Part shown: one piece after another, positions 1-64,000 of the stretch
Layout of the letters: each line of letters begins with the position of its first letter
Position numbering within the stretch: position 1 is the first letter of the stretch
From: Rhodocyclaceae bacterium
GTDB taxonomy: Bacteria > Pseudomonadota > Gammaproteobacteria > Burkholderiales > Rhodocyclaceae
Length of the DNA stretch: 64,000 nt
Assembly (NCBI GenBank): GCA_043761745.1
Contig: JAYUNL010000175.1
Location: forward strand, 13,047 to 77,046
Reading direction: 5' to 3'
Notes under the pieces: generated by a model
Database searches by the model: none
What the model was told of the DNA's origin: nothing
Seen by the model: only the letters and a program-made list of their open reading frames with translations
Translations under genes and position numbers: made by a program

Positions 1-28
1 AGCGGTTTCGTCTTTATCAAAAATCCAA

Positions 29-1651
29 ATGATGCCACTCGTACAAACTGAAGAATGGCGCGCATTGCTGGCGCATCGCGACCAGCTTGCCCCGCGTCAT
101 CTCAACGATCTTTTCAATGAGGAGCCGCAGCGCTTCGCCCACTGCTCATTAACTTCGGGCGATTTGTTGTTTGATTTTTCCAAGCAGCGCGTCACCGCCG
201 ACACTCTGCGCTTGCTGACCCAGCTCGCCGAAGCACGCGATCTCGCCGGCTTCATGCGACGCATGGCGGCGGGCGAGGCCATCAACCACACCGAACAACG
301 CGCCGCCCTGCACATCGCCCTGCGAGCGGATAAACCCTATGCGGTGGGCGGCGTCGACGTCATGCCGCAAGTGCGCGAGACGCTTGCGCGCATGCGCTCG
401 CTGGTGGAAGCCATTCGTGCCGGCAAAATCCTCGGCGCCAGTGGCAAACCCCTGCGCAAGGTCGTAAATATCGGTATAGGCGGCTCGGATCTCGGCCCGC
501 GCATGGCGGTGCAGGCGCTGGACAATCCCAACCAGCGCCCGGTCGTCGAAGTGCGCTTCGTCGCCAATATCGACCCCGACGAATTCGCCGTCACGGTGCG
601 CGATCTCGATCCGGCCGAGACGCTATTCATCGTCGCATCGAAAACGTTCACGACGCAGGAAACCCTGGCCAACGCGCACGCCGCCAAAGCCTGGCTCGCA
701 GCGGCGCTGGGCGAGGCAAACATCGGTAAACATTTCGTCGCCGTGAGCAACAATGTCGCTGCTGCCGAGACTTTCGGCATCGCCCAAGCGCGCTGCTTTG
801 CCATGCCGGAATGGGTCGGCGGACGTTACTCGCTATGGTCGGCCATCGGCCTGCCGCTCGCTTGCGCCATCGGCATGAATGCCTTCGAGGCATTGCTGGC
901 TGGCGCGCGCGAGATGGATGAACATTTTCTCGCTGCACCCTTTGCCAGAAATCTACCGGTGATGATGGCACTCATAGGCATCTGGAATATTGACTTCCTC
1001 GGTGCGGCCTCGCTGGCGGTACTGCCCTATTCGTATCGCCTCGGCCTCTTGCCTTCCTATCTGCAACAACTCGACATGGAGAGCAACGGCAAGCGCGTCA
1101 CTCGTGAGGGCGAACCCGTCGGCACCATGACCGCGCCCATCCTGTGGGGCTCGGCCGGCACCGTAGGGCAGCACGCCTTTCACCAATTGTTTTACCAGGG
1201 CACGCACATCACGCCCATCGATTTCGTCGTACCCGTCGGCGATGTGCAGCCCGAGCAAGAGGCGCTGGTGGCCAACGCGCTGGCGCAAAGCGCCGCGCTG
1301 ATGAAAGGCAAAACCGCTGTAGAGGCCGAGCAAGCGCTGCTAGCGGCCGGACGAAATACCGCGGAGGCTGCACAACTCGCACCTCACCTCGCTTGCCCCG
1401 GCAATCAGCCCAGCAGCACCCTGCTGCTGCCGCAGCTCACACCCCACGCCCTGGGCCGTCTGCTGGCGCTCTACGAACACAAGGTGGCGGTGCAAGGCTG
1501 CATCTGGAACGTGGATAGCTTCGATCAGTTCGGCGTTGAATACGGCAAACAAATGGCGCGAGAAATTCTGCCCAAGATGCTCAACGGTACAGGCGATTTT
1601 GATGCGTCCACCGCGGGCTTGCTAGCGACGATACGCGCGTGGCGGAAGTAA
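29..1651 (+). CDS. pgi: glucose-6-phosphate isomerase
   Basis: 540-aa ORF with full-length PGI resemblance; carries GIGGSDLGP and DMESNGK motifs. Confidence 0.95.
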   Translation: MMPLVQTEEWRALLAHRDQLAPRHLNDLFNEEPQRFAHCSLTSGDLLFDFSKQRVTADTLRLLTQLAEARDLAGFMRRMAAGEAINHTEQRAALHIALRADKPYAVGGVDVMPQVRETLARMRSLVEAIRAGKILGASGKPLRKVVNIGIGGSDLGPRMAVQALDNPNQRPVVEVRFVANIDPDEFAVTVRDLDPAETLFIVASKTFTTQETLANAHAAKAWLAAALGEANIGKHFVAVSNNVAAAETFGIAQARCFAMPEWVGGRYSLWSAIGLPLACAIGMNAFEALLAGAREMDEHFLAAPFARNLPVMMALIGIWNIDFLGAASLAVLPYSYRLGLLPSYLQQLDMESNGKRVTREGEPVGTMTAPILWGSAGTVGQHAFHQLFYQGTHITPIDFVVPVGDVQPEQEALVANALAQSAALMKGKTAVEAEQALLAAGRNTAEAAQLAPHLACPGNQPSSTLLLPQLTPHALGRLLALYEHKVAVQGCIWNVDSFDQFGVEYGKQMAREILPKMLNGTGDFDASTAGLLATIRAWRK

Positions 1652-1664
1652 GGTTTCAAACCTC

Positions 1665-1757
1665 GTAGGATGGGTGGAGTGCAGCGTAACCCATCGTCGG
1701 AAGTCAAAACAATTGATGGGTGATGGGTTGCGCTGCGCTGCGCTCCACCCATCCTAC
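1665..1757. repeat. REP-like palindromic element (inverted pair of GTAGGATGGGTGGAG...CTCCACCCATCCTAC units)
   Basis: The 15-nt termini are perfect reverse complements. A second copy with the same termini lies at 5759-5838. The element sits between the convergent stops of pgi and orn. Confidence 0.75.
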
Positions 1758-1760
1758 CCG

Positions 1761-2306
1761 CTACAACTTGATAAACGTATCGCGGTAGTAGCGCAGTTCT
1801 TCTATCGATTCATGAATATCGGCCAGCGCTTCGTGCTTGCCTTTTTTCACCACGCCCTTACTCAACTCCGGCTTCCAGCGACGCACCAGTTCCTTCAGCG
1901 TACTGACATCCAGATTGCGGTAGTGAAAATAAGCTTCGAGCTTGGGCATGCCGCGCGCCATGAAGCGGCGATCCTGGCAGATGGAGTTGCCGCACATGGG
2001 GGATGCGCGCTCCGGTACCCAGGCGCGCATGAAATCCAGCAGGTGAGCTTCGACGTCCGTTTCACTAAGCGTCGAGATGCGCACCCGTTCGATGAGGCCG
2101 GAACGTCCGTGGGCGTTCTTGTTCCACTGGTCCATGGCATCGAGCACTGCGGCGCTTTGATGCACGGCATAGGTGGGCGATTCGGCCAGCGAATTGAGCG
2201 CGCTGTCCGTCACCACCATGGCGACTTCGATGATGCGTTCCTTATCCGGGTCCAGCCCGGTCATTTCCATGTCCAGCCAGACTAGGTTGTTAGCGTCCTG
2301 TGCCAT
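1761..2306 (-). CDS. orn: oligoribonuclease
   Basis: 181 aa; DEDDh exonuclease N-terminus [13 protein letters not shown]; length and C-terminus typical of Orn. Confidence 0.93.
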
Positions 2307-2374
2307 AATCGCTCGCGAAACAATAAAGCCGCGATTCTGTCATAGATTCATTCGACCACGTATCCAAACTCCAT

Positions 2375-3631
2375 ATGACCAGCAGCACTTTCACCTATTT
2401 ATTTCTCGCCGCCCTTTGTATCACTACCGTCTTGCGACTCTGGCTGGCGAGTCGCCATCTGCGGCACATCCGCGCGCATCGCGCCGCAGTGCCGGCGGCA
2501 TTCAGCGCTAACATCACCGCCGAAGAACATCAACGCGCCGCCGACTACAGCGTCGCCAAGCTGCGCGTCGCCCAATTGGACGTCATAGTCGGCGCCGGCT
2601 TTCTCTTGCTCCTGACGCTGGGCGGCGTGTTGCAAGCGCTCTTTGATGTCTTGGCCACGGTGTTCAGCGTCGGCGGCTATGCGCACGGCATCGCCTTCAT
2701 CGCCAGCCTTGGTGTGCTGAGCTTTCTGGTCGATCTACCCTTCTCGCTTTATCGCACTTTCGTCATCGAAGAGCGTTTCGGCTTCAACAAAATGACGTGG
2801 AGGCTGTGGCTCATCGATCTCGTCAAGGAGACGTTCCTGGGCGCAGCGATCGGATTGCCCTTGCTGTTCGCTGTGCTATGGCTGATGGCAAAAATGGGCG
2901 CGCACTGGTGGCTCTATGTGTGGCTGCTGTGGATGGGCTTCAACCTGCTTGCCATGCTGATCTACCCAACCTGGATCGCGCCGCTGTTCAACAAATTTAC
3001 GCCGCTCGCCGACGCGGCCATGAAGGCGCGCATCGAAGCGCTGCTGGCACGCTGCGGCTTCCGCACCAGTGGTCTGTTTGTGATGGACGGCTCCAAGCGC
3101 AGCGGCCATGGCAACGCCTACTTCACGGGTTTCGGCGCGGCCAAGCGCATTGTGTTTTTCGACACGCTGTTGGAAAAGCTCGCGCCGCAAGAGATCGAAG
3201 CAGTGCTGGCCCACGAACTCGGCCACTACAAACACAAACACGTCTGGAAGCGCGTCGGCGTCATCGCCGTGGTGAGCCTCGGATTTCTCTGGCTGCTCGG
3301 CGTGCTGATCGCCGAGCCGTGGTTCTATCAAGGTTTGGGTGTGACCGGACAAAGCACGGCGGTAGCGCTGGTGCTCTTTGCCATGGTCGCACCGCTATTC
3401 ACCTTCCCGCTCTCGCCGCTGATGAGTGCCCTCTCGCGCCGCCACGAGTACGAGGCCGACGCCTATGCCGCAAAGCAGACGCAGGCTGGCGATCTGGTTG
3501 CTGCGCTGGTGAAGCTCTATCGCGACAACGCCGCCACGCTGACACCCGATCCGCTTTACTCCAAATTCTATGACTCTCATCCGCCGGCAGCGTCGCGCAT
3601 CGCGCAATTGCGCGGCCTGGCGAGGGCTTGA
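2375..3631 (+). CDS. M48 family zinc metallopeptidase (Ste24/HtpX-like), membrane protein
   Basis: 418 aa; several hydrophobic segments followed by the HELGH zinc motif (AHELGHYKH). Confidence 0.85.
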   Translation: MTSSTFTYLFLAALCITTVLRLWLASRHLRHIRAHRAAVPAAFSANITAEEHQRAADYSVAKLRVAQLDVIVGAGFLLLLTLGGVLQALFDVLATVFSVGGYAHGIAFIASLGVLSFLVDLPFSLYRTFVIEERFGFNKMTWRLWLIDLVKETFLGAAIGLPLLFAVLWLMAKMGAHWWLYVWLLWMGFNLLAMLIYPTWIAPLFNKFTPLADAAMKARIEALLARCGFRTSGLFVMDGSKRSGHGNAYFTGFGAAKRIVFFDTLLEKLAPQEIEAVLAHELGHYKHKHVWKRVGVIAVVSLGFLWLLGVLIAEPWFYQGLGVTGQSTAVALVLFAMVAPLFTFPLSPLMSALSRRHEYEADAYAAKQTQAGDLVAALVKLYRDNAATLTPDPLYSKFYDSHPPAASRIAQLRGLARA

Positions 3632-3641
3632 GGAGAACGCT

Positions 3642-4001
3642 ATGGGCATCGATATCTCGCTATTTCGCACTGCTACAAAGCTCGCAGAGGCAAGCTGCAA
3701 GCCACTCTCTGGGCCATCGAATCGGCTGGGTGAGGGCGATGTCGCGGCACTCCTGGCCTTGTTGCCAGGTTGGCTTACTGAGGATGGCGGCATCGCCAAA
3801 CCATTCCGCTTCGCTGATTACGCCGCGACGCTGACGTTCGTCCATGCCGTCGCCGACATCGCGGTGCGTGAAGATCATCATCCCGACATCAGCTTCGGCT
3901 ACAACAAGGCTCGCGTTTATTTCGCCACGCACGACGTCGGCGGACTTTCACTGAACGATTTCATTTGCGCGGCGAAGGTCGACGCGCTGGCGGGCCATTG
4001 A
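3642..4001 (+). CDS. 4a-hydroxytetrahydrobiopterin (pterin-4a-carbinolamine) dehydratase
   Basis: About 119 aa from the ATG at 3642, preceded by AGGAGA at 3631-3636. Has the HHPD motif (REDHHPDISFGYNKARVYFATH). The track start at 3570 overlaps the M48 gene and is less likely. Confidence 0.85.
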   Translation: MGIDISLFRTATKLAEASCKPLSGPSNRLGEGDVAALLALLPGWLTEDGGIAKPFRFADYAATLTFVHAVADIAVREDHHPDISFGYNKARVYFATHDVGGLSLNDFICAAKVDALAGH

Positions 4002-4888
4002 GTAAAGCGCCGGCAGACAAGGCAGCGCAAGGCACCGTCGTTGCCGCCTTCGGCCGGCAGTACGAGGTTGAATTGGATGGCGGTGCAACGGCACTCTGCT
4101 ATCCGCGCGGCAAGAAAAGCCTGGTCGCTTGTGGTGATCGCGTCACCGTCGAACTCAGCTCACCCGATCAAGGCGTCATCAGCGCGATTAATCCACGCGG
4201 ATCGCTACTCTACCGCAGCGACGCCTTCCGCCAGAAACTCTTCGCCGCCAACGCCACGCAGGCTATCGTCGTCGTCGCCGCCGAGCCGGGCTTCAGCGAC
4301 GAACTGGTCACCCGCTGCATCGTCGCCGCCGAGCAGCAGCACCTGCGCGTCGTCATCGTGCTGAACAAGATCGACCTCGCCGACAAAGCCGTCACCGCTC
4401 GCGCCCAGCTCGCGCCTTTCGGCGAACTCGGCTACACGCTGGTGGAACTCTGCGCCCACCAGGACGCGGACACCCTGCGCCCCATCCTCGCCGGCCAGAC
4501 CAGCGTGCTGGTCGGGCAAAGTGGCATGGGCAAATCCACCCTCATCAACGCCCTGCTGCCCGAAGCCAAAGCCGCCACGCGCGAAATCTCCGCCGCACTC
4601 GACTCCGGCAAACACACCACCACCCACACCCGCCTATATAGACTCGACGCCACCAGCGCCCTCATCGACAGCCCCGGCATGCAGGAATTCGGTCTATCGC
4701 ACCTCACCCGAGCCGAGATCGAACAAGGCTTCGCCGAATTCCAACCCTATCTCGATAAATGCCGCTTCCGCGATTGCAAACACGATCGCGAACCCGACTG
4801 CGCCCTGCGCGCGGCGCTCGCGGCGGGAAAGATCAGCACGAAAAGGCTGACGCTGTTTCATGCCATCTGTGCGTCGATAGGGAAGTAG
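3998..4888 (+). CDS. rsgA: ribosome small-subunit-dependent GTPase A
   Basis: Circularly permuted GTPase order: NKIDL (G4) precedes GQSGMGKST (G1). C-terminal Cys/His cluster CRFRDCKHDREPDC. The start is uncertain: TTG at 3998 overlaps the upstream stop, and the ATG at 3965 is the alternative. Confidence 0.9.
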   Translation: MSKAPADKAAQGTVVAAFGRQYEVELDGGATALCYPRGKKSLVACGDRVTVELSSPDQGVISAINPRGSLLYRSDAFRQKLFAANATQAIVVVAAEPGFSDELVTRCIVAAEQQHLRVVIVLNKIDLADKAVTARAQLAPFGELGYTLVELCAHQDADTLRPILAGQTSVLVGQSGMGKSTLINALLPEAKAATREISAALDSGKHTTTHTRLYRLDATSALIDSPGMQEFGLSHLTRAEIEQGFAEFQPYLDKCRFRDCKHDREPDCALRAALAAGKISTKRLTLFHAICASIGK

Positions 4889-5036
4889 TCGGCCCCTCGT
4901 GCGTGCGCGCCTACTTGTCGAGAACAGCTGCCCGGAAAGGTAAGCTGGACGCGGTTTTCCAGCCATCGACTGCTATTGGCGGCCCTAAGCAATCTCATCG
5001 CCGGTGTATTTACGCCATCCGTTTACGCCACCCGTA

Positions 5037-5065
5037 TTGACAATCGTATAGCCACGCTATACATT
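5037..5065 (+). promoter_or_regulatory. putative higBA promoter with overlapping palindromic operator
   Basis: TTGACA at 5037-5042, then 17 nt, then TACATT at 5060-5065. The perfect palindrome TATAGC-CAC-GCTATA (5047-5061) lies in the spacer, just upstream of the GTG start at 5072. Confidence 0.4.
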
Positions 5066-5071
5066 CGCATC

Positions 5072-5350
5072 GTGATCAAATCGTTCCAGCACAAGGGCCT
5101 CGATGCTTTTTTCCACACCGGAAGCAAGGCAGGCATCCAGCCAGCACATGCGAAACGTCTGCGCTTGCAGTTGGCGGCGCTGGATGGCGCCATTGGCCCA
5201 CAAGGCATGAGTTTGCCGGGCTGGAAGCTGCACCAACTGGCTGGCAATCTTGCCGGCCATTGGGCCGTCACCGTGAACGGCAACTGGCGACTGACGTTCC
5301 GCTTCGACGGTCGGGAGGCCATATTGGTAAACTATCAGGACTACCACTAG
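5072..5350 (+). CDS. higB: type II toxin HigB (RelE/ParE superfamily, 'plasmid maintenance system killer')
   Basis: 92 aa from the GTG at 5072. IKSFQHKGLDAFFHTGSKAGIQP...WAVTVNGNWRLTFRFDG is typical of HigB-type toxins. It is followed 9 nt later by a HigA gene. Confidence 0.8.
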   Translation: MIKSFQHKGLDAFFHTGSKAGIQPAHAKRLRLQLAALDGAIGPQGMSLPGWKLHQLAGNLAGHWAVTVNGNWRLTFRFDGREAILVNYQDYH

Positions 5351-5359
5351 GATGAAGAC

Positions 5360-5659
5360 ATGACCCGCATGCACAACCCACCCCACCCTGGGGAAGTATT
5401 GAAGGACGGCGTATTCACCGATGGCAGTGTTTCCATCACCGAGGCCGCTGCGGCGTTGGGCGTTACGCGTGTCGCCCTTTCCCGCGTGCTGAACAGCAAA
5501 GCCGGCGTGAGCGCAGAAATGGCCGTACGCCTAGGCAAGTGGCTAGGCACCGGCCCGGAAACATGGATTTCCATGCAGGCCCAGTACGACCTAAGGAAAG
5601 CCGAGCAGGCGCTGAAGGATCAGGTAGCGAAGATTCGGCAATTGAAGCTTGCGGCGTAA
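5360..5659 (+). CDS. higA: HigA family antitoxin (XRE-type HTH)
   Basis: 99 aa; HPGEVLKD N-terminus and HTH segment ITEAAAALGVTRVALSRVLN, typical of HigA antidote proteins. Confidence 0.85.
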   Translation: MTRMHNPPHPGEVLKDGVFTDGSVSITEAAAALGVTRVALSRVLNSKAGVSAEMAVRLGKWLGTGPETWISMQAQYDLRKAEQALKDQVAKIRQLKLAA

Positions 5660-5730
5660 CAAGACGCCACCCTGCCAAATCAATTCACCCTGGCCCGCTA
5701 TTCGCGCAGGACCCAAGAAGAAATCAATGT

Positions 5731-5753
5731 TTGAATCCGCGTTGCGGATTCAA
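5731..5753 (+). terminator. perfect 10-bp stem hairpin downstream of higA
   Basis: TTGAATCCGC-gtt-GCGGATTCAA followed by GTTTCGT; the T-run is weak. Confidence 0.4.
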
Positions 5754-5758
5754 GTTTC

Positions 5759-5838
5759 GTAGGATGGGTGGAGGCGCATTGCGCCGTAACCCATCACAAG
5801 CTGGGACGTTGGGTTGCGCTTTGCTCCACCCATCCTAC
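5759..5838. repeat. REP-like palindromic element, second copy
   Basis: Same GTAGGATGGGTGGAG / CTCCACCCATCCTAC termini as 1665-1757. The right arm reaches the stop codon of the minus-strand MFS gene. Confidence 0.75.
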
Positions 5839-7241
5839 TTTGCTTCCCCCAACACCCTCCGCCGCCGCCATTGCAGCGCACGAACTAACCGTCCGTGGCG
5901 TTTCGCGTCGAGCGGGTAAAAGAGGATGGTCACCGTCGCGAGGACCGCGAAGAGCGCGGGCACTGCGAGCATCACGATCTTGAGGCTTGCGAGCGTCTCG
6001 GGCGTCTGTGCGACGTTGGCGGTGTAGCCGATCAGGCTTAGCACCTCGCCGAGCAGACCGGCGGCCAGCCCCAACGACGCCTTTTGCACGAACGAGACGA
6101 AGCCGAACACCGCACCTTCTGCGCGCACGCCGGTCCGCCACTCACCGAACTCGACGGTGTCCGGCATCATCGCCCAGGTGGACAAGAAGATCGCCCCGCT
6201 GCCAATGCCGAGCAGGCCGACAAAGGGCAACCAGAAGCGGTGATCGAGTGGCCCGAACCAAAGGGCCAGGTAAGCCGTGAGCGCGAGCGCCGTGCCTATG
6301 AGATAAACCGTGCGTTTGGAAGTGCGCTTGGTCACCTGCGCCCAAATTGGAATCGTGAAGGTGATGGACATCGCATAAATGCCCAACGCCGGCCCCATCA
6401 ACTTCTCTTGCCCCAAGCCGTACTTCATAAAATAGGGCAGGCACTTGTTGAAGAACACCGTCGCGACCGAGAACAGTAAGAAAGCGCCGCAGGCCAGCCA
6501 GAAAGCGCTGTTGCTGCGGAGCATGACGATCATTTGTTTAAACGAGGGGCGCACCTTAAGTGCATCGCCGCTCACCACTTCGCGCGCCACAGCAAAGGTG
6601 CAGAGGATGGACAGCGCTGCGCCGGCGCCATAGACGAGCGCCACCTTGAAGAACCCCACCTGCCCGCCGCCGAAAACCTCCACCAGCTTCAGCATTCCAA
6701 ACGCCACCACCATGCCCGCCGCCGCCTGCAGCACCAGGCGGAAAGCGGCCAGCGTACTGCGCTCGGCGCTGTCCTCGGTCATCGCCGCTGAAAGTGCCAG
6801 GTAGGGCATGTAAGCGACCGTATAGACGGTGCGGAAGACGAGGTGCACGCCTAGCGCATAGACGACAAGCGCGGTGCCCGTGAGCGTCGTCGGCAGGAAG
6901 ATCAGTGCCCAGGCCAGCCCCAGGGGAATTGCTCCCCACAACAGATAGGGCCGGTAGCGCCCCCAGCGGCTGTTGGTCCGATTGGCGATGGCACCCATCA
7001 TAGGGTCGATCAGCGCGTCCCAGACGACGGCTGCGCCGAATACCCAGCCCGCCGTGGCGGGCGACAGTCCCAGCACGTCCGTGTAGTAGTAGAGGAGAAA
7101 CTGGCTGGCGGCGAGGAACAGCAGGCCAAAGCCGAAATCGCCGACGCCGTAACCGAGTTTGCGTCTTACAGGGAGGCGTCCCGCGGCGGGCGCGGGCGCG
7201 CTCAAATTGGAAGCAGTGGCGGGAGCGGCAGGTGTTGCCAT
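5835..7241 (-). CDS. MFS transporter, glycoside-pentoside-hexuronide (GPH)-like symporter
   Basis: 468 aa, about 12 hydrophobic segments; N-terminal KLGYGVGDFGFGLLF is typical of MelB/GPH-type carriers. Confidence 0.75.
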   Translation of the reverse strand: MATPAAPATASNLSAPAPAAGRLPVRRKLGYGVGDFGFGLLFLAASQFLLYYYTDVLGLSPATAGWVFGAAVVWDALIDPMMGAIANRTNSRWGRYRPYLLWGAIPLGLAWALIFLPTTLTGTALVVYALGVHLVFRTVYTVAYMPYLALSAAMTEDSAERSTLAAFRLVLQAAAGMVVAFGMLKLVEVFGGGQVGFFKVALVYGAGAALSILCTFAVAREVVSGDALKVRPSFKQMIVMLRSNSAFWLACGAFLLFSVATVFFNKCLPYFMKYGLGQEKLMGPALGIYAMSITFTIPIWAQVTKRTSKRTVYLIGTALALTAYLALWFGPLDHRFWLPFVGLLGIGSGAIFLSTWAMMPDTVEFGEWRTGVRAEGAVFGFVSFVQKASLGLAAGLLGEVLSLIGYTANVAQTPETLASLKIVMLAVPALFAVLATVTILFYPLDAKRHGRLVRALQWRRRRVLGEAK

Positions 7242-7348
7242 CAGTTTCTCCGGGCAGATCAGGGAAGGTTAAAAGGTTTAACGAAAGAAGTTTAAGGGCC
7301 AATCACAAATTCTTTTTGTGGATCGGCTTGCCAGCCGAGCATAACAAT

Positions 7349-7377
7349 AAATAGCCCGCCATTCGGCGGGCTATTTA
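7349..7377 (-). terminator. intrinsic terminator downstream of the thiolase gene
   Basis: AAATAGCCCGCC-attc-GGCGGGCTATTT with A/T-rich flanks on both sides. Confidence 0.7.
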
Positions 7378-7395
7378 TTTGCGACGCGCTTGCGC

Positions 7396-8583
7396 TTACA
7401 GCCGCTCAAATACCCCCGCGATACCCTGACCGCCACCGATACACATGGTGACAAGGCCATAGCGCTTGTTGGTGCGCATCAATTCGTACAAACACTTCAC
7501 AGTGAGGATGGCGCCGGTAGCGCCGATGGGGTGGCCTAAGGCGACCGCCCCGCCGTTGGGGTTGACCCTGGCGGGATCGAATTCCAGCCCCTTGCTGACG
7601 CAGAGCGACTGCGCGGCGAAGGCCTCGTTGGATTCGATCACATCCATGTCGCCCACCTTGAGTCCGGCGCGCGCCAACGCAATTTTCACGGCGGGGATGG
7701 GGCCTTCGCCCATGTAGGCGGGATCCACACCGGCGATGCCGTAAGACACCAGTCGCGCCAACGGCTTCAGGCCGGCCTTCTCGGCGGCCTTGGCTTCCAT
7801 CAGCACCACGGCGGCGGCGCCGTCGTTAATGCCAGAGGCATTACCGGCAGTGACCGAGCCGTCTTTCTTGAAAGCCGGCTTGAGTTTGGCCAGGCTTTCC
7901 ATGGTGGTGTCGCCCTTGGGATATTCGTCGGTATCGAATATCACCGTGCCTTTGCGGCTTTGTAGTTCGATGGGCAGTATCTGCGACTTGAAATGGCCGG
8001 CGGCGATAGCCGCGACGGCTTTTTTCTGACTGTCTACGGAGAACTGGTCTTGCTGTTCGCGCGTGAAGCCCCATTTGGCGGCGATGTTCTCCGCCGTGAT
8101 GCCCATATGCATAGTCTCGAAAGGATCGGTCAATGCGCCCACCATCATGTCGATCATTTTGGTGTCGCCCATGCGCGCGCCCCAACGGGCGGCCGGCATC
8201 AGATAGCCGCCACGGCTCATGGATTCGGCGCCGGCGCCGACGGCGATATCGGTATCGCCCAAGAGGATCATTTGCGCGGCGGAGACGATGGCCTGGAAGC
8301 CCGAGCCGCACAGACGATTCACCGTCAGCGCGCCAGAGCCGTGCGCCATGCCGGCATTGATGGCGGCGACGCGCGAAATGTACAGGTCGCGTGCTTCGCC
8401 GTGGATGACGTTGCCCAGCACCAGTTGGCCGACCTGCGCCGGATCCACCTTGGCGCGAGCGATGGCTTCCTTGATGACACGCGCCGCCAACTCGCTGGGC
8501 GCAATATCCTTGAGCGAACCATTGAAACTGCCTATCGGCGCGCGCACGCCGCTGACGACCACCACTTCTCTATTTGTACTCAT
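7396..8583 (-). CDS. acetyl-CoA C-acetyltransferase (thiolase II)
   Basis: 395 aa; active-site VNRLCGSG and C-terminal CIGGGQG motifs. Confidence 0.95.
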   Translation of the reverse strand: MSTNREVVVVSGVRAPIGSFNGSLKDIAPSELAARVIKEAIARAKVDPAQVGQLVLGNVIHGEARDLYISRVAAINAGMAHGSGALTVNRLCGSGFQAIVSAAQMILLGDTDIAVGAGAESMSRGGYLMPAARWGARMGDTKMIDMMVGALTDPFETMHMGITAENIAAKWGFTREQQDQFSVDSQKKAVAAIAAGHFKSQILPIELQSRKGTVIFDTDEYPKGDTTMESLAKLKPAFKKDGSVTAGNASGINDGAAAVVLMEAKAAEKAGLKPLARLVSYGIAGVDPAYMGEGPIPAVKIALARAGLKVGDMDVIESNEAFAAQSLCVSKGLEFDPARVNPNGGAVALGHPIGATGAILTVKCLYELMRTNKRYGLVTMCIGGGQGIAGVFERL

Positions 8584-8608
8584 CTTCGTTCCTTCCAGTC
8601 ATTCAAAA

Positions 8609-9559
8609 TCAGCCGCCGACCCAACTGGCGATGCTCAACAGGGCCAACAGTAAAAGGCAGAGCAATAACGTGCGCCAGACGAGGCCGATTCCGCTCTGCA
8701 TGAAATCGGCGTCGGCTTCTTCACCCAATCCGAGTTCGGGCCGGTCGGTGACCTCGCCCAATTCCATCACCGGCATGCCCAGCTTCACGCCAAGCGCACC
8801 TGCGCCACTGGCCAAGAGTATACCCGCCCCGACGCCGCCCGCCTCGACCGGCCAGCGCATCGCCTGAGTGCGCCAGCAATAAATGGCGTCCTCGAAATCG
8901 CCGACGATGGCGAAGGCGGTGGCGGTGATGCGCAAGGGCAGCCAGTCGATGACGTAAAAAGCCTGGGCGGCAAAGCGGCCAAAGGCGCCGACTTCGGTGT
9001 CGCCCGCGGCGGCGCGCGCAGCGCCCCATCGTCGCGCAAAGAAATCCGCCAGGCGATAGAGCAAGGCGCCGGCCGGACCTATGGGCAGCACGAAGCAGAG
9101 CATCACGGCGAAGACGTGACGATGCGAAGCGACGATGGCTTCTTCGATGGCCAGGCGCGCGATCTCGCCGCTGTTAAGGCCATCGGCCGAACGGCCGCGC
9201 CATTCGCCCAACAGGGCGCGCGCGCGATCAATCTCGCCCATGCGCAGCGCCAAATGAATGTCGGTGTAGTAGTGGCTGAACTGGCGGAAGCCCATGGTGA
9301 GATACAGCACACCCACATTGAGTAGCAAGGCCAGCGCCACATTGACGTAGAGCAGCAGGGTGTAGAGCGCCGCACATAACACCACCGGCAACAACACGGC
9401 GAGCAACCAGGCGACCGCGCCGTGACGTTCCTGGCCGTCGTTGAAATGCCGCTCGAAGAATTGTGCATAACGTAGCAACGGGCCGCTGACGATTTTGCGC
9501 TCCGCAAGCGGATGCAACTGCTCAAGCAGCAGCGCAACAATCAGGGAGAGGATGGTCAT
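8609..9559 (-). CDS. CobD/CbiB family (AmpE-like) membrane protein
   Basis: 316 aa, polytopic; overall resemblance to CobD/CbiB-family proteins. No cobalamin genes are nearby, so the function is unclear. Confidence 0.65.
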   Translation of the reverse strand: MTILSLIVALLLEQLHPLAERKIVSGPLLRYAQFFERHFNDGQERHGAVAWLLAVLLPVVLCAALYTLLLYVNVALALLLNVGVLYLTMGFRQFSHYYTDIHLALRMGEIDRARALLGEWRGRSADGLNSGEIARLAIEEAIVASHRHVFAVMLCFVLPIGPAGALLYRLADFFARRWGAARAAAGDTEVGAFGRFAAQAFYVIDWLPLRITATAFAIVGDFEDAIYCWRTQAMRWPVEAGGVGAGILLASGAGALGVKLGMPVMELGEVTDRPELGLGEEADADFMQSGIGLVWRTLLLCLLLLALLSIASWVGG

Positions 9560-9652
9560 GCGAAGCGAGGCAGCAAAAAACCGATGCTTATTCTGAAGTT
9601 CTGAAGGTTTGAAGATACCACATCGCCCTTGGGCGCGTCTTGACCCAACCGC

Positions 9653-10261
9653 TCAGTCAGGCTGACCAAAAAGGTGGTGATAAAAACTCACCACCATGCC
9701 TGCCGTGGCGCCCCAAATGTAATAGCCCTCGTAAGGCATGGCGTAGTAATGGCGCAGCTTACCGCGTATTTCCGAGCTGTGGCGTTGATGATTGTCCGGA
9801 TCGAGGAGAAATTCAAGCGGCGTTTCGAACACCGCCGCAACCTCGAACTCGTCCAGGCGCAACGTGAAGGGCGGCTTCACCAGGCCCACCACCGGCGTGA
9901 CGCAGAAGCCGGTGCCGGTGCGGTACTCCGGCAAAAGTCCGAGTACCTCAACGCGGGAGCGCGATAAACCGATTTCCTCCTCGGTTTCACGCAAGGCAGT
10001 CATCACGGGTGAACCATCTTCCACCTCGTATCGACCGCCGGGGAAAGACACCTGTCCGGCATGGTCGTGCAGATGATCGGTGCGCTGAGTAAATAACACC
10101 GTCAATCCGTCGTCGCGCAGCACAATGGGAATCAGCACGGCGGCTGGCACGAGTCGATCGGGCGAACTTTCTTCGACCAACGGAGGCAATTCGGCCGACT
10201 TGGTAAACCGCTGACGCAGCCAATCGGCGGAAGCAATAACGGGAACAGTTAAATCGCTCAC
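9653..10261 (-). CDS. CoA pyrophosphatase (NUDIX hydrolase, NudL-like)
   Basis: 202 aa; LFTQRTDHLHDHAGQVSFPGG signature followed by the NUDIX box GGRYEVEDGSPVMTALRETEEEIGL. Confidence 0.85.
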   Translation of the reverse strand: MSDLTVPVIASADWLRQRFTKSAELPPLVEESSPDRLVPAAVLIPIVLRDDGLTVLFTQRTDHLHDHAGQVSFPGGRYEVEDGSPVMTALRETEEEIGLSRSRVEVLGLLPEYRTGTGFCVTPVVGLVKPPFTLRLDEFEVAAVFETPLEFLLDPDNHQRHSSEIRGKLRHYYAMPYEGYYIWGATAGMVVSFYHHLFGQPD

Positions 10262-10265
10262 AACC

Positions 10266-10949
10266 TTAATAGCGCTTGCGTAAGCTCATGCTTTCGCCAT
10301 TGCGCTTCATTTCCATGCGCCCCAAAAAACTCATACCCAAAAGGACAACCGGCAAATCGATGTTATGCACGGCGGCATCCACATCGTTCATGGTCACGTC
10401 CCCCACCTTGACGGTGCGGAGCTTCACGCGCCACACCTGTACCGGCCCGTTGGCGGTCATGGACATGCCAGGCTCAGCCTTGTTCAGATCGATATTGGCA
10501 CGGCGAGCATCGGAGGCACCGAGCGAAACAAACGAGGCGCCGGTATCGACCAAAAACCGCACTGTCGCACCGTTGACCGTGCCCACCGTTGTAAAGTGCC
10601 CGCCGGGATCAGCGGTAAGATTGATCATCTGTCCGGCCTGGGTCGCCGCCTCGCTGGAAACCACTTGCTGACCGATCACCAGACGCTGACGCCTGCCGTC
10701 GAATTCCAGCGTCGCCGCGTCCTGCTCGATGCTGATCAGTTTCACGTCGTTGATCTTGGCCCCGACGGAAAGCGTGCGCGGCGCCGAACCGTTGATGATC
10801 AACACCGCCTTGCCCGGAAACAGGCCGACCAAGCCCACTTCGGTGGCAGCGGCTGGCGTTGTCAAGAAGCCCAATAGGCAGGCAGCAAGCAGCGCGCTAA
10901 AATTCACCCACCCTTTACTATTCCACCGCACCATGCAACCCGTCGTCAT
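10266..10949 (-). CDS. retropepsin-like (clan AA) aspartic protease, membrane-anchored or secreted
   Basis: 227 aa; N-terminal hydrophobic segment and FLVDTGAS catalytic motif. The exact start is uncertain: Met at 10949 or Met at 10934. Confidence 0.75.
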   Translation of the reverse strand: MTTGCMVRWNSKGWVNFSALLAACLLGFLTTPAAATEVGLVGLFPGKAVLIINGSAPRTLSVGAKINDVKLISIEQDAATLEFDGRRQRLVIGQQVVSSEAATQAGQMINLTADPGGHFTTVGTVNGATVRFLVDTGASFVSLGASDARRANIDLNKAEPGMSMTANGPVQVWRVKLRTVKVGDVTMNDVDAAVHNIDLPVVLLGMSFLGRMEMKRNGESMSLRKRY

Positions 10950-11637
10950 ATTTCGTCACCTGCCCACTGAAGGTCCTGGCCATTTTGCCACATTCCTGGA
11001 ACGCCACTCGATTCCCTGGGAACTCGTCGCCATAGACCGGAATGATCCGTTGCCAACCAGCGTTAACGGCTATTCCGGCCTGGTCTTTATGGGTGGGCCG
11101 ATGAGCGTCAACGATCCGCTGCCCTGGATCACGCAGGAACTGGCGCTGATACGCGCCGCCGTCGCCGCTGACATGCCGGTGCTGGGGCATTGCCTGGGCG
11201 GGCAGCTCATGGCAAAAGCCTTGGGCGGCGTAGTAACTAAGAACCCTGTGAAGGAAATCGGTTGGGGTGAGGTACAGGTGATCGACAACGACGCCGCGCA
11301 CGCCTGGTTTGGCGAATTGCGCGGCTTCACGTCCTTTCATTGGCACGGCGAAACTTTCAGCGTGCCCGCCGGCGCGGCGCGCGTACTGGCAAGCGCGCAC
11401 TGCGCCAATCAGGGCTTCGTCATGGGCAAGCATCTCGGCTTGCAATGCCACGTCGAAATGACGGCGACGATGATTAATGATTGGTGTGCAGCCGGCGCCG
11501 CCGAAATCGCCGCCAGCCCTGGTCCGACGGTGCAATCCGTAGCGGAAATGATGCGCGAGACAGCGGAGAAACTACCAGAGTTGCATGCCGTGGCAGATAG
11601 CCTTTACACGCGCTGGATTGCCGGCCTGGCGCGGTAA
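10933..11637 (+). CDS. class I glutamine amidotransferase-like protein
   Basis: 234 aa from the ATG at 10933; nucleophile elbow VLGHCLGGQL and HWHGE/H-x-E region. The track start at 10729 would overlap the protease gene. Confidence 0.8.
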   Translation: MQPVVIFRHLPTEGPGHFATFLERHSIPWELVAIDRNDPLPTSVNGYSGLVFMGGPMSVNDPLPWITQELALIRAAVAADMPVLGHCLGGQLMAKALGGVVTKNPVKEIGWGEVQVIDNDAAHAWFGELRGFTSFHWHGETFSVPAGAARVLASAHCANQGFVMGKHLGLQCHVEMTATMINDWCAAGAAEIAASPGPTVQSVAEMMRETAEKLPELHAVADSLYTRWIAGLAR

Positions 11638-11644
11638 GCTAACT

Positions 11645-12130
11645 TCAATCGCGGAAATTGCCGAACTGTAGCGGCACGTCGGTGATGGATTTTTTCACCA
11701 GGGCGATAGCTTCTTGCAGGATATCGCGCTTGGCGCCGCTGACGCGCACTTCGTCGCCCTGAATGCTGGCTTGCACCTTGAGCTTGTTGTCCTTCAGCAG
11801 CTTGACGACTTTCTTGGCCAGCTCGCTATCGATGCCGACCTTGACCTTGATTTCCTGCTTGACCTTGTTGCCGCTCACTTTGACGACAGCGCCGCGTTCC
11901 AGGCTGCGCACATCAACGCCGCGCTTGGCCAGCTTGGCGGTGAGCACGTCGTAGACCTGATCGAGCTTGAACTCGTCGTCGGCGAAGACCGTCAGCAGCT
12001 TCTCGCCCTGCTCGATGCGGGCATCCGAGCCTTTGAAATCGAAACGGTTGGTGACTTCCTTGTTGGCCTGGTCGACAGCGTTGCGCAGTTCGACCTGATT
12101 GACTTCAGAAACAATATCGAAAGACGGCAT
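11645..12130 (-). CDS. yajQ: YajQ family nucleotide/cyclic-di-GMP-binding protein
   Basis: 161 aa; [34 protein letters not shown] is the conserved YajQ N-terminus. Confidence 0.9.
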
Positions 12131-12157
12131 GTCGCACTCCCGATGGCTGCTGCGGAT

Positions 12158-12469
12158 TTATTCAAAGTGACAAACGTAATCCAGCGTCTCGACCGTATCA
12201 ATCTCGAAGCTGCTATTGCCGGGCACCGAGAATTTCTCGCCTGCGCCGTAGGTCTTCCAATCCTGTTCGCCCTTGAGTCGGATGCGGCACTTGCCGCCGT
12301 TGAGTTCCATGACTTCGGGAGCGCCGGTATTGAAAGTAAGCTGTGACGGAAAGATCACGCCTATGGTTTTTTTCGTGCCGTCGGCAAATAGCACGGTATG
12401 ACTGACGCATTTCCCGTCGAAGTACAGGTTGGCTTTCTTGACGACGCTGACATTGTCGAACTGGCTCAT
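12158..12469 (-). CDS. ppnP: pyrimidine/purine nucleoside phosphorylase PpnP (DUF1255)
   Basis: 103 aa from the Met at 12469; [26 protein letters not shown] is typical of PpnP. Confidence 0.85.
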
Positions 12470-12483
12470 TTCACTTTTTCCTT

Positions 12484-13713
<1,230 letters not shown>

Positions 13714-13731
13714 TTTTGCTTGCTGCTCAGA

Positions 13732-14655
13732 TCAAGAATTCACGCGGCCTAGGAGCAGATACTCCATCAGCGCCTTTTGGGTATGCAATCTATTCTCTGC
13801 CTCGTCCCACACTACGCTTTGCGGCCCGTCGATCACCTCGGCCGCCACTTCCTCACCGCGATGGGCCGGCAGGCAGTGCATGAACAAGGCTTGCGGGCCG
13901 GCCACACGCATCATGTCGACGTCGACTTGCCAGTCCTCGAAGTCGCGCTTGCGCTCTTCGTTCTCGGCTTCAAAGCCCATGGAGGTCCACACGTCGGTGG
14001 TCACCAGATCGGCGCCACGCGCCGCTTCCATGGGGTCGGCGAACTCTTCATAGTGATCCGTACCGTAAAGTCCCGCACGCTCGGGCTCGACCTCATAGCC
14101 GGGGGGCGTCGACACATGCACATTGAAATCGAACACTTCAGCAGCTTGCAACCAGGTGTTGCAGACGTTGTTGGAATCGCCGATCCAGGCCACCGTCTTG
14201 CCCTGTATAGGGCCGCGATGCTCTATGAAAGTATAAATGTCGGCGAGAATCTGGCAAGGATGGTATTCATTGGTCAGGCCATTGATGACCGGCACGCGCG
14301 AATGCGCGGCGAAGCGCTCGATAATGCCTTGCTCGAAGGTGCGGATCATGACCACGTCGCACATCCGCGAAATGACCTTGGCCGCATCTTCCACCGGCTC
14401 GCCGCGCCCGAGTTGCGAATCACGCGTGCTGAGAAATATCGCCGCGCCGCCCAACTGGTGCATGCCCGCCTCGAAGGAAAGCCGCGTGCGGGTGCTCTGT
14501 TTCTCGAAGATCATCACCAGCGTGCGGTCGAACAGCGGGTGATAGGCCTCGTAGCCCTTGAACTTGTCCTTGATCCAGCGCGTGCGGGCGAAGACATAGT
14601 CCAGCTCATCGCGGGAAAAATCCTTCAACTTCAAGAAATGCTTGGGTGCAGCCAT
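13732..14655 (-). CDS. argF: ornithine carbamoyltransferase
   Basis: 307 aa; STRTR, HPCQ and HCLP motifs. Confidence 0.9.
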   Translation of the reverse strand: MAAPKHFLKLKDFSRDELDYVFARTRWIKDKFKGYEAYHPLFDRTLVMIFEKQSTRTRLSFEAGMHQLGGAAIFLSTRDSQLGRGEPVEDAAKVISRMCDVVMIRTFEQGIIERFAAHSRVPVINGLTNEYHPCQILADIYTFIEHRGPIQGKTVAWIGDSNNVCNTWLQAAEVFDFNVHVSTPPGYEVEPERAGLYGTDHYEEFADPMEAARGADLVTTDVWTSMGFEAENEERKRDFEDWQVDVDMMRVAGPQALFMHCLPAHRGEEVAAEVIDGPQSVVWDEAENRLHTQKALMEYLLLGRVNS

Positions 14656-14666
14656 GGCGAACCGTC

Positions 14667-15836
14667 CTAAGACAGGAACTCGCGGATCAATGGTGACAGT
14701 ATGGACACCAGTTCGCTGGCGTCAGCGTCAGTGAAAATCAAGGGTGGCAGCAAGCGTATCACCGTGTCCGCCGTGACGTTGATCAACAGGCCACGATCGA
14801 GCGCCCGCTTGACCAACTCGCCGCAAGGACGATCCAGCTCGATGCCGATCATCAGCCCATCGCCGCGTATGGCGACGACGCCGTTTAGACCCTGCAAAGA
14901 GGCAGCGAATTCAGCGCGCAGGCTGTTCCCCAGCGCTGCGGCGCGGGCCTTGAGGCCGTCCTGTTCGATGACGTCTAGCGTGGTCAGCGCCGCAGTGCAG
15001 GCGAGCGGATTGCCGCCGAAGGTGGAACCATGATTACCGGGCTTGAAAACGCCGGCGGCCTTGCCCGCCACGAGACAGGCACCGATGGGCACCCCGGAAC
15101 CCAGGCCTTTCGCCAGCGTCATCACGTCCGGCTTCACGCCCACGTGCTGGCAGGCGAACCAATAGCCCGTGCGGCCGATGCCGCATTGCACTTCGTCCAG
15201 CATGAAGAGCCAGCCGCGTTCGTCGCAAATGCGCCGCAGACCTTGCATATATTCGGCCTGCGCAATGTTGATGCCGCCTTCGCCCTGGATGGGCTCGATC
15301 AAGAGTGCCACCACATTCTGGTTGTTCTCCGCGATGTGCTGTACCGCCGCCAGATCGTCGAAGGGCACGCGCACAAAGCCGCCCACCAGAGGTTCGAAAC
15401 CAGCCTGAACTTTGCGATTGCCGGTGGCCGACAGGGTGGCCAGCGTGCGTCCGTGGAAGGCTTGTTCCATGACCACGATAGCCGGCAACTCGACGCCTTT
15501 CTGATGGCCATACAGGCGCGCCAGCTTGATCGCCGCTTCGTTAGCTTCGCAGCCGGAATTGCAGAAAAACACTTCATCCATGCCGGAAATATCGGCCAAG
15601 CGATCAGACAAGGCTTCCTGCTCGCGAATGCGATAAATGTTCGAGGTGTGCAGCAGACGCCCAGCTTGTTCGGAGAGCGCCTTGACCAGCCGCGGATGGG
15701 CATGGCCCAGGGTGGAGACCGCGATGCCGGCCAGGGCATCCAGATAGCGGCGGCCCGCCTCGTCGTAAAGCGAGGCGCCTTGCCCGTGCGTAAACGCCAA
15801 GGGCAACCGCGTATAGGTGTTCATCAGATGAGGCAT
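14667..15836 (-). CDS. argD: acetylornithine aminotransferase (class III PLP aminotransferase)
   Basis: 389 aa; class III aminotransferase layout with the PLP-lysine region TLAKGLGSG; lies in an arg gene row. Confidence 0.88.
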   Translation of the reverse strand: MPHLMNTYTRLPLAFTHGQGASLYDEAGRRYLDALAGIAVSTLGHAHPRLVKALSEQAGRLLHTSNIYRIREQEALSDRLADISGMDEVFFCNSGCEANEAAIKLARLYGHQKGVELPAIVVMEQAFHGRTLATLSATGNRKVQAGFEPLVGGFVRVPFDDLAAVQHIAENNQNVVALLIEPIQGEGGINIAQAEYMQGLRRICDERGWLFMLDEVQCGIGRTGYWFACQHVGVKPDVMTLAKGLGSGVPIGACLVAGKAAGVFKPGNHGSTFGGNPLACTAALTTLDVIEQDGLKARAAALGNSLRAEFAASLQGLNGVVAIRGDGLMIGIELDRPCGELVKRALDRGLLINVTADTVIRLLPPLIFTDADASELVSILSPLIREFLS

Positions 15837-15963
15837 GGCAGGCGGAAATACTAACTAGCGTTGCGATTTACCAAGTTACAAATACAAAGGCGGCTCGCGC
15901 CGCCTTCTTTCTTGTAAACACATCTTAAGTGAAAAAGTCAGGCTTGTATATATACTCTCCCAC

Positions 15964-16728
15964 ATGGCCCGCATTGCCGTTTTCAATCAGAAGGGGGGCG
16001 TCGGCAAGACGACCACCGCCTTGAATCTCGCCGCCGCGCTGGCACGTCGCGAACGCACGGTTCTGCTCGTCGATCTGGATCCGCAGGCGCACCTTTCCGC
16101 CATCCACGGCAACGCGCTGGGCGATGTGACCGAAAGCGTTTTCGCATTTTACAAAGGCGACCGCCCCCTGCGAGAGTTGGAAATTGATTGGATATCTATC
16201 GGCCAGCTGATTCCGGCTCACGCCGAGCTGATCAAGGTCGATTCGATATTCGGCAAAGGCCCGACCATCCTCAACCGTTTGAATGCCGGTCTGAATGACC
16301 TGAGCACAGGCGGCGACGAACGCGCCGTGGTGATTGATTGCTGCCCGTTCCTGGGCGTGCTCTCCCTCAACGCACTGTTCGCGGCCAATCGGCTATTGAT
16401 ACCCATTTCCTCGGATTTTCTGGCGCTGCGCGGCGCCTTGCAGGTGGAGCGCACCCTGCACGCGCTTGAGCCTGTACTCAAGCGCCGTATTGAGCGCCGC
16501 TATCTATTGACGCGCTTTGATCGCCGCCGCAACATGAGTTTTGAAATCCAGAATCGGCTAATCGCCCAGTTCGGTGCGGAAGTTTGTACAACGGTGATCT
16601 CGGAAAACGTCGCAGTGGCTGAGGCGCCCTCCTGCAACCGCGATATCTTCAGCCACAACGCGGCATCGCGCGGCGCGAAGGACTATGCTGCGTTGGTCGA
16701 AGAACTACTGGCTCAGGGGTTTCTTTGA
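15964..16728 (+). CDS. ParA/Soj-type P-loop ATPase (orphan, no parB adjacent)
   Basis: 254 aa; deviant Walker A NQKGGVGKTT including the signature lysine, and VDLDPQ. Confidence 0.85.
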   Translation: MARIAVFNQKGGVGKTTTALNLAAALARRERTVLLVDLDPQAHLSAIHGNALGDVTESVFAFYKGDRPLRELEIDWISIGQLIPAHAELIKVDSIFGKGPTILNRLNAGLNDLSTGGDERAVVIDCCPFLGVLSLNALFAANRLLIPISSDFLALRGALQVERTLHALEPVLKRRIERRYLLTRFDRRRNMSFEIQNRLIAQFGAEVCTTVISENVAVAEAPSCNRDIFSHNAASRGAKDYAALVEELLAQGFL

Positions 16729-16773
16729 CAGGATCTGACAACGGCTGTCAGCGCGTCGGGACAGCGCGTAAGA

Positions 16774-17016
16774 TCAACGCGTGATAAGCGTCATGACATC
16801 CTCGTAGGTTGTCACCGGCGCCGCCTTGGAAGTCGGCCGATGGCAGGTCCGTTCGAGGATTTCGCAGCCGCGATAAATCTGCAGCAGCTTGCGCTCCGCT
16901 TCAGCCGCATCGCGGCCCGGTATCAATAAGTTTTCCACAACCAAGCCTACGCGGGTGCGGATGCGAAAACCAAATTTTGTCAGCAGTGGTGATTGCATAA
17001 AACCCATACCAGTCAA
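16774..17016 (-). CDS. hypothetical small protein
   Basis: 80-aa ORF (an internal Met would give about 74 aa) convergent with parA. No motif recognised. It is kept only because no competing gene occupies this stretch. Confidence 0.35.
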   Translation of the reverse strand: MTGMGFMQSPLLTKFGFRIRTRVGLVVENLLIPGRDAAEAERKLLQIYRGCEILERTCHRPTSKAAPVTTYEDVMTLITR

Positions 17017-17246
17017 TGGGATTGCATCAGTATATGTACGAGCTCTTACAAATGCAAGCTAGCCCGCTAATTTCGCTGAATATTTTTGGAACGCTTATTC
17101 AGTTATCCTGACTTATTGTATTTAACGGCGCGGCCGGAGTGACCTTTAGCCACGGGCGTCGCGGCGCTTCTGGTAAAATCCTATCTTAGTTCCGGCGGAT
17201 GCCACTGCGGGCTCCAACGCCAGCACAGCGCCGGCCGTTCGGCGCC

Positions 17247-17549
17247 ATGTCAGAGAAAAACCCAGAGAACTTCATCATTGTCGGCCGCACACGAGACGGC
17301 CAGCGCTTTCGCCCCAGCGACTGGGCCGAACGCCTGTGCGGCATCATGTCAGCGTTTGGGGCCGACAACCGCATGACCTACTCCCCCTACGTGCGACCGG
17401 GCTCACATGCCGGCGAGAAGTGCGTCTATGTCGCGGGCGGACTCTACGAGCGCGAGCCCATGGCGTATCAATTCCTCGTTAACTTCGCGGAGGATAATGT
17501 GCTGGAGGTCATCTATACCCGGCGCCCGGATGCCAAGCTCGACGAGTAG
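17247..17549 (+). CDS. DUF3579-like protein
   Basis: 100 aa from the Met at 17247. FIIVGRTRDGQRFRPSDWAERLCG resembles the DUF3579 family as I recall it. Confidence 0.65.
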   Translation: MSEKNPENFIIVGRTRDGQRFRPSDWAERLCGIMSAFGADNRMTYSPYVRPGSHAGEKCVYVAGGLYEREPMAYQFLVNFAEDNVLEVIYTRRPDAKLDE

Positions 17550-17564
17550 CGGATACAAAAAGAC

Positions 17565-17590
17565 AATGGCGACCGGAACCGGCCGCCATT
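17565..17590. terminator. bidirectional hairpin between the DUF3579 gene and rpsT
   Basis: AATGGCGACCGG-aa-CCGGCCGCCATT (one mismatch), located between convergent stops. Confidence 0.5.
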
Positions 17591-17622
17591 TCAGAGAAGA
17601 CTACGAAAGTACTACTTGCGAA

Positions 17623-17883
17623 TCAAAGCGCCTTGACGGCGGCGGACAGACGGCTCTTGTGACGCGCCGCCTTGTTCTTATGAATGATCTTCTTGTCGGC
17701 AATGCTGTCGATGACGCTCATCGACTCGCTGAAAATCTTTTGCGCTTCCACCTTGTTACCGGCTTCGACCGCCTTCCGTACGCGCTTGATCGCGGTGCGC
17801 AACTCGGAACGCTTACTGACGTTGCTGGCACGGAGCTTGAGCGCCTGACGGGCACGTTTGCGAGCTTGTATGGTATTGGCCAT
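17623..17883 (-). CDS. rpsT: 30S ribosomal protein S20
   Basis: 86 aa; [13 protein letters not shown]... basic helical protein typical of S20. Confidence 0.95.
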
Positions 17884-18063
17884 GAGTCTTTGTTAAGGCT
17901 TGGAAAAGGGGCGCATCATAGGACATTTTGGCGCGCCGCGCAACCAGTGCTTGGCCTGGCCTGACGTTTAGGTGGCGTTTTGGTTGGCACGGAGCGGGTA
18001 AAGTCGCTAACATGGCGCGGCTCTCCGTCCCCCGCCGCCTCGCGCCCGTCACACCTGCCCATC

Positions 18064-19608
18064 ATGAATCTCCTGCGAACCCTCGCGACCATCAGCAGCA
18101 TGACTTTGTTGTCACGCATATTGGGTTTTGTGCGGGACTTCGTCATCGCCAGGGCCTTCGGCGCGGGGGCGGCTAGCGATGCCTTCTTTGTGGCTTTCCG
18201 CCTGCCCAACCTCTTACGCCGCATGTTCGCCGAGGGCGCTTTTTCGCAGGCTTTCGTACCCATACTCGCGGAGTGCCGCAATCGACACGGCGCTGAGGAA
18301 ACGCGCCGTCTCGTGGATCACGTCGCCACCCTGCTCTTCCTGGTGGTACTGGCGGTGACCTTGCTGGGTATCGTGCTCACACCCATACTGATTTACCTCT
18401 CGGCGCCGGGCTTCGCGGCGGATGCGGACAAATTCGATCTGACGGTTCAACTCACCCGCATCACTTTTCCCTACCTCCTTTTCATCTCGCTGGTGTCGTT
18501 GGCCGGTGGCGTCCTGAACACCTGGAGCCGTTTCGCCATTCCGGCCTTCACGCCGGTGCTGCTGAATGTGTCCTTCATTTTCATGGCGCTGTTCGCCGCG
18601 CCCCATTTCGATCGGCCGGTCATGGCGCTGGCCTGGGCCGTCCCCCTGGGCGGCATCTTGCAGCTCGTCTTGCAACTACCCGCGCTGGCGAAGATCGGTA
18701 TGCTGCCGCGTTTCTCTTTCTCACTACAGGATCCGAACGTCAATCGCATCCTCAAGCTGATGCTGCCCGCACTGCTGGGCGTGTCCGTCTCGCAGATATC
18801 GCTCTTGATCAACACCATTTTCGCCTCCTTCCTACCGAACGGCAGCGTCTCTTGGCTCTATTACGCCGACCGCTTGATGGAGTTCCCGGCCGGTATGCTC
18901 GGCGTGGCGCTCGGGACCATACTCTTGCCTAGCCTCTCCAAGCATCATGCCAACGACAACCCCCGCGAGTTCTCGGCCTTGCTGGACTGGGGCTTGCGGC
19001 TCACCTTTGTGCTGACCTTGCCGGCGGCGCTGGCACTTGCCGTGCTCTCCGTTCCGCTGGTTGCGACCCTGTTCAACTACGGTGCTTTCGGTGCGGACGA
19101 TGTGTTCAAAACGCGCGACGCGCTGACCGCTTACAGTCTTGGTTTGATCGGCATGATCGTAGTGAAAGTGCTGGCGCCCGGCTTTTACGCCAAACAAAAC
19201 ATACGCACGCCGGTCAAAATCGCGCTCGTCACCCTGGCGGCCACGCAGTTGATGAACCTTGCCTTCATATTTGGCTTGCAACTCAAACACGCCGGGCTGG
19301 CGCTCTCCATCGGTCTGGCTTCCTGTCTGAACGCCAGCCTCTTATTTCGCGGCCTGCGGCTGCGCGGCATTTACGCGCCACAGCCCGGCTGGGCAGCGTT
19401 TGCGCTCAAGCTGCTCCTGGCACTTGCCGTGCTCGGCGTGACGCTTTGGTTCGCCATGGGAGAGACGACGCAGTGGATAGGGCGGCCGGCCGTCGCTCGG
19501 CTCCTGCATCTGGCGGCGATCGTGATTGGTGGTGCGGCGGCCTATTTCGCCACGCTATGGGTGCTCGGCTTCCGCCTGAGCGATTTCCGCCAGCGCGGTG
19601 CGGAATAA
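18064..19608 (+). CDS. murJ: lipid II flippase MurJ
   Basis: 514 aa from the ATG at 18064; [26 protein letters not shown]-terminus; polytopic. Confidence 0.92.
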
Positions 19609-19677
19609 GCGCGCAAGGCCCGTCGTTGTTACAATACGCGCTGTTGAATCACCTGTTTTCAGGTTGCTAGTCGCTAA

Positions 19678-20598
19678 ATGAACTCACGTCGTCTACAACA
19701 TTTTCTGGCGGTCTATGAGCATCGCGGTTTCGGTCGCGCGGCCGAAGAACTGCATGTGACCAAGCCGGCCCTCAGCAAGAGCATACAGTTGCTTGAAGAG
19801 GAGCTGAATGTCGTACTGTTCGAGCGTACCGCGTCGGGTGTTGTGCCTACGCTGTATGCCGAGACGCTGTCCTTGTATGCAAAAGCGGTCGAAGCGGAAA
19901 TGCGCAACGCCACTCGCGAAATCGCCAGACTGAGCGGCGCAATGAAGGGCGAAGTGAAGGTCGGCATCACGCCGAGTGTCGCGGCGTATCTGATGCCGCG
20001 TACCTTCCTCAAATTGCAGAATGAGCGCCCAAGCATCACTTTCAACATCGTCGAAGGCATCATGGATCACCACCTGCTGGCGTTGCGCCAAGGCGATCTG
20101 GATTTCGTGATCGGCGGCTGGGTACCCGGTGTCTATCCCGATCTCGCCACCGAAGTGGTGCAGCGTGACGACGTGCGCGTGTTCGCCGGCGCCAAGCATC
20201 CGCTGGCGGGTAAAAAAAACGTGTCTCTGAAATCCCTGCTGGATTACGCTTGGGTGCTGCCACCACCCACGCAATTCTGGTTGCAGCTATTCGAAAAGAC
20301 CTTCGTCTCGCATGGCTTGCAGCCGCCCATTCCAAACGCGGTCACCAACTCGCCAAGCTTCATCAAGGCGACTTTGCTCGATCACAAGTACCTGAGCGCG
20401 CTGCCGGCGCGATCACTGGAAAGCGAGACTCACTTCGGGGAAATTGTGGCGCTACCGGTCGCGGAAATGGCTATCACCATCGATATCACCGTCAGCTATC
20501 GCAAGCGCGATGAGCACCTCACCGCCTGCAATATGTTCATCGCCGCGCTGAAAACCGCCTGCCAAACGTCGCCAGCCCTGGCGCGCGCGGCCTCCTGA
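19678..20598 (+). CDS. LysR family transcriptional regulator
   Basis: 306 aa; N-terminal HTH FGRAAEELHVTKPALSKSIQLLE plus a LysR substrate-binding domain. Confidence 0.9.
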   Translation: MNSRRLQHFLAVYEHRGFGRAAEELHVTKPALSKSIQLLEEELNVVLFERTASGVVPTLYAETLSLYAKAVEAEMRNATREIARLSGAMKGEVKVGITPSVAAYLMPRTFLKLQNERPSITFNIVEGIMDHHLLALRQGDLDFVIGGWVPGVYPDLATEVVQRDDVRVFAGAKHPLAGKKNVSLKSLLDYAWVLPPPTQFWLQLFEKTFVSHGLQPPIPNAVTNSPSFIKATLLDHKYLSALPARSLESETHFGEIVALPVAEMAITIDITVSYRKRDEHLTACNMFIAALKTACQTSPALARAAS

Positions 20599-20639
20599 AG
20601 CACGCTCGGCGCATCGCGTAACAACGGCACTCGGTCAGA

Positions 20640-22136
20640 TTAACTCTCGGCGCGTGATACCAACGTGGTTGGCAGCGGCTTTTCGCGCAGTAACAAGGCC
20701 AGCACAAATCCCGCCGCCGAAAATATCCCCGCCACCAGGAACAGCGGCTTTAACGCGCTGACATAGGCTGCGATGTACAAACTTAGTTGCGATTCCGGAA
20801 GCGATCTGAGTTGACCGATATTGGTGGCGACCGCATAGCTGAGGCCATGCGGTGCCAGTTGTTCGAGCGCGCTCTGAAGGCCGTTGGTGAAAATGGTGCC
20901 GAAGGCGGAAACGCCCAAGGAACCGCCTAGCGAGCGGAAAAGTACGATGCCTGACGTAGCCACACCCAGCTCTTCCTGAGGTACGGCGTTTTGCGCCGCC
21001 AGCACCAGCACCTGCATGGTCAGCCCGAGACCGAAACCCAGTGTGAGCAGGTAAATACTCACCGCGAGCTTGCCGGCATCCGCCAGATTGTTGAACAGCA
21101 TCCAATAGGCGCCCGACACCAGGAACAAGCCAATGATCGGGAATATCTTGTAAAAACCAAAGCGGCTGATCATGACACCGCTTACCGCCGAGGCGACTAT
21201 CATGCCGCCCGTCATTGGAATCAGTTGCAGGCCTGAAAGCGAAGGCGACATGCCTTTGACGACCTGCATGTAAAGCGGCAGGAAGGTCACCGCGCCGAAC
21301 ATTGCGACACCTACCACCAGACTCATCGAGCAGCACACGGCGAAAATGGGATTGCGAAAGAGCTTAAGAGGTACGATGGGTTCGGGCGCACGCCTCTCGA
21401 CGACGATGAAGGCGATCAACAGGCCCAGGGTCAGCACTATCAGGCCAAAAGTCTGCGAAGACGTGGCGGCAAGCGTGGCGCCGCCCGGATCGGCGAGCAG
21501 CATGACGCAGGTAAGCATTGCGGTAAGCAGCAGCGCGCCCAGATAATCGACCGACAGTTCGCGCCGTGTCACCGGTGTTTTGAACGCAATCGCAATCACC
21601 GATAAGGCGACGAGGCCCAGCGGAAGATTGATATAAAAAATCCAGCGCCAGGAAAGATGCTCAACAAAATAACCGCCAAGCAAAGGGCCGGCAACGGTCG
21701 ATACTCCGATGACCACGCCGAAGAAGCCCTGGTATTTGCCGCGATCGCGTGCCGGCACGAGGTCGCCGATCACCGCCATGACGGTCACGACCAGGCCGCC
21801 CCCGCCGGCACCCTGCAAGGCGCGAAACAAAACCAATTCGAGCATGCTATGACTGATGCCGCAGAGGGCTGAGCCGAGTAGGAAAAGGCAAATCGCGGCC
21901 TGCAAAGTGATCTTGCGACCATACAGATCGCCCAGCTTGCCGTAAATCGGACCCACTACCATGCTCGCAAGCAGGTAGGCCGCCGCGACCCACGACAGAT
22001 GATCCAGGCCGCCCAGGTTATCGACGATAGTGGGCAGCGCAGTAGCAACGATGGTTTGGTCTAGCGTGGCGAGCAGCAAGACCAGCGTCAGCGCTGCAAA
22101 GATAATACCGGTGTTGTGGGGGTGCTCGTCGCTCAT
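20640..22136 (-). CDS. MFS efflux transporter, DHA2 (EmrB/QacA-like, 14-TMS) family
   Basis: 498 aa; LATLDQTIVATALPTI and GKLGDLYGRK motifs typical of DHA2 exporters. Confidence 0.85.
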   Translation of the reverse strand: MSDEHPHNTGIIFAALTLVLLLATLDQTIVATALPTIVDNLGGLDHLSWVAAAYLLASMVVGPIYGKLGDLYGRKITLQAAICLFLLGSALCGISHSMLELVLFRALQGAGGGGLVVTVMAVIGDLVPARDRGKYQGFFGVVIGVSTVAGPLLGGYFVEHLSWRWIFYINLPLGLVALSVIAIAFKTPVTRRELSVDYLGALLLTAMLTCVMLLADPGGATLAATSSQTFGLIVLTLGLLIAFIVVERRAPEPIVPLKLFRNPIFAVCCSMSLVVGVAMFGAVTFLPLYMQVVKGMSPSLSGLQLIPMTGGMIVASAVSGVMISRFGFYKIFPIIGLFLVSGAYWMLFNNLADAGKLAVSIYLLTLGFGLGLTMQVLVLAAQNAVPQEELGVATSGIVLFRSLGGSLGVSAFGTIFTNGLQSALEQLAPHGLSYAVATNIGQLRSLPESQLSLYIAAYVSALKPLFLVAGIFSAAGFVLALLLREKPLPTTLVSRAES

Positions 22137-22189
22137 GGGGGATTGTTTTTGCAGCAGGAGGGGGCTCCCGCGTAGTTAGTATTTATAGT

Positions 22190-23197
22190 TTATGACAAAG
22201 GCAAATAGGCCACTGCTTTCAGTGCGTGGCAAGCGGCCTGATGCTGTACCGTCGCGTGCTCAGCTACCACCATCAAGTGCGGCACCTCTTCGAGACAGCG
22301 CATCTCCGCCAGTGGACAGCGTGGTGCGAACGCGCAGCCCTTGTTCGTTGTTGAGGTGGTCTCAGCATCCTTGACCGAAATCGCTCGCATTTCGATGCGC
22401 TCGAACCGTGGCGACGCCGCCACCAGCGCGCGGGTGTAAGGATGCTGGGGCGCGCTGAGGACTTCTTCCGTCGGCCCCTGCTCAACAACGCGGCCCAGGT
22501 ACATGATGATCAGATAGCTCGTCACATGCCGCAGGATCGCCAGGTCGTGGGCAATCATCAGATAAGTCAGGCCGCGCTCTTCCTGTAGATCGAGCAACAG
22601 GTTGAGGACCTGACTGCGCACCGACACATCGAGTGCAGAAACCGGCTCATCAAGAATCAGCATGCTCGGATTGACAACCAGCGAGCGCGCAATCGCCACG
22701 CGCTGCTTCTGGCCGCCGCTCAATTCATGCGGGAAGCTCAAGCGCAATTGCGGCGAGAGGCCAACGCGGCCGAGCAAATCGTCGACGCGGCGATCAATTT
22801 CCTCTAGCGTGGTGTCTGGCTGTTGTACCACCAGCGGCTCGGCAATGATGTCGCGTATGCGCATGCGCGGACTCAAAGCGCCAGAACTGTTTTGAAAAAC
22901 GGCTTGCACCCGACGACGATAGGCCATCAGCTCACGGCCTTCGGCGGAAGCGATGTCCTCTCCAGCAAAACGAATTTCGCCATCGGTCGGACGATCCAGG
23001 CGCAGAATGATACGCGCCAAGGTGCTCTTGCCGCTGCCGCTCTCTCCGGCGATGCCCACCGACTCGCCCTGCCTCACCACAAAGGAAATGTCGTCGACGG
23101 CGCGCACAATGTTGTGGCCGCCGCGCCGTTGATGGCGCAGCACAAAGGTTTTTCCTATGCCGCGAACTTCGAGCAACGGCGGGTTCATTTGCCACAT
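22190..23197 (-). CDS. ABC transporter ATP-binding protein (DppF/OppF-like)
   Basis: 335 aa; Walker [10 protein letters not shown], signature LSGGQKQRV, and a C-terminal oligopeptide-type extension with Cys residues. Confidence 0.9.
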   Translation of the reverse strand: MWQMNPPLLEVRGIGKTFVLRHQRRGGHNIVRAVDDISFVVRQGESVGIAGESGSGKSTLARIILRLDRPTDGEIRFAGEDIASAEGRELMAYRRRVQAVFQNSSGALSPRMRIRDIIAEPLVVQQPDTTLEEIDRRVDDLLGRVGLSPQLRLSFPHELSGGQKQRVAIARSLVVNPSMLILDEPVSALDVSVRSQVLNLLLDLQEERGLTYLMIAHDLAILRHVTSYLIIMYLGRVVEQGPTEEVLSAPQHPYTRALVAASPRFERIEMRAISVKDAETTSTTNKGCAFAPRCPLAEMRCLEEVPHLMVVAEHATVQHQAACHALKAVAYLPLS

Positions 23198-24252
23198 CCT
23201 TCTACACCAGTAGCTACGCTATTCAGTCGCTGGAGCGTGACCGTATTGGTGGCGTCTGCATGCGCAGCGGCATCGGGCACATGCAGCCAGCAGGCCACTG
23301 TATCGCCGTTGACGTAGTAAACGGTCGGTGGATATTTGGCGCGACAAATGTCCGCCGCCTGATCACAACGCGGCGCGAAACGACAACCCACGGTGGGCGC
23401 ACGCACGCTGGGCGGCTCGCCCGGGATCTGGTACAAGCGTCGCGTGCGCGGGCCATCCAGATGCGGCACGGCGAACATCAGCGCACGCGTGTAGGGGTGG
23501 CGCGGCTCGCGCAGTATTTGCGCGGTGATACCTGTCTCAACAACGCGGCCGGCATACATCACGGCAACACGATCGCAGGTCTCGGCCACAATGCCCAGAT
23601 CGTGGGTCACCAGCAGCAGGCTCATGCCTTCCTCGCGCCGCAGTTGGTCGAGCAGGCCGAGGAATCGCGCCTGCGTGGTCACATCGAGCGCCGTGGTCGG
23701 CTCGTCGGCAATGAGCAGGGCTGGATGACGCGCCACCGCCATGGCTGCCGTGACGCGCTGGCACATGCCCCCGCTGAATTCGAAAGGATAGGAATCGAGC
23801 CGGCTGGCTGCATTGGTGATGCCGACTCGCTCCAGTGCTGCTTGCGCCTGTCGGCGCAAATCCGCCTTGCCGGCGCCCGGCTGGGACAGACGTAATGCTT
23901 CGATCAACTGATTGCCGATGGTCAGCACCGGATTCAGCGAATTAAGCGGGTCTTGCAGGATCATGCCGATTCTGCGCCCGCGCACCTGCTGCATTTCTTC
24001 GGGCGACTTGTCGAGCAGATTTTCGCCGTCCAGCAGAATCTGCCCGCCTTCGATAACTGCGGCAGGACGCAGTTCGACACGCATGATGGCTTGGCAAGTC
24101 ATGCTCTTGCCGCTGCCGGATTCGCCCACCAGCCCCAGCGCCTCGCCGCGCCGAATACTGAAGCTAGCGCCGTCCACCGCGCGCACCGTACCGGCGCGCA
24201 TATGCACGTAGGTCCGCAGGTCTATGATGTCGAGCAAGATGTCATTGCTCAT
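23185..24252 (-). CDS. ABC transporter ATP-binding protein (DppD/OppD-like)
   Basis: 355 aa; Walker A GESGSGKS, signature FSGGMCQRV; overlaps the downstream ATPase gene by 13 nt. Confidence 0.9.
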
Positions 24253-25187
24253 AGCTGGCTCAACCTCGGGTCAAGCCGGTCCCGCAGCCAGTCGCCAAGC
24301 AGATTACTCCCGAGAACAGTCATGACAATGGCAATACCGGGTACGGTCGGTATCCACCAGCCTTGCGACATGTAGAGCTTGCCATCGGAAATCATCAGGC
24401 CCCAGGCGGATGCGGGCGGCTGGATGCCCAGGCCCAGGAAGGTCAGCGCCGCTTCGAGGCCCACCGCAGCGCCGAGTTGTAGCGTTGCCAAAACCACCAC
24501 CACGCTCAGCAAGTTGGGCAGCACGTGGAGCCGCACAATGCGCCAGCGGCTGGCGCCGGCGACGCGCGCCAAGGCGACGTAATCGCGCTGCATAAGGATC
24601 AAGGTCTCGCCGCGCACGACGCGGGCGTAGGTGGCCCAGAAGGTGACCATCAAGCTGGCGATTACCGTGGTCAGCCCACCGCCGATAACGGCGGCCAGCA
24701 ACACGGCGAGCAGTATGGTGGGAATCGCCAACTGCATGTCGACCAAGCGCATCAACAACTCGTCCACGGCGCCGCGAAAATAGCCGGCAGTCAAGCCGAT
24801 CGCCGTACCGAAAGCGCCTGCCAGGGCAACGCCAAAAAAAGCCACCGCCAAGGAGTTGCGCGCACCGTCGATGAGGCGGCTCAGCAAGTCGCGACCGGTA
24901 TGGTCGGTACCCAGCGGATATGCCCAGGTGCCACCGGCGAACACTGGTGGCTGTAGCGCGTGGACGGGGCTGATCAAGGTCGGATCGTGCGGCATCAGAA
25001 AAATGCCGAAGAATCCAAAAATAAGAATCGGGGCGAGCAGCAGCAGCGCCAAGACAGGTACGCGGCGAACGCTGCGTCGTTTCTTCCTGACCGTGACGGT
25101 GACCGCCTCCATTTCTTCGGGCGCCGGGACGATCCGGGTAATTTCGCCACGGCCTAGCGGCGTATTCAAGGAGGACAGCTCACTCAT
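24249..25187 (-). CDS. ABC transporter permease (DppC/OppC-like)
   Basis: 312 aa from the Met at 25187, which overlaps the DppB-like stop by 8 nt. Polytopic, with a family-5 system permease layout. Confidence 0.85.
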   Translation of the reverse strand: MSELSSLNTPLGRGEITRIVPAPEEMEAVTVTVRKKRRSVRRVPVLALLLLAPILIFGFFGIFLMPHDPTLISPVHALQPPVFAGGTWAYPLGTDHTGRDLLSRLIDGARNSLAVAFFGVALAGAFGTAIGLTAGYFRGAVDELLMRLVDMQLAIPTILLAVLLAAVIGGGLTTVIASLMVTFWATYARVVRGETLILMQRDYVALARVAGASRWRIVRLHVLPNLLSVVVVLATLQLGAAVGLEAALTFLGLGIQPPASAWGLMISDGKLYMSQGWWIPTVPGIAIVMTVLGSNLLGDWLRDRLDPRLSQL

Positions 25188-26097
25188 TGCGGATCCTCGG
25201 GTCGAGCACGCCATACAACAGGTCGACGCCCAGGTTAATGGTGATGAACATGGTTGCGGTAACCAGCACGCCGGCCTGTACGGTGGGATAATCCCGTGCA
25301 CCGATGGCGGAGATCATGAGCTGGCCAACGCCGGGCCAGGCGAAAATGGATTCGATGACGACCGCACCGCCCAGCAAGGCACCAAGATTGAGCCCCGCGA
25401 AGGTAACCAGCGGGATCAGCGCATTGCGAAAAGCATGTTTGACGATCACCACCTGCTCCGGATTTCCTTTCACGCGCGCCAGTTTGACGTAGTCGCTTTC
25501 GAGGACTTCGAGCATGGAGCTGCGAGTCAGTCGCATGAAGGCCGCGATGGAAAACCAGCTCATGGCAATGGCCGGCAAGATCAGGTGCGCCGCCGAGCCG
25601 GAACCACCCGTCGGTAGCCAGCCCAGCTTCACCGCAAACAAGAGCTGGAGCATGATGGCCACCCAGAAGCCGGGCATGGCTTGCCCGACCAGGGCGAAAA
25701 CCGAGGCACCAAGATCGGTCGCCGAGCCCCGGCGTCTGGCCGCCAGTATCCCCAGGGGTACACCGATCAGCAATGCCAACGAGAAGCCGGTAAAAGAAAG
25801 CATGATGGTCGAGGGCAGACGGCTCATCACCAGATCAAGCGCAGGCACGCCGTACTTGATTGAATCGCCGAAATCGCCCCGTACGGCATGTTCAAGATAA
25901 GCCAGATACTGCATGGGCAGCGACTTGTCGAGCCCGTACTGCACTCTCACTGCGGCGATTTCTTCCTGGCTCGCATCCAGACCTACAAGCAGATACGTCA
26001 CATCGCCCGACAAGCGTGTCGCCATGAAGGTGATGAGGCTAACCGCGAACAAGGCGAGCAGCCCGAAGACCAGGCGGCGCATGACATAGCGTGCCAT
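25180..26097 (-). CDS. ABC transporter permease (DppB/OppB-like)
   Basis: 305 aa; MARYVMRRL... N-terminus and C-terminal DLLYGVLDPRIR, typical of DppB/OppB permeases. Confidence 0.9.
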   Translation of the reverse strand: MARYVMRRLVFGLLALFAVSLITFMATRLSGDVTYLLVGLDASQEEIAAVRVQYGLDKSLPMQYLAYLEHAVRGDFGDSIKYGVPALDLVMSRLPSTIMLSFTGFSLALLIGVPLGILAARRRGSATDLGASVFALVGQAMPGFWVAIMLQLLFAVKLGWLPTGGSGSAAHLILPAIAMSWFSIAAFMRLTRSSMLEVLESDYVKLARVKGNPEQVVIVKHAFRNALIPLVTFAGLNLGALLGGAVVIESIFAWPGVGQLMISAIGARDYPTVQAGVLVTATMFITINLGVDLLYGVLDPRIRNE

Positions 26098-26144
26098 GGT
26101 TAGCGCGCCTTCCCTGCCCCTTGTCGGGCTCCATGCGGATCTGT

Positions 26145-26171
26145 CGCGTCTAGCGCGTCTAGCGCGTCTAT
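26145..26171. repeat. short tandem repeat, 3 x 9 bp (CGCGTCTAG CGCGTCTAG CGCGTCTAT)
   Basis: Read directly; lies in a 337-bp non-coding gap between the hydrolase gene and the DppB-like gene. Confidence 0.85.
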
Positions 26172-26434
26172 CGTCGAGCTTGAGTACTTCATCCGCCGAA
26201 ACCTCCGGCTCACATCATACGACATCATATTCACAATTCATAAACGCTGGACGACCGAACGTCTTCAACCATTCCAAACAGCATGGCTGTCTTTCGATGC
26301 GAACGGTGTATTTTGGCGCGCCCTGTTGGAGCTACGCCGGCGAGAAGTGATGCACTGAAGCGATACGCTTCCCAACCACTCCGCTCGCCGCGTCGCCAGC
26401 TTACAGCGACACGGCGACACGGGTACTCACAGGC

Positions 26435-27385
26435 TCATTTACGTGCGGTCTTCTTTAGCGTCTTGCCAAAATTCTTCGTTACCCAAGCGGAGACAACCTC
26501 CGCATATTTGTCGGCCGTGCCTATAAAGAGATGATTCCCACCTTCGATCCAAACCAGTTCCTTTTTCGGACTGTTGGTCAGGCTCGCCAGTATCTCTTCA
26601 GCATTTTTGGGCACCGCTGTTTCGTCTTTCGTGCCATGCACGATCAATACCGGTAGCGTAATGTCCTTGCCGAACTTTACGGTACCAGCGTTACTTTCCT
26701 GCGGGTTACCAAAGACATCCACCCAGGTCGCCGCGGAAAATTCGAAGACGCGCCTCGGCCCTCCCCACTGATAACTGCTCAACTCCTTGCCGCGCCCGGC
26801 CTTGACGTCTTCACGACGCTTGGCGAGAAAATCTTCGTACTGAGCCCTTTCTGCCTCATTCCAGCGCATTTGCGCTTCCTGATAGGGCGACGTAATGCCG
26901 GCGCTCACGATGATCCCCTTGACCATCGGCTCGTGCGTCTGCGCCATGTAGTAAAACGCCCGCGCCGAACTCAGGGAATGGCCGAGAAGAATGATGTTGG
27001 TCAGCCCTTTTTCTTTGGCGTAAGCAACAATCGCCGCGATGTCCTTTAGATACTCGTCGGACTTCGCATAGATCATGCCGTTGGCGCCGGCCGTTCTAAG
27101 ATTGAAGCTGAGGAAGTGATAGCCGTTGCGGTTGAGGGCTAGCGCCAAGGGCGCCATGTCTTGGGAACTGGCGAACGCGCCCGGGCCACCCGGGAGGTGA
27201 ATGACCACCGCCGTGGATTTGACGGCCGGCCGGTAATGCAGACCAAACAGCGGCACGCCATCCTCGGTCTTGACGCCAACCAGTTCCGCCAAGGGTGGCG
27301 CGGTAATCGCCGAGGCTGTTGCTGTTCCAATGGACAGCAACAGTGCAACCAGACAAAACACTTTCAAACTGCGTAGCATGTTCAT
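26435..27385 (-). CDS. secreted alpha/beta hydrolase
   Basis: About 316 aa from the Met at 27385, with GGAGAG upstream. Signal peptide MNMLRSLKVFCLVALLLSIGTATASA. Nucleophile elbow LLGHSLSS. Confidence 0.75.
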   Translation of the reverse strand: MNMLRSLKVFCLVALLLSIGTATASAITAPPLAELVGVKTEDGVPLFGLHYRPAVKSTAVVIHLPGGPGAFASSQDMAPLALALNRNGYHFLSFNLRTAGANGMIYAKSDEYLKDIAAIVAYAKEKGLTNIILLGHSLSSARAFYYMAQTHEPMVKGIIVSAGITSPYQEAQMRWNEAERAQYEDFLAKRREDVKAGRGKELSSYQWGGPRRVFEFSAATWVDVFGNPQESNAGTVKFGKDITLPVLIVHGTKDETAVPKNAEEILASLTNSPKKELVWIEGGNHLFIGTADKYAEVVSAWVTKNFGKTLKKTARK

Positions 27386-27483
27386 GAGCATCTCTCCATT
27401 CGGAAAATCGACTTTCACATGCGCGTTGCGCCCGTGCACGTCGTGTCAGTTTGAGAAGCGATCTATCGGCGTGCTTGTGTGGT

Positions 27484-28524
27484 TTAGCCTTGCTGCTCGC
27501 GCTCGTAGCGCACACGCCCGACCCAGAACTCGGCATCGGGTTCGCGTGGTTCGATGCCCATCGCGCGCAACTGCATCTTCCGCGCTTGCATCATGCCGGG
27601 ATGCAGGCGCAAGGCGGGCTGGCGCATAGTGCCGCCGTTGCCGCCAACAGACCAGCTGATGTACTTGCCCAACGGCCAGTGGTACATGCCAATGTCACCG
27701 CCACGCGAAATGCTGCTCGCCATAACCGCGTTGCCCTTGGCGATGAGCCAATAAATATCGCGCGCCTTGTCCAGCTCGCCTTTGATAACGTGGTTGTAGT
27801 ACTCGACGAGATAAGGCTTCTCCGGCGACTGCCACATTTCCCACGAGCCGCCGCCCCACCATTGCGCACCATAATTTTTGTGCAGCATGGGGAATAGGCC
27901 CATCAGCCAAGGCGTGCCCACGTTGACCTGTACGCGGTTACCGAAGCGCTCGAAGCATTCGAAAGTCATTGCTGCGTCGGCGAAACCGACCTTGATCGAC
28001 ACCACGTTCGGGATGTCGGCGATTTTTTCATAGATATCAAACGGCACTTGGCTGGGGTGGAAACGAATAAAGTCAAACTTGTCGCTGGCATACATGACCA
28101 GCCCAAGGTTGGTCGACTCGGCAAGCTGCAAGGTACGTTGCAGCACATCGTCGGGCGACTTAGGGTAATAGGTTTGCGGATAGCCGAGCAGCGCATGGCT
28201 TGCGCCGCACTTTTCCGCATGCGCCAGCAATTCGAGGCTTTCGTCGAAAGAGTTGTTGAGCAAGGTGAATGAGACATTGATCTTGCCCTTGGCCTCGTCG
28301 CAGGCAATACCGATGAAACGCTTGGCCTCTTCCGTCGACAAGCCGGTTTCGACGGCGCACATGGTGGAAAAGAAGCCGTGCTTGATGGCTTGGCGCACGT
28401 CGTAGCGTATGCCCTCCTCGTCCAGATCTTTCAAATCCGCCGTAAACGACGGGATCAGTGCATTCTCAATGCCTCGCAGCGCGTCTTTCGCCCACTCTTT
28501 ACGTTCGTTTCTAGTCACTGTCAT
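27484..28524 (-). CDS. divergent dihydrodipicolinate synthase/N-acetylneuraminate lyase (DHDPS/NAL) superfamily protein, paralog 2
   Basis: 346 aa from the Met at 28524, with GGAAGGA upstream. DHDPS-like order of elements with a lysine at NVVSIKVG. The usual GTTGE motif is replaced by AVETG. Confidence 0.65.
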   Translation of the reverse strand: MTVTRNERKEWAKDALRGIENALIPSFTADLKDLDEEGIRYDVRQAIKHGFFSTMCAVETGLSTEEAKRFIGIACDEAKGKINVSFTLLNNSFDESLELLAHAEKCGASHALLGYPQTYYPKSPDDVLQRTLQLAESTNLGLVMYASDKFDFIRFHPSQVPFDIYEKIADIPNVVSIKVGFADAAMTFECFERFGNRVQVNVGTPWLMGLFPMLHKNYGAQWWGGGSWEMWQSPEKPYLVEYYNHVIKGELDKARDIYWLIAKGNAVMASSISRGGDIGMYHWPLGKYISWSVGGNGGTMRQPALRLHPGMMQARKMQLRAMGIEPREPDAEFWVGRVRYEREQQG

Positions 28525-28611
28525 GTTGCTTCCTTCCAATTCTGATTGCTACTCTGGTTGCTCTCTGTGCAATGGTCCGAGCCGCGCCGCGAGGGCCGAC
28601 TCGCGTAACGA

Positions 28612-29652
28612 TTATTTCTTGCCCTGACGCGCCGCCTCGGCGCGGCCCAGGAAGAACAGGTCGTTTGAATCCGCGCAGTCGACGCCAATCGCGCGCAGTC
28701 CACCACGGATAACTTGCAGATCGCGTTCATAGACGCGCATGACAGGCTGGCGCGTCATGCCGCCATTGCCTCCGCTCAGAAATTGCTGGAATTTGAGCAG
28801 CGGCCAGTGGTACATGCCAGTGGGCACCAGCGGGGCCATGACGCGCATCATGGCGCCCAGGGCCGGCGCCATCTGCCAATAGACCTTCATCGCTTCTTCG
28901 GTCTTGCCTTCGAGCAGCAGGTTGAAAAATTGAACGGCATAGGGCTTCTCGGGCGATTGTAGCGCCTCGACAGTCCAGGCGCCGCTCCAGCGCACGTCGA
29001 AAGACCGGCGCAACATCGGGATCATGGCGAGGTTCACCGTAGTGACCAACAAACGGTCACTGAAGCGCTGAAAGCACTCCAGTATCATGCCGGCGTCCAT
29101 GCCACCGAGCTTCATGGCGACGATGTTGTCGAGGTCGGCGAGCTTCTCGTAGGCCTCCATCGGCACATTACTGGAATGCAGGTGCTGGAAAGCAAATTTG
29201 TCGGAAATGAAAAGGTAGATGCCAAGATTGGTGGCATCGGCGTGCTCGCGAACAAAGCGATACACATCATCCTGGTTGCGCGGGGCAAAGCTTTGCGGAT
29301 AACTCAGTAATGCATGTGTGGCCCCGACCGACTCGGCATGTTGCAGAATTTCTATATTTTCCTGCGCGGATTCGGCTGTGAGAGAGAAGGCAATGCCCAG
29401 CTTGTCGCCGGCTTCGTCGACCGCGATGGACAGCATGCGTTTCTTTTCTTCCAGGGTAAGGCCAGTCTCCAGCGCACATAGGCTGGAAAAGAAGCCGTGG
29501 CGTATGCTTTGACGAACGTCGAGACGGATGCCTTCTTCGTCGAGTTCAGTCAGATCGGCGTTGAACGAAGGCATCACGACGTTTTCAAAACCGCGAAAAT
29601 GCTCGCGCGCCCATTGCTTGCGTTCTTTGCTCATAACTTTAGCGTGTGCCAT
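28612..29652 (-). CDS. divergent DHDPS/NAL superfamily protein, paralog 1
   Basis: 346 aa from the Met at 29652, with GGAAG upstream. Collinear with the neighbouring paralog; shared blocks are LDEEGIR-DVRQ, HGFFS, ETGL, SPEKPY, GMYHWPL and GGNGG-M-RQP. Lysine at NIVAMKLG. Confidence 0.65.
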   Translation of the reverse strand: MAHAKVMSKERKQWAREHFRGFENVVMPSFNADLTELDEEGIRLDVRQSIRHGFFSSLCALETGLTLEEKKRMLSIAVDEAGDKLGIAFSLTAESAQENIEILQHAESVGATHALLSYPQSFAPRNQDDVYRFVREHADATNLGIYLFISDKFAFQHLHSSNVPMEAYEKLADLDNIVAMKLGGMDAGMILECFQRFSDRLLVTTVNLAMIPMLRRSFDVRWSGAWTVEALQSPEKPYAVQFFNLLLEGKTEEAMKVYWQMAPALGAMMRVMAPLVPTGMYHWPLLKFQQFLSGGNGGMTRQPVMRVYERDLQVIRGGLRAIGVDCADSNDLFFLGRAEAARQGKK

Positions 29653-29796
29653 ATGACTTCCTATTTGATGCTGACTTAGTTTGAAGTGGTTTAAAAGGGA
29701 GCTATTTCGCGGCAGCGCCGCAGCCGGCGATGGAAACATCGCGCAACAGCATCAGGTCGTAGGTGCCCAGCGTGGGGGTAAATTCGACGCAGCGCT

Positions 29797-31272
29797 TCAT
29801 GCCGTAAATATGCGAATGGTCCACAGCGGGATGTAGCGCATGTCCTTGTGTGCGGCCTGGCCAAGCGCACGAATCATCTCAGCACGAACCTTGGTATCCG
29901 GCGTGCCGGCCATCTGTAGCGTCATGCCGTTAATTTCCGGATTGGAATACCAGGCGAACGGTGTCACGCGACTGAAGTGAGTCAACAAGCCGCCAGACGA
30001 CTCAGAGGTGCCGGCAATGGCGCCGATGAAGACGGCGACGTAGTCCATATCGGGGTTTTTGCTAGCCTGTAGCACCCACTTGATGAACTGCGGACCTTCG
30101 GTCGGCTTGGCCGTCGCTTTGATCCCCACCTTGTTCAGGTAGAGGGCGACCGCCTCGGCTGTTTCCTTCATGCCGGTCACCGCCCCAGAGATGTAGGGCA
30201 GATCGAACTGAAGATCGGTCACACCGGCTTCTTTCAGCAGTTGCTGAGCGCGGACGGGATCATACGGATAAGGCTTCAGATCGGGATCGTAGCCAGTATC
30301 GTTGGGCGCCAAAAAGGGATAGTGCTTGGGATAGCCGCGCAGGATGTCCTTGACGATAGCGTCATGGTCGATGGCCAGCGCGATCGCTTCACGAACACGC
30401 GGGTCGGCCCATGGCGACTTGGGATTGTCCGTCTTCAGCGCCAGGAAAACCGTCATACCGGCGGGCGACAGCGTCTTGGTCTTCAAGTTGGGCGATGACT
30501 CGATTTCGCCGACCAAGGGGAAAGGCACTTGCATGGCCATATCAGCTTCACCGGCGCGAAGCTGAGCGACACGCGTGCTGTCCTCGGTGACGAAGTTGAA
30601 GCGCGCATTCTTGACTTCAGGCTTCTTGCCCCAGTAGCCGTCGTAACGCTCCAGATCTACGTAGCGACCACGTGTAAGGGCGGTAATCTTATACGGCCCA
30701 GTGCCGATAGGCTTGGCGCGGAATTCCTGTTCACCCACTTTCTCGAAGTAGGCCTTGGACAACACGGCGAAGCCGCCGTAAGGGATAAAGCCGAGATCAG
30801 ACTTGCCGAAAGTGATGTGTACCGTATGGGCATCCACCGCTTCGAGCTTTTCCAGAGAGCGAGACACGCGGGTGCTGAAGCCCCCTTTCACCATTCGGTC
30901 CCAACTGTAGATAATATCGGCCGAGGTCATCGGCGTGCCATCGTGGAAGGTGACGTCCTTGCGCAGCTTGATGGTCAGATCCTTCGCGTCCGGCAACATG
31001 ACCCAGGATTCTGCTATGCCTGGCTTGATGCTGCCATCGAAATTGCGATCGAACAACCATTCATAAACGTTGAACACGACCGCCGAAATTTCCGAAGGCA
31101 ACACGGTTGTTGGATCGTAAGTCTCACCAACCTGGCGGATATCGACGATGAAAGGGTTATTCACACCTGCATCGGCAGCGGCGCGATTTTCGCCTTGTTT
31201 TGAACAAGCAACTAGGCACACGCCAAGAGCCAATATAAGCAATTGCGGCAAGCGCGAAGACAAGCTAAACAT
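29797..31272 (-). CDS. ABC transporter substrate-binding protein, family 5 (peptide/nickel/opine type), lipoprotein
   Basis: 491 aa; lipobox LVAC in MFSLSSRLPQLLILALGVCLVACSKQ; family-5 SBP resemblance throughout. Confidence 0.88.
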   Translation of the reverse strand: MFSLSSRLPQLLILALGVCLVACSKQGENRAAADAGVNNPFIVDIRQVGETYDPTTVLPSEISAVVFNVYEWLFDRNFDGSIKPGIAESWVMLPDAKDLTIKLRKDVTFHDGTPMTSADIIYSWDRMVKGGFSTRVSRSLEKLEAVDAHTVHITFGKSDLGFIPYGGFAVLSKAYFEKVGEQEFRAKPIGTGPYKITALTRGRYVDLERYDGYWGKKPEVKNARFNFVTEDSTRVAQLRAGEADMAMQVPFPLVGEIESSPNLKTKTLSPAGMTVFLALKTDNPKSPWADPRVREAIALAIDHDAIVKDILRGYPKHYPFLAPNDTGYDPDLKPYPYDPVRAQQLLKEAGVTDLQFDLPYISGAVTGMKETAEAVALYLNKVGIKATAKPTEGPQFIKWVLQASKNPDMDYVAVFIGAIAGTSESSGGLLTHFSRVTPFAWYSNPEINGMTLQMAGTPDTKVRAEMIRALGQAAHKDMRYIPLWTIRIFTA

Positions 31273-31363
31273 ACTCGGTACCCCTCACTAATGGATAGCA
31301 GGCAAAGCGCGGCGCCCACATAAATACCGGATACCGCGCAAGACCGACAGCCTCCTCAATTTT

Positions 31364-31387
31364 GCGATGGATTATTGGCGATGGATT
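31364..31387. promoter_or_regulatory. direct repeat GCGATGGATT x2 (14-bp register) upstream of the SBP gene
   Basis: Read directly at 31364-31373 and 31378-31387, about 90-115 nt upstream of the SBP start codon on the minus strand. Confidence 0.3.
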
Positions 31388-31557
31388 CTTCGTTCACGCG
31401 CTGACTTCGCTGCCACTCTGGGCAGTTGCGGAAAATGCGACCACGATGGCGAAATACGACAATTGGGTGTCTCCTCCGTCCCGTGGGCCGGGACCTCTAT
31501 GTGTCCGTGCCCACGTCCCCCACTCGTGTTCTACCGTTGCCGATCAGCCCAAAACAA

Positions 31558-31974
31558 TCAGGCTTTCTCGTGATCCAGTTGATGCTGGGCCATATCCAAG
31601 TAATCCTGACGCACCGGCGCGAAGATATCCACACCAAAGCAGACTTCATCGCCGAGCACGCGACCAATATGCGGCATGTTGCTCGGGATATAGACGATCC
31701 AGCCCGGCTCGAGAATATAAGTGCCCTCGCAACCGTTGTCGCCCAGCGTCACTTCAACCTTGCCGGTGATCAGCAGAATCGACTGATCCCAGGGATGCTG
31801 GTCCGGCTTCATCGGCTCCGCAGTACGGCCCGTCATTTCGCCGCTGAAGGGCTTGGCCCAGGCGAACTTCAGGATGGCGTTGTCCATGAGAACCGCCGTC
31901 TCTTCCATGAGGCCGCCGAAGCGCGATTGTCTCGGCAGTTGGCGTGCATCGACGCAATAAGCTTTCTTTGGCAT
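31558..31974 (-). CDS. cupin domain protein
   Basis: 138 aa; beta-barrel cupin-like core (HPWDQSILLITGKVEVTLGD...GWIVYIPSNMPH). Confidence 0.7.
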   Translation of the reverse strand: MPKKAYCVDARQLPRQSRFGGLMEETAVLMDNAILKFAWAKPFSGEMTGRTAEPMKPDQHPWDQSILLITGKVEVTLGDNGCEGTYILEPGWIVYIPSNMPHIGRVLGDEVCFGVDIFAPVRQDYLDMAQHQLDHEKA

Positions 31975-32011
31975 TGCTGTTTTCTCCTTCGATAAAGCGT
32001 GACTGGTTAAG

Positions 32012-34540
32012 TTAAAAATTCGCTCTCAATGTCGCACCAATAGTGCGCGGGCGATTGGTCCAGAGCGTCGGAGCCCCTGCGCTACCCACGTCCGTTTGCC
32101 GGGTCACACCGAACTTATCAGCCAGGTTGGTAACGAACATCGTGACGGAAAAATTGTCATTCAAGTCCATGCCAGCACGTAGGTTGAATTCGCCGTAGTT
32201 GCCGCTGGTGTAGGGCGGCGTCTGCGTGGCAAAGTCGGTACTAGTATTTTCCATGCGCCCAATGTAGTTCGCTTCCCCGCGCACCCAAGCCGGAAGTCCA
32301 AGCAAGTCCAGCTTATATTGCAAACCGAGAGAGGCTTGCGACTTCGGCGTTCCATCAATAGTCTGACCGGAACTGATATGCAGAACTGAATTGGCGTCCT
32401 TATATTTCGGCCGGGTGAAGGACAATGAAGAATCGAGGGTTAGGCTCTTGGTCAACCTCGCGCTCAGTTCGAACTCCGCGCCGTCAATTTTTGCATCGCC
32501 GGCGTTGATCTCTTGGACGGAGTTACAACCAGAATTGCCGCCCGCCACACCCGATAGGATGATGCCGTTTTGCACGTCCTTCCAATCGATGTGATAGACA
32601 GACGCATTCAAAGTCACACCCTCGGCAAGGGTCGTCTTGGCGCCGATTTCATAACTCCATAAGTTATCTGGCTTGGTCGGCCCCGCCCTATCGGAGCCGG
32701 CGAACCCCAAAACCGCCAGGTTCGAAGCACAACCCGTCTGACCAACGAGCGGCACCGCAGTATTAACGTTGCCAGTACGATAGCCTTCCGCAGCCGTGAA
32801 ATAAAGCATCTGACCCTTTGACGGTTTCCAGCTCACATTCACCTTAGGCAAGAATTTGTGATCATTGTGGGTAAATGCATCCGGACCGGTTCCCACAAAC
32901 AGGAAACCCACTTGATTTCCGTTCATAGTTTGTTCCTGCCAGAGCTGGCGGAAACTGAAGGCCGCATTAACGGTGGGCAGAATGTCATAGGCAACTTCAC
33001 CAAAGACAGCGGTCTGCTTGTCCACGTACTTGAAGTCCTGATTGGTCAAGACCGTCGTCGAGGGAAGGGTAGGCCAACTGCCCAAATAACGAATATTCAA
33101 CCCCGAATCATCGTGTGTCAGCGTGGTGTAATGCTGATCGATTTTCGAATAGAACAACCCGGCCAGCCAGGTCAGCGGACCGGTGCTCGGCGAGGTCAGA
33201 CGAAATTCCTGCACAAAGGTCTTGGGATTGTCTATACGGTCCACCGCAATAGGAAAGGAATCCCAGATTCCCGTAACGAAAAAGGAATGGAAGCCGATAT
33301 CGGTAGACAACTTTTGCGTGCGCTCCCACGAAGACGTCGACGAGGTCAACTTGGCAAAGCCCATATCGTAATTGAGCACCAAGTTCGCCAAAGAAATTCT
33401 ATCTGACGACCCTATCTTGGCCGCATTGGAATACTCAAATTTCTTTGGGTCCGTCGAATATGGGAAAGCCAATTGTCGAGGAGTAAGGGTGGGAATCCCT
33501 AGATTGACAACGGTGCCACCGGGCACGTAGGACATGCCCGGGTTGGGACCGGGATTATTTGGAATCGCCATGGCCCAGCCGGGCCCATCCTGGTTCTGAT
33601 GCTCTTGAGCAAGCATCAACTGCGCATCAAAAACGTTGGATGGCTTCCATGCAAAGATGATACGTCCACCGTCGATATTTACATCGTTGGACTCGCTGGT
33701 ATTTGCCGGCGCTGAATAATTCGCAATCGCGGGATTATTGTTAAGACCTTTAAGCGGAGGTAAGAAACCGGGGAAAGGCGGAGTCGGAAGTTTGCCCCCC
33801 GTCAATACGACGGGAACCGGAGCGAAGGCGGGGGGAATCGAACCAATCCTCGGCCCGCCAGCATAAACGTTCTTGTACCAGCCGGACTGCTTGGAATCAT
33901 AGCCAGTAATGCGCACGGCAAACTCTGGCGAGAATGGCAGATTCAACGTAGCCTCAACATCATAGTTACCACCCGCATTGTGGGTGTCCGATCCAGTGAT
34001 CGAAGCGGAGCCAGACACGCGATTGAAGGTAGGCTGATTGGGCACATTCTTGATCGCACCACCCAGTGAATTCGAGCCATAGAGCTGACCTTGCGGGCCG
34101 CGCAGCACCTCGATGCGATTCATGTCGACCAGTTGGAAGTTGTAGCTGCCATTGACGGAACGGCCCGTATGGATGACAGGCACATCTCCCAAATAGATCG
34201 CTGTCGTTGGAGACAAGCGCGAGGTGCCATTGCCAACGCCGCGCAACTTCACTTCGTTACCTTGCCCACCTTGGTCTGCAAACGCTGCACCTGGAACTGA
34301 TTGAAGATAGGTCTGGAAGTCAGTGATGTTGCGCTCTTCCAGCGCCTTTTCGCCGATTGCGGTGACAGACACGGGCACGTCTTGGAGGCGCTGCTCGCGT
34401 CTTTGCGCGGTAACCACCATTTCTCGAATATCAGTCTGCAACACCGGCTCGGCGGCAAACGCCAGGCTCGTGGTTACGTCGGCCGCAGCAAAAGCACCCA
34501 GAACTGCGAGAGATACCCCCGTCATCTTGATCCGCTTCAT
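32012..34540 (-). CDS. TonB-dependent outer-membrane receptor
   Basis: About 842 aa from the Met at 34540. Signal peptide and plug region (VVTAQRREQRLQDVPVSVTAI, RIEVLRGPQG). C-terminal terminal-Phe barrel ending ...TLRANF. Confidence 0.9.
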   Translation of the reverse strand: MKRIKMTGVSLAVLGAFAAADVTTSLAFAAEPVLQTDIREMVVTAQRREQRLQDVPVSVTAIGEKALEERNITDFQTYLQSVPGAAFADQGGQGNEVKLRGVGNGTSRLSPTTAIYLGDVPVIHTGRSVNGSYNFQLVDMNRIEVLRGPQGQLYGSNSLGGAIKNVPNQPTFNRVSGSASITGSDTHNAGGNYDVEATLNLPFSPEFAVRITGYDSKQSGWYKNVYAGGPRIGSIPPAFAPVPVVLTGGKLPTPPFPGFLPPLKGLNNNPAIANYSAPANTSESNDVNIDGGRIIFAWKPSNVFDAQLMLAQEHQNQDGPGWAMAIPNNPGPNPGMSYVPGGTVVNLGIPTLTPRQLAFPYSTDPKKFEYSNAAKIGSSDRISLANLVLNYDMGFAKLTSSTSSWERTQKLSTDIGFHSFFVTGIWDSFPIAVDRIDNPKTFVQEFRLTSPSTGPLTWLAGLFYSKIDQHYTTLTHDDSGLNIRYLGSWPTLPSTTVLTNQDFKYVDKQTAVFGEVAYDILPTVNAAFSFRQLWQEQTMNGNQVGFLFVGTGPDAFTHNDHKFLPKVNVSWKPSKGQMLYFTAAEGYRTGNVNTAVPLVGQTGCASNLAVLGFAGSDRAGPTKPDNLWSYEIGAKTTLAEGVTLNASVYHIDWKDVQNGIILSGVAGGNSGCNSVQEINAGDAKIDGAEFELSARLTKSLTLDSSLSFTRPKYKDANSVLHISSGQTIDGTPKSQASLGLQYKLDLLGLPAWVRGEANYIGRMENTSTDFATQTPPYTSGNYGEFNLRAGMDLNDNFSVTMFVTNLADKFGVTRQTDVGSAGAPTLWTNRPRTIGATLRANF

Positions 34541-34800
34541 GAATCGCCCCCCAAAGAATTGAGCCAAAAAAAAGACGTTTTTGTTGTTTTTTTAACGCCA
34601 GTGTCGACAGACAGCATGCGCACAGCTTTCGAAGCCTAACACGCTCGCACGGAAACTGAATATTGATATTAAGTTTGTGTCGGTAACAATTTTTTATCGC
34701 AACACCGTAAAACTATAACACCCTTTCACGCGGCCCCGTTCTGATGGGGGCAACGTCCGTCTTCCCCTTGCCAGGCGGTTGGAGGACTTCCATCTCCAAT

Positions 34801-34852
34801 TTGGTGCGCCCTGCCGTGCGCACCAAAGAAAACAGGCAACCCGCAGGTTGCC
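34801..34852 (-). terminator. tandem hairpins downstream of hppA
   Basis: GGCAACC-cgca-GGTTGCC (34835-34852) and TTGGTGCGC-N9-GCGCACCAA (34801-34827). On the minus strand the first hairpin is followed by TGTTTTCTTTGG. Confidence 0.6.
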
Positions 34853-34880
34853 CGTTATGGTGCCGCAGTCGATGCCGGGG

Positions 34881-36947
34881 TTATGCCACCAGCGGCACAA
34901 TCAGCAGCGCGACGATGTTGATGATCTTGATGAGCGGGTTAACCGCCGGGCCGGCCGTATCTTTGTACGGATCGCCCACTGTGTCGCCGGTCACCGCCGC
35001 TTTGTGGGCTTCGGAGCCTTTGCCACCGAAGTGGCCATCTTCGATGTACTTCTTGGCGTTATCCCAAGCGCCGCCGCCGGTCGTCATCGAAATGGCGACG
35101 AAGAGACCGGTGACGATGGTGCCAACCAGCACACCGCCCAGGGCCTGTGGACCAAGCGCAACCCCGACCACCACCGGTACCAGCACCGGCAATAGCGAGG
35201 GGATCATCATTTCCTTGATGGCGGCTTTGGTCAGCATGTCGACCGCCCGCGAATAATCGGGCTTGGCCGTGCCTTCCATGATGCCGGGGATTTCCTTGAA
35301 CTGGCGGCGCACTTCCACCACCACCGAGCCGGCGGCCCGGCCCACCGCTTCCATCGCCATAGCGCCGAAGAGGTAGGGAATCAGGCCGCCAATGAAGAGG
35401 CCGATGATGACCAGATGGTTAGACAAGTCGAAGGTCAGCACCCGACCGGCGGACTCCAGGGCGTGAGTGTAGTCGGCAAATAGCACCAGCGCCGCCAGCG
35501 CGGCAGAGCCGATGGCGTAGCCCTTGGTGACGGCCTTGGTGGTGTTGCCGACGGCGTCCAGCGGGTCGGTGACTGCGCGTACCGAGGCCGGCAGCTCCGA
35601 CATTTCAGCGATGCCACCAGCATTGTCGGTAATCGGGCCATAGGCGTCGAGAGCGACGATGATCCCCGCCATCGACAACATCGAGACCGCCGCGATGGCG
35701 ATGCCGTATAGGCCACCCAGCCAGTAGGCCGCCCAGATCGCCACGCAGATCGACAGCACCGGCCAGGCGGTGGCGCGCATGGAAACGCCTAGACCGGCGA
35801 TGATGTTGGTGCCGTGGCCGGTGGTTGATGCTTCCGCGATGTGCTGCACCGGCTTGAAATCGGTGCCCGTGTAGTACTCGGTGATGAAAACCATCAGGCC
35901 GGTCAATACCAAGCCGATCACCGCTGCGCCATAGAGACGCATCTGCGCACCGCCATTGATGCCCATAACGGCATTGAGCGCATCGTCAGGCATGAACCAC
36001 ATGGTGATCGGATAGAAAGCGATCAGCGCCAGCACGCCGGCAACGAAGAGACCGCGATAGAGTGCGTTCATGATCTTGCCGCCCTCACGCGCCTTGACGA
36101 AAAACACGCCGACGATCGAGGCAATGATGGAGAAACCACCCAACACCAACGGGTAAATTACTGCCGCCTCGGCGTTAGCCTTCAGCATCAGGGCGCCCAG
36201 CAGCATGGTCGCTACGATAGTCACGGCGTAGGTCTCGAACAGATCGGCCGCCATGCCGGCGCAGTCGCCGACGTTGTCGCCGACGTTGTCGGCGATCACC
36301 GCCGGATTGCGCGGGTCATCTTCAGGAATTCCCGCTTCGACTTTGCCCACCAGATCCGCGCCGACGTCCGCACCCTTGGTGAAGATGCCGCCGCCCAAAC
36401 GAGCGAAAATGGAGATCAGCGAGGAGCCGAAGCCCAGGCCGACCAGCGGATGGATAATGTGATCGATGCTCTCTCCAGGCGCTGCGACGCTCCTGAGATA
36501 AGCGTAATAACCGGCAACGCCAAGCAAGCCGAGGCCGACTACCAGCATACCGGTGATGGCACCGCCCTTGAAGGCGACATCCAGCGCCGGGCCGATGCCA
36601 TGGCGCGCCGCCTCGGCGGTGCGCACGTTGGCGCGCACGGAGACGTTCATGCCAATATAACCGGCTGCCCCAGACAGAACTGCGCCGATCAGGAATCCGA
36701 TCGCGGTACTCCATCCCAGCAACGGCACGAAACCGATGATGAGAAACAGCACAATACCGACGACGCCGATGGTGGTGTATTGACGGTTAAGATAGGCTTG
36801 AGCGCCTTCCTGAATCGCCCCGGCGATCTCGCGCATGCGGTCATTGCCCGCAGGTTGCGCGAGTATCCATTTGCTCGATATTGCCCCGTACACTATTGCA
36901 AGCACGGCGCAAACGAGCGCAAACATCAGACCTGCTTGAGCTGACAT
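34881..36947 (-). CDS. hppA: membrane-bound H+-translocating pyrophosphatase, K+-independent type
   Basis: 688 aa; [19 protein letters not shown] and GNTTKA motifs. The Lys in GNTTKA marks K+-independent enzymes. Confidence 0.95.
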
Positions 36948-37086
36948 GAACTCACTCCTGTAACGATAAATTTCTGACGGCTTACGCCATCCCCAACTAC
37001 CAGCCGATGTGGACTTCGTTGATGAGCGCCGCGGCTTTTATTGCGCATCGGAACGGGTGTCCGCTCCGATGCGCATCCGGCTACTC

Positions 37087-38349
37087 TCAGACTTTGAACT
37101 CCCCCAACTTCTTTTTCACGGCGACATTTTTGAGTCGCACATATTGCGGCAAACCGTTCCGGTAAGGCGGGTAATCCTCGCCCTGTATCAGCGGCGACAA
37201 GTACTGCCGACACTTCTCGGTGACGCCAAAGCCGTCCGCGCTAATGAAATTGCGCGGCATGAATTTTTCCTTGTTCGCCACCTGCTTCAACTCGGCGATT
37301 TCGATTTTCCACTTGTAAGGCTTGTTCGACACGCGCTTGATGGCCGGCATCACGGAGTTGCGGCCTTGCAGCGCCACTTCCACCGCCGCCTTGCCCGTAG
37401 CATAGGCTTGCGCGACATCAGTCTTCGAGGCGATATGACGCGCCGAACGCTGCATGTAGTCCGCCACCGCCCAGTGATACTTCAGATTCAGTTCGTTCTT
37501 GATGATGCCAGCGATCACCGGCGCCACGCCACCCAATTGGGCATGCCCGAAAGCGTCACGCAAGCCCTGGTCGGAGAGGAACTTGCCATCCGGGCCTTTC
37601 ACGCCCTCGGAAACCACGACGGTGCAGTAACCGAACTTCTTCACGGCAGCGCTCACCTTGGCGATGAATTTCGCCTGATTGAAGGCGATTTCCGGAAACA
37701 GAATAACGATGGGCAGTTCCAGTTCCTTGCTGGAGGCCAGCGCGCCAGCAGCGGCTATCCAGCCAGCATGACGGCCCATGACTTCCAGCACGAAGACCTT
37801 GGTTGAGGTCTTGGCCATACTCTCGACATCGAGTGTGGCCTCGCGCGTGGACACGGCAACATATTTCGCCACCGAGCCGAAGCCGGGACAGTTGTCGGTG
37901 ATGGGCAGATCGTTGTCGACCGTCTTGGGAACGTGCACCGCGATGATGGGATAGCCCATCGTCTCTGAAAGCTGCGAGACTTTCAGGCAGGTATCGGCGG
38001 AATCGCCGCCCCCGTTATAAAAGAAATAGCCGATGTTGTGGGCGCGGAAGACTTCGATCAGTCGCTCGTATTGCAGCTTGTTTTCTTCCAGCCCCTTGAG
38101 TTTGTAACGGCAAGAACCGAAGGCGCCGGCCGGCGTGTGGCGCAAGGCGGCGATGGACTTGGCCGATTCTTTGCTGGTATCGATGAGGTCTTCGCTCAGC
38201 GCACCGATGATGCCATTGCGGCCGGCGTAGACCTTGCCGATCTTATCCTTGTGCTTGCGCGCGGTTTCGATCACGCCGCAAGCCGACGCGTTGATGACCG
38301 CAGTCACCCCGCCGGACTGTGCATACAAGGCATTTCTCATCTTCATCAT
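37087..38349 (-). CDS. phosphofructokinase family A, probably pyrophosphate-dependent (PPi-PFK)
   Basis: 420 aa from the Met at 38349. PFK motifs GGGDS, PKTVDNDL and EVMGRHAGW. The PPi assignment is inferred from length class and hppA adjacency. The track start at 38499 would overlap adk. Confidence 0.8.
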   Translation of the reverse strand: MMKMRNALYAQSGGVTAVINASACGVIETARKHKDKIGKVYAGRNGIIGALSEDLIDTSKESAKSIAALRHTPAGAFGSCRYKLKGLEENKLQYERLIEVFRAHNIGYFFYNGGGDSADTCLKVSQLSETMGYPIIAVHVPKTVDNDLPITDNCPGFGSVAKYVAVSTREATLDVESMAKTSTKVFVLEVMGRHAGWIAAAGALASSKELELPIVILFPEIAFNQAKFIAKVSAAVKKFGYCTVVVSEGVKGPDGKFLSDQGLRDAFGHAQLGGVAPVIAGIIKNELNLKYHWAVADYMQRSARHIASKTDVAQAYATGKAAVEVALQGRNSVMPAIKRVSNKPYKWKIEIAELKQVANKEKFMPRNFISADGFGVTEKCRQYLSPLIQGEDYPPYRNGLPQYVRLKNVAVKKKLGEFKV

Positions 38350-38393
38350 CCGCAAAATTATAGCATTGCCCCAGAGGTGTTTCGGGCGCCCAC

Positions 38394-39870
<1,477 letters not shown>

Positions 39871-39891
39871 GCTGGCCCCCGCGCTGAGGCT

Positions 39892-40074
39892 TTAGCCGGC
39901 CGCCTCTTCCTGGCTCAACTGGCGCGCCTCTTCCTCAAGCATCACAGGGATGTCGTCCCGCACGGGGAAAGCCAGTCGGCAAGGCTTGCAGACGAGTTCC
40001 TGCTTAGGCTTGCGATAGTCGAGCGGCCCTTTGCAAACCGGGCACACGAGAATTTCTAGCAGTCTGGCATCCAT
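39892..40074 (-). CDS. Trm112 family protein
   Basis: 60 aa; [14 protein letters not shown] ... DDIPVML is typical of the Trm112/YcaR family. Confidence 0.85.
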
Positions 40075-40099
40075 AGGGCTGATCCGTCAGTGAGTGGCG

Positions 40100-41107
40100 T
40101 TAGCGACGCGATTGATGGAGCTGTTCCAATATCCAATGCGCGAGATCCGCATCAAGCTGCGCGTCCACCGGCAACACCCAGCTTTCCGCTGGGGCGAAAG
40201 CGCTGCATTTTACCGCATCTTTCTCTGTCATCAGCAGGGTATCCGCACCGACGAAACGCAGATCGGCGGCCTGATAAGCGTGGTGGTCGGGAAAAACGTG
40301 GGGGATAAAGCGCAGCCCCAGACTTTCCAGATGCCGAAAAAACCGCGACGGATTGCCTATGCCGGCCATGGCATGCAGTGGCTTGTCCTGCAATTCAGTC
40401 GCGCCGCAACTGCGCTCTGGATCGCCCAACTGAAAGAAGCGTTCGCCACGCAGTGTCATGCGAAACAACTTGCGCGACGCAGCAGACGGTGCCTCTCCGC
40501 TGCCATTCATCACGACCGCATCCACCGTTGCCAGACGACGGCCGCTTTCGCGTAATGGCCCGGCGGGCAGCAACCAACCGTTGCCGACACCGCGCTTGTC
40601 CACCACCGCAATCTCAATTTCCCGAGCCAGGCGGTAATGCTGTAGCCCATCGTCGGAGATGATGACGTCGCATTCTGGATGTGCCGCGAGCAAAGCCTCA
40701 GCCGCCGCAACACGGTCGCGCCCTATGAATACCGGACAGCCGGCACGGCGCGCCAGCAACAGCGGCTCGTCCCCAACTTCCATTGCGCCGCTATTTTTCT
40801 GCACCGCCTGCACGCCACGCACGGTGCCGCCGTAGCCTCTACTGACGATGCCCGGATGGCGGCCGCAACGCGCCAGTTGCTGGGCGAGATGCAATACCAA
40901 GGGCGTCTTGCCGCTACCGCCTGCGGTGATGTTGCCAATGACAATGACCGGCACCGGCAAATGTACCGTTTGCAATATACCGAGGCGGTATAACCCACGA
41001 CGTAGTGCGGCCAGCAGCGCGAAAAGCGCCGCGAGCGGGAGCAGCAACCAAGCCAAGGGGCCGCGCCGCTGCCAAGCCGACGACAGAGTATTGCGCACGC
41101 TCATCAA
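40100..41107 (-). CDS. lpxK: tetraacyldisaccharide 4'-kinase
   Basis: 335 aa; P-loop GNITAGGSGKTP. Confidence 0.9.
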   Translation of the reverse strand: MMSVRNTLSSAWQRRGPLAWLLLPLAALFALLAALRRGLYRLGILQTVHLPVPVIVIGNITAGGSGKTPLVLHLAQQLARCGRHPGIVSRGYGGTVRGVQAVQKNSGAMEVGDEPLLLARRAGCPVFIGRDRVAAAEALLAAHPECDVIISDDGLQHYRLAREIEIAVVDKRGVGNGWLLPAGPLRESGRRLATVDAVVMNGSGEAPSAASRKLFRMTLRGERFFQLGDPERSCGATELQDKPLHAMAGIGNPSRFFRHLESLGLRFIPHVFPDHHAYQAADLRFVGADTLLMTEKDAVKCSAFAPAESWVLPVDAQLDADLAHWILEQLHQSRR

Positions 41108-41180
41108 AATAGCGGTTTAGGAAACGCTGTAGTAGGCCACAAAGCGCTTGGCCAAGGGAAAGCGTGATGCGCAACTGCGC

Positions 41181-41597
41181 TCAGTGGGCCGCGCTTTGCG
41201 TGGAAAACGAGATATGGCTGTAACCGGATTGCTGGGCTGCCTGCATAACGTCGATCACGCTCTGGTGCTCAGTCTTGCGATCCGCGCTGATCACCACCAC
41301 GGGCTCCTTGGCGCTACCGCCCGCGCGGCGCAGCGCGACGCTGATCGCATCAACATCACGCGCCCCCACGGCAATGCGGTTCACCATGACATCACCTGTC
41401 GCGCTCACCACGACATTGATCTCGTTGGATTGATCCTGGTTTTGCGTCGCGTCCGCCGTCGGCAGATTGATCTCGAGGCCGGAAAACTTCGAGTAGGTGG
41501 TGGTAATCATGAGAAAGATCAGGATCACCAAGAGCACGTCGATCATCGGGATCAAATTGATCTCGGGCTCTTCCGGATGTTTACGTTGGAACCTCAT
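41181..41597 (-). CDS. exbD: biopolymer transporter ExbD
   Basis: 138 aa; PEINLIPMIDVLLVILIF TM segment is typical of ExbD/TolR. Confidence 0.9.
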   Translation of the reverse strand: MRFQRKHPEEPEINLIPMIDVLLVILIFLMITTTYSKFSGLEINLPTADATQNQDQSNEINVVVSATGDVMVNRIAVGARDVDAISVALRRAGGSAKEPVVVISADRKTEHQSVIDVMQAAQQSGYSHISFSTQSAAH

Positions 41598-41608
41598 GGG
41601 CGTATCCC

Positions 41609-42217
41609 TTAGCCGGCCCGCTGACCGTGCACCACCTCGACCAGCTTGATTGCCTGCTGCTCCATCTCCACCACCAAGCTATCCACCTGCGCACGGAAAT
41701 GCCGATAAAAAATCATGCTGGGTATGGCGATGACCAGACCGAAGCCGGTGTTGTAGAGCGCTACCGAAATACCGTGCGCCAGCGCCTGCGGATTGTTGCC
41801 GGAAGCCGTGGGCGAACCAAAGATTTCGATCATGCCGACGACGGTACCAAACAAGCCCATCAGAGGGCTGATGGAAGCGATGGTGCCGAGACTGGTCAGG
41901 AAGCGCTCCAGTTCATGCGTGACGCCGCGCCCCGCTTCTTCGATGGATTCCTTCATGATTTCGCGCGAACTCTTCACATTGCGCAGGCCTGCCGCCAACA
42001 CGCGACCAAGCGGAGAATGCGCGGAGAGTCGCGTCAGCATCTCCTCGGTCACGCCGGATTGTCGATAATCGGCGATCACGCTTTGCAGCAAGCCGGCGGG
42101 AACAATTTTGTTGCGACGTAACGTGATGGCACGTTCGATAATGAAGGCGACGGCGAGGATGGAAGCCAGCAATAGCGGATATATGGGCCAACCCGCAGCT
42201 TGAAGAATAGCGAACAC
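41609..42217 (-). CDS. exbB: MotA/TolQ/ExbB proton channel protein
   Basis: 202 aa; SISPLMGLFGTVVGMI motif. Confidence 0.9.
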   Translation of the reverse strand: MFAILQAAGWPIYPLLLASILAVAFIIERAITLRRNKIVPAGLLQSVIADYRQSGVTEEMLTRLSAHSPLGRVLAAGLRNVKSSREIMKESIEEAGRGVTHELERFLTSLGTIASISPLMGLFGTVVGMIEIFGSPTASGNNPQALAHGISVALYNTGFGLVIAIPSMIFYRHFRAQVDSLVVEMEQQAIKLVEVVHGQRAG

Positions 42218-42320
42218 GCAGGGCTCCTGACGTTTTTGGAATAACGCGGAACTCTATCTTGGTGACTCTTTTTCGGCAAGCCAAAACTGTTTTGTTGATG
42301 CTGCGACGCGGCACCATCGC

Positions 42321-42355
42321 TTATCCACAAAACCTGTGGGTAAGTTTGTGGATTA
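42321..42355. promoter_or_regulatory. cluster of three DnaA-box-like 9-mers
   Basis: TTATCCACA (42321-42329, perfect consensus). TGTGGGTAA (42335-42343, equal to TTACCCACA on the other strand, 1 mismatch). TGTGGATTA (42347-42355, equal to TAATCCACA, 1 mismatch). Confidence 0.5.
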
Positions 42356-42535
42356 GTCGTGGACGCGTGCATTAAGTAGCCCGCACGTAAGACTTTTTCC
42401 TACTCTGATGAAAAATAGAGCTTCATTTTATTCGTATAAATATCAGTCTCTTATGTAAAATTCCGCAGGCCGGCTGGTGTGGGTGGCGAACCAGTATGCC
42501 GAAGGTCATATCGTGGATTCCGCTAGAATAGGAAC

Positions 42536-43885
42536 ATGCTAATTCTGCCGCTTGACGACGCTGAAAAGCCACCCGAAGTCCTCTCGGTTTCCGCGCTGAA
42601 CCGACTCTCCCGCGAGGTGCTGGAGCGGAGTTTTCCCTTGCTTTGGGTCAACGGGGAAATCTCCAATCTCACGCGTGCCACTTCCGGTCACGTCTATTTC
42701 TCCCTCAAGGACGAGACCGCGCAGGTACGTTGCGTGATGTTTCGCAACCGCGCCCAACTGCTGCCTTTTCGCCTGCAAGAGGGGCTGCGCGTGGAAGCGC
42801 GGGCGCTGGTAACGCTGTATGAAGCGCGCGGCGAATTCCAACTGAACGTCGAATCGCTGCGCCTCGCCGGCATCGGCGCGCTCTATGAAGCCTATGCGCG
42901 CCTACGCGAAAAACTTGAGAAGGAAGGATTGTTCGACGCGGCGCGCAAGCGCGCCCTGCCTCGATTCCCGCGTCGCGTCGGCATCGTCACCTCGCTGCAA
43001 GCGGCGGCGCTGCGCGATGTGCTGGCCGCCTTCCAGCGCCGCAGTCCGCATGTGCCGCTGGTGATTTACCCCGTGCCCGTGCAAGGCGAAGGCGCCGCCG
43101 AAAAGATCGCGGCGGCGATTACTCTCGCAGCTAGCCGGGCGGAGTGCGACACCCTGATCGTCACGCGCGGCGGCGGCAGCATCGAAGATTTGTGGGCCTT
43201 TAACGAAGAGATTGTGGTGCGGTCGATCGCCGCGAGTCCTATCCCTATCATTGTCGGGGTGGGTCATGAGACGGATTTCACCATTGCCGATTTTGCGGCC
43301 GATCATCGCGCCGCCACCCCCACCGCCGCCGCAGAACTGGCCAGCGCCGGTTACGTTGCAGCGCAGGCGACGCTACGGCGGCTTGGCGCCACGCTAAGCG
43401 AAACAATGCGCCGCTGTCTCGAAACACGCATGCAGCGCGTCGATCTCCTCACTCGCAGCCTGCTGCGGCCGGGCGAACGCCTGGCGAGATTGCGTACGGA
43501 GCTAGCTCATGCCAGCACCAGGCTCCAAGCGGCGCTGCGCTTGCGCCTGACGCGCGCCGCTAGCGCCGTGCAGCATGTGGGCTTCAGACTGACCGCAAAT
43601 CGCCCTGAGGTCGGACTGCAAAGACAGGCGCTTGCGCAACTTAAGACGCAGCTTATCGCCGCAATGGCGACAACGCTACAACATCAACGTACCACCTTGA
43701 ATATCGTGACCACCAACCTCGCCCACCTCAACCCCGCCGCCGTCTTGAGTCGCGGCTATAGCATCACGCGTAATGCCCAAGGCGAGATTGTGCGCAGTAG
43801 CGAACAACTTGCGACTGACGAAACGCTCACGATCGCGTTCGCCCAAGGCTGGACGCGCGCCCAGGTCCGGGAGAAAGGAAACTGA
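42536..43885 (+). CDS. xseA: exodeoxyribonuclease VII large subunit
   Basis: 449 aa; N-terminal OB-fold region (VSALNRLSREVLERSFPLLWVNGEISN...SGHVYFSLKD) and central catalytic region. Confidence 0.92.
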   Translation: MLILPLDDAEKPPEVLSVSALNRLSREVLERSFPLLWVNGEISNLTRATSGHVYFSLKDETAQVRCVMFRNRAQLLPFRLQEGLRVEARALVTLYEARGEFQLNVESLRLAGIGALYEAYARLREKLEKEGLFDAARKRALPRFPRRVGIVTSLQAAALRDVLAAFQRRSPHVPLVIYPVPVQGEGAAEKIAAAITLAASRAECDTLIVTRGGGSIEDLWAFNEEIVVRSIAASPIPIIVGVGHETDFTIADFAADHRAATPTAAAELASAGYVAAQATLRRLGATLSETMRRCLETRMQRVDLLTRSLLRPGERLARLRTELAHASTRLQAALRLRLTRAASAVQHVGFRLTANRPEVGLQRQALAQLKTQLIAAMATTLQHQRTTLNIVTTNLAHLNPAAVLSRGYSITRNAQGEIVRSSEQLATDETLTIAFAQGWTRAQVREKGN

Positions 43886-43928
43886 GAGGAAACTGAAAGG
43901 AAACCACGCTTTTCGGCCAAGAAAAAAA

Positions 43929-43953
43929 ACGCACAGGCGAGATGCCTGTGCGT
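43929..43953. terminator. bidirectional intrinsic terminator
   Basis: ACGCACAGGC-gagat-GCCTGTGCGT flanked by an A-run upstream and TTTTAATTT downstream; lies between convergent stops. Confidence 0.7.
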
Positions 43954-43973
43954 TTTAATTTCTAGTCAGCTTT

Positions 43974-44468
43974 TTAGAACAAGCCGCGATGGAAAATCGC
44001 GCTGGCCGACATGAAAAATAGCATCGGGATCGACAGCGCCGTATTGGTGCGCGAAGCGAGGAAAGCCACGCGGCGGGCTTTGTTCTTCTCTTCATCAGTC
44101 GCCGTGACAAAGCCCAGAATCTTCTTCTGATTCGGCCAGATCAGCACCCAGACGTTGAACAACATGATGGTGCCCAACCAGGCGCCGATGCCGATTGGCA
44201 CGAAAATGGCGTCCTGGAACAGGAAGGCCTTGAGGAAGGCCCCGCCCAATAGCCATGCGCCGGCCAGCCAAGTCGCCACCGCTGCCCAACGAAAAAACAG
44301 CAGTGCACGCGGCGCGACGTGTTTGGTGATCCCGGCAGCCGTGCCGTCCGCTTGAGCCGCCTTGAGCGCGGCGACTTGTACAAAGTTGAAGTAGTACAGT
44401 AGGCCGATCCACATCACGCCAGAAGCGATATGTAGCCAACGGCCGATTCCGTAAGTAATGAATTCCAT
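43974..44468 (-). CDS. small integral membrane protein (resembles the N-terminal membrane domain of PuuD-type urate hydroxylase)
   Basis: 164 aa from the Met at 44468; about four hydrophobic segments; HIASGVMWIGLLYYFNFVQ. The family call is from memory only. Confidence 0.55.
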   Translation of the reverse strand: MEFITYGIGRWLHIASGVMWIGLLYYFNFVQVAALKAAQADGTAAGITKHVAPRALLFFRWAAVATWLAGAWLLGGAFLKAFLFQDAIFVPIGIGAWLGTIMLFNVWVLIWPNQKKILGFVTATDEEKNKARRVAFLASRTNTALSIPMLFFMSASAIFHRGLF

Positions 44469-44470
44469 GG

Positions 44471-44569
44471 TCAGGCTCCCATCAGCGATTTGGCGACATA
44501 GTACAAAACGGCGGTCAGCACGAGGCCGGTAATCACCGTACCCCATAGCGTATCGAGCGGATTTTTCAT
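44471..44569 (-). CDS. hypothetical 32-aa membrane peptide
   Basis: ATG at 44569 preceded by AGGAGA. Single TM segment, MKNPLDTLWGTVITGLVLTAVLYYVAKSLMGA. The stop lies 2 nt before the next start. Confidence 0.4.
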   Translation of the reverse strand: MKNPLDTLWGTVITGLVLTAVLYYVAKSLMGA

Positions 44570-44732
44570 GAAGGTCTCCTTGTTGTTGCGCGGAATTGAT
44601 TTTTTGTGGCGCAGGGTCAGTTGGGGAAAAACCGCGTGAATGCTAGCACAAGGCTTGTGTCGTCGCACCCCCATGGATGCAAGGGTCTTGCAGGCACACC
44701 CCGCCTCAAGACACCGTCATTGATGCCGGAAT

Positions 44733-45182
44733 TCAGCGCGCAGGAGGCGCCTTCTCTATACCTTGGATCTTCGCGCCGGGCGCGATGCCGCGACTCTTGA
44801 ACCACCCGTGGTTCATTTCCAGTGCGAATTTGGCCTTCTTCGCGGCGCAGTGATTGCTGAGGGTCTGGGGCTGCATGTCCTCGATGTTGAGGATAGTTCC
44901 ATTCGCGTCCAAGAAGGCCACGCTAAGCGGAATGAGAGTGTCGCGCATCCACATGCAATGCTCCCCCGCTTCCGGGAAAACGAACAGCATGCCGTTTTGG
45001 GGTGGCATGGATTTCCTGTGCATCAGGCCCAGGGCGCGCTCGTCAAACGTGCTAGCGACTTCAGCCTCGATACGATGTATGCCCGCACTCAAGCCAAGCG
45101 GCGGCGCCGCATGAGCAGGGCCGCAGGCCAGCAAGCCAAGCAAGGCCCAACGCGCCAGACCCGAAGGAATGAAACACTTCAT
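44733..45182 (-). CDS. DUF192 domain protein (secreted)
   Basis: 149 aa from the Met at 45182, with GAGGA upstream. Signal peptide MKCFIPSGLARWALLGLLACGPAHA. GLMHRKSMPPQNGMLFVF is typical of DUF192. Confidence 0.75.
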   Translation of the reverse strand: MKCFIPSGLARWALLGLLACGPAHAAPPLGLSAGIHRIEAEVASTFDERALGLMHRKSMPPQNGMLFVFPEAGEHCMWMRDTLIPLSVAFLDANGTILNIEDMQPQTLSNHCAAKKAKFALEMNHGWFKSRGIAPGAKIQGIEKAPPAR

Positions 45183-45216
45183 ATCGCGTTCCTCAAATAA
45201 CCACGCCATAAAAAAA

Positions 45217-45239
45217 GGCAGGGAAACCCTGCCTTTTTT
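45217..45239 (-). terminator. intrinsic terminator downstream of the KE-rich protein gene
   Basis: GGCAGGG-aaa-CCCTGCC flanked by an A-run and a T-run. Confidence 0.7.
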
Positions 45240-45254
45240 GTTGCTGCGGCAAAA

Positions 45255-45560
45255 TTACTTGGCAGCGGGCTTCTTGTCGTCGGCCTTCTTCTCTTCTTTC
45301 TTCTCTTCCTTTTTCTCTTCAGCCTTCTTCTCGTCGGCCTTCTTCACTTCCTTCTTCACTTCCTTCTTTTCAACCTTCTTCTCGACCTTCTTCTCGACCT
45401 TCTTCTCTTCAGCTTTTTTCTCGTCGGCCTTCTTTTCTTCCTTCTTTTCTTCCTTTTTCTCGGCCTTCGGTGCGTCAGCCTTCGGTGCGTCAGCAGCGAA
45501 AGAAGCGACAGACACGGTCGCGAACAGGGCGGCGATCAGAACGGATAGCAGTTTGCTCAT
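45255..45560 (-). CDS. small secreted Lys/Glu-rich low-complexity repeat protein
   Basis: 101 aa; AAGGAAA upstream. Signal peptide MSKLLSVLIAALFATVSVASFA, then ADAPKADAPKAEKKEEKKEEKK..., ending PAAK. Has its own terminator. Confidence 0.7.
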   Translation of the reverse strand: MSKLLSVLIAALFATVSVASFAADAPKADAPKAEKKEEKKEEKKADEKKAEEKKVEKKVEKKVEKKEVKKEVKKADEKKAEEKKEEKKEEKKADDKKPAAK

Positions 45561-45704
45561 AGTAACTTTCCTTAATTAGGGTATGAATTTATTGGATGGG
45601 TGAACCAGAATCGCTTCCGGTCAATGAATTATAACGTAAGAGGGTTTTTTCGTTGCCGCGCTGCGGCAGCAGTACGCTCGCGTACTCCCTGATCCTACGA
45701 ACAA

Positions 45705-45730
45705 AAGTGGCAGGGTTACCCCTGCCACTT
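45705..45730 (-). terminator. intrinsic terminator downstream of the Ala/Pro-rich protein gene
   Basis: AAGTGGCAGGG-ttac-CCCTGCCACTT; the GGCAGGG/CCCTGCC core is shared with the terminator at 45217-45239. Confidence 0.7.
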
Positions 45731-45750
45731 TTACTCAATCGCCAGACAAA

Positions 45751-46023
45751 TTACTTGGCAGCAGGCGCAGCGGGAGCGGCTTCAGCGGCCTTCTTGCTCT
45801 TCTTCTTGCTCTTCTTGCTCTTGCCCTTCTTGGGGGCTTCGGCAGCGGGCTTGTCGGCAGCGGCAGCCGGAGCGGCAGCAGCAGCCGGGGCGGCAGCAGC
45901 AGCCGGGGCGGCGGCAGGGGCCGCGGCAGCAGCGGGCTTGTCGGCAGCCTTCGGGGCATCAGCGGCGATGGCGGTAGTGGCGGCGAAAGCGCCAACGATC
46001 AGTGCGGTCAGAAGCTTGTTCAT
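45751..46023 (-). CDS. small secreted Ala/Pro-rich, Lys-rich low-complexity protein
   Basis: 90 aa; AAGGAAAG upstream. Signal peptide MNKLLTALIVGAFAATTAIA, then ADAPKAADKPAAAAAPAAAP...KKGKSKKSKKKSKK..., ending PAAK. Confidence 0.7.
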   Translation of the reverse strand: MNKLLTALIVGAFAATTAIAADAPKAADKPAAAAAPAAAPAAAAAPAAAAAPAAAADKPAAEAPKKGKSKKSKKKSKKAAEAAPAAPAAK

Positions 46024-46129
46024 TTACTTTCCTTTTCAAATTAGGTGGTTTCGTTGACTGTCCCGAGCAATACGTCCAGGTGTCAGGTGCAGTAACGCGC
46101 CACCCACAGGACAGGTTGACACGATATTC

Positions 46130-46672
46130 TCAAGCATCTTGGCTGCGCCACTCACCGGGCTGCAACCCATCCAGTCTCCAGAGCCCTATGGCCGCCCGGA
46201 TCAGGCGCAAGGTGGGATAACCTACTTTAGCGGTCATGCGTCTCACCTGGCGGTTCTTACCCTCTTTAAGTACGATTTCCAACCACGCTGTGGGAATGCT
46301 CTTGCGCGCTCTGATCGGCGGGTTGCGCGGCCAAAGATCGGCGGGCTCCTCGATCAAACGCGCCTCGCAGGGCTTGGTGACAAAATCGCCCAGATCCAGT
46401 CCAGAAGTCAGGCGGCTGAGGGCGGATATATCGGGCGAGCCCTCCACCTGAGCCCAATAAACCTTGGCTATCTTATGCGCAGGATCGGCGACGCGTTTTT
46501 GCAGGCGGCCATCATCGGTCAGCAGCAGCAGCCCTTCGCTGTCAACATCCAGCCGGCCCGCTGCGTAGACGCCCGGAATCTCCAAAAAATCAGACAGCGA
46601 AGCATGGCCTGCCTCGGGCGTAAACTGGCTGAGTACCCCATACGGCTTGTTGAACAAAACCAAGCGACCCAT
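46130..46672 (-). CDS. rluE: rRNA pseudouridine synthase, RluE-like (RsuA family without an S4 domain)
   Basis: 180 aa; [12 protein letters not shown] and catalytic [14 protein letters not shown] motifs. Confidence 0.82.
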
Positions 46673-46684
46673 GCAGCGCTATGC

Positions 46685-48490
46685 TCAGGCGATACTGGCG
46701 ACGGGTTGCATCGCCTTGGCCGCCGCCCCATCCAGCCGTCCCTGTCCGAAAAGATGACAGAAACGGCCCGCTTCTGGATAGGGGAAAAAGTCGGGCACCT
46801 GCCCTTCGGCGATTTTCCGCTGGATCTCCTGCCAGAACGCCGGCGTCAGCAAGTTGGCGTGATAGTGCATAAACACGCGGCGGGTCTCGGGGTTGGTGAG
46901 CAGGAAGCTGCCGAATTCCTCCGGAAATACATCGTTTCGCGCCACTGAATACCAAGCCTCACCCGACATCTCCGCTTCCGGCGTTGGCGGCTCCGGGATG
47001 CGACGGAAGTTGCAATCCGTCATGTATTCAATTTCGTCGTAGTCGTAAAACACCACCCGACCGTAGCGCGTCACGCCAAAATTCTTGAACAACATATCAC
47101 CTGGAAAGATGTTGGCATAGGCCAGCTCCTTGATGGCATTGCCATACTCGCGCACCGCTTGTTCACGCTCCACCTCACTGGCGTTGTCGAGATAAATATT
47201 GAGCGGCACCATGCGTCGCTCGATATACACATGCTTGATGATCATCTCCTGGCTGTCCTCTTCCAGCAGCGAAGGGCATTGCAGCCGAAGCTCTTCGAGC
47301 AACGCTTGGCTGAAGCGAGCTTTCGGCAGGGCGACATCCGAGAATTCCAGGGTATCCGCCATGCGGCCGACGCGATCATGCTGCTTGACCAGCAGGTACT
47401 TGGCCCGGACAGTATCGTGGTCAACTTCCTTGGGCGGCGCGAAAAAATCCTTGATCACTTTAAACACGTAGGGGAAGGAGGGTAGGGTGAACACCGCCAT
47501 CACCAAGCCGCGTATGCCGGGCGCAACGATGAACTCGTCACGCGAATGGCGCAGGTGGGTGATGAGATCGCGGTAAAACATCGTCTTGCCCTGCTTCGCC
47601 AGCCCGAGCATGGTGTACAACTCGGCTTTGGGCCGGTTGGGCATCATGCTGCGCAGGAATTGCACATAGGCCGAGGGCACATCCATGTCAACCATGAAAT
47701 AGGCACGGCTGACCGAGAACAAGGTGCTGATATTCACCGAGTCCAGTAGCACCGTATCAAGATACAGCTTGCCTTCCGCGTCGTGCAGCACAGGTACGAC
47801 AAACGGATATTCGCAATCACCATTGATAGCCTTGCCGACGATGTAGGCGCCTTTGTTGCGATAAAACGCCGAAGACAACACCTGTAGCTGGCAGTTCGCC
47901 TCGGCCGCCGGGAAGCCGCCACCCAAATGCCGCCGCACGGTTTCGATGCAATAGCGGATGTCGCGTTCCAGGTCGACGAACTGGCAGCGCCAACCGAAGC
48001 CGACACATATCTCGCGAATTGCCCGGTGCATGCCGACCTGTTTGGGATAGTAGCTCCGATAAGCCGGCGGATCGGACTCGATAAACTCTGTCGAAATCGC
48101 CGGACGGACGAAAATAAAATCGTTGTGAAAGTAATTACGATGAAGAATTTTGCAGCAAACTGAGTTGAAGAAAGTTTCTGCCAGTTCCGGTTGCTTGTGA
48201 TTGGTGAGCAGGCCGATGAACAGCAGCTTGGCGAGTTGCCAGGTATTGCTGTCAAGCTTGTCGGCCTGAAATCCCTTATGCAATAACTCGACAGTCTCAT
48301 TCACCCGCGTGTCATAGAACTGGATGCGCTCGCGGACGGCGAGTTGCACCGCGCGCCAGTCGCCGGCATCGAAGCGGTCCTTCGCCTGCGCGCTACACTC
48401 GCGAAACAAACGATAGTGCTTATTGAAGCCGTCAACCAGCGCTTGCGCGATTGCCAGGGCGGCAGGGTTTTCACCGGGGGGAATGATCAT
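46685..48490 (-). CDS. aceK: bifunctional isocitrate dehydrogenase kinase/phosphatase
   Basis: 601 aa; full-length AceK resemblance (e.g. FDYDEIEYMTDCNFRRIP). Confidence 0.92.
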   Translation of the reverse strand: MIIPPGENPAALAIAQALVDGFNKHYRLFRECSAQAKDRFDAGDWRAVQLAVRERIQFYDTRVNETVELLHKGFQADKLDSNTWQLAKLLFIGLLTNHKQPELAETFFNSVCCKILHRNYFHNDFIFVRPAISTEFIESDPPAYRSYYPKQVGMHRAIREICVGFGWRCQFVDLERDIRYCIETVRRHLGGGFPAAEANCQLQVLSSAFYRNKGAYIVGKAINGDCEYPFVVPVLHDAEGKLYLDTVLLDSVNISTLFSVSRAYFMVDMDVPSAYVQFLRSMMPNRPKAELYTMLGLAKQGKTMFYRDLITHLRHSRDEFIVAPGIRGLVMAVFTLPSFPYVFKVIKDFFAPPKEVDHDTVRAKYLLVKQHDRVGRMADTLEFSDVALPKARFSQALLEELRLQCPSLLEEDSQEMIIKHVYIERRMVPLNIYLDNASEVEREQAVREYGNAIKELAYANIFPGDMLFKNFGVTRYGRVVFYDYDEIEYMTDCNFRRIPEPPTPEAEMSGEAWYSVARNDVFPEEFGSFLLTNPETRRVFMHYHANLLTPAFWQEIQRKIAEGQVPDFFPYPEAGRFCHLFGQGRLDGAAAKAMQPVASIA

Positions 48491-48819
48491 TTAACGGCCT
48501 GAAGAATGCATGAGGTCTGAAGCGATTCAAAATATAACGGTAACGCATTTTGGGCAGCGACGCTGCTAACACAAACGCTGGCATAGTGCATCGCAATCAC
48601 GGATAATACCGTCTAACAAGTTGGGCCTGCTCGCTGCGGCCGTCCTATGCAAACCAGCATCCGACGCCTTGAGCCCAGTCCCGCTGCACCAAATTCGGTA
48701 CGCAGCATGCCTGCGAGGCGCTCCAGTCAAAGCCGTTCGAGCAATTGGCGGGGCTCGCGAAATCGCCGGGCGTTCATGCTACCTGTTCGGTTCCTTACAC
48801 TACTTATAATGGAGTTGTC

Positions 48820-50076
<1,257 letters not shown>

Positions 50077-50084
50077 TCGTTAAC

Positions 50085-50486
50085 ATGAAGGCAGCGCCCA
50101 GCGTCAGCAGCATCATGTCGCCCTTCCAGACGGTGGGCGGCGCGGAGCCCGTTGATGTAGCCATGCAAGTCATGCGCGCGCATGGCCTGAACGCCATCCT
50201 GGTCGAACCGAATGCGGAAGGCGAATGGGGCATCATGACCAAGCGTGATGTCTTGCGCCACATCATCGTGCGCAATCGTCGGCCCGATAGCATGACGGTG
50301 AACGACATCGCCAGCCGCTATCTCTTTACATGCACGCGCGACACCCCGCTGCTACAGGTCGCCCGGCAGATGATGAATAACGGCCTACGCCGCGTGGTGG
50401 TGATGGAGAACGGCCAGCCGCTGGGCGTGGTTACTGAAGCGGATTTATTCAGGCTGGTGGAAGCATCGAGCTGGGGTTCCGCTTAA
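50085..50486 (+). CDS. CBS domain pair protein
   Basis: 133 aa from the ATG at 50085; two CBS-like repeats (IMSPFQTV..., IASRYLFTC...GVVTEADLFR). Confidence 0.78.
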   Translation: MKAAPSVSSIMSPFQTVGGAEPVDVAMQVMRAHGLNAILVEPNAEGEWGIMTKRDVLRHIIVRNRRPDSMTVNDIASRYLFTCTRDTPLLQVARQMMNNGLRRVVVMENGQPLGVVTEADLFRLVEASSWGSA

Positions 50487-50554
50487 AGTCGCGCAGTGAC
50501 GTCACCACAAACGAACGGCGCCGACTCGGCCGACTTGGCAAACCCTGGACAGAA

Positions 50555-50586
50555 AAAAGCCCGCTTCCAAAAAGAGGCGGGCTTTT
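50555..50586. terminator. bidirectional intrinsic terminator between the CBS gene and cspA
   Basis: AAAAGCCCGC...GCGGGCTTTT; A-run upstream and T-run downstream. Confidence 0.7.
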
Positions 50587-50644
50587 GAAATCTGTATTAC
50601 GCAACCGGACAGGGTCGTGGCCGCCGCCGGCCCAAGCTACCTTC

Positions 50645-50848
50645 TCAGGCGGCTTGGATGTTTGAGGCTTGCTTGCCCTTGGGACCTTGCGTCACCTCGA
50701 AGGACACTTTCTGTCCTTCTTTGAGCGTCTTAAAGCCGCCCATTTGAATCGCCGAGAAATGGGCGAACAGATCTTCGCTGCCGTCATCCGGCGTGATGAA
50801 TCCGTAACCCTTTGCGTCATTGAACCACTTAACAGTACCGGTTGCCAT
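50645..50848 (-). CDS. cspA: cold-shock protein, CspA family
   Basis: 67 aa; [15 protein letters not shown] (RNP1) and DLFAHFS (RNP2). Confidence 0.95.
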
Positions 50849-51167
50849 ATAGCTATTTCCTCTTTTAAAAACACCTTGGCCCGAGCGGTGAGCCCGGTCG
50901 TGATCGCATCAAGATTAGTGACAGCACGGAGCGAAGCGGGTTTCAGCAAAGGAAGCGCGGCATCCGACCAGTACAGCATTGAAAATTGATGCAAACACGC
51001 GAATTTTTACGCCACTTATTCGACAGACGTCAAGCGCTTTTGTTACATTTATTATGCTGCATAACAACATTCGTGCTTTTTTGACACACTTGTGAAAAGC
51101 AGATCACCCCCAAACTTAATCCATGTCTGCTTGTTGCAGATTCGTTTTTTCTGATTAGAATTGAACC

Positions 51168-51476
51168 ATGGCCACACGCAAGCAGAGCGAATCCGTGCTT
51201 GAAGTGGAGCGGAACAAAACACAACCGCCACCGCTATTCAAGGTTTTGCTGTTAAATGACGATTACACTCCCATGGATTTCGTGGTTGTGGTGTTGCTCA
51301 AGTTTTTCGGCATGAGCCGCGAACAAGCCACACAGATCATGCTCAAAGTACACAAGGACGGCGTTGGCGTCTGCGGCATCTTTCCGCACGATGTCGCCGC
51401 CACCAAGGTGGAGCAGGTAAGCAGTTTTGCACGCGAGTACCAGCACCCGCTGGCGTGCGTGATGGAGAAAAATTAA
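51168..51476 (+). CDS. clpS: ATP-dependent Clp protease adaptor ClpS
   Basis: 102 aa; [20 protein letters not shown] motif; immediately upstream of clpA. Confidence 0.95.
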
Positions 51477-51477
51477 G

Positions 51478-53742
51478 ATGATCGCGCAAGAATTGGAAGT
51501 CAGTCTGCACATGGCCTTCGTGGAGGCAAGACAGAAACGCCACGAGTTCATCACCGTGGAGCATCTCTTGTTGGCCTTGTTGGACAACCCGTCGGCTGCC
51601 GAGGTGTTGCGCGCCTGTTCGGCCAACATTGAGGACTTGCGTAAAGAACTCTCAGGCTTCATCACCGAGCACACGCCCACCGTCACCGGCACTGAAGAAA
51701 TCGACACCCAGCCCACGTTGGGCTTCCAGCGCGTCATACAGCGCGCCATACTGCACGTGCAGTCGTCGGGCAAGAAGGAAGTCACCGGCGCCAATGTACT
51801 CGTCGCGATATTCGGCGAAAAGGATTCGCACGCCGTGTATTTCCTCCAGCGCCAAGGCATCACCCGGCTGGACGTGGTCAATTTCATTTCCCACGGCATC
51901 GCCAAAACGCCCGCACAGGGCGGCGCGCGTCACGACAGTGAGCAACAAGAGCAGGATGCAGAATCACCCCAGGCTGGTGGCGCCCTGGAGAGCTTCACGC
52001 AAAATCTCAATGCCCAGGCGCTCATGGGCAAGATCGACCCACTGATCGGGCGCGACAAGGAACTCGAACGCGTCATCCAGACGCTGTGCCGTCGGCGCAA
52101 GAACAACCCGCTGTTGGTGGGTGAGGCTGGTGTCGGCAAGACCGCTATCGCCGAAGGGCTTGCACGGCGCATCGTCGAGAATCGCGTGCCGGATATCTTG
52201 GCGCACGCGCAGATTTATTCGCTCGACATGGGCGCGCTCCTGGCCGGTACCAAATATCGCGGCGATTTTGAACAGCGCCTGAAAGCCGTGCTGAAGCAAT
52301 TGCTGGACAACCCCAACGCGATACTCTTCATCGACGAAATTCACACCTTGATCGGGGCCGGAGCCGCCTCGGGCGGCACGCTGGACGCCTCCAACCTGCT
52401 CAAGCCGGCCCTGGCTTCCGGCCAGTTGAAGTGCATCGGTGCGACGACCTATACCGAATACCGCGGCGTGTTCGAGAAGGATCATGCCTTGTCGCGCCGC
52501 TTCCAGAAAGTGGAAGTCAACGAGCCTTCGGTTGAAGAAACCATTTCAATTTTGCGCGGCCTGAAGTCGCGCTTCGAAGCGCATCACAGCGTGAAGTATT
52601 CCACCACGGCGCTGTCCAGCGCCGCTGAGCTGTCGGCCCGCTATATCAGCGACCGACATTTGCCGGACAAGGCCATTGACGTGATCGACGAAGCGGGTGC
52701 CGCTCAGCGCATCCTGCCGAAATCCAAGCAGAAAAAGGTCATCGGCAAAACCGAGATTGAAGACATTGTCGCCAAAATCGCGCGCATTCCCTCGCAGCAT
52801 GTGTCAACGGATGACCGCGCGGCACTGAGGAACCTCGACCGCGATCTGAGATCGGTGGTGTTTGGTCAGGACAAAGCCATCGAAGCCCTCACCAAAGCCA
52901 TCAAGATGTCGCGATCGGGTCTGGGCAATCCGCAAAAGCCCATCGGCGCTTTCCTGTTTTCAGGCCCGACGGGCGTGGGCAAGACAGAAGTTGCGCGGCA
53001 GTTGGCGTATTGCATGGGCATCGAACTGGTGCGTTTCGACATGTCGGAATACATGGAGCGCCACGCCGTGTCGCGCCTGATCGGCGCACCACCCGGCTAT
53101 GTCGGCTTCGATCAGGGTGGCCAGCTCACCGAGGCGATCAACAAGAAGCCTCACTCGGTATTGCTGCTCGACGAAATCGAGAAGGCCCACCCGGATATTT
53201 TCAACATCCTGCTACAGGTGATGGATCACGGCACGCTGACGGATAACAACGGCCGCAAGACCGATTTCCGCAATGTGGTGATCGTCATGACCACTAACGC
53301 GGGCGCCGAAGCCATGCAAAAGGCCAACATCGGCTTCTCGATGTCACGTCAGGCGGGTGACGAAATGGAGGATATCAAGCGCCTCTTCTCACCGGAGTTC
53401 CGCAACCGGCTCGATGCGACGATTTCATTCGCAGCGCTCGATAAAGAGGTCATCCTGCGCGTGGTCGACAAATTCCTCATGCAGCTCGAAGCGCAGTTGC
53501 ACGAGAAAAAAGTCGAAGCGATCTTCACCGACAAACTCAAAAACTGGCTTTCCGAGAAGGGCTTTGATCCTCTCATGGGCGCGCGCCCGATGGCGCGGCT
53601 CATCCAGGACACGATCCGTTCGGCACTCGCCGACGAGTTGCTGTTCGGCCGCCTGGCCAACGGTGGCCGCGTCACCATAGACCTCGACGACGAACAGAAA
53701 GTGAAGTTGGTTTTTGACGAGGTGGCCGAGCCGGTTGCCTAA
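51478..53742 (+). CDS. clpA: ATP-dependent Clp protease ATP-binding subunit ClpA
   Basis: 754 aa; N-domain plus two AAA+ modules ([10 protein letters not shown] and GPTGVGKTE Walker A motifs). Confidence 0.95.
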
Positions 53743-53759
53743 GCGCACCGGCTTTGCAG

Positions 53760-53790
53760 ACGGCGGCAACGATGCCGCCGTTTTTGTTTG
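53760..53790 (+). terminator. intrinsic terminator downstream of clpA
   Basis: ACGGCGGC-aacgat-GCCGCCGT followed by TTTTGTTTG. Confidence 0.7.
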
Positions 53791-53897
53791 TGCCGCAGAC
53801 CACACGGACAAAACCTGATGAAGCCTGATTTTCTGAAAGCCAATCATTGTTCATCCGTGCAATCCGCGGCGAACTCCTTTTCACTGAAGTGATCACC

Positions 53898-54389
53898 ATG
53901 CCATTCCAAACCGCCGATCTTTGCGATCAATATGAAAACGACGTGCGTGCCGGCAAAGTGCGCGTGGTCGAACCCATGTTCAATAGCTATGGTGGGCATG
54001 ACAGCTTTCATGGCGTCATCACCACACTGAAATTATTTGAAGACAACTCGCTGGTGCGCCAAGCGCTGGCAGCGCCTGGCCAGGGGCGTGTGCTGGTCGT
54101 CGACGGCGGTGGCAGCCTGCGCTGCGCCCTGGTGGGTGACCAACTGGCCAAACTTGCCGCCGACCAGGACTGGGCTGGCATTCTGGTTTATGGCTGCATC
54201 CGCGATGCTCGCGCTATTGCCGAACTTCCCATCGGGGTTTTCGCGCTGGACACCCACCCCCTCAAGAGCATCAAGCAAGACGTCGGGGAAGCGGATATCG
54301 CCGTCAGTTTCGGCGGCGTAACCTTCCGGCCCGGTGAATATGTGTACGCCGATGAGGACGGCATTCTCGTGGCCGATAGGCCACTATAG
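53898..54389 (+). CDS. rraA: ribonuclease E activity regulator RraA (RraA/MenG family)
   Basis: 163 aa from the ATG at 53898; [12 protein letters not shown]-terminus and [17 protein letters not shown] motif. Confidence 0.88.
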
Positions 54390-54769
54390 CGTCTTGGTGC
54401 GCCGCAACACATGTTGCGTTTCATAACAGAAACCATAATTTCATAATACGAGATTAACTAAGCAAGGTCTTATTAAAGCGCAACAATTTTTTTAGTTTGG
54501 CTAGGGGAAAAGGGGTTGTTGCTTCGCAAAATCCTCTCTATACTTCTGTCCCTAACACGAGACGAGCCGCGAAAACCAGTGCGCCTCGTCCGTCATGACA
54601 GACACCCACCCCTTCTGTCGTTATCGGTTTGTCAGATTCGATCTCTGGCCGCCCCGTGGATGGGCAGTCGCATGCCGCACCCGCAAGGCGCGACGCGGCG
54701 CCCATAGGCCCGGCCCGGCGAGACACCACGCCGCGCACCGACAAAAATATTATTTAATTAAGGACTGCC

Positions 54770-56068
<1,299 letters not shown>

Positions 56069-56096
56069 GCGGCTTTCCAGCCGCATGCGACACCGC

Positions 56097-56128
56097 GCCG
56101 CACCCTCGTAAGGGGGTGCGGCGTTTTT
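56097..56128 (+). terminator. intrinsic terminator between aceA and aceB
   Basis: GCCGCACCC-tcgtaag-GGGTGCGGC followed by GTTTTTGTTTT. Confidence 0.7.
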
Positions 56129-56180
56129 GTTTTGCGGCGCCAAGAAACTCGCTGACAAGAGCACCGATAAGGGAGCAAAC

Positions 56181-57785
<1,605 letters not shown>

Positions 57786-57804
57786 CGAACAGCGACCACC
57801 ATCG

Positions 57805-57834
57805 AACGGCGTCCAATCCTGGGCGCCGTTTTCC
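57805..57834 (+). terminator. probable intrinsic terminator downstream of aceB
   Basis: AACGGCG...CGCCGTT stem followed by TTTCC; the T-run is short. Confidence 0.45.
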
Positions 57835-57947
57835 TATTGAGCGGGGCGACAAAGGGCGTGACAGACTGCCTCACGAAGACCGGCGACATACGCTAACATT
57901 GGCTGGATGGCCCGTTATCAAGTTATTAGCGTCCACCGGAACCCGAC

Positions 57948-60785
57948 ATGAATATTCGCTCAAGTCGCAGCGATCAAAAAATCAAGCTGCGCTTCCTATT
58001 GCCACTGCTGCTCACTACGCTGCTCTCCGCAGTTTGCCCGACAGGCAGTGCCGCCGACAATCAGGCGTCGCGCTACTATGAAGATGCGCTGACGCGTTAT
58101 GAGCGGGGCGATATTGGCGGTGCAATCGTCCAGCTCAAGAATGCGCGGCAACTGGACAAAAATATGCTGCCTGTCCAGGTACTGCTGGGCAAAGCGCTCA
58201 TGGCGAATGGAGAAGCCGTGGCCGCCGATGTCGCCTTGACGGAGGCTTTGCGCCAGGGCGTTAACCGCGCGGAAGTCGTCATCCCTCTCGCCCAGGCTTA
58301 CCTGGCGCAAGGCAAGCAAAAACAGCTGTTGGAGCAGCCGCACTTCAGCCCTGCCGGCCTGCCCCAAGCTTTGCAATTAAAACTTCTTGTGCTGCGCGCC
58401 TCCGCCGCCGCCGACCTGGGTGACATGCGTGGCGCCCTGCGTGCCGTTGAAGAAGCCCGCACCATCGACGCCAAGTCCATCGACGGCTGGCTGGCCGAGG
58501 TACCTATACGCATACGCACTCGCGAGTTTGACCAAGCGACAGATGCTGCTGAGCACGCGCTGCTGATTGACCGAAATTCAGCCGAAGCTTGGTACCAAAA
58601 AGCCTCCGTGATGCACGTGCGCGGCGATTTGAAAAATGCCCTTGCCGCCTATGAGCGCGCCCTGCACGCCGATCCCCGCCACCTAGAAGCTCGAGTGGCC
58701 CGCGCCGGGCTTTATATCGACTTACGTCAGCCATTTGAAGCAAGCAAGGACATCGCCGAACTGTTACGTTTGGCGCCACAAGAACCGCGCGGCGCCTATC
58801 TGAAAGCCTTGCTTGCCGAACGCGAGAACAACACCGCCGCCGCTCACAGCGCGCTCCAGGAAGTGACGAAGCTGATTGATCCCGTGCCATTGGATTTCAT
58901 TCGCTATCGTCCTCAATTGCTGATGTTGAACGGTCTCGCACATTTCGGATTGCATGAGAATGAGAAGGCCAAAACCTATCTTGAAGCCTTTCAAAAAACA
59001 CAAGGCGTCGGCGGAGCGGCGGCCAAATTGTTAGCACAGATTTATTTCACTGAAGGAGACGCTGGCCACGCCATTTCCATCCTTGAGAATTACCTTAAGA
59101 CGCAACCGACTGATGCGCAAGCCCTCACCGTACTCGCTTCCGCACACATGGCGCAAGGTCATCACGCCAAGGCGACGTCACTGATGCAAGAAGCGCTACG
59201 TAGCCAGGACACGCCGGCATTACGGGCCATGCTCGGCCTCAGTTTGCTTGGCAGCGATCAAGCCGGGGATGCCATGAGCCAGCTTGAAGCCGCCTACAAG
59301 AAGGACCCGCAACAAATCCAGGCGGGCGCCGCGCTGGTGGGGCTTTATCTTCGTACCGGACAGACAGCGAAAGCCATCAGCACAGCAGAAAGTTTAACCA
59401 GTCGGCAAGCCTCGAACGCGGGGTTTTTCAACCTGCTCGGCATGGCGTATGCAGCGGCGGGAAACACGACCCCCGCCCGCGCGGCATTCGAACGGGCCGC
59501 CAAACTTGACGTTACGCTAGTCCCCGCCAAGCTCAATCTCGCCAAACTCGATATCGCCACGAAGTCTTATGACACCGCGGCACAGCGTTTGACCGCCCTA
59601 CTCAAAACGGATGAGCGAAACACCGACGCGCTGTTTGAAATGGCCAACCTATCCTTGCAACGCGGCCAGCCGGAAGAAGCGCAGCGCTGGCTGGAAAAGG
59701 CCGATGACTTCGAAGGAGGACAAAAACTCCGCGCCGGCTTGGCCTTGGTCGATTTGCATTTGCGCAACCGTCACCCATCCCAGGCTTTGGACGTCGCCAA
59801 ACGCCTTTCGGCCAAGGCCTCCGACAATCCCGTTGTCTTGATGGCCTACAGCAAAGCACAACTCGCGGCGGGCGATGCAGCCGCCGCACGGGCAACCCTC
59901 AACGGCGCGGCGCGTTTCGCCAACTTCAATGCACCCGCGCAACTCGAGATAGCAACATTGCAGTTGGCCGCCAACAATCCCACCGGCGCGGAGTACAGCC
60001 TGGAAAAGGCGCTCTCCGGGGAACCGGACTATCTGCCTGCCATGGCTTTGATGAGCGAGCTGGAGTTGCGTCAGGGCAACCCGGCTAAGGCCGAGCGCAG
60101 AGCGCGGCTAATCATCGAGAAGCATCCCAAACGCGCCATCGGCCAAAGTTTGCTTGGCGACATCGCGCTAGCGCGCAATCAAGGCCCGGTGGCGCTCGAC
60201 GCCTATCGCCGCGCCCATCAAATTGAACCATCCACCGACACTTTGCTCAGGCTGGCTCGCACGCTGCTGGCTCAGGACAACGCCAAGCCCGCGCTACAGA
60301 TCATCGAGCAATGGATCAAACTCCATCCGGATGACATACTGGCGCGCCGGGCCTTGGCGGATGCCTATGCCCGCACCGGCAACTTCCCCTCAGCTCGCGC
60401 CGCTTATGAGACGCTGCTCAAAGCTGCGCCAGATGATGCTGATGTTATGAACAATCTCGCCAACGTTTTACTGCGCCTCGACGACGCCGGCGCGGTGAAA
60501 ATGGCAGAACAGGCTAGAGCGAAGGAACCGAATAATCCGGACATCATCGACACCTTGGGCTGGGCGCATTTCAAGAACGGCAACACCGACCGCGCGCTCT
60601 CGCTGCTCCGAGACGCCCGCCTGCGCAACCCGGGTAGTCCAGACATCCGCTACCACCTGGCGGCGGTGCTGGCCAAGACGGGCCGCAAGGCCGAAGCACG
60701 CGAGGAACTGGAAACGGCTCTTAAATCCGGCCGCGACTTTGAGCAAGCGCGCGAAGCCGACAGCCTGCTGCGTACGCTCAAGTGA
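57948..60785 (+). CDS. prsT: PEP-CTERM system TPR-repeat protein PrsT-like
   Basis: 945 aa; N-terminal signal or lipoprotein-like segment, then TPR repeats along the whole length. Size and architecture match the PrsT family. A PEP-CTERM protein gene follows. Confidence 0.72.
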   Translation: MNIRSSRSDQKIKLRFLLPLLLTTLLSAVCPTGSAADNQASRYYEDALTRYERGDIGGAIVQLKNARQLDKNMLPVQVLLGKALMANGEAVAADVALTEALRQGVNRAEVVIPLAQAYLAQGKQKQLLEQPHFSPAGLPQALQLKLLVLRASAAADLGDMRGALRAVEEARTIDAKSIDGWLAEVPIRIRTREFDQATDAAEHALLIDRNSAEAWYQKASVMHVRGDLKNALAAYERALHADPRHLEARVARAGLYIDLRQPFEASKDIAELLRLAPQEPRGAYLKALLAERENNTAAAHSALQEVTKLIDPVPLDFIRYRPQLLMLNGLAHFGLHENEKAKTYLEAFQKTQGVGGAAAKLLAQIYFTEGDAGHAISILENYLKTQPTDAQALTVLASAHMAQGHHAKATSLMQEALRSQDTPALRAMLGLSLLGSDQAGDAMSQLEAAYKKDPQQIQAGAALVGLYLRTGQTAKAISTAESLTSRQASNAGFFNLLGMAYAAAGNTTPARAAFERAAKLDVTLVPAKLNLAKLDIATKSYDTAAQRLTALLKTDERNTDALFEMANLSLQRGQPEEAQRWLEKADDFEGGQKLRAGLALVDLHLRNRHPSQALDVAKRLSAKASDNPVVLMAYSKAQLAAGDAAAARATLNGAARFANFNAPAQLEIATLQLAANNPTGAEYSLEKALSGEPDYLPAMALMSELELRQGNPAKAERRARLIIEKHPKRAIGQSLLGDIALARNQGPVALDAYRRAHQIEPSTDTLLRLARTLLAQDNAKPALQIIEQWIKLHPDDILARRALADAYARTGNFPSARAAYETLLKAAPDDADVMNNLANVLLRLDDAGAVKMAEQARAKEPNNPDIIDTLGWAHFKNGNTDRALSLLRDARLRNPGSPDIRYHLAAVLAKTGRKAEAREELETALKSGRDFEQAREADSLLRTLK

Positions 60786-60959
60786 GCAGCAGGCTCATTA
60801 TGAGTGTCGATAGATTTTACAGTCAGCCAGTTTTTATCCTGAGAAATTTATCCAGGCAATTGAAATAAATAATTAATTTTATGCTGGCCCGTTTATTGCT
60901 GAGAATGGGGCGCTCAACACCAAACTCCCGCGCATCTGTGCGCCCAGAGAGGAACGAAC

Positions 60960-61721
60960 ATGAATAGCAATCGCATAGTCACAATGTTGGCGGCTTGCAC
61001 CTTAGCCGCCATGGCGCCCTCGGCCTTCGCATTGTCCACGTGGAACTTCAGCACATCGGGCGGCTGCGCCCAAAGCGGCAGCGGTTTCGGCAATAGTTGG
61101 TCGTGTAATGCCACCGGCCCTGGCCCCACTGCAACGGCGACAGCGTGGTCCACGACGGGCAGCGGCGCCAGTTTTGCGGCAGCAAACGCTGCCCAGTACG
61201 GCACCAGCGGTTTCGGCGTACGCAACACCGTCGAAACCCTGAGCGCAGCTTCACCGGACCACTCAATGGACAACAGCGGCCAAACGGACTTGCTCTCCCT
61301 AAAGTTCGCTTCGAGCGTCAAGCTGGACAGCCTGAAGCTGGGCTGGTATTCCAACGATTCGGATGTCAGCGTGCTGGCCTACACTAGCGCTAGCCCGCCC
61401 CCCTCGTCGATTGCTGGCAAGACGGTGGCGAATCTCCTGTCTAGCGGATGGAGCCTAGTGGCGAACCTCTCCAACGTGGGTTCTTCGAGCCCGACCTTCA
61501 ACGCGGGCGGCATTATTGGTTCAAGCTGGTGGTTGATCAGCGCCTACAACAGTGGTTATAACGGCAGCGCAGCGCTGGATGGCAGTTCCGATTACGTCAA
61601 GCTGCTCAGCGTGTCCAACAGCACGCCTGGCAAAGTGCCTGAGCCGGGTTCGCTGGCGCTCGTTGGCCTAGCGACCTGCGCGGCCCTCAGCCTGCGCCGG
61701 CGCAAGACACAGACCGCTTGA
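60960..61721 (+). CDS. PEP-CTERM sorting-domain surface protein
   Basis: 253 aa; signal peptide; Ser/Gly/Thr-rich body. C-terminal VPEPGSLALVGLATCAALSLRRRK has the PEP motif, a TM segment and an Arg cluster. Confidence 0.85.
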   Translation: MNSNRIVTMLAACTLAAMAPSAFALSTWNFSTSGGCAQSGSGFGNSWSCNATGPGPTATATAWSTTGSGASFAAANAAQYGTSGFGVRNTVETLSAASPDHSMDNSGQTDLLSLKFASSVKLDSLKLGWYSNDSDVSVLAYTSASPPPSSIAGKTVANLLSSGWSLVANLSNVGSSSPTFNAGGIIGSSWWLISAYNSGYNGSAALDGSSDYVKLLSVSNSTPGKVPEPGSLALVGLATCAALSLRRRKTQTA

Positions 61722-61760
61722 CGGTGCAGGACGCCGGTAACACCGGCGCGCATCGGCGCA

Positions 61761-61788
61761 AAAAGGCCCGGCATCAGCCGGGCCTTTT
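61761..61788 (+). terminator. intrinsic terminator downstream of the PEP-CTERM gene
   Basis: AAAAGGCCCGGC-atca-GCCGGGCCTTTT followed by TGC. Confidence 0.75.
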
Positions 61789-61829
61789 TGCTATTGTGTG
61801 CGCGCAAACGTCCTCACAAGGAACTCATC

Positions 61830-62495
61830 ATGGGACAGACGATCAGCATACGCCGACCCGACGGTACTTCCATCAATGCCCACATCGCTGGCACCGCGCA
61901 ATCGCGCATGGGGCTGGTTGTCATCCAGGAATGGTGGGGGCTCAACGACTATATCCGCAGCGTGGCCGATCGTTTCGCGCTAGCGGGCTACCTGGTCCTC
62001 GCGCCGGATCTTTATCAGGGACGTGTCACGCAGGATATGGATGAAGCGCGACACCTGATGGACGGTCTGGATTTTCCCGGTGCCACACATCAGGATATCG
62101 GTGCCGCCGTCGACCACCTGCGGCTATCTTGCGACAAAGTAGGCGTGTTGGGTTTTTGTATGGGCGGCGCGCTCACCATTGCCGCGGCCGTGCACGTGCC
62201 GAACCTTTCCGCCGCCGTGTGCTTTTATGGCATACCGCCCAAGCAGTTCGCCGATCCTTCCAACATCAAGATTCCCTTCCAGGCGCATTTCGCCCAACAC
62301 GACGATTGGTGCACACCGCAATTGGTGGATGCCCTGGAGCAAGGCATGCGCACCGCTGGCGCCAATCCAGAGATTTATCGTTACGACGCCAACCACGCCT
62401 TCTTCAATCACAGCCGCCCCGAGGTGTACAACGCAACCTGCGCCGACCTCGCTTGGGAACGAGCCAACCAGTTCCTCAAGAAACATCTTGGTTAA
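61830..62495 (+). CDS. dienelactone hydrolase family protein
   Basis: 221 aa from the ATG at 61830; VIQEWWGLN and nucleophile region GFCMGGAL. Confidence 0.85.
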   Translation: MGQTISIRRPDGTSINAHIAGTAQSRMGLVVIQEWWGLNDYIRSVADRFALAGYLVLAPDLYQGRVTQDMDEARHLMDGLDFPGATHQDIGAAVDHLRLSCDKVGVLGFCMGGALTIAAAVHVPNLSAAVCFYGIPPKQFADPSNIKIPFQAHFAQHDDWCTPQLVDALEQGMRTAGANPEIYRYDANHAFFNHSRPEVYNATCADLAWERANQFLKKHLG

Positions 62496-62502
62496 GCAAG
62501 CG

Positions 62503-62982
62503 ATGCTCGCATTCGAACAGACAGATCTAAGCACCGACGCTAGCGCACAACAATTTCTGAAGCATGAAGTGGTGGATGTCTGCTTCGCCTCCGCAGACGG
62601 CGAATTGATCAGCCGCGAAGGCCCCAATCGTTACGCAAAGGGCGATGCCTTGATCACGGGCTCCACCGGCGACCGCTGGAGCGTTTCGCGCGGTCGCTTT
62701 GACGCAAAATACGAAGCCATCCCGCCCGCGCAAATGGGCGAAGCAGGCCGTTATCGGTGCAAACCGATACTGGTACTGGCCAAGCAGATCACCGAGCCTT
62801 TCAGCATCGCCCGCTCCAAAGGTGGCGATCTGCTACGTGGCGCAGCGCACGACTGGTTGCTTCAATATGCGCCCGGTGATTTCGGTATCGTCGAAAACGC
62901 GAGATTTCAACAGGTTTATCACCTGTCCAGCGAAGCGGCGCATGAACTTCAAGGCGGCCCGGAATCCTGCAATCGTCGTTGA
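62503..62982 (+). CDS. PGDYG-domain protein (function unknown)
   Basis: 159 aa from the ATG at 62503; YAPGDFGIV matches the family-defining PGDYG motif as I recall it. The track start at 62179 overlaps the hydrolase gene. Confidence 0.65.
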   Translation: MLAFEQTDLSTDASAQQFLKHEVVDVCFASADGELISREGPNRYAKGDALITGSTGDRWSVSRGRFDAKYEAIPPAQMGEAGRYRCKPILVLAKQITEPFSIARSKGGDLLRGAAHDWLLQYAPGDFGIVENARFQQVYHLSSEAAHELQGGPESCNRR

Positions 62983-63041
62983 CCGGTCGCCTTACTTATG
63001 CCATTGTTTTTCGATCAGGCTAGCGCCGCCGGGAGAAAAAC

Positions 63042-64000
63042 ATGGAGCAATCACCACCTGTTTTCCAGTACTACCAGTCTCAGCAGGCCGAGCTGGAAGC
63101 CGGCTACCTGCGCCAGCGCCTGCTGCCACCAGAGGAGCCCAAAAGTGACGCGCCCCAGAGTGAAGCAGGCGACGCCTTCGAAGCTGTTTCCGCCGCAAAG
63201 GGTTTCGCCCTCTCCGGTGGCGGCATCCGCAGCGCCACATTCAATCTTGGTCTGCTACAGGCGCTCGCGCAGGCTGACCGCCTAAAAGAAATTGATTTCC
63301 TGTCCACCGTTTCGGGCGGCGGATATATCGGTTCCTTTCTCGGTCGCCTTTATCATCGCGCCGCGCAAGAGGCACCGGAGGCGCCACCCGCAACTACCGC
63401 CGCCAATGTCGAGTCTGTTCTGGCCAGCGACGCGGCGCCGGTGCTGCGCTGGCTGCGCGACTACGGCCGCTACCTGGCGCCGCAGGGCCTCAAGGATCGC
63501 CTGTTCGCTTTCGGTATCTATAGCCGCAACCTGCTGACCATCCACGTGTTGCTGGGCGTCACCCTGATGACGGCCTTTCTGGGCTGGGCCGCCCTGCGCA
63601 TCTGGCTCCCCACCCTATTCCTTGGTGCGGAGACCAACTTCCCCTTCGCCTACCTGCCCGACGGCTCAGGCCTGAGCCCCGCCTGGGTGCCCGTGCTGGG
63701 CTGCACGGCGCTGATAGTTTCTGTGGCGTGGGCCTACTGGATGCACCGCGACTCCGCTTCCCTCGCATGGGAACAGCGCATCGTCGGCGCAGTCGTCGCC
63801 TCGATCGCAGCGCTCGCCCTGTATCAGCAGTTGCCCATCTTCATGGTCGATACCGTTCAAAAGCTGCATCCTGCGCTTATCCTCGGTGCGCTGATTATCG
63901 GCAGCGGCGCTCTCGTCGCGACATTTGTTGTTGGCGTCGGTTTGGACGGCAGCATGGCCGCCATCCGTAACCGGCTATCCACCTGGCTGCGTTTGTTGTT
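63042..64000 (+). CDS. patatin-like phospholipase domain protein with downstream transmembrane region (3' end outside the window)
   Basis: Not in the ORF track because no stop lies in the window. ATG at 63042 with GGGAG at 63031. My translation gives FALSGGGIRSATFNLGLLQAL (oxyanion GGGxR) and STVSGGGYIGSFL (nucleophile elbow), then several hydrophobic segments to the window end. Confidence 0.78.
   Translation, partial: MEQSPPVFQYYQSQQAELEAGYLRQRLLPPEEPKSDAPQSEAGDAFEAVSAAKGFALSGGGIRSATFNLGLLQALAQADRLKEIDFLSTVSGGGYIGSFLGRLYHRAAQEAPEAPPATTAANVESVLASDAAPVLRWLRDYGRYLAPQGLKDRLFAFGIYSRNLLTIHVLLGVTLMTAFLGWAALRIWLPTLFLGAETNFPFAYLPDGSGLSPAWVPVLGCTALIVSVAWAYWMHRDSASLAWEQRIVGAVVASIAALALYQQLPIFMVDTVQKLHPALILGALIIGSGALVATFVVGVGLDGSMAAIRNRLSTWLRLL

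Follow-up and report, generated by a model that had tools for sequence, protein, structure and literature searches.

What does a locus do that joins genes for an outer-membrane receptor, an ABC importer and an exported hydrolase with those of a small cupin and two DHDPS/NAL-fold proteins? Such a locus (20640-34567) lies in the window analysed here, a stretch of 64,000 nucleotides from a Rhodocyclaceae bacterium. Pfam and NCBIfam searches assigned it eleven minus-strand genes and a convergent LysR gene. The earlier note on this DNA had named all of these genes with the correct strand and families; its count of ten was off, since its own list holds eleven. The features, in the direction of transcription of the cluster, are:

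34831-34856, minus strand: terminator-like hairpin (11-bp stem, then a T-run) after the H+-PPase gene
34632-34700, minus strand: conserved upstream block, from a three-way alignment of the window with the sister loci L005 and L008
32012-34540, minus strand: TonB-dependent outer-membrane receptor (TBDR), 842 aa from the ATG at 34540, with Sec signal (Pfam Plug and TonB_dep_Rec_b-barrel)
31558-31974, minus strand: small monocupin, 138 aa, first of the conserved trio (Cupin_2, 34.6 bits)
29797-31272, minus strand: family-5 solute-binding lipoprotein, SBP (SBP_bac_5, 262 bits; lipobox LVAC)
28612-29652, minus strand: DHDPS/NAL-fold protein A, 346 aa (PF00701, 32.7 bits, cutoff 22.1)
27484-28524, minus strand: DHDPS/NAL-fold protein B, 346 aa (PF00701, 43.2 bits, cutoff 22.1)
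26435-27391, minus strand: exported alpha/beta hydrolase, esterase-like (Hydrolase_4, Abhydrolase_1, DUF1749)
25180-26097, minus strand: DppB (this and the next three by the Pfam set BPD_transp_1 / ABC_tran / oligo_HPY)
24249-25187, minus strand: DppC
23185-24252, minus strand: DppD
22190-23197, minus strand: DppF
20640-22136, minus strand: DHA2-family MFS efflux protein (TIGR00711, 260 bits, cutoff 230)
19678-20598, plus strand, convergent: LysR-type regulator (HTH_1 and LysR_substrate)

For several genes the true start is further downstream than that of the longest open reading frame. In every gene, the codon differences from the two sister loci are overwhelmingly synonymous, hence all genes of the locus are real and under strong purifying selection. 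Gene B is the most constrained, with 62 synonymous versus 2 non-synonymous differences in one comparison and 106 versus 9 in the other. The locus is a real, conserved gene cluster. Both sister loci have the gene order of the window, and a second gammaproteobacterial MAG (L016/L087) contains the same set in another order, comprising TBDR, cupin, family-5 SBP, A, B, exported hydrolase, DppBCDF and LysR. This recurrence supports the view of the earlier note that the genes are one functional unit.

The conserved core is the trio of cupin, A and B. Of the 20 loci carrying A and B, 19 have the cupin, the exception being a truncated contig of 4.7 kb. A precedes B in every trio locus compared, and in 10 of 16 loci the end of A overlaps the start of B. 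A Dpp-type ABC system accompanies the trio in 12 of the 20 loci and a glycoside-pentoside-hexuronide (GPH) symporter in five, never both together; such interchangeable importers fit uptake for catabolism. The earlier note had placed the core in TBDR, family-5 SBP and DHDPS pair, a definition that gives way to the trio, as the symporter can replace the ABC system. Trio and Dpp are conserved across phyla, and Gram-positive Gaiellales carry the trio without any exporter. The DHA2 exporter, formerly counted as part of the system, was found in only three of the 20 loci, all of the window's own lineage (the window, L005 and L008), and probably stands outside the conserved system. The hydrolase is indeed present and exported, but it is an accessory rather than a core member (4/20 loci).

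The staged processing proposed earlier presupposed distinct compartments, and these were recovered: the TBDR is an outer-membrane protein, the SBP a lipoprotein, and the hydrolase carries a Sec-type signal (MLMNMLRSLKVFCLVALLLSIGTATASA) that its L016 orthologue also has, while for the cupin, A and B no signal sequence was predicted. The TBDR remained under all NCBIfam cutoffs, scoring best against the TonB-siderophore subfamily (149 bits versus 223.5), and in the PDB only its plug domain had matches. Its orthologues (41-85% identity) adjoin family members in L005, L008, L016, L012, L013, L071 and L078. The SBP, with orthologues in 10 of the 20 trio loci, has GsiB/YliB, 5u4o and AgaA as closest solved relatives and was also under all NCBIfam equivalog cutoffs, with DppA, OppA and GsiB scores far below theirs. 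DppBCDF (22190-26097, minus strand) form the permeases and ATPases of an ABC importer; their reading frames overlap, their start codons were checked, and their closest NCBIfam models were Opp2B/NikB, Opp2C/NikC, OppD and DppF, all below cutoff. The hydrolase matched best the esterases EstD (NCBIfam) and 1zoi (PDB), with Hydrolase_4 ("serine aminopeptidase S33") as top Pfam match.

A and B are paralogous, deeply divergent DHDPS/NAL-fold proteins. The divergence attributed to them earlier applies with respect to canonical DHDPS but not to one another, their mutual identity being about 45%. The fold was confirmed: the AF2 model of B (pLDDT 90.6) aligned in Foldseek with NanA, DapA and PhdJ at TM 0.65-0.72 and 14-21% identity. 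All 35 sequences of alignment A1 have the Schiff-base lysine (Lys178), as do all A- and B-type sequences. The catalytic tyrosine (Tyr145) is present in 18 of 18 B-type sequences; its position is occupied by Phe in 16 of 16 A orthologues and by Trp in C-type paralogues. Where canonical enzymes have the pyruvate-carboxylate loop G-[ST]-[ST]-G-E, the sequence here is C-A-x-E-T-G, so a pyruvate aldolase chemistry is not assured. The cupin family is tight and nameless. A search of 5.8 billion proteins returned only 67 clusters, all at least 56% identical and all unnamed. Its invariant residues are D58, H60, D63, Q64, H102, R18, R50, R105, R122 and K36, with an atypical ligand set of D, H, Q and H, and the closest structure to its AF2 model (pLDDT 87.7) is Sthe2323 (4e2g), a protein of unknown function. 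The enzymes of the locus score far under every NCBIfam equivalog cutoff, and the searches found only unnamed homologues, which agrees with the earlier placement of these enzymes outside characterised pathways. Since the sequence and structure databases and the literature yielded no characterised member of either the A/B or the cupin family, their chemistry is extrapolated here from fold and neighbours. Likewise, the databases and literature searched contained no characterised homologue, structure or paper on the system, and named no substrate for it.

In other genomes the trio has among its neighbours the genes of an ADC-like Schiff-base enzyme and an IclR regulator (seven loci each), UbiD with or without a UbiX-like gene, an IOR-like 2-oxoacid oxidoreductase, a cyclase, an esterase, and an aldehyde dehydrogenase adjoining the cupin (five loci each), as well as ACAD/OYE; in the window's own locus, none of the aromatic-type accessory genes was found. 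On the basis of this company we favour, as substrate class, an acid of aromatic or heteroaromatic origin, or else an unsaturated one. With moderate confidence, we read the locus as a chromosomal one for the catabolic import and cleavage of a small anionic organic compound. The peptide, nickel, opine and metallophore substrates considered earlier gained no positive support, and the company of the trio points to the catabolism of unsaturated or aromatic-derived acids instead. Counting against this reading, no family-5 SBP/Dpp system is known to carry aromatic acids. GPH symporters and NanA-like top matches would suit a sugar acid equally well.

Among known systems, the hydratase-aldolases NahE and PhdJ of the lower naphthalene and phenanthrene pathways share with A and B the DHDPS/NAL fold with Schiff-base Lys and Tyr and a similar length (~330-346 aa), and of the fold matches listed, PhdJ had the top query TM-score (0.72). 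The sequence of NahD isomerase, hydratase-aldolase and NahF aldehyde dehydrogenase resembles that of cupin, A/B and aldehyde dehydrogenase in the five loci. However, identity amounts to just 13-14%, A and B are two paralogous subunits of which one lacks the tyrosine, a cupin stands in place of NahD, which is GST-kappa-like, and the window links the trio to a TBDR and Dpp-type import, without a ring-hydroxylating or ring-cleaving dioxygenase. The PDC/OMA/CHA branch of protocatechuate 4,5-cleavage and gallate degradation (LigI hydrolase, LigU isomerase, LigJ hydratase, LigK aldolase) follows the same four-step, redox-cofactor-free logic as the proposed pathway, from hydrolase over isomerase and hydratase to aldolase and pyruvate. 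The PcaQ-like regulator is a further likeness, as is a Halioglobus trio beside two Amidohydro_2 genes and PrpF, the families to which LigI/LigJ and LigU, respectively, belong. Yet no enzyme of the locus is homologous to its Lig counterpart and the hydrolase is periplasmic; the correspondence would be a functional analogy only.

Alternatively, the locus could scavenge acidic sugars or ulosonic acids (sialic acid, KDO, KDN, uronate), which we regard as doubtful. The TBDR would admit the compound and a periplasmic esterase de-O-acetylate it, the family-5 SBP importer take it in, the cupin act as anomerase or ring-opener like KdgF or NanQ, and A/B as NanA- or KDG-aldolase-type lyase releasing pyruvate and a smaller sugar. 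N-acetylneuraminate lyases rank among the best matches to A and B in both sequence and fold, and a DHDPS/NAL-fold lyase beside a family-5 SBP importer is also the arrangement of sialic-acid utilisation by NanA and SatABCD; the SBP matches include 5z99, 5yyb and 5za4, presumably SatA-type proteins of H. ducreyi. The GPH symporter as alternative importer, the SGL lactonase, SDR and aldehyde dehydrogenase genes near some trios, and KdgF among the fold matches of the cupin (TM 0.67-0.69) also agree. Against this, all DHDPS subfamilies lie at roughly the same distance (profile E ~1e-11 to DapA, ~1e-9 to NanA), NanA equivalog scores reach 30-32 bits versus cutoffs of 281-382, the sugar-binding and G-S-T-G-E motifs of NanA are lost, and KdgF gave no sequence match to the cupin even at E up to 10. 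The locus lacks nanE, nanK and nagAB, its cupin and paired subunits have no counterpart in sialic-acid systems, no trio locus holds a kinase, epimerase, deacetylase or sugar dehydratase, and UbiD/UbiX, IOR, ACAD, OYE and the PcaQ-like or IclR regulators do not belong to sugar pathways. A peptide or amino-acid derivative (hydroxyproline, opine-like), trimmed in the periplasm by an S33-type aminopeptidase, imported by Dpp and converted to 2-oxoglutarate semialdehyde by A/B as an LhpC/KdgD-type deaminase or dehydratase, is improbable. The Dpp/Opp-type importer, the Hydrolase_4 match and the aldehyde dehydrogenase next to the cupin would suit it, as would homologues on Roseomonas and Bradyrhizobium plasmids that adjoin ornithine cyclodeaminase-family, semialdehyde dehydrogenase and FAD oxidoreductase genes. 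These homologues, however, are only about 30% identical and lack both the cupin and the A/B pairing; no trio locus has an epimerase, oxidase or OCD gene, the best specific hydrolase matches are esterases, the peptide-binding equivalog scores fall far short, and five loci replace the ABC system by the symporter.

A metallophore role is unlikely, and we give it little credence. A/B and cupin would make a new opine-like or dipicolinate-like chelator, DHA2 would export it, and the TBDR and NikA-like ABC system would bring it back in with the metal bound. The layout, with TBDR, family-5 SBP importer and MFS exporter together, resembles Cnt-type loci; Cnt (staphylopine/pseudopaline) and Nik metal-chelate uptake loci combine a TBDR and/or such an importer with an MFS-type exporter. 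In addition, the permeases score best against the nickel-type models Opp2B and NikB/C, the TBDR against the siderophore subfamily, and an AT-rich upstream palindrome is a weak Fur-like match (12/19). Nevertheless, 17 of the 20 trio loci, those of the Gaiellales included, lack the exporter; CntL, CntM, CntK, NikR, NAS-like and NRPS/NIS genes are absent; all Nik/Cnt equivalog scores are far below cutoff (CntA 94 versus 800, NikA 137 versus 393); a search for Fur, Zur and NikR boxes at the locus gave nothing convincing; the regulators are of LysR (PcaQ-like) and IclR types; and the trio also pairs with the GPH symporter and catabolic enzymes. That unrelated transport and enzyme genes lie side by side here merely by chance is disfavoured, the probability being minute. 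Gaps of 285 and 337 nt within the cluster and accessory genes that differ between genomes would be compatible with such a coincidence, but the gene set is kept despite the rearrangement in L016, trio and Dpp persist across phyla, and all cluster genes share one strand, with overlapping dpp genes.

The LysR protein, best matched by PcaQ (143 bits, below the cutoff of 304), has orthologues (43-56% identity) adjoining family members in L003, L016, L020, L041, L049, L057, L071 and L078, and is probably the cognate regulator controlling the operon. The conserved block ahead of the TBDR gene contains an LTTR-like T-N11-A motif, TTGT-N7-ACAA (34689-34675), as well as the palindrome AATAT-CA-ATATT (34670-34659), and may be a regulatory element. 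The hairpin after the H+-PPase gene would mark the upstream boundary of the predicted transcription unit; no convincing terminators were found inside the cluster and no riboswitch at the locus.

Under the favoured import-and-cleave reading, the substrate, possibly an ester or lactone conjugate, would cross the outer membrane via the TBDR and be de-esterified or opened in the periplasm by the exported hydrolase. The lipoprotein SBP would then capture it and DppBCDF pump it inward, with the PcaQ-like LysR regulator turning the operon on. In the cytoplasm, the cupin may isomerise the compound or open its ring. A and B would form a heteromeric class I complex, with B as catalytic subunit and A as Tyr-less partner, for the hydration and/or retro-aldol cleavage of a 2-oxo acid to pyruvate and an aldehyde or acid. 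The cupin and the paired aldolase-like proteins A and B probably represent a previously unstudied enzyme trio that cleaves the imported acid.

The locus comprises a row of minus-strand genes and a convergent LysR gene. Every family named in the earlier note was recovered by ORF listing and profile searches, and its count of ten minus-strand genes was corrected to eleven. The features, in window positions, are:

32012-34540, minus strand: TonB-dependent receptor (TBDR), with Plug and barrel
31558-31974, minus strand: Cupin_2 protein of 138 aa, from the profile search
29797-31272, minus strand: family-5 solute-binding protein (SBP5), a lipoprotein with the lipobox LVAC
28612-29652, minus strand: protein A, PF00701, from the profile search
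27484-28524, minus strand: protein B, PF00701, from the profile search
26435-27391, minus strand: alpha/beta hydrolase with a Sec signal
22190-26097, minus strand: DppB, DppC, DppD and DppF homologues, with overlapping frames
20640-22136, minus strand: DHA2-family MFS efflux protein (TIGR00711, 260 bits, cutoff 230)
19678-20598, plus strand: LysR gene, converging on the end of the locus

The flanks are housekeeping genes, with MurJ on one side and H+-PPase, a PFK-family protein, Adk, KdsB and LpxK on the other. The G+C content is 53-57% within the locus versus about 59-61% in the flanks, and a hairpin resembling a terminator sits after the H+-PPase gene. Directly upstream (34881-39050, minus strand), the genes for the H+-translocating pyrophosphatase, the PFK-family protein (at a guess, probably PPi-dependent) and the adenylate kinase stand in a row, a PPi-economy neighbourhood with no relation to the uptake locus. 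Inside the locus, a tandem repeat of TAGACGCGC (about 2.7 copies, 26144-26170) lies in the 337-nt gap between the hydrolase gene and dppB. Both this gap and the 285-nt gap between the cupin and SBP5 genes could contain internal promoters.

The gene order of the window, including its flanks, recurs at about 80% DNA identity in two related loci: one (L005) is from a JGI metagenome, the other (L008) belongs to the MAG 'Gammaproteobacteria bacterium Co_metawrap_971'. In both comparisons synonymous differences greatly exceed non-synonymous ones in every gene of the locus; for B they number 62 versus 2 and 106 versus 9, a constraint equal to that on the H+-PPase. A more distant MAG (L016/L087, 66-76% amino acid identity) has the set rearranged, its order being SBP5, the exported hydrolase, the cupin, A, B, DppBCDF, the TBDR and LysR, together with a DHDPS-like paralogue of a third type (C), IclR, ADC-like, UbiD and UbiX-like genes. 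Since the set was kept despite the rearrangement in L016/L087, its genes appear functionally linked; this is the strongest evidence for such a linkage in our analysis.

DNA identity to L005 (8873-11041) reaches 94% in the A and B genes (27484-29652) and 72-89% in neighbouring ones, H+-PPase and MurJ among them. At synonymous sites A and B have diverged about half as far as the housekeeping genes, and it looks as if this segment had passed between lineages in recent times. In L016/L087 (1895-4381), ADC-like and UbiD are 75-81% identical to those of five Gaiellales (Actinobacteria) loci (L014, L018, L019, L041 and L049). This identity between a gammaproteobacterial MAG and Gaiellales MAGs exceeds that of A or B and suggests a cross-phylum transfer or mis-binning.

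A search with B returned only 302 homologues, each unnamed or labelled 'DHDPS family', and among 185,579 species genomes scanned there were 76 distinct loci, nearly all from MAGs. Within the clade at least 56% identical to B, the order is constantly cupin, A, B. The cupin was present in 19 of the 20 loci with this trio, the exception being a truncated contig. The stop codon of A overlaps the start of B in 10 of 16 loci, an arrangement typical of translationally coupled subunits. Dpp-type permeases accompany the trio in 12 of the 20 loci, a TBDR in 11, SBP5 in 10, a GPH-family (MFS_2) symporter in five, the exported hydrolase in four and the DHA2 exporter in three; the Dpp-type system and the GPH symporter are mutually exclusive. 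The DHA2 protein affiliates with its 14-TMS family by TIGR00711, and a crude hydropathy scan gave about 13-16 peaks. All three loci with this exporter come from the lineage of the window itself and L016/L087 lacks it, so its earlier inclusion as a part of the system is not sustained. The trio is rare, yet it occurs in Proteobacteria, Actinobacteria (Gaiellales) and related lineages, and the cupin clusters derive almost wholly from uncultured bacteria. Elsewhere in the window (5835-7241, minus strand), among housekeeping genes (thiolase, CobD), lies a gene for a GPH-family symporter (MFS_2, TIGR00792) that is 57% identical to the MFS_2 protein adjoining DHDPS-like B in the locus L001; it may be a second importer of the same substrate, or unrelated.

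Proteins A and B affiliate by score with the DHDPS/NAL superfamily (PF00701, 32.7 and 43.2 bits, cutoff 22.1), and the fold was shown on a model of B. This AF2 model (pLDDT 90.6) is an (alpha/beta)8 fold that superposes on NanA, DapA and PhdJ with TM-scores of 0.65-0.72 (query-normalised) and 0.71-0.83 (target-normalised) at 13-21% identity. The best match of the family profile in the PDB had E = 1e-11. The NCBIfam equivalogs for DapA, NanA, KdgD and the HpaI-type aldolase were not reached (best 25-34 bits versus cutoffs of 206-397). Together, the profile distance and the sub-cutoff equivalog scores place the family on a deep, separate branch of the superfamily; 1.84 billion clusters at 50% identity include 118 representatives of it at E <= 1e-30. 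As the earlier note had supposed, none of the Pfam, NCBIfam and PDB matches assigns the enzymes to a characterised pathway.

Residue K178 of B, at the Schiff-base lysine position in strand beta-6, is invariant in an alignment of 35 sequences, and this lysine is kept in all A-orthologues, B-orthologues and C-type sequences. The catalytic tyrosine position in strand beta-5 is occupied by Tyr in 18 of 18 B sequences, by Phe in 16 of 16 A sequences and by Trp in both of the aligned C-type sequences. For these positions the alignment relied on what we take to be the E. coli DapA reference sequence, with K161 and Y133 (Y137 in NanA). The canonical pyruvate-carboxylate loop G-[ST]-[ST]-G-E is absent from the family; in its place stands (S/T)-(M/L)-C-A-x-E-T-G, with near-invariant Cys56 and Glu59. 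A GGNGGxxRxP motif near the C-terminus is specific to the A/B family.

The cupin (Cupin_2 score 34.6 versus 27.2) belongs to a tight family: 5.8 billion proteins gave 67 clusters, every one unnamed and at least 56% identical. Invariant are D58, H60, D63, Q64 and H102 along with five Arg/Lys residues, a pattern suggestive of an anionic ligand; the positions of the metal motif H-x-H-x3,4-E...H read D58-x-H60-x3-Q64...H102. The model (pLDDT 87.7) is that of a generic small monocupin with Sthe2323 (4e2g) as the nearest structure. An identity with KdgF was rejected: even at E up to 10 the sequences gave no match, and the match in fold was distant and generic.

The window locus represents a minimal set without accessory enzymes, and it is the neighbours of the trio in other genomes that point to a type of substrate. 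ADC-like Schiff-base enzymes occur in 7 loci. In 5 loci each there is UbiD, alone or accompanied by a UbiX-like gene, an IOR-type 2-oxoacid oxidoreductase plus cyclase, an Abhydrolase_3 esterase, or an aldehyde dehydrogenase whose gene diverges from that of the cupin. Further neighbours are ACAD and OYE-type flavoproteins and a FAD_binding_3 hydroxylase with a putative NicX-like gene, SGL and SDR. Regulators beside the trio are IclR (7 loci) or LysR (6 loci). In Halioglobus two Amidohydro_2 genes and a PrpF gene adjoin the trio. One locus, L088, joins both types of context: cupin, SBP5, A, B and DppBCDF run straight on into genes for a cyclase, IOR, an esterase and an SDR. Taken together, and by association, these neighbours resemble a set of enzymes for 2-oxo acids that are unsaturated or derived from (hetero)aromatics, rather than for peptides or metals. 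Two candidate assignments were dropped: a recurrent 255-aa neighbour considered as a 2-oxopent-4-enoate hydratase had no Pfam match at E <= 1e-5, and neither had the NicX-like representative; both were left out of the evidence.

The solute-binding protein and transporter affiliate by Pfam only with the general PepT-type ABC family. Peptide-importer equivalogs were not reached by the binding protein (GsiB 147 versus 594, DppA 99 versus 1005, OppA 90 versus 947), and the permeases and ATPases scored under the NCBIfam cutoffs, the nickel-type models Opp2B (315 versus 350) and Opp2C (260 versus 300) coming close. The hydrolase is closer to esterases than to peptidases; PDB searches with it and with the TBDR gave generic matches only. 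The scores for NikA (137 versus 393) and a CntA-type binding protein (94 versus 800) were likewise below cutoff, ORF and profile searches found no nikR gene in the locus, and neither CntL (nicotianamine-synthase-like) nor CntM (opine dehydrogenase) was among its ORFs. With these Gsi, Dpp, Opp, Nik and Cnt scores, and with neighbours elsewhere of another kind, the peptide, nickel and opine framing of the earlier note loses its footing. Despite the PepT-type family of the importer, a peptide or hydroxyproline-type derivative is an unlikely substrate, and a metallophore locus, for which a TBDR beside a family-5 binding protein might speak, appears improbable.

Ahead of the TBDR gene, a stretch of some 70 nt (34632-34700) is conserved between the window and both L005 and L008. 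Within it lie TTGT-N7-ACAA (34689-34675), an LTTR-like T-N11-A dyad and as such a candidate operator, and the palindrome AATAT-CA-ATATT. The best NCBIfam model for the LysR protein was PcaQ (143 bits, under cutoff), and orthologues of LysR and TBDR also stand next to remoter members of the family (L071 and L078). Scans for metal-regulator boxes gave no persuasive site (best match for Fur 12/19; Zur and NikR poor, NikR at best 7/12), and Rfam detected no riboswitch or other RNA family in 19000-35500.

We consider a catabolic import-and-cleave system, in general terms, the probable function of the locus. The TBDR would bring the substrate over the outer membrane, a periplasmic esterase or lactonase would act on it, and SBP5 would capture the product for import by DppBCDF. 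In the cytoplasm the cupin might isomerise it or open a ring, and a heteromeric class I enzyme of A and B would hydrate it and/or cleave it by a retro-aldol reaction to pyruvate and an aldehyde or acid, under the control of the PcaQ-like LysR. An aromatic-derived substrate is suggested only tentatively. The closest functional analogies are the logic of NahD/NahE/NahF and LigI/LigU/LigJ/LigK, in neither of which membership is claimed. An acidic sugar or ulosonic acid would suit the superposition of B on NanA; given the NanA scores below cutoff and the neighbours of the trio elsewhere, we regard it as rather unlikely. That the genes stand together by chance is very improbable beside the set kept in L016/L087. 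Dipicolinate catabolism, considered for the link between DHDPS and dipicolinate, was set aside: the paper on the dip cluster (PMC11472048) makes no mention of dihydrodipicolinate, a cupin, TonB or a transporter.

The wider DHDPS-like family extends beyond the trio. Many C-type members (385-414 aa) combine twin-arginine signal peptides with the Schiff-base lysine (e.g. L003, 14812-15978; P0107, P0196, P0198, P0201, P0206, P0211, P0229, P0239 and P0241) and, by their signals, would be periplasmic DHDPS-fold proteins. Such members adjoin family-5 binding proteins or stand in their place: in Halioglobus one follows DppBCDF, and there is no SBP5 gene within 10 kb on either side of B. Pairing with family-5 binding proteins recurs even in Dehalococcoidia, where DHDPS-like paralogues alternate with SBP5 lipoproteins in the MAGs L051, L068 and L074. 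A putative glycyl-radical enzyme with its activase, recognised by eye, lies nearby in L068 and L070, and UGSC-family and DUF6282 proteins recur among these loci, which look like an anaerobic relative of the system. A second contig of the MAG with L008 (L044) encodes another member, 41% identical to B, beside an ACAD-like gene, a protein that by eye looks DUF1329-like, and an alpha/beta hydrolase with 35% identity to that of the window; no other pairing in the wider family is as common as DHDPS-like with ACAD (13 loci). The plasmid collection held only homologues of about 30% identity in different contexts. Among them, those of the cultured bacteria Roseomonas mucosa and Bradyrhizobium (L084 and L085) neighbour ornithine-cyclodeaminase-family, semialdehyde dehydrogenase, FAD oxidoreductase and FCD-regulator genes, a context that looks hydroxyproline- or pipecolate-type, and could offer a tractable entry to the wider family.

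Pfam, NCBIfam, the PDB, the plasmid collection and the searched literature give the module no function, and the earlier proposal of an undescribed system therefore survives. All parts belong to known superfamilies and the architecture of receptor, importer, enzymes and regulator is familiar, so the system is not categorically new; what is unusual is the obligatory trio of cupin, A and B with a degenerate subunit, and besides it the predicted twin-arginine-exported relatives and the repeated association of the family with family-5 binding proteins. It is possible, though doubtful, that the trio constitutes a new multi-subunit class I aldolase-superfamily enzyme in an undescribed route for a (hetero)aromatic-derived or ulosonic-type acid, together with periplasmic Schiff-base chemistry coupled to a Dpp-type importer. 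Such an enzyme would have one catalytic and one Tyr-less subunit and a remodelled carboxylate loop with a conserved Cys. We know of no described precedent for periplasmic Schiff-base chemistry directly coupled to a Dpp-type importer.

Being minimal, the window version is a handy start for reconstitution. Should the trio prove to be what it seems, it would stand for an entire catabolic capability of receptor, importer, enzymes and regulator. The identity of its substrate would give a function to a deep branch of the DHDPS/NAL superfamily, including its predicted periplasmic members, and would extend the range of cargoes known for Dpp-type importers and TonB-dependent receptors.
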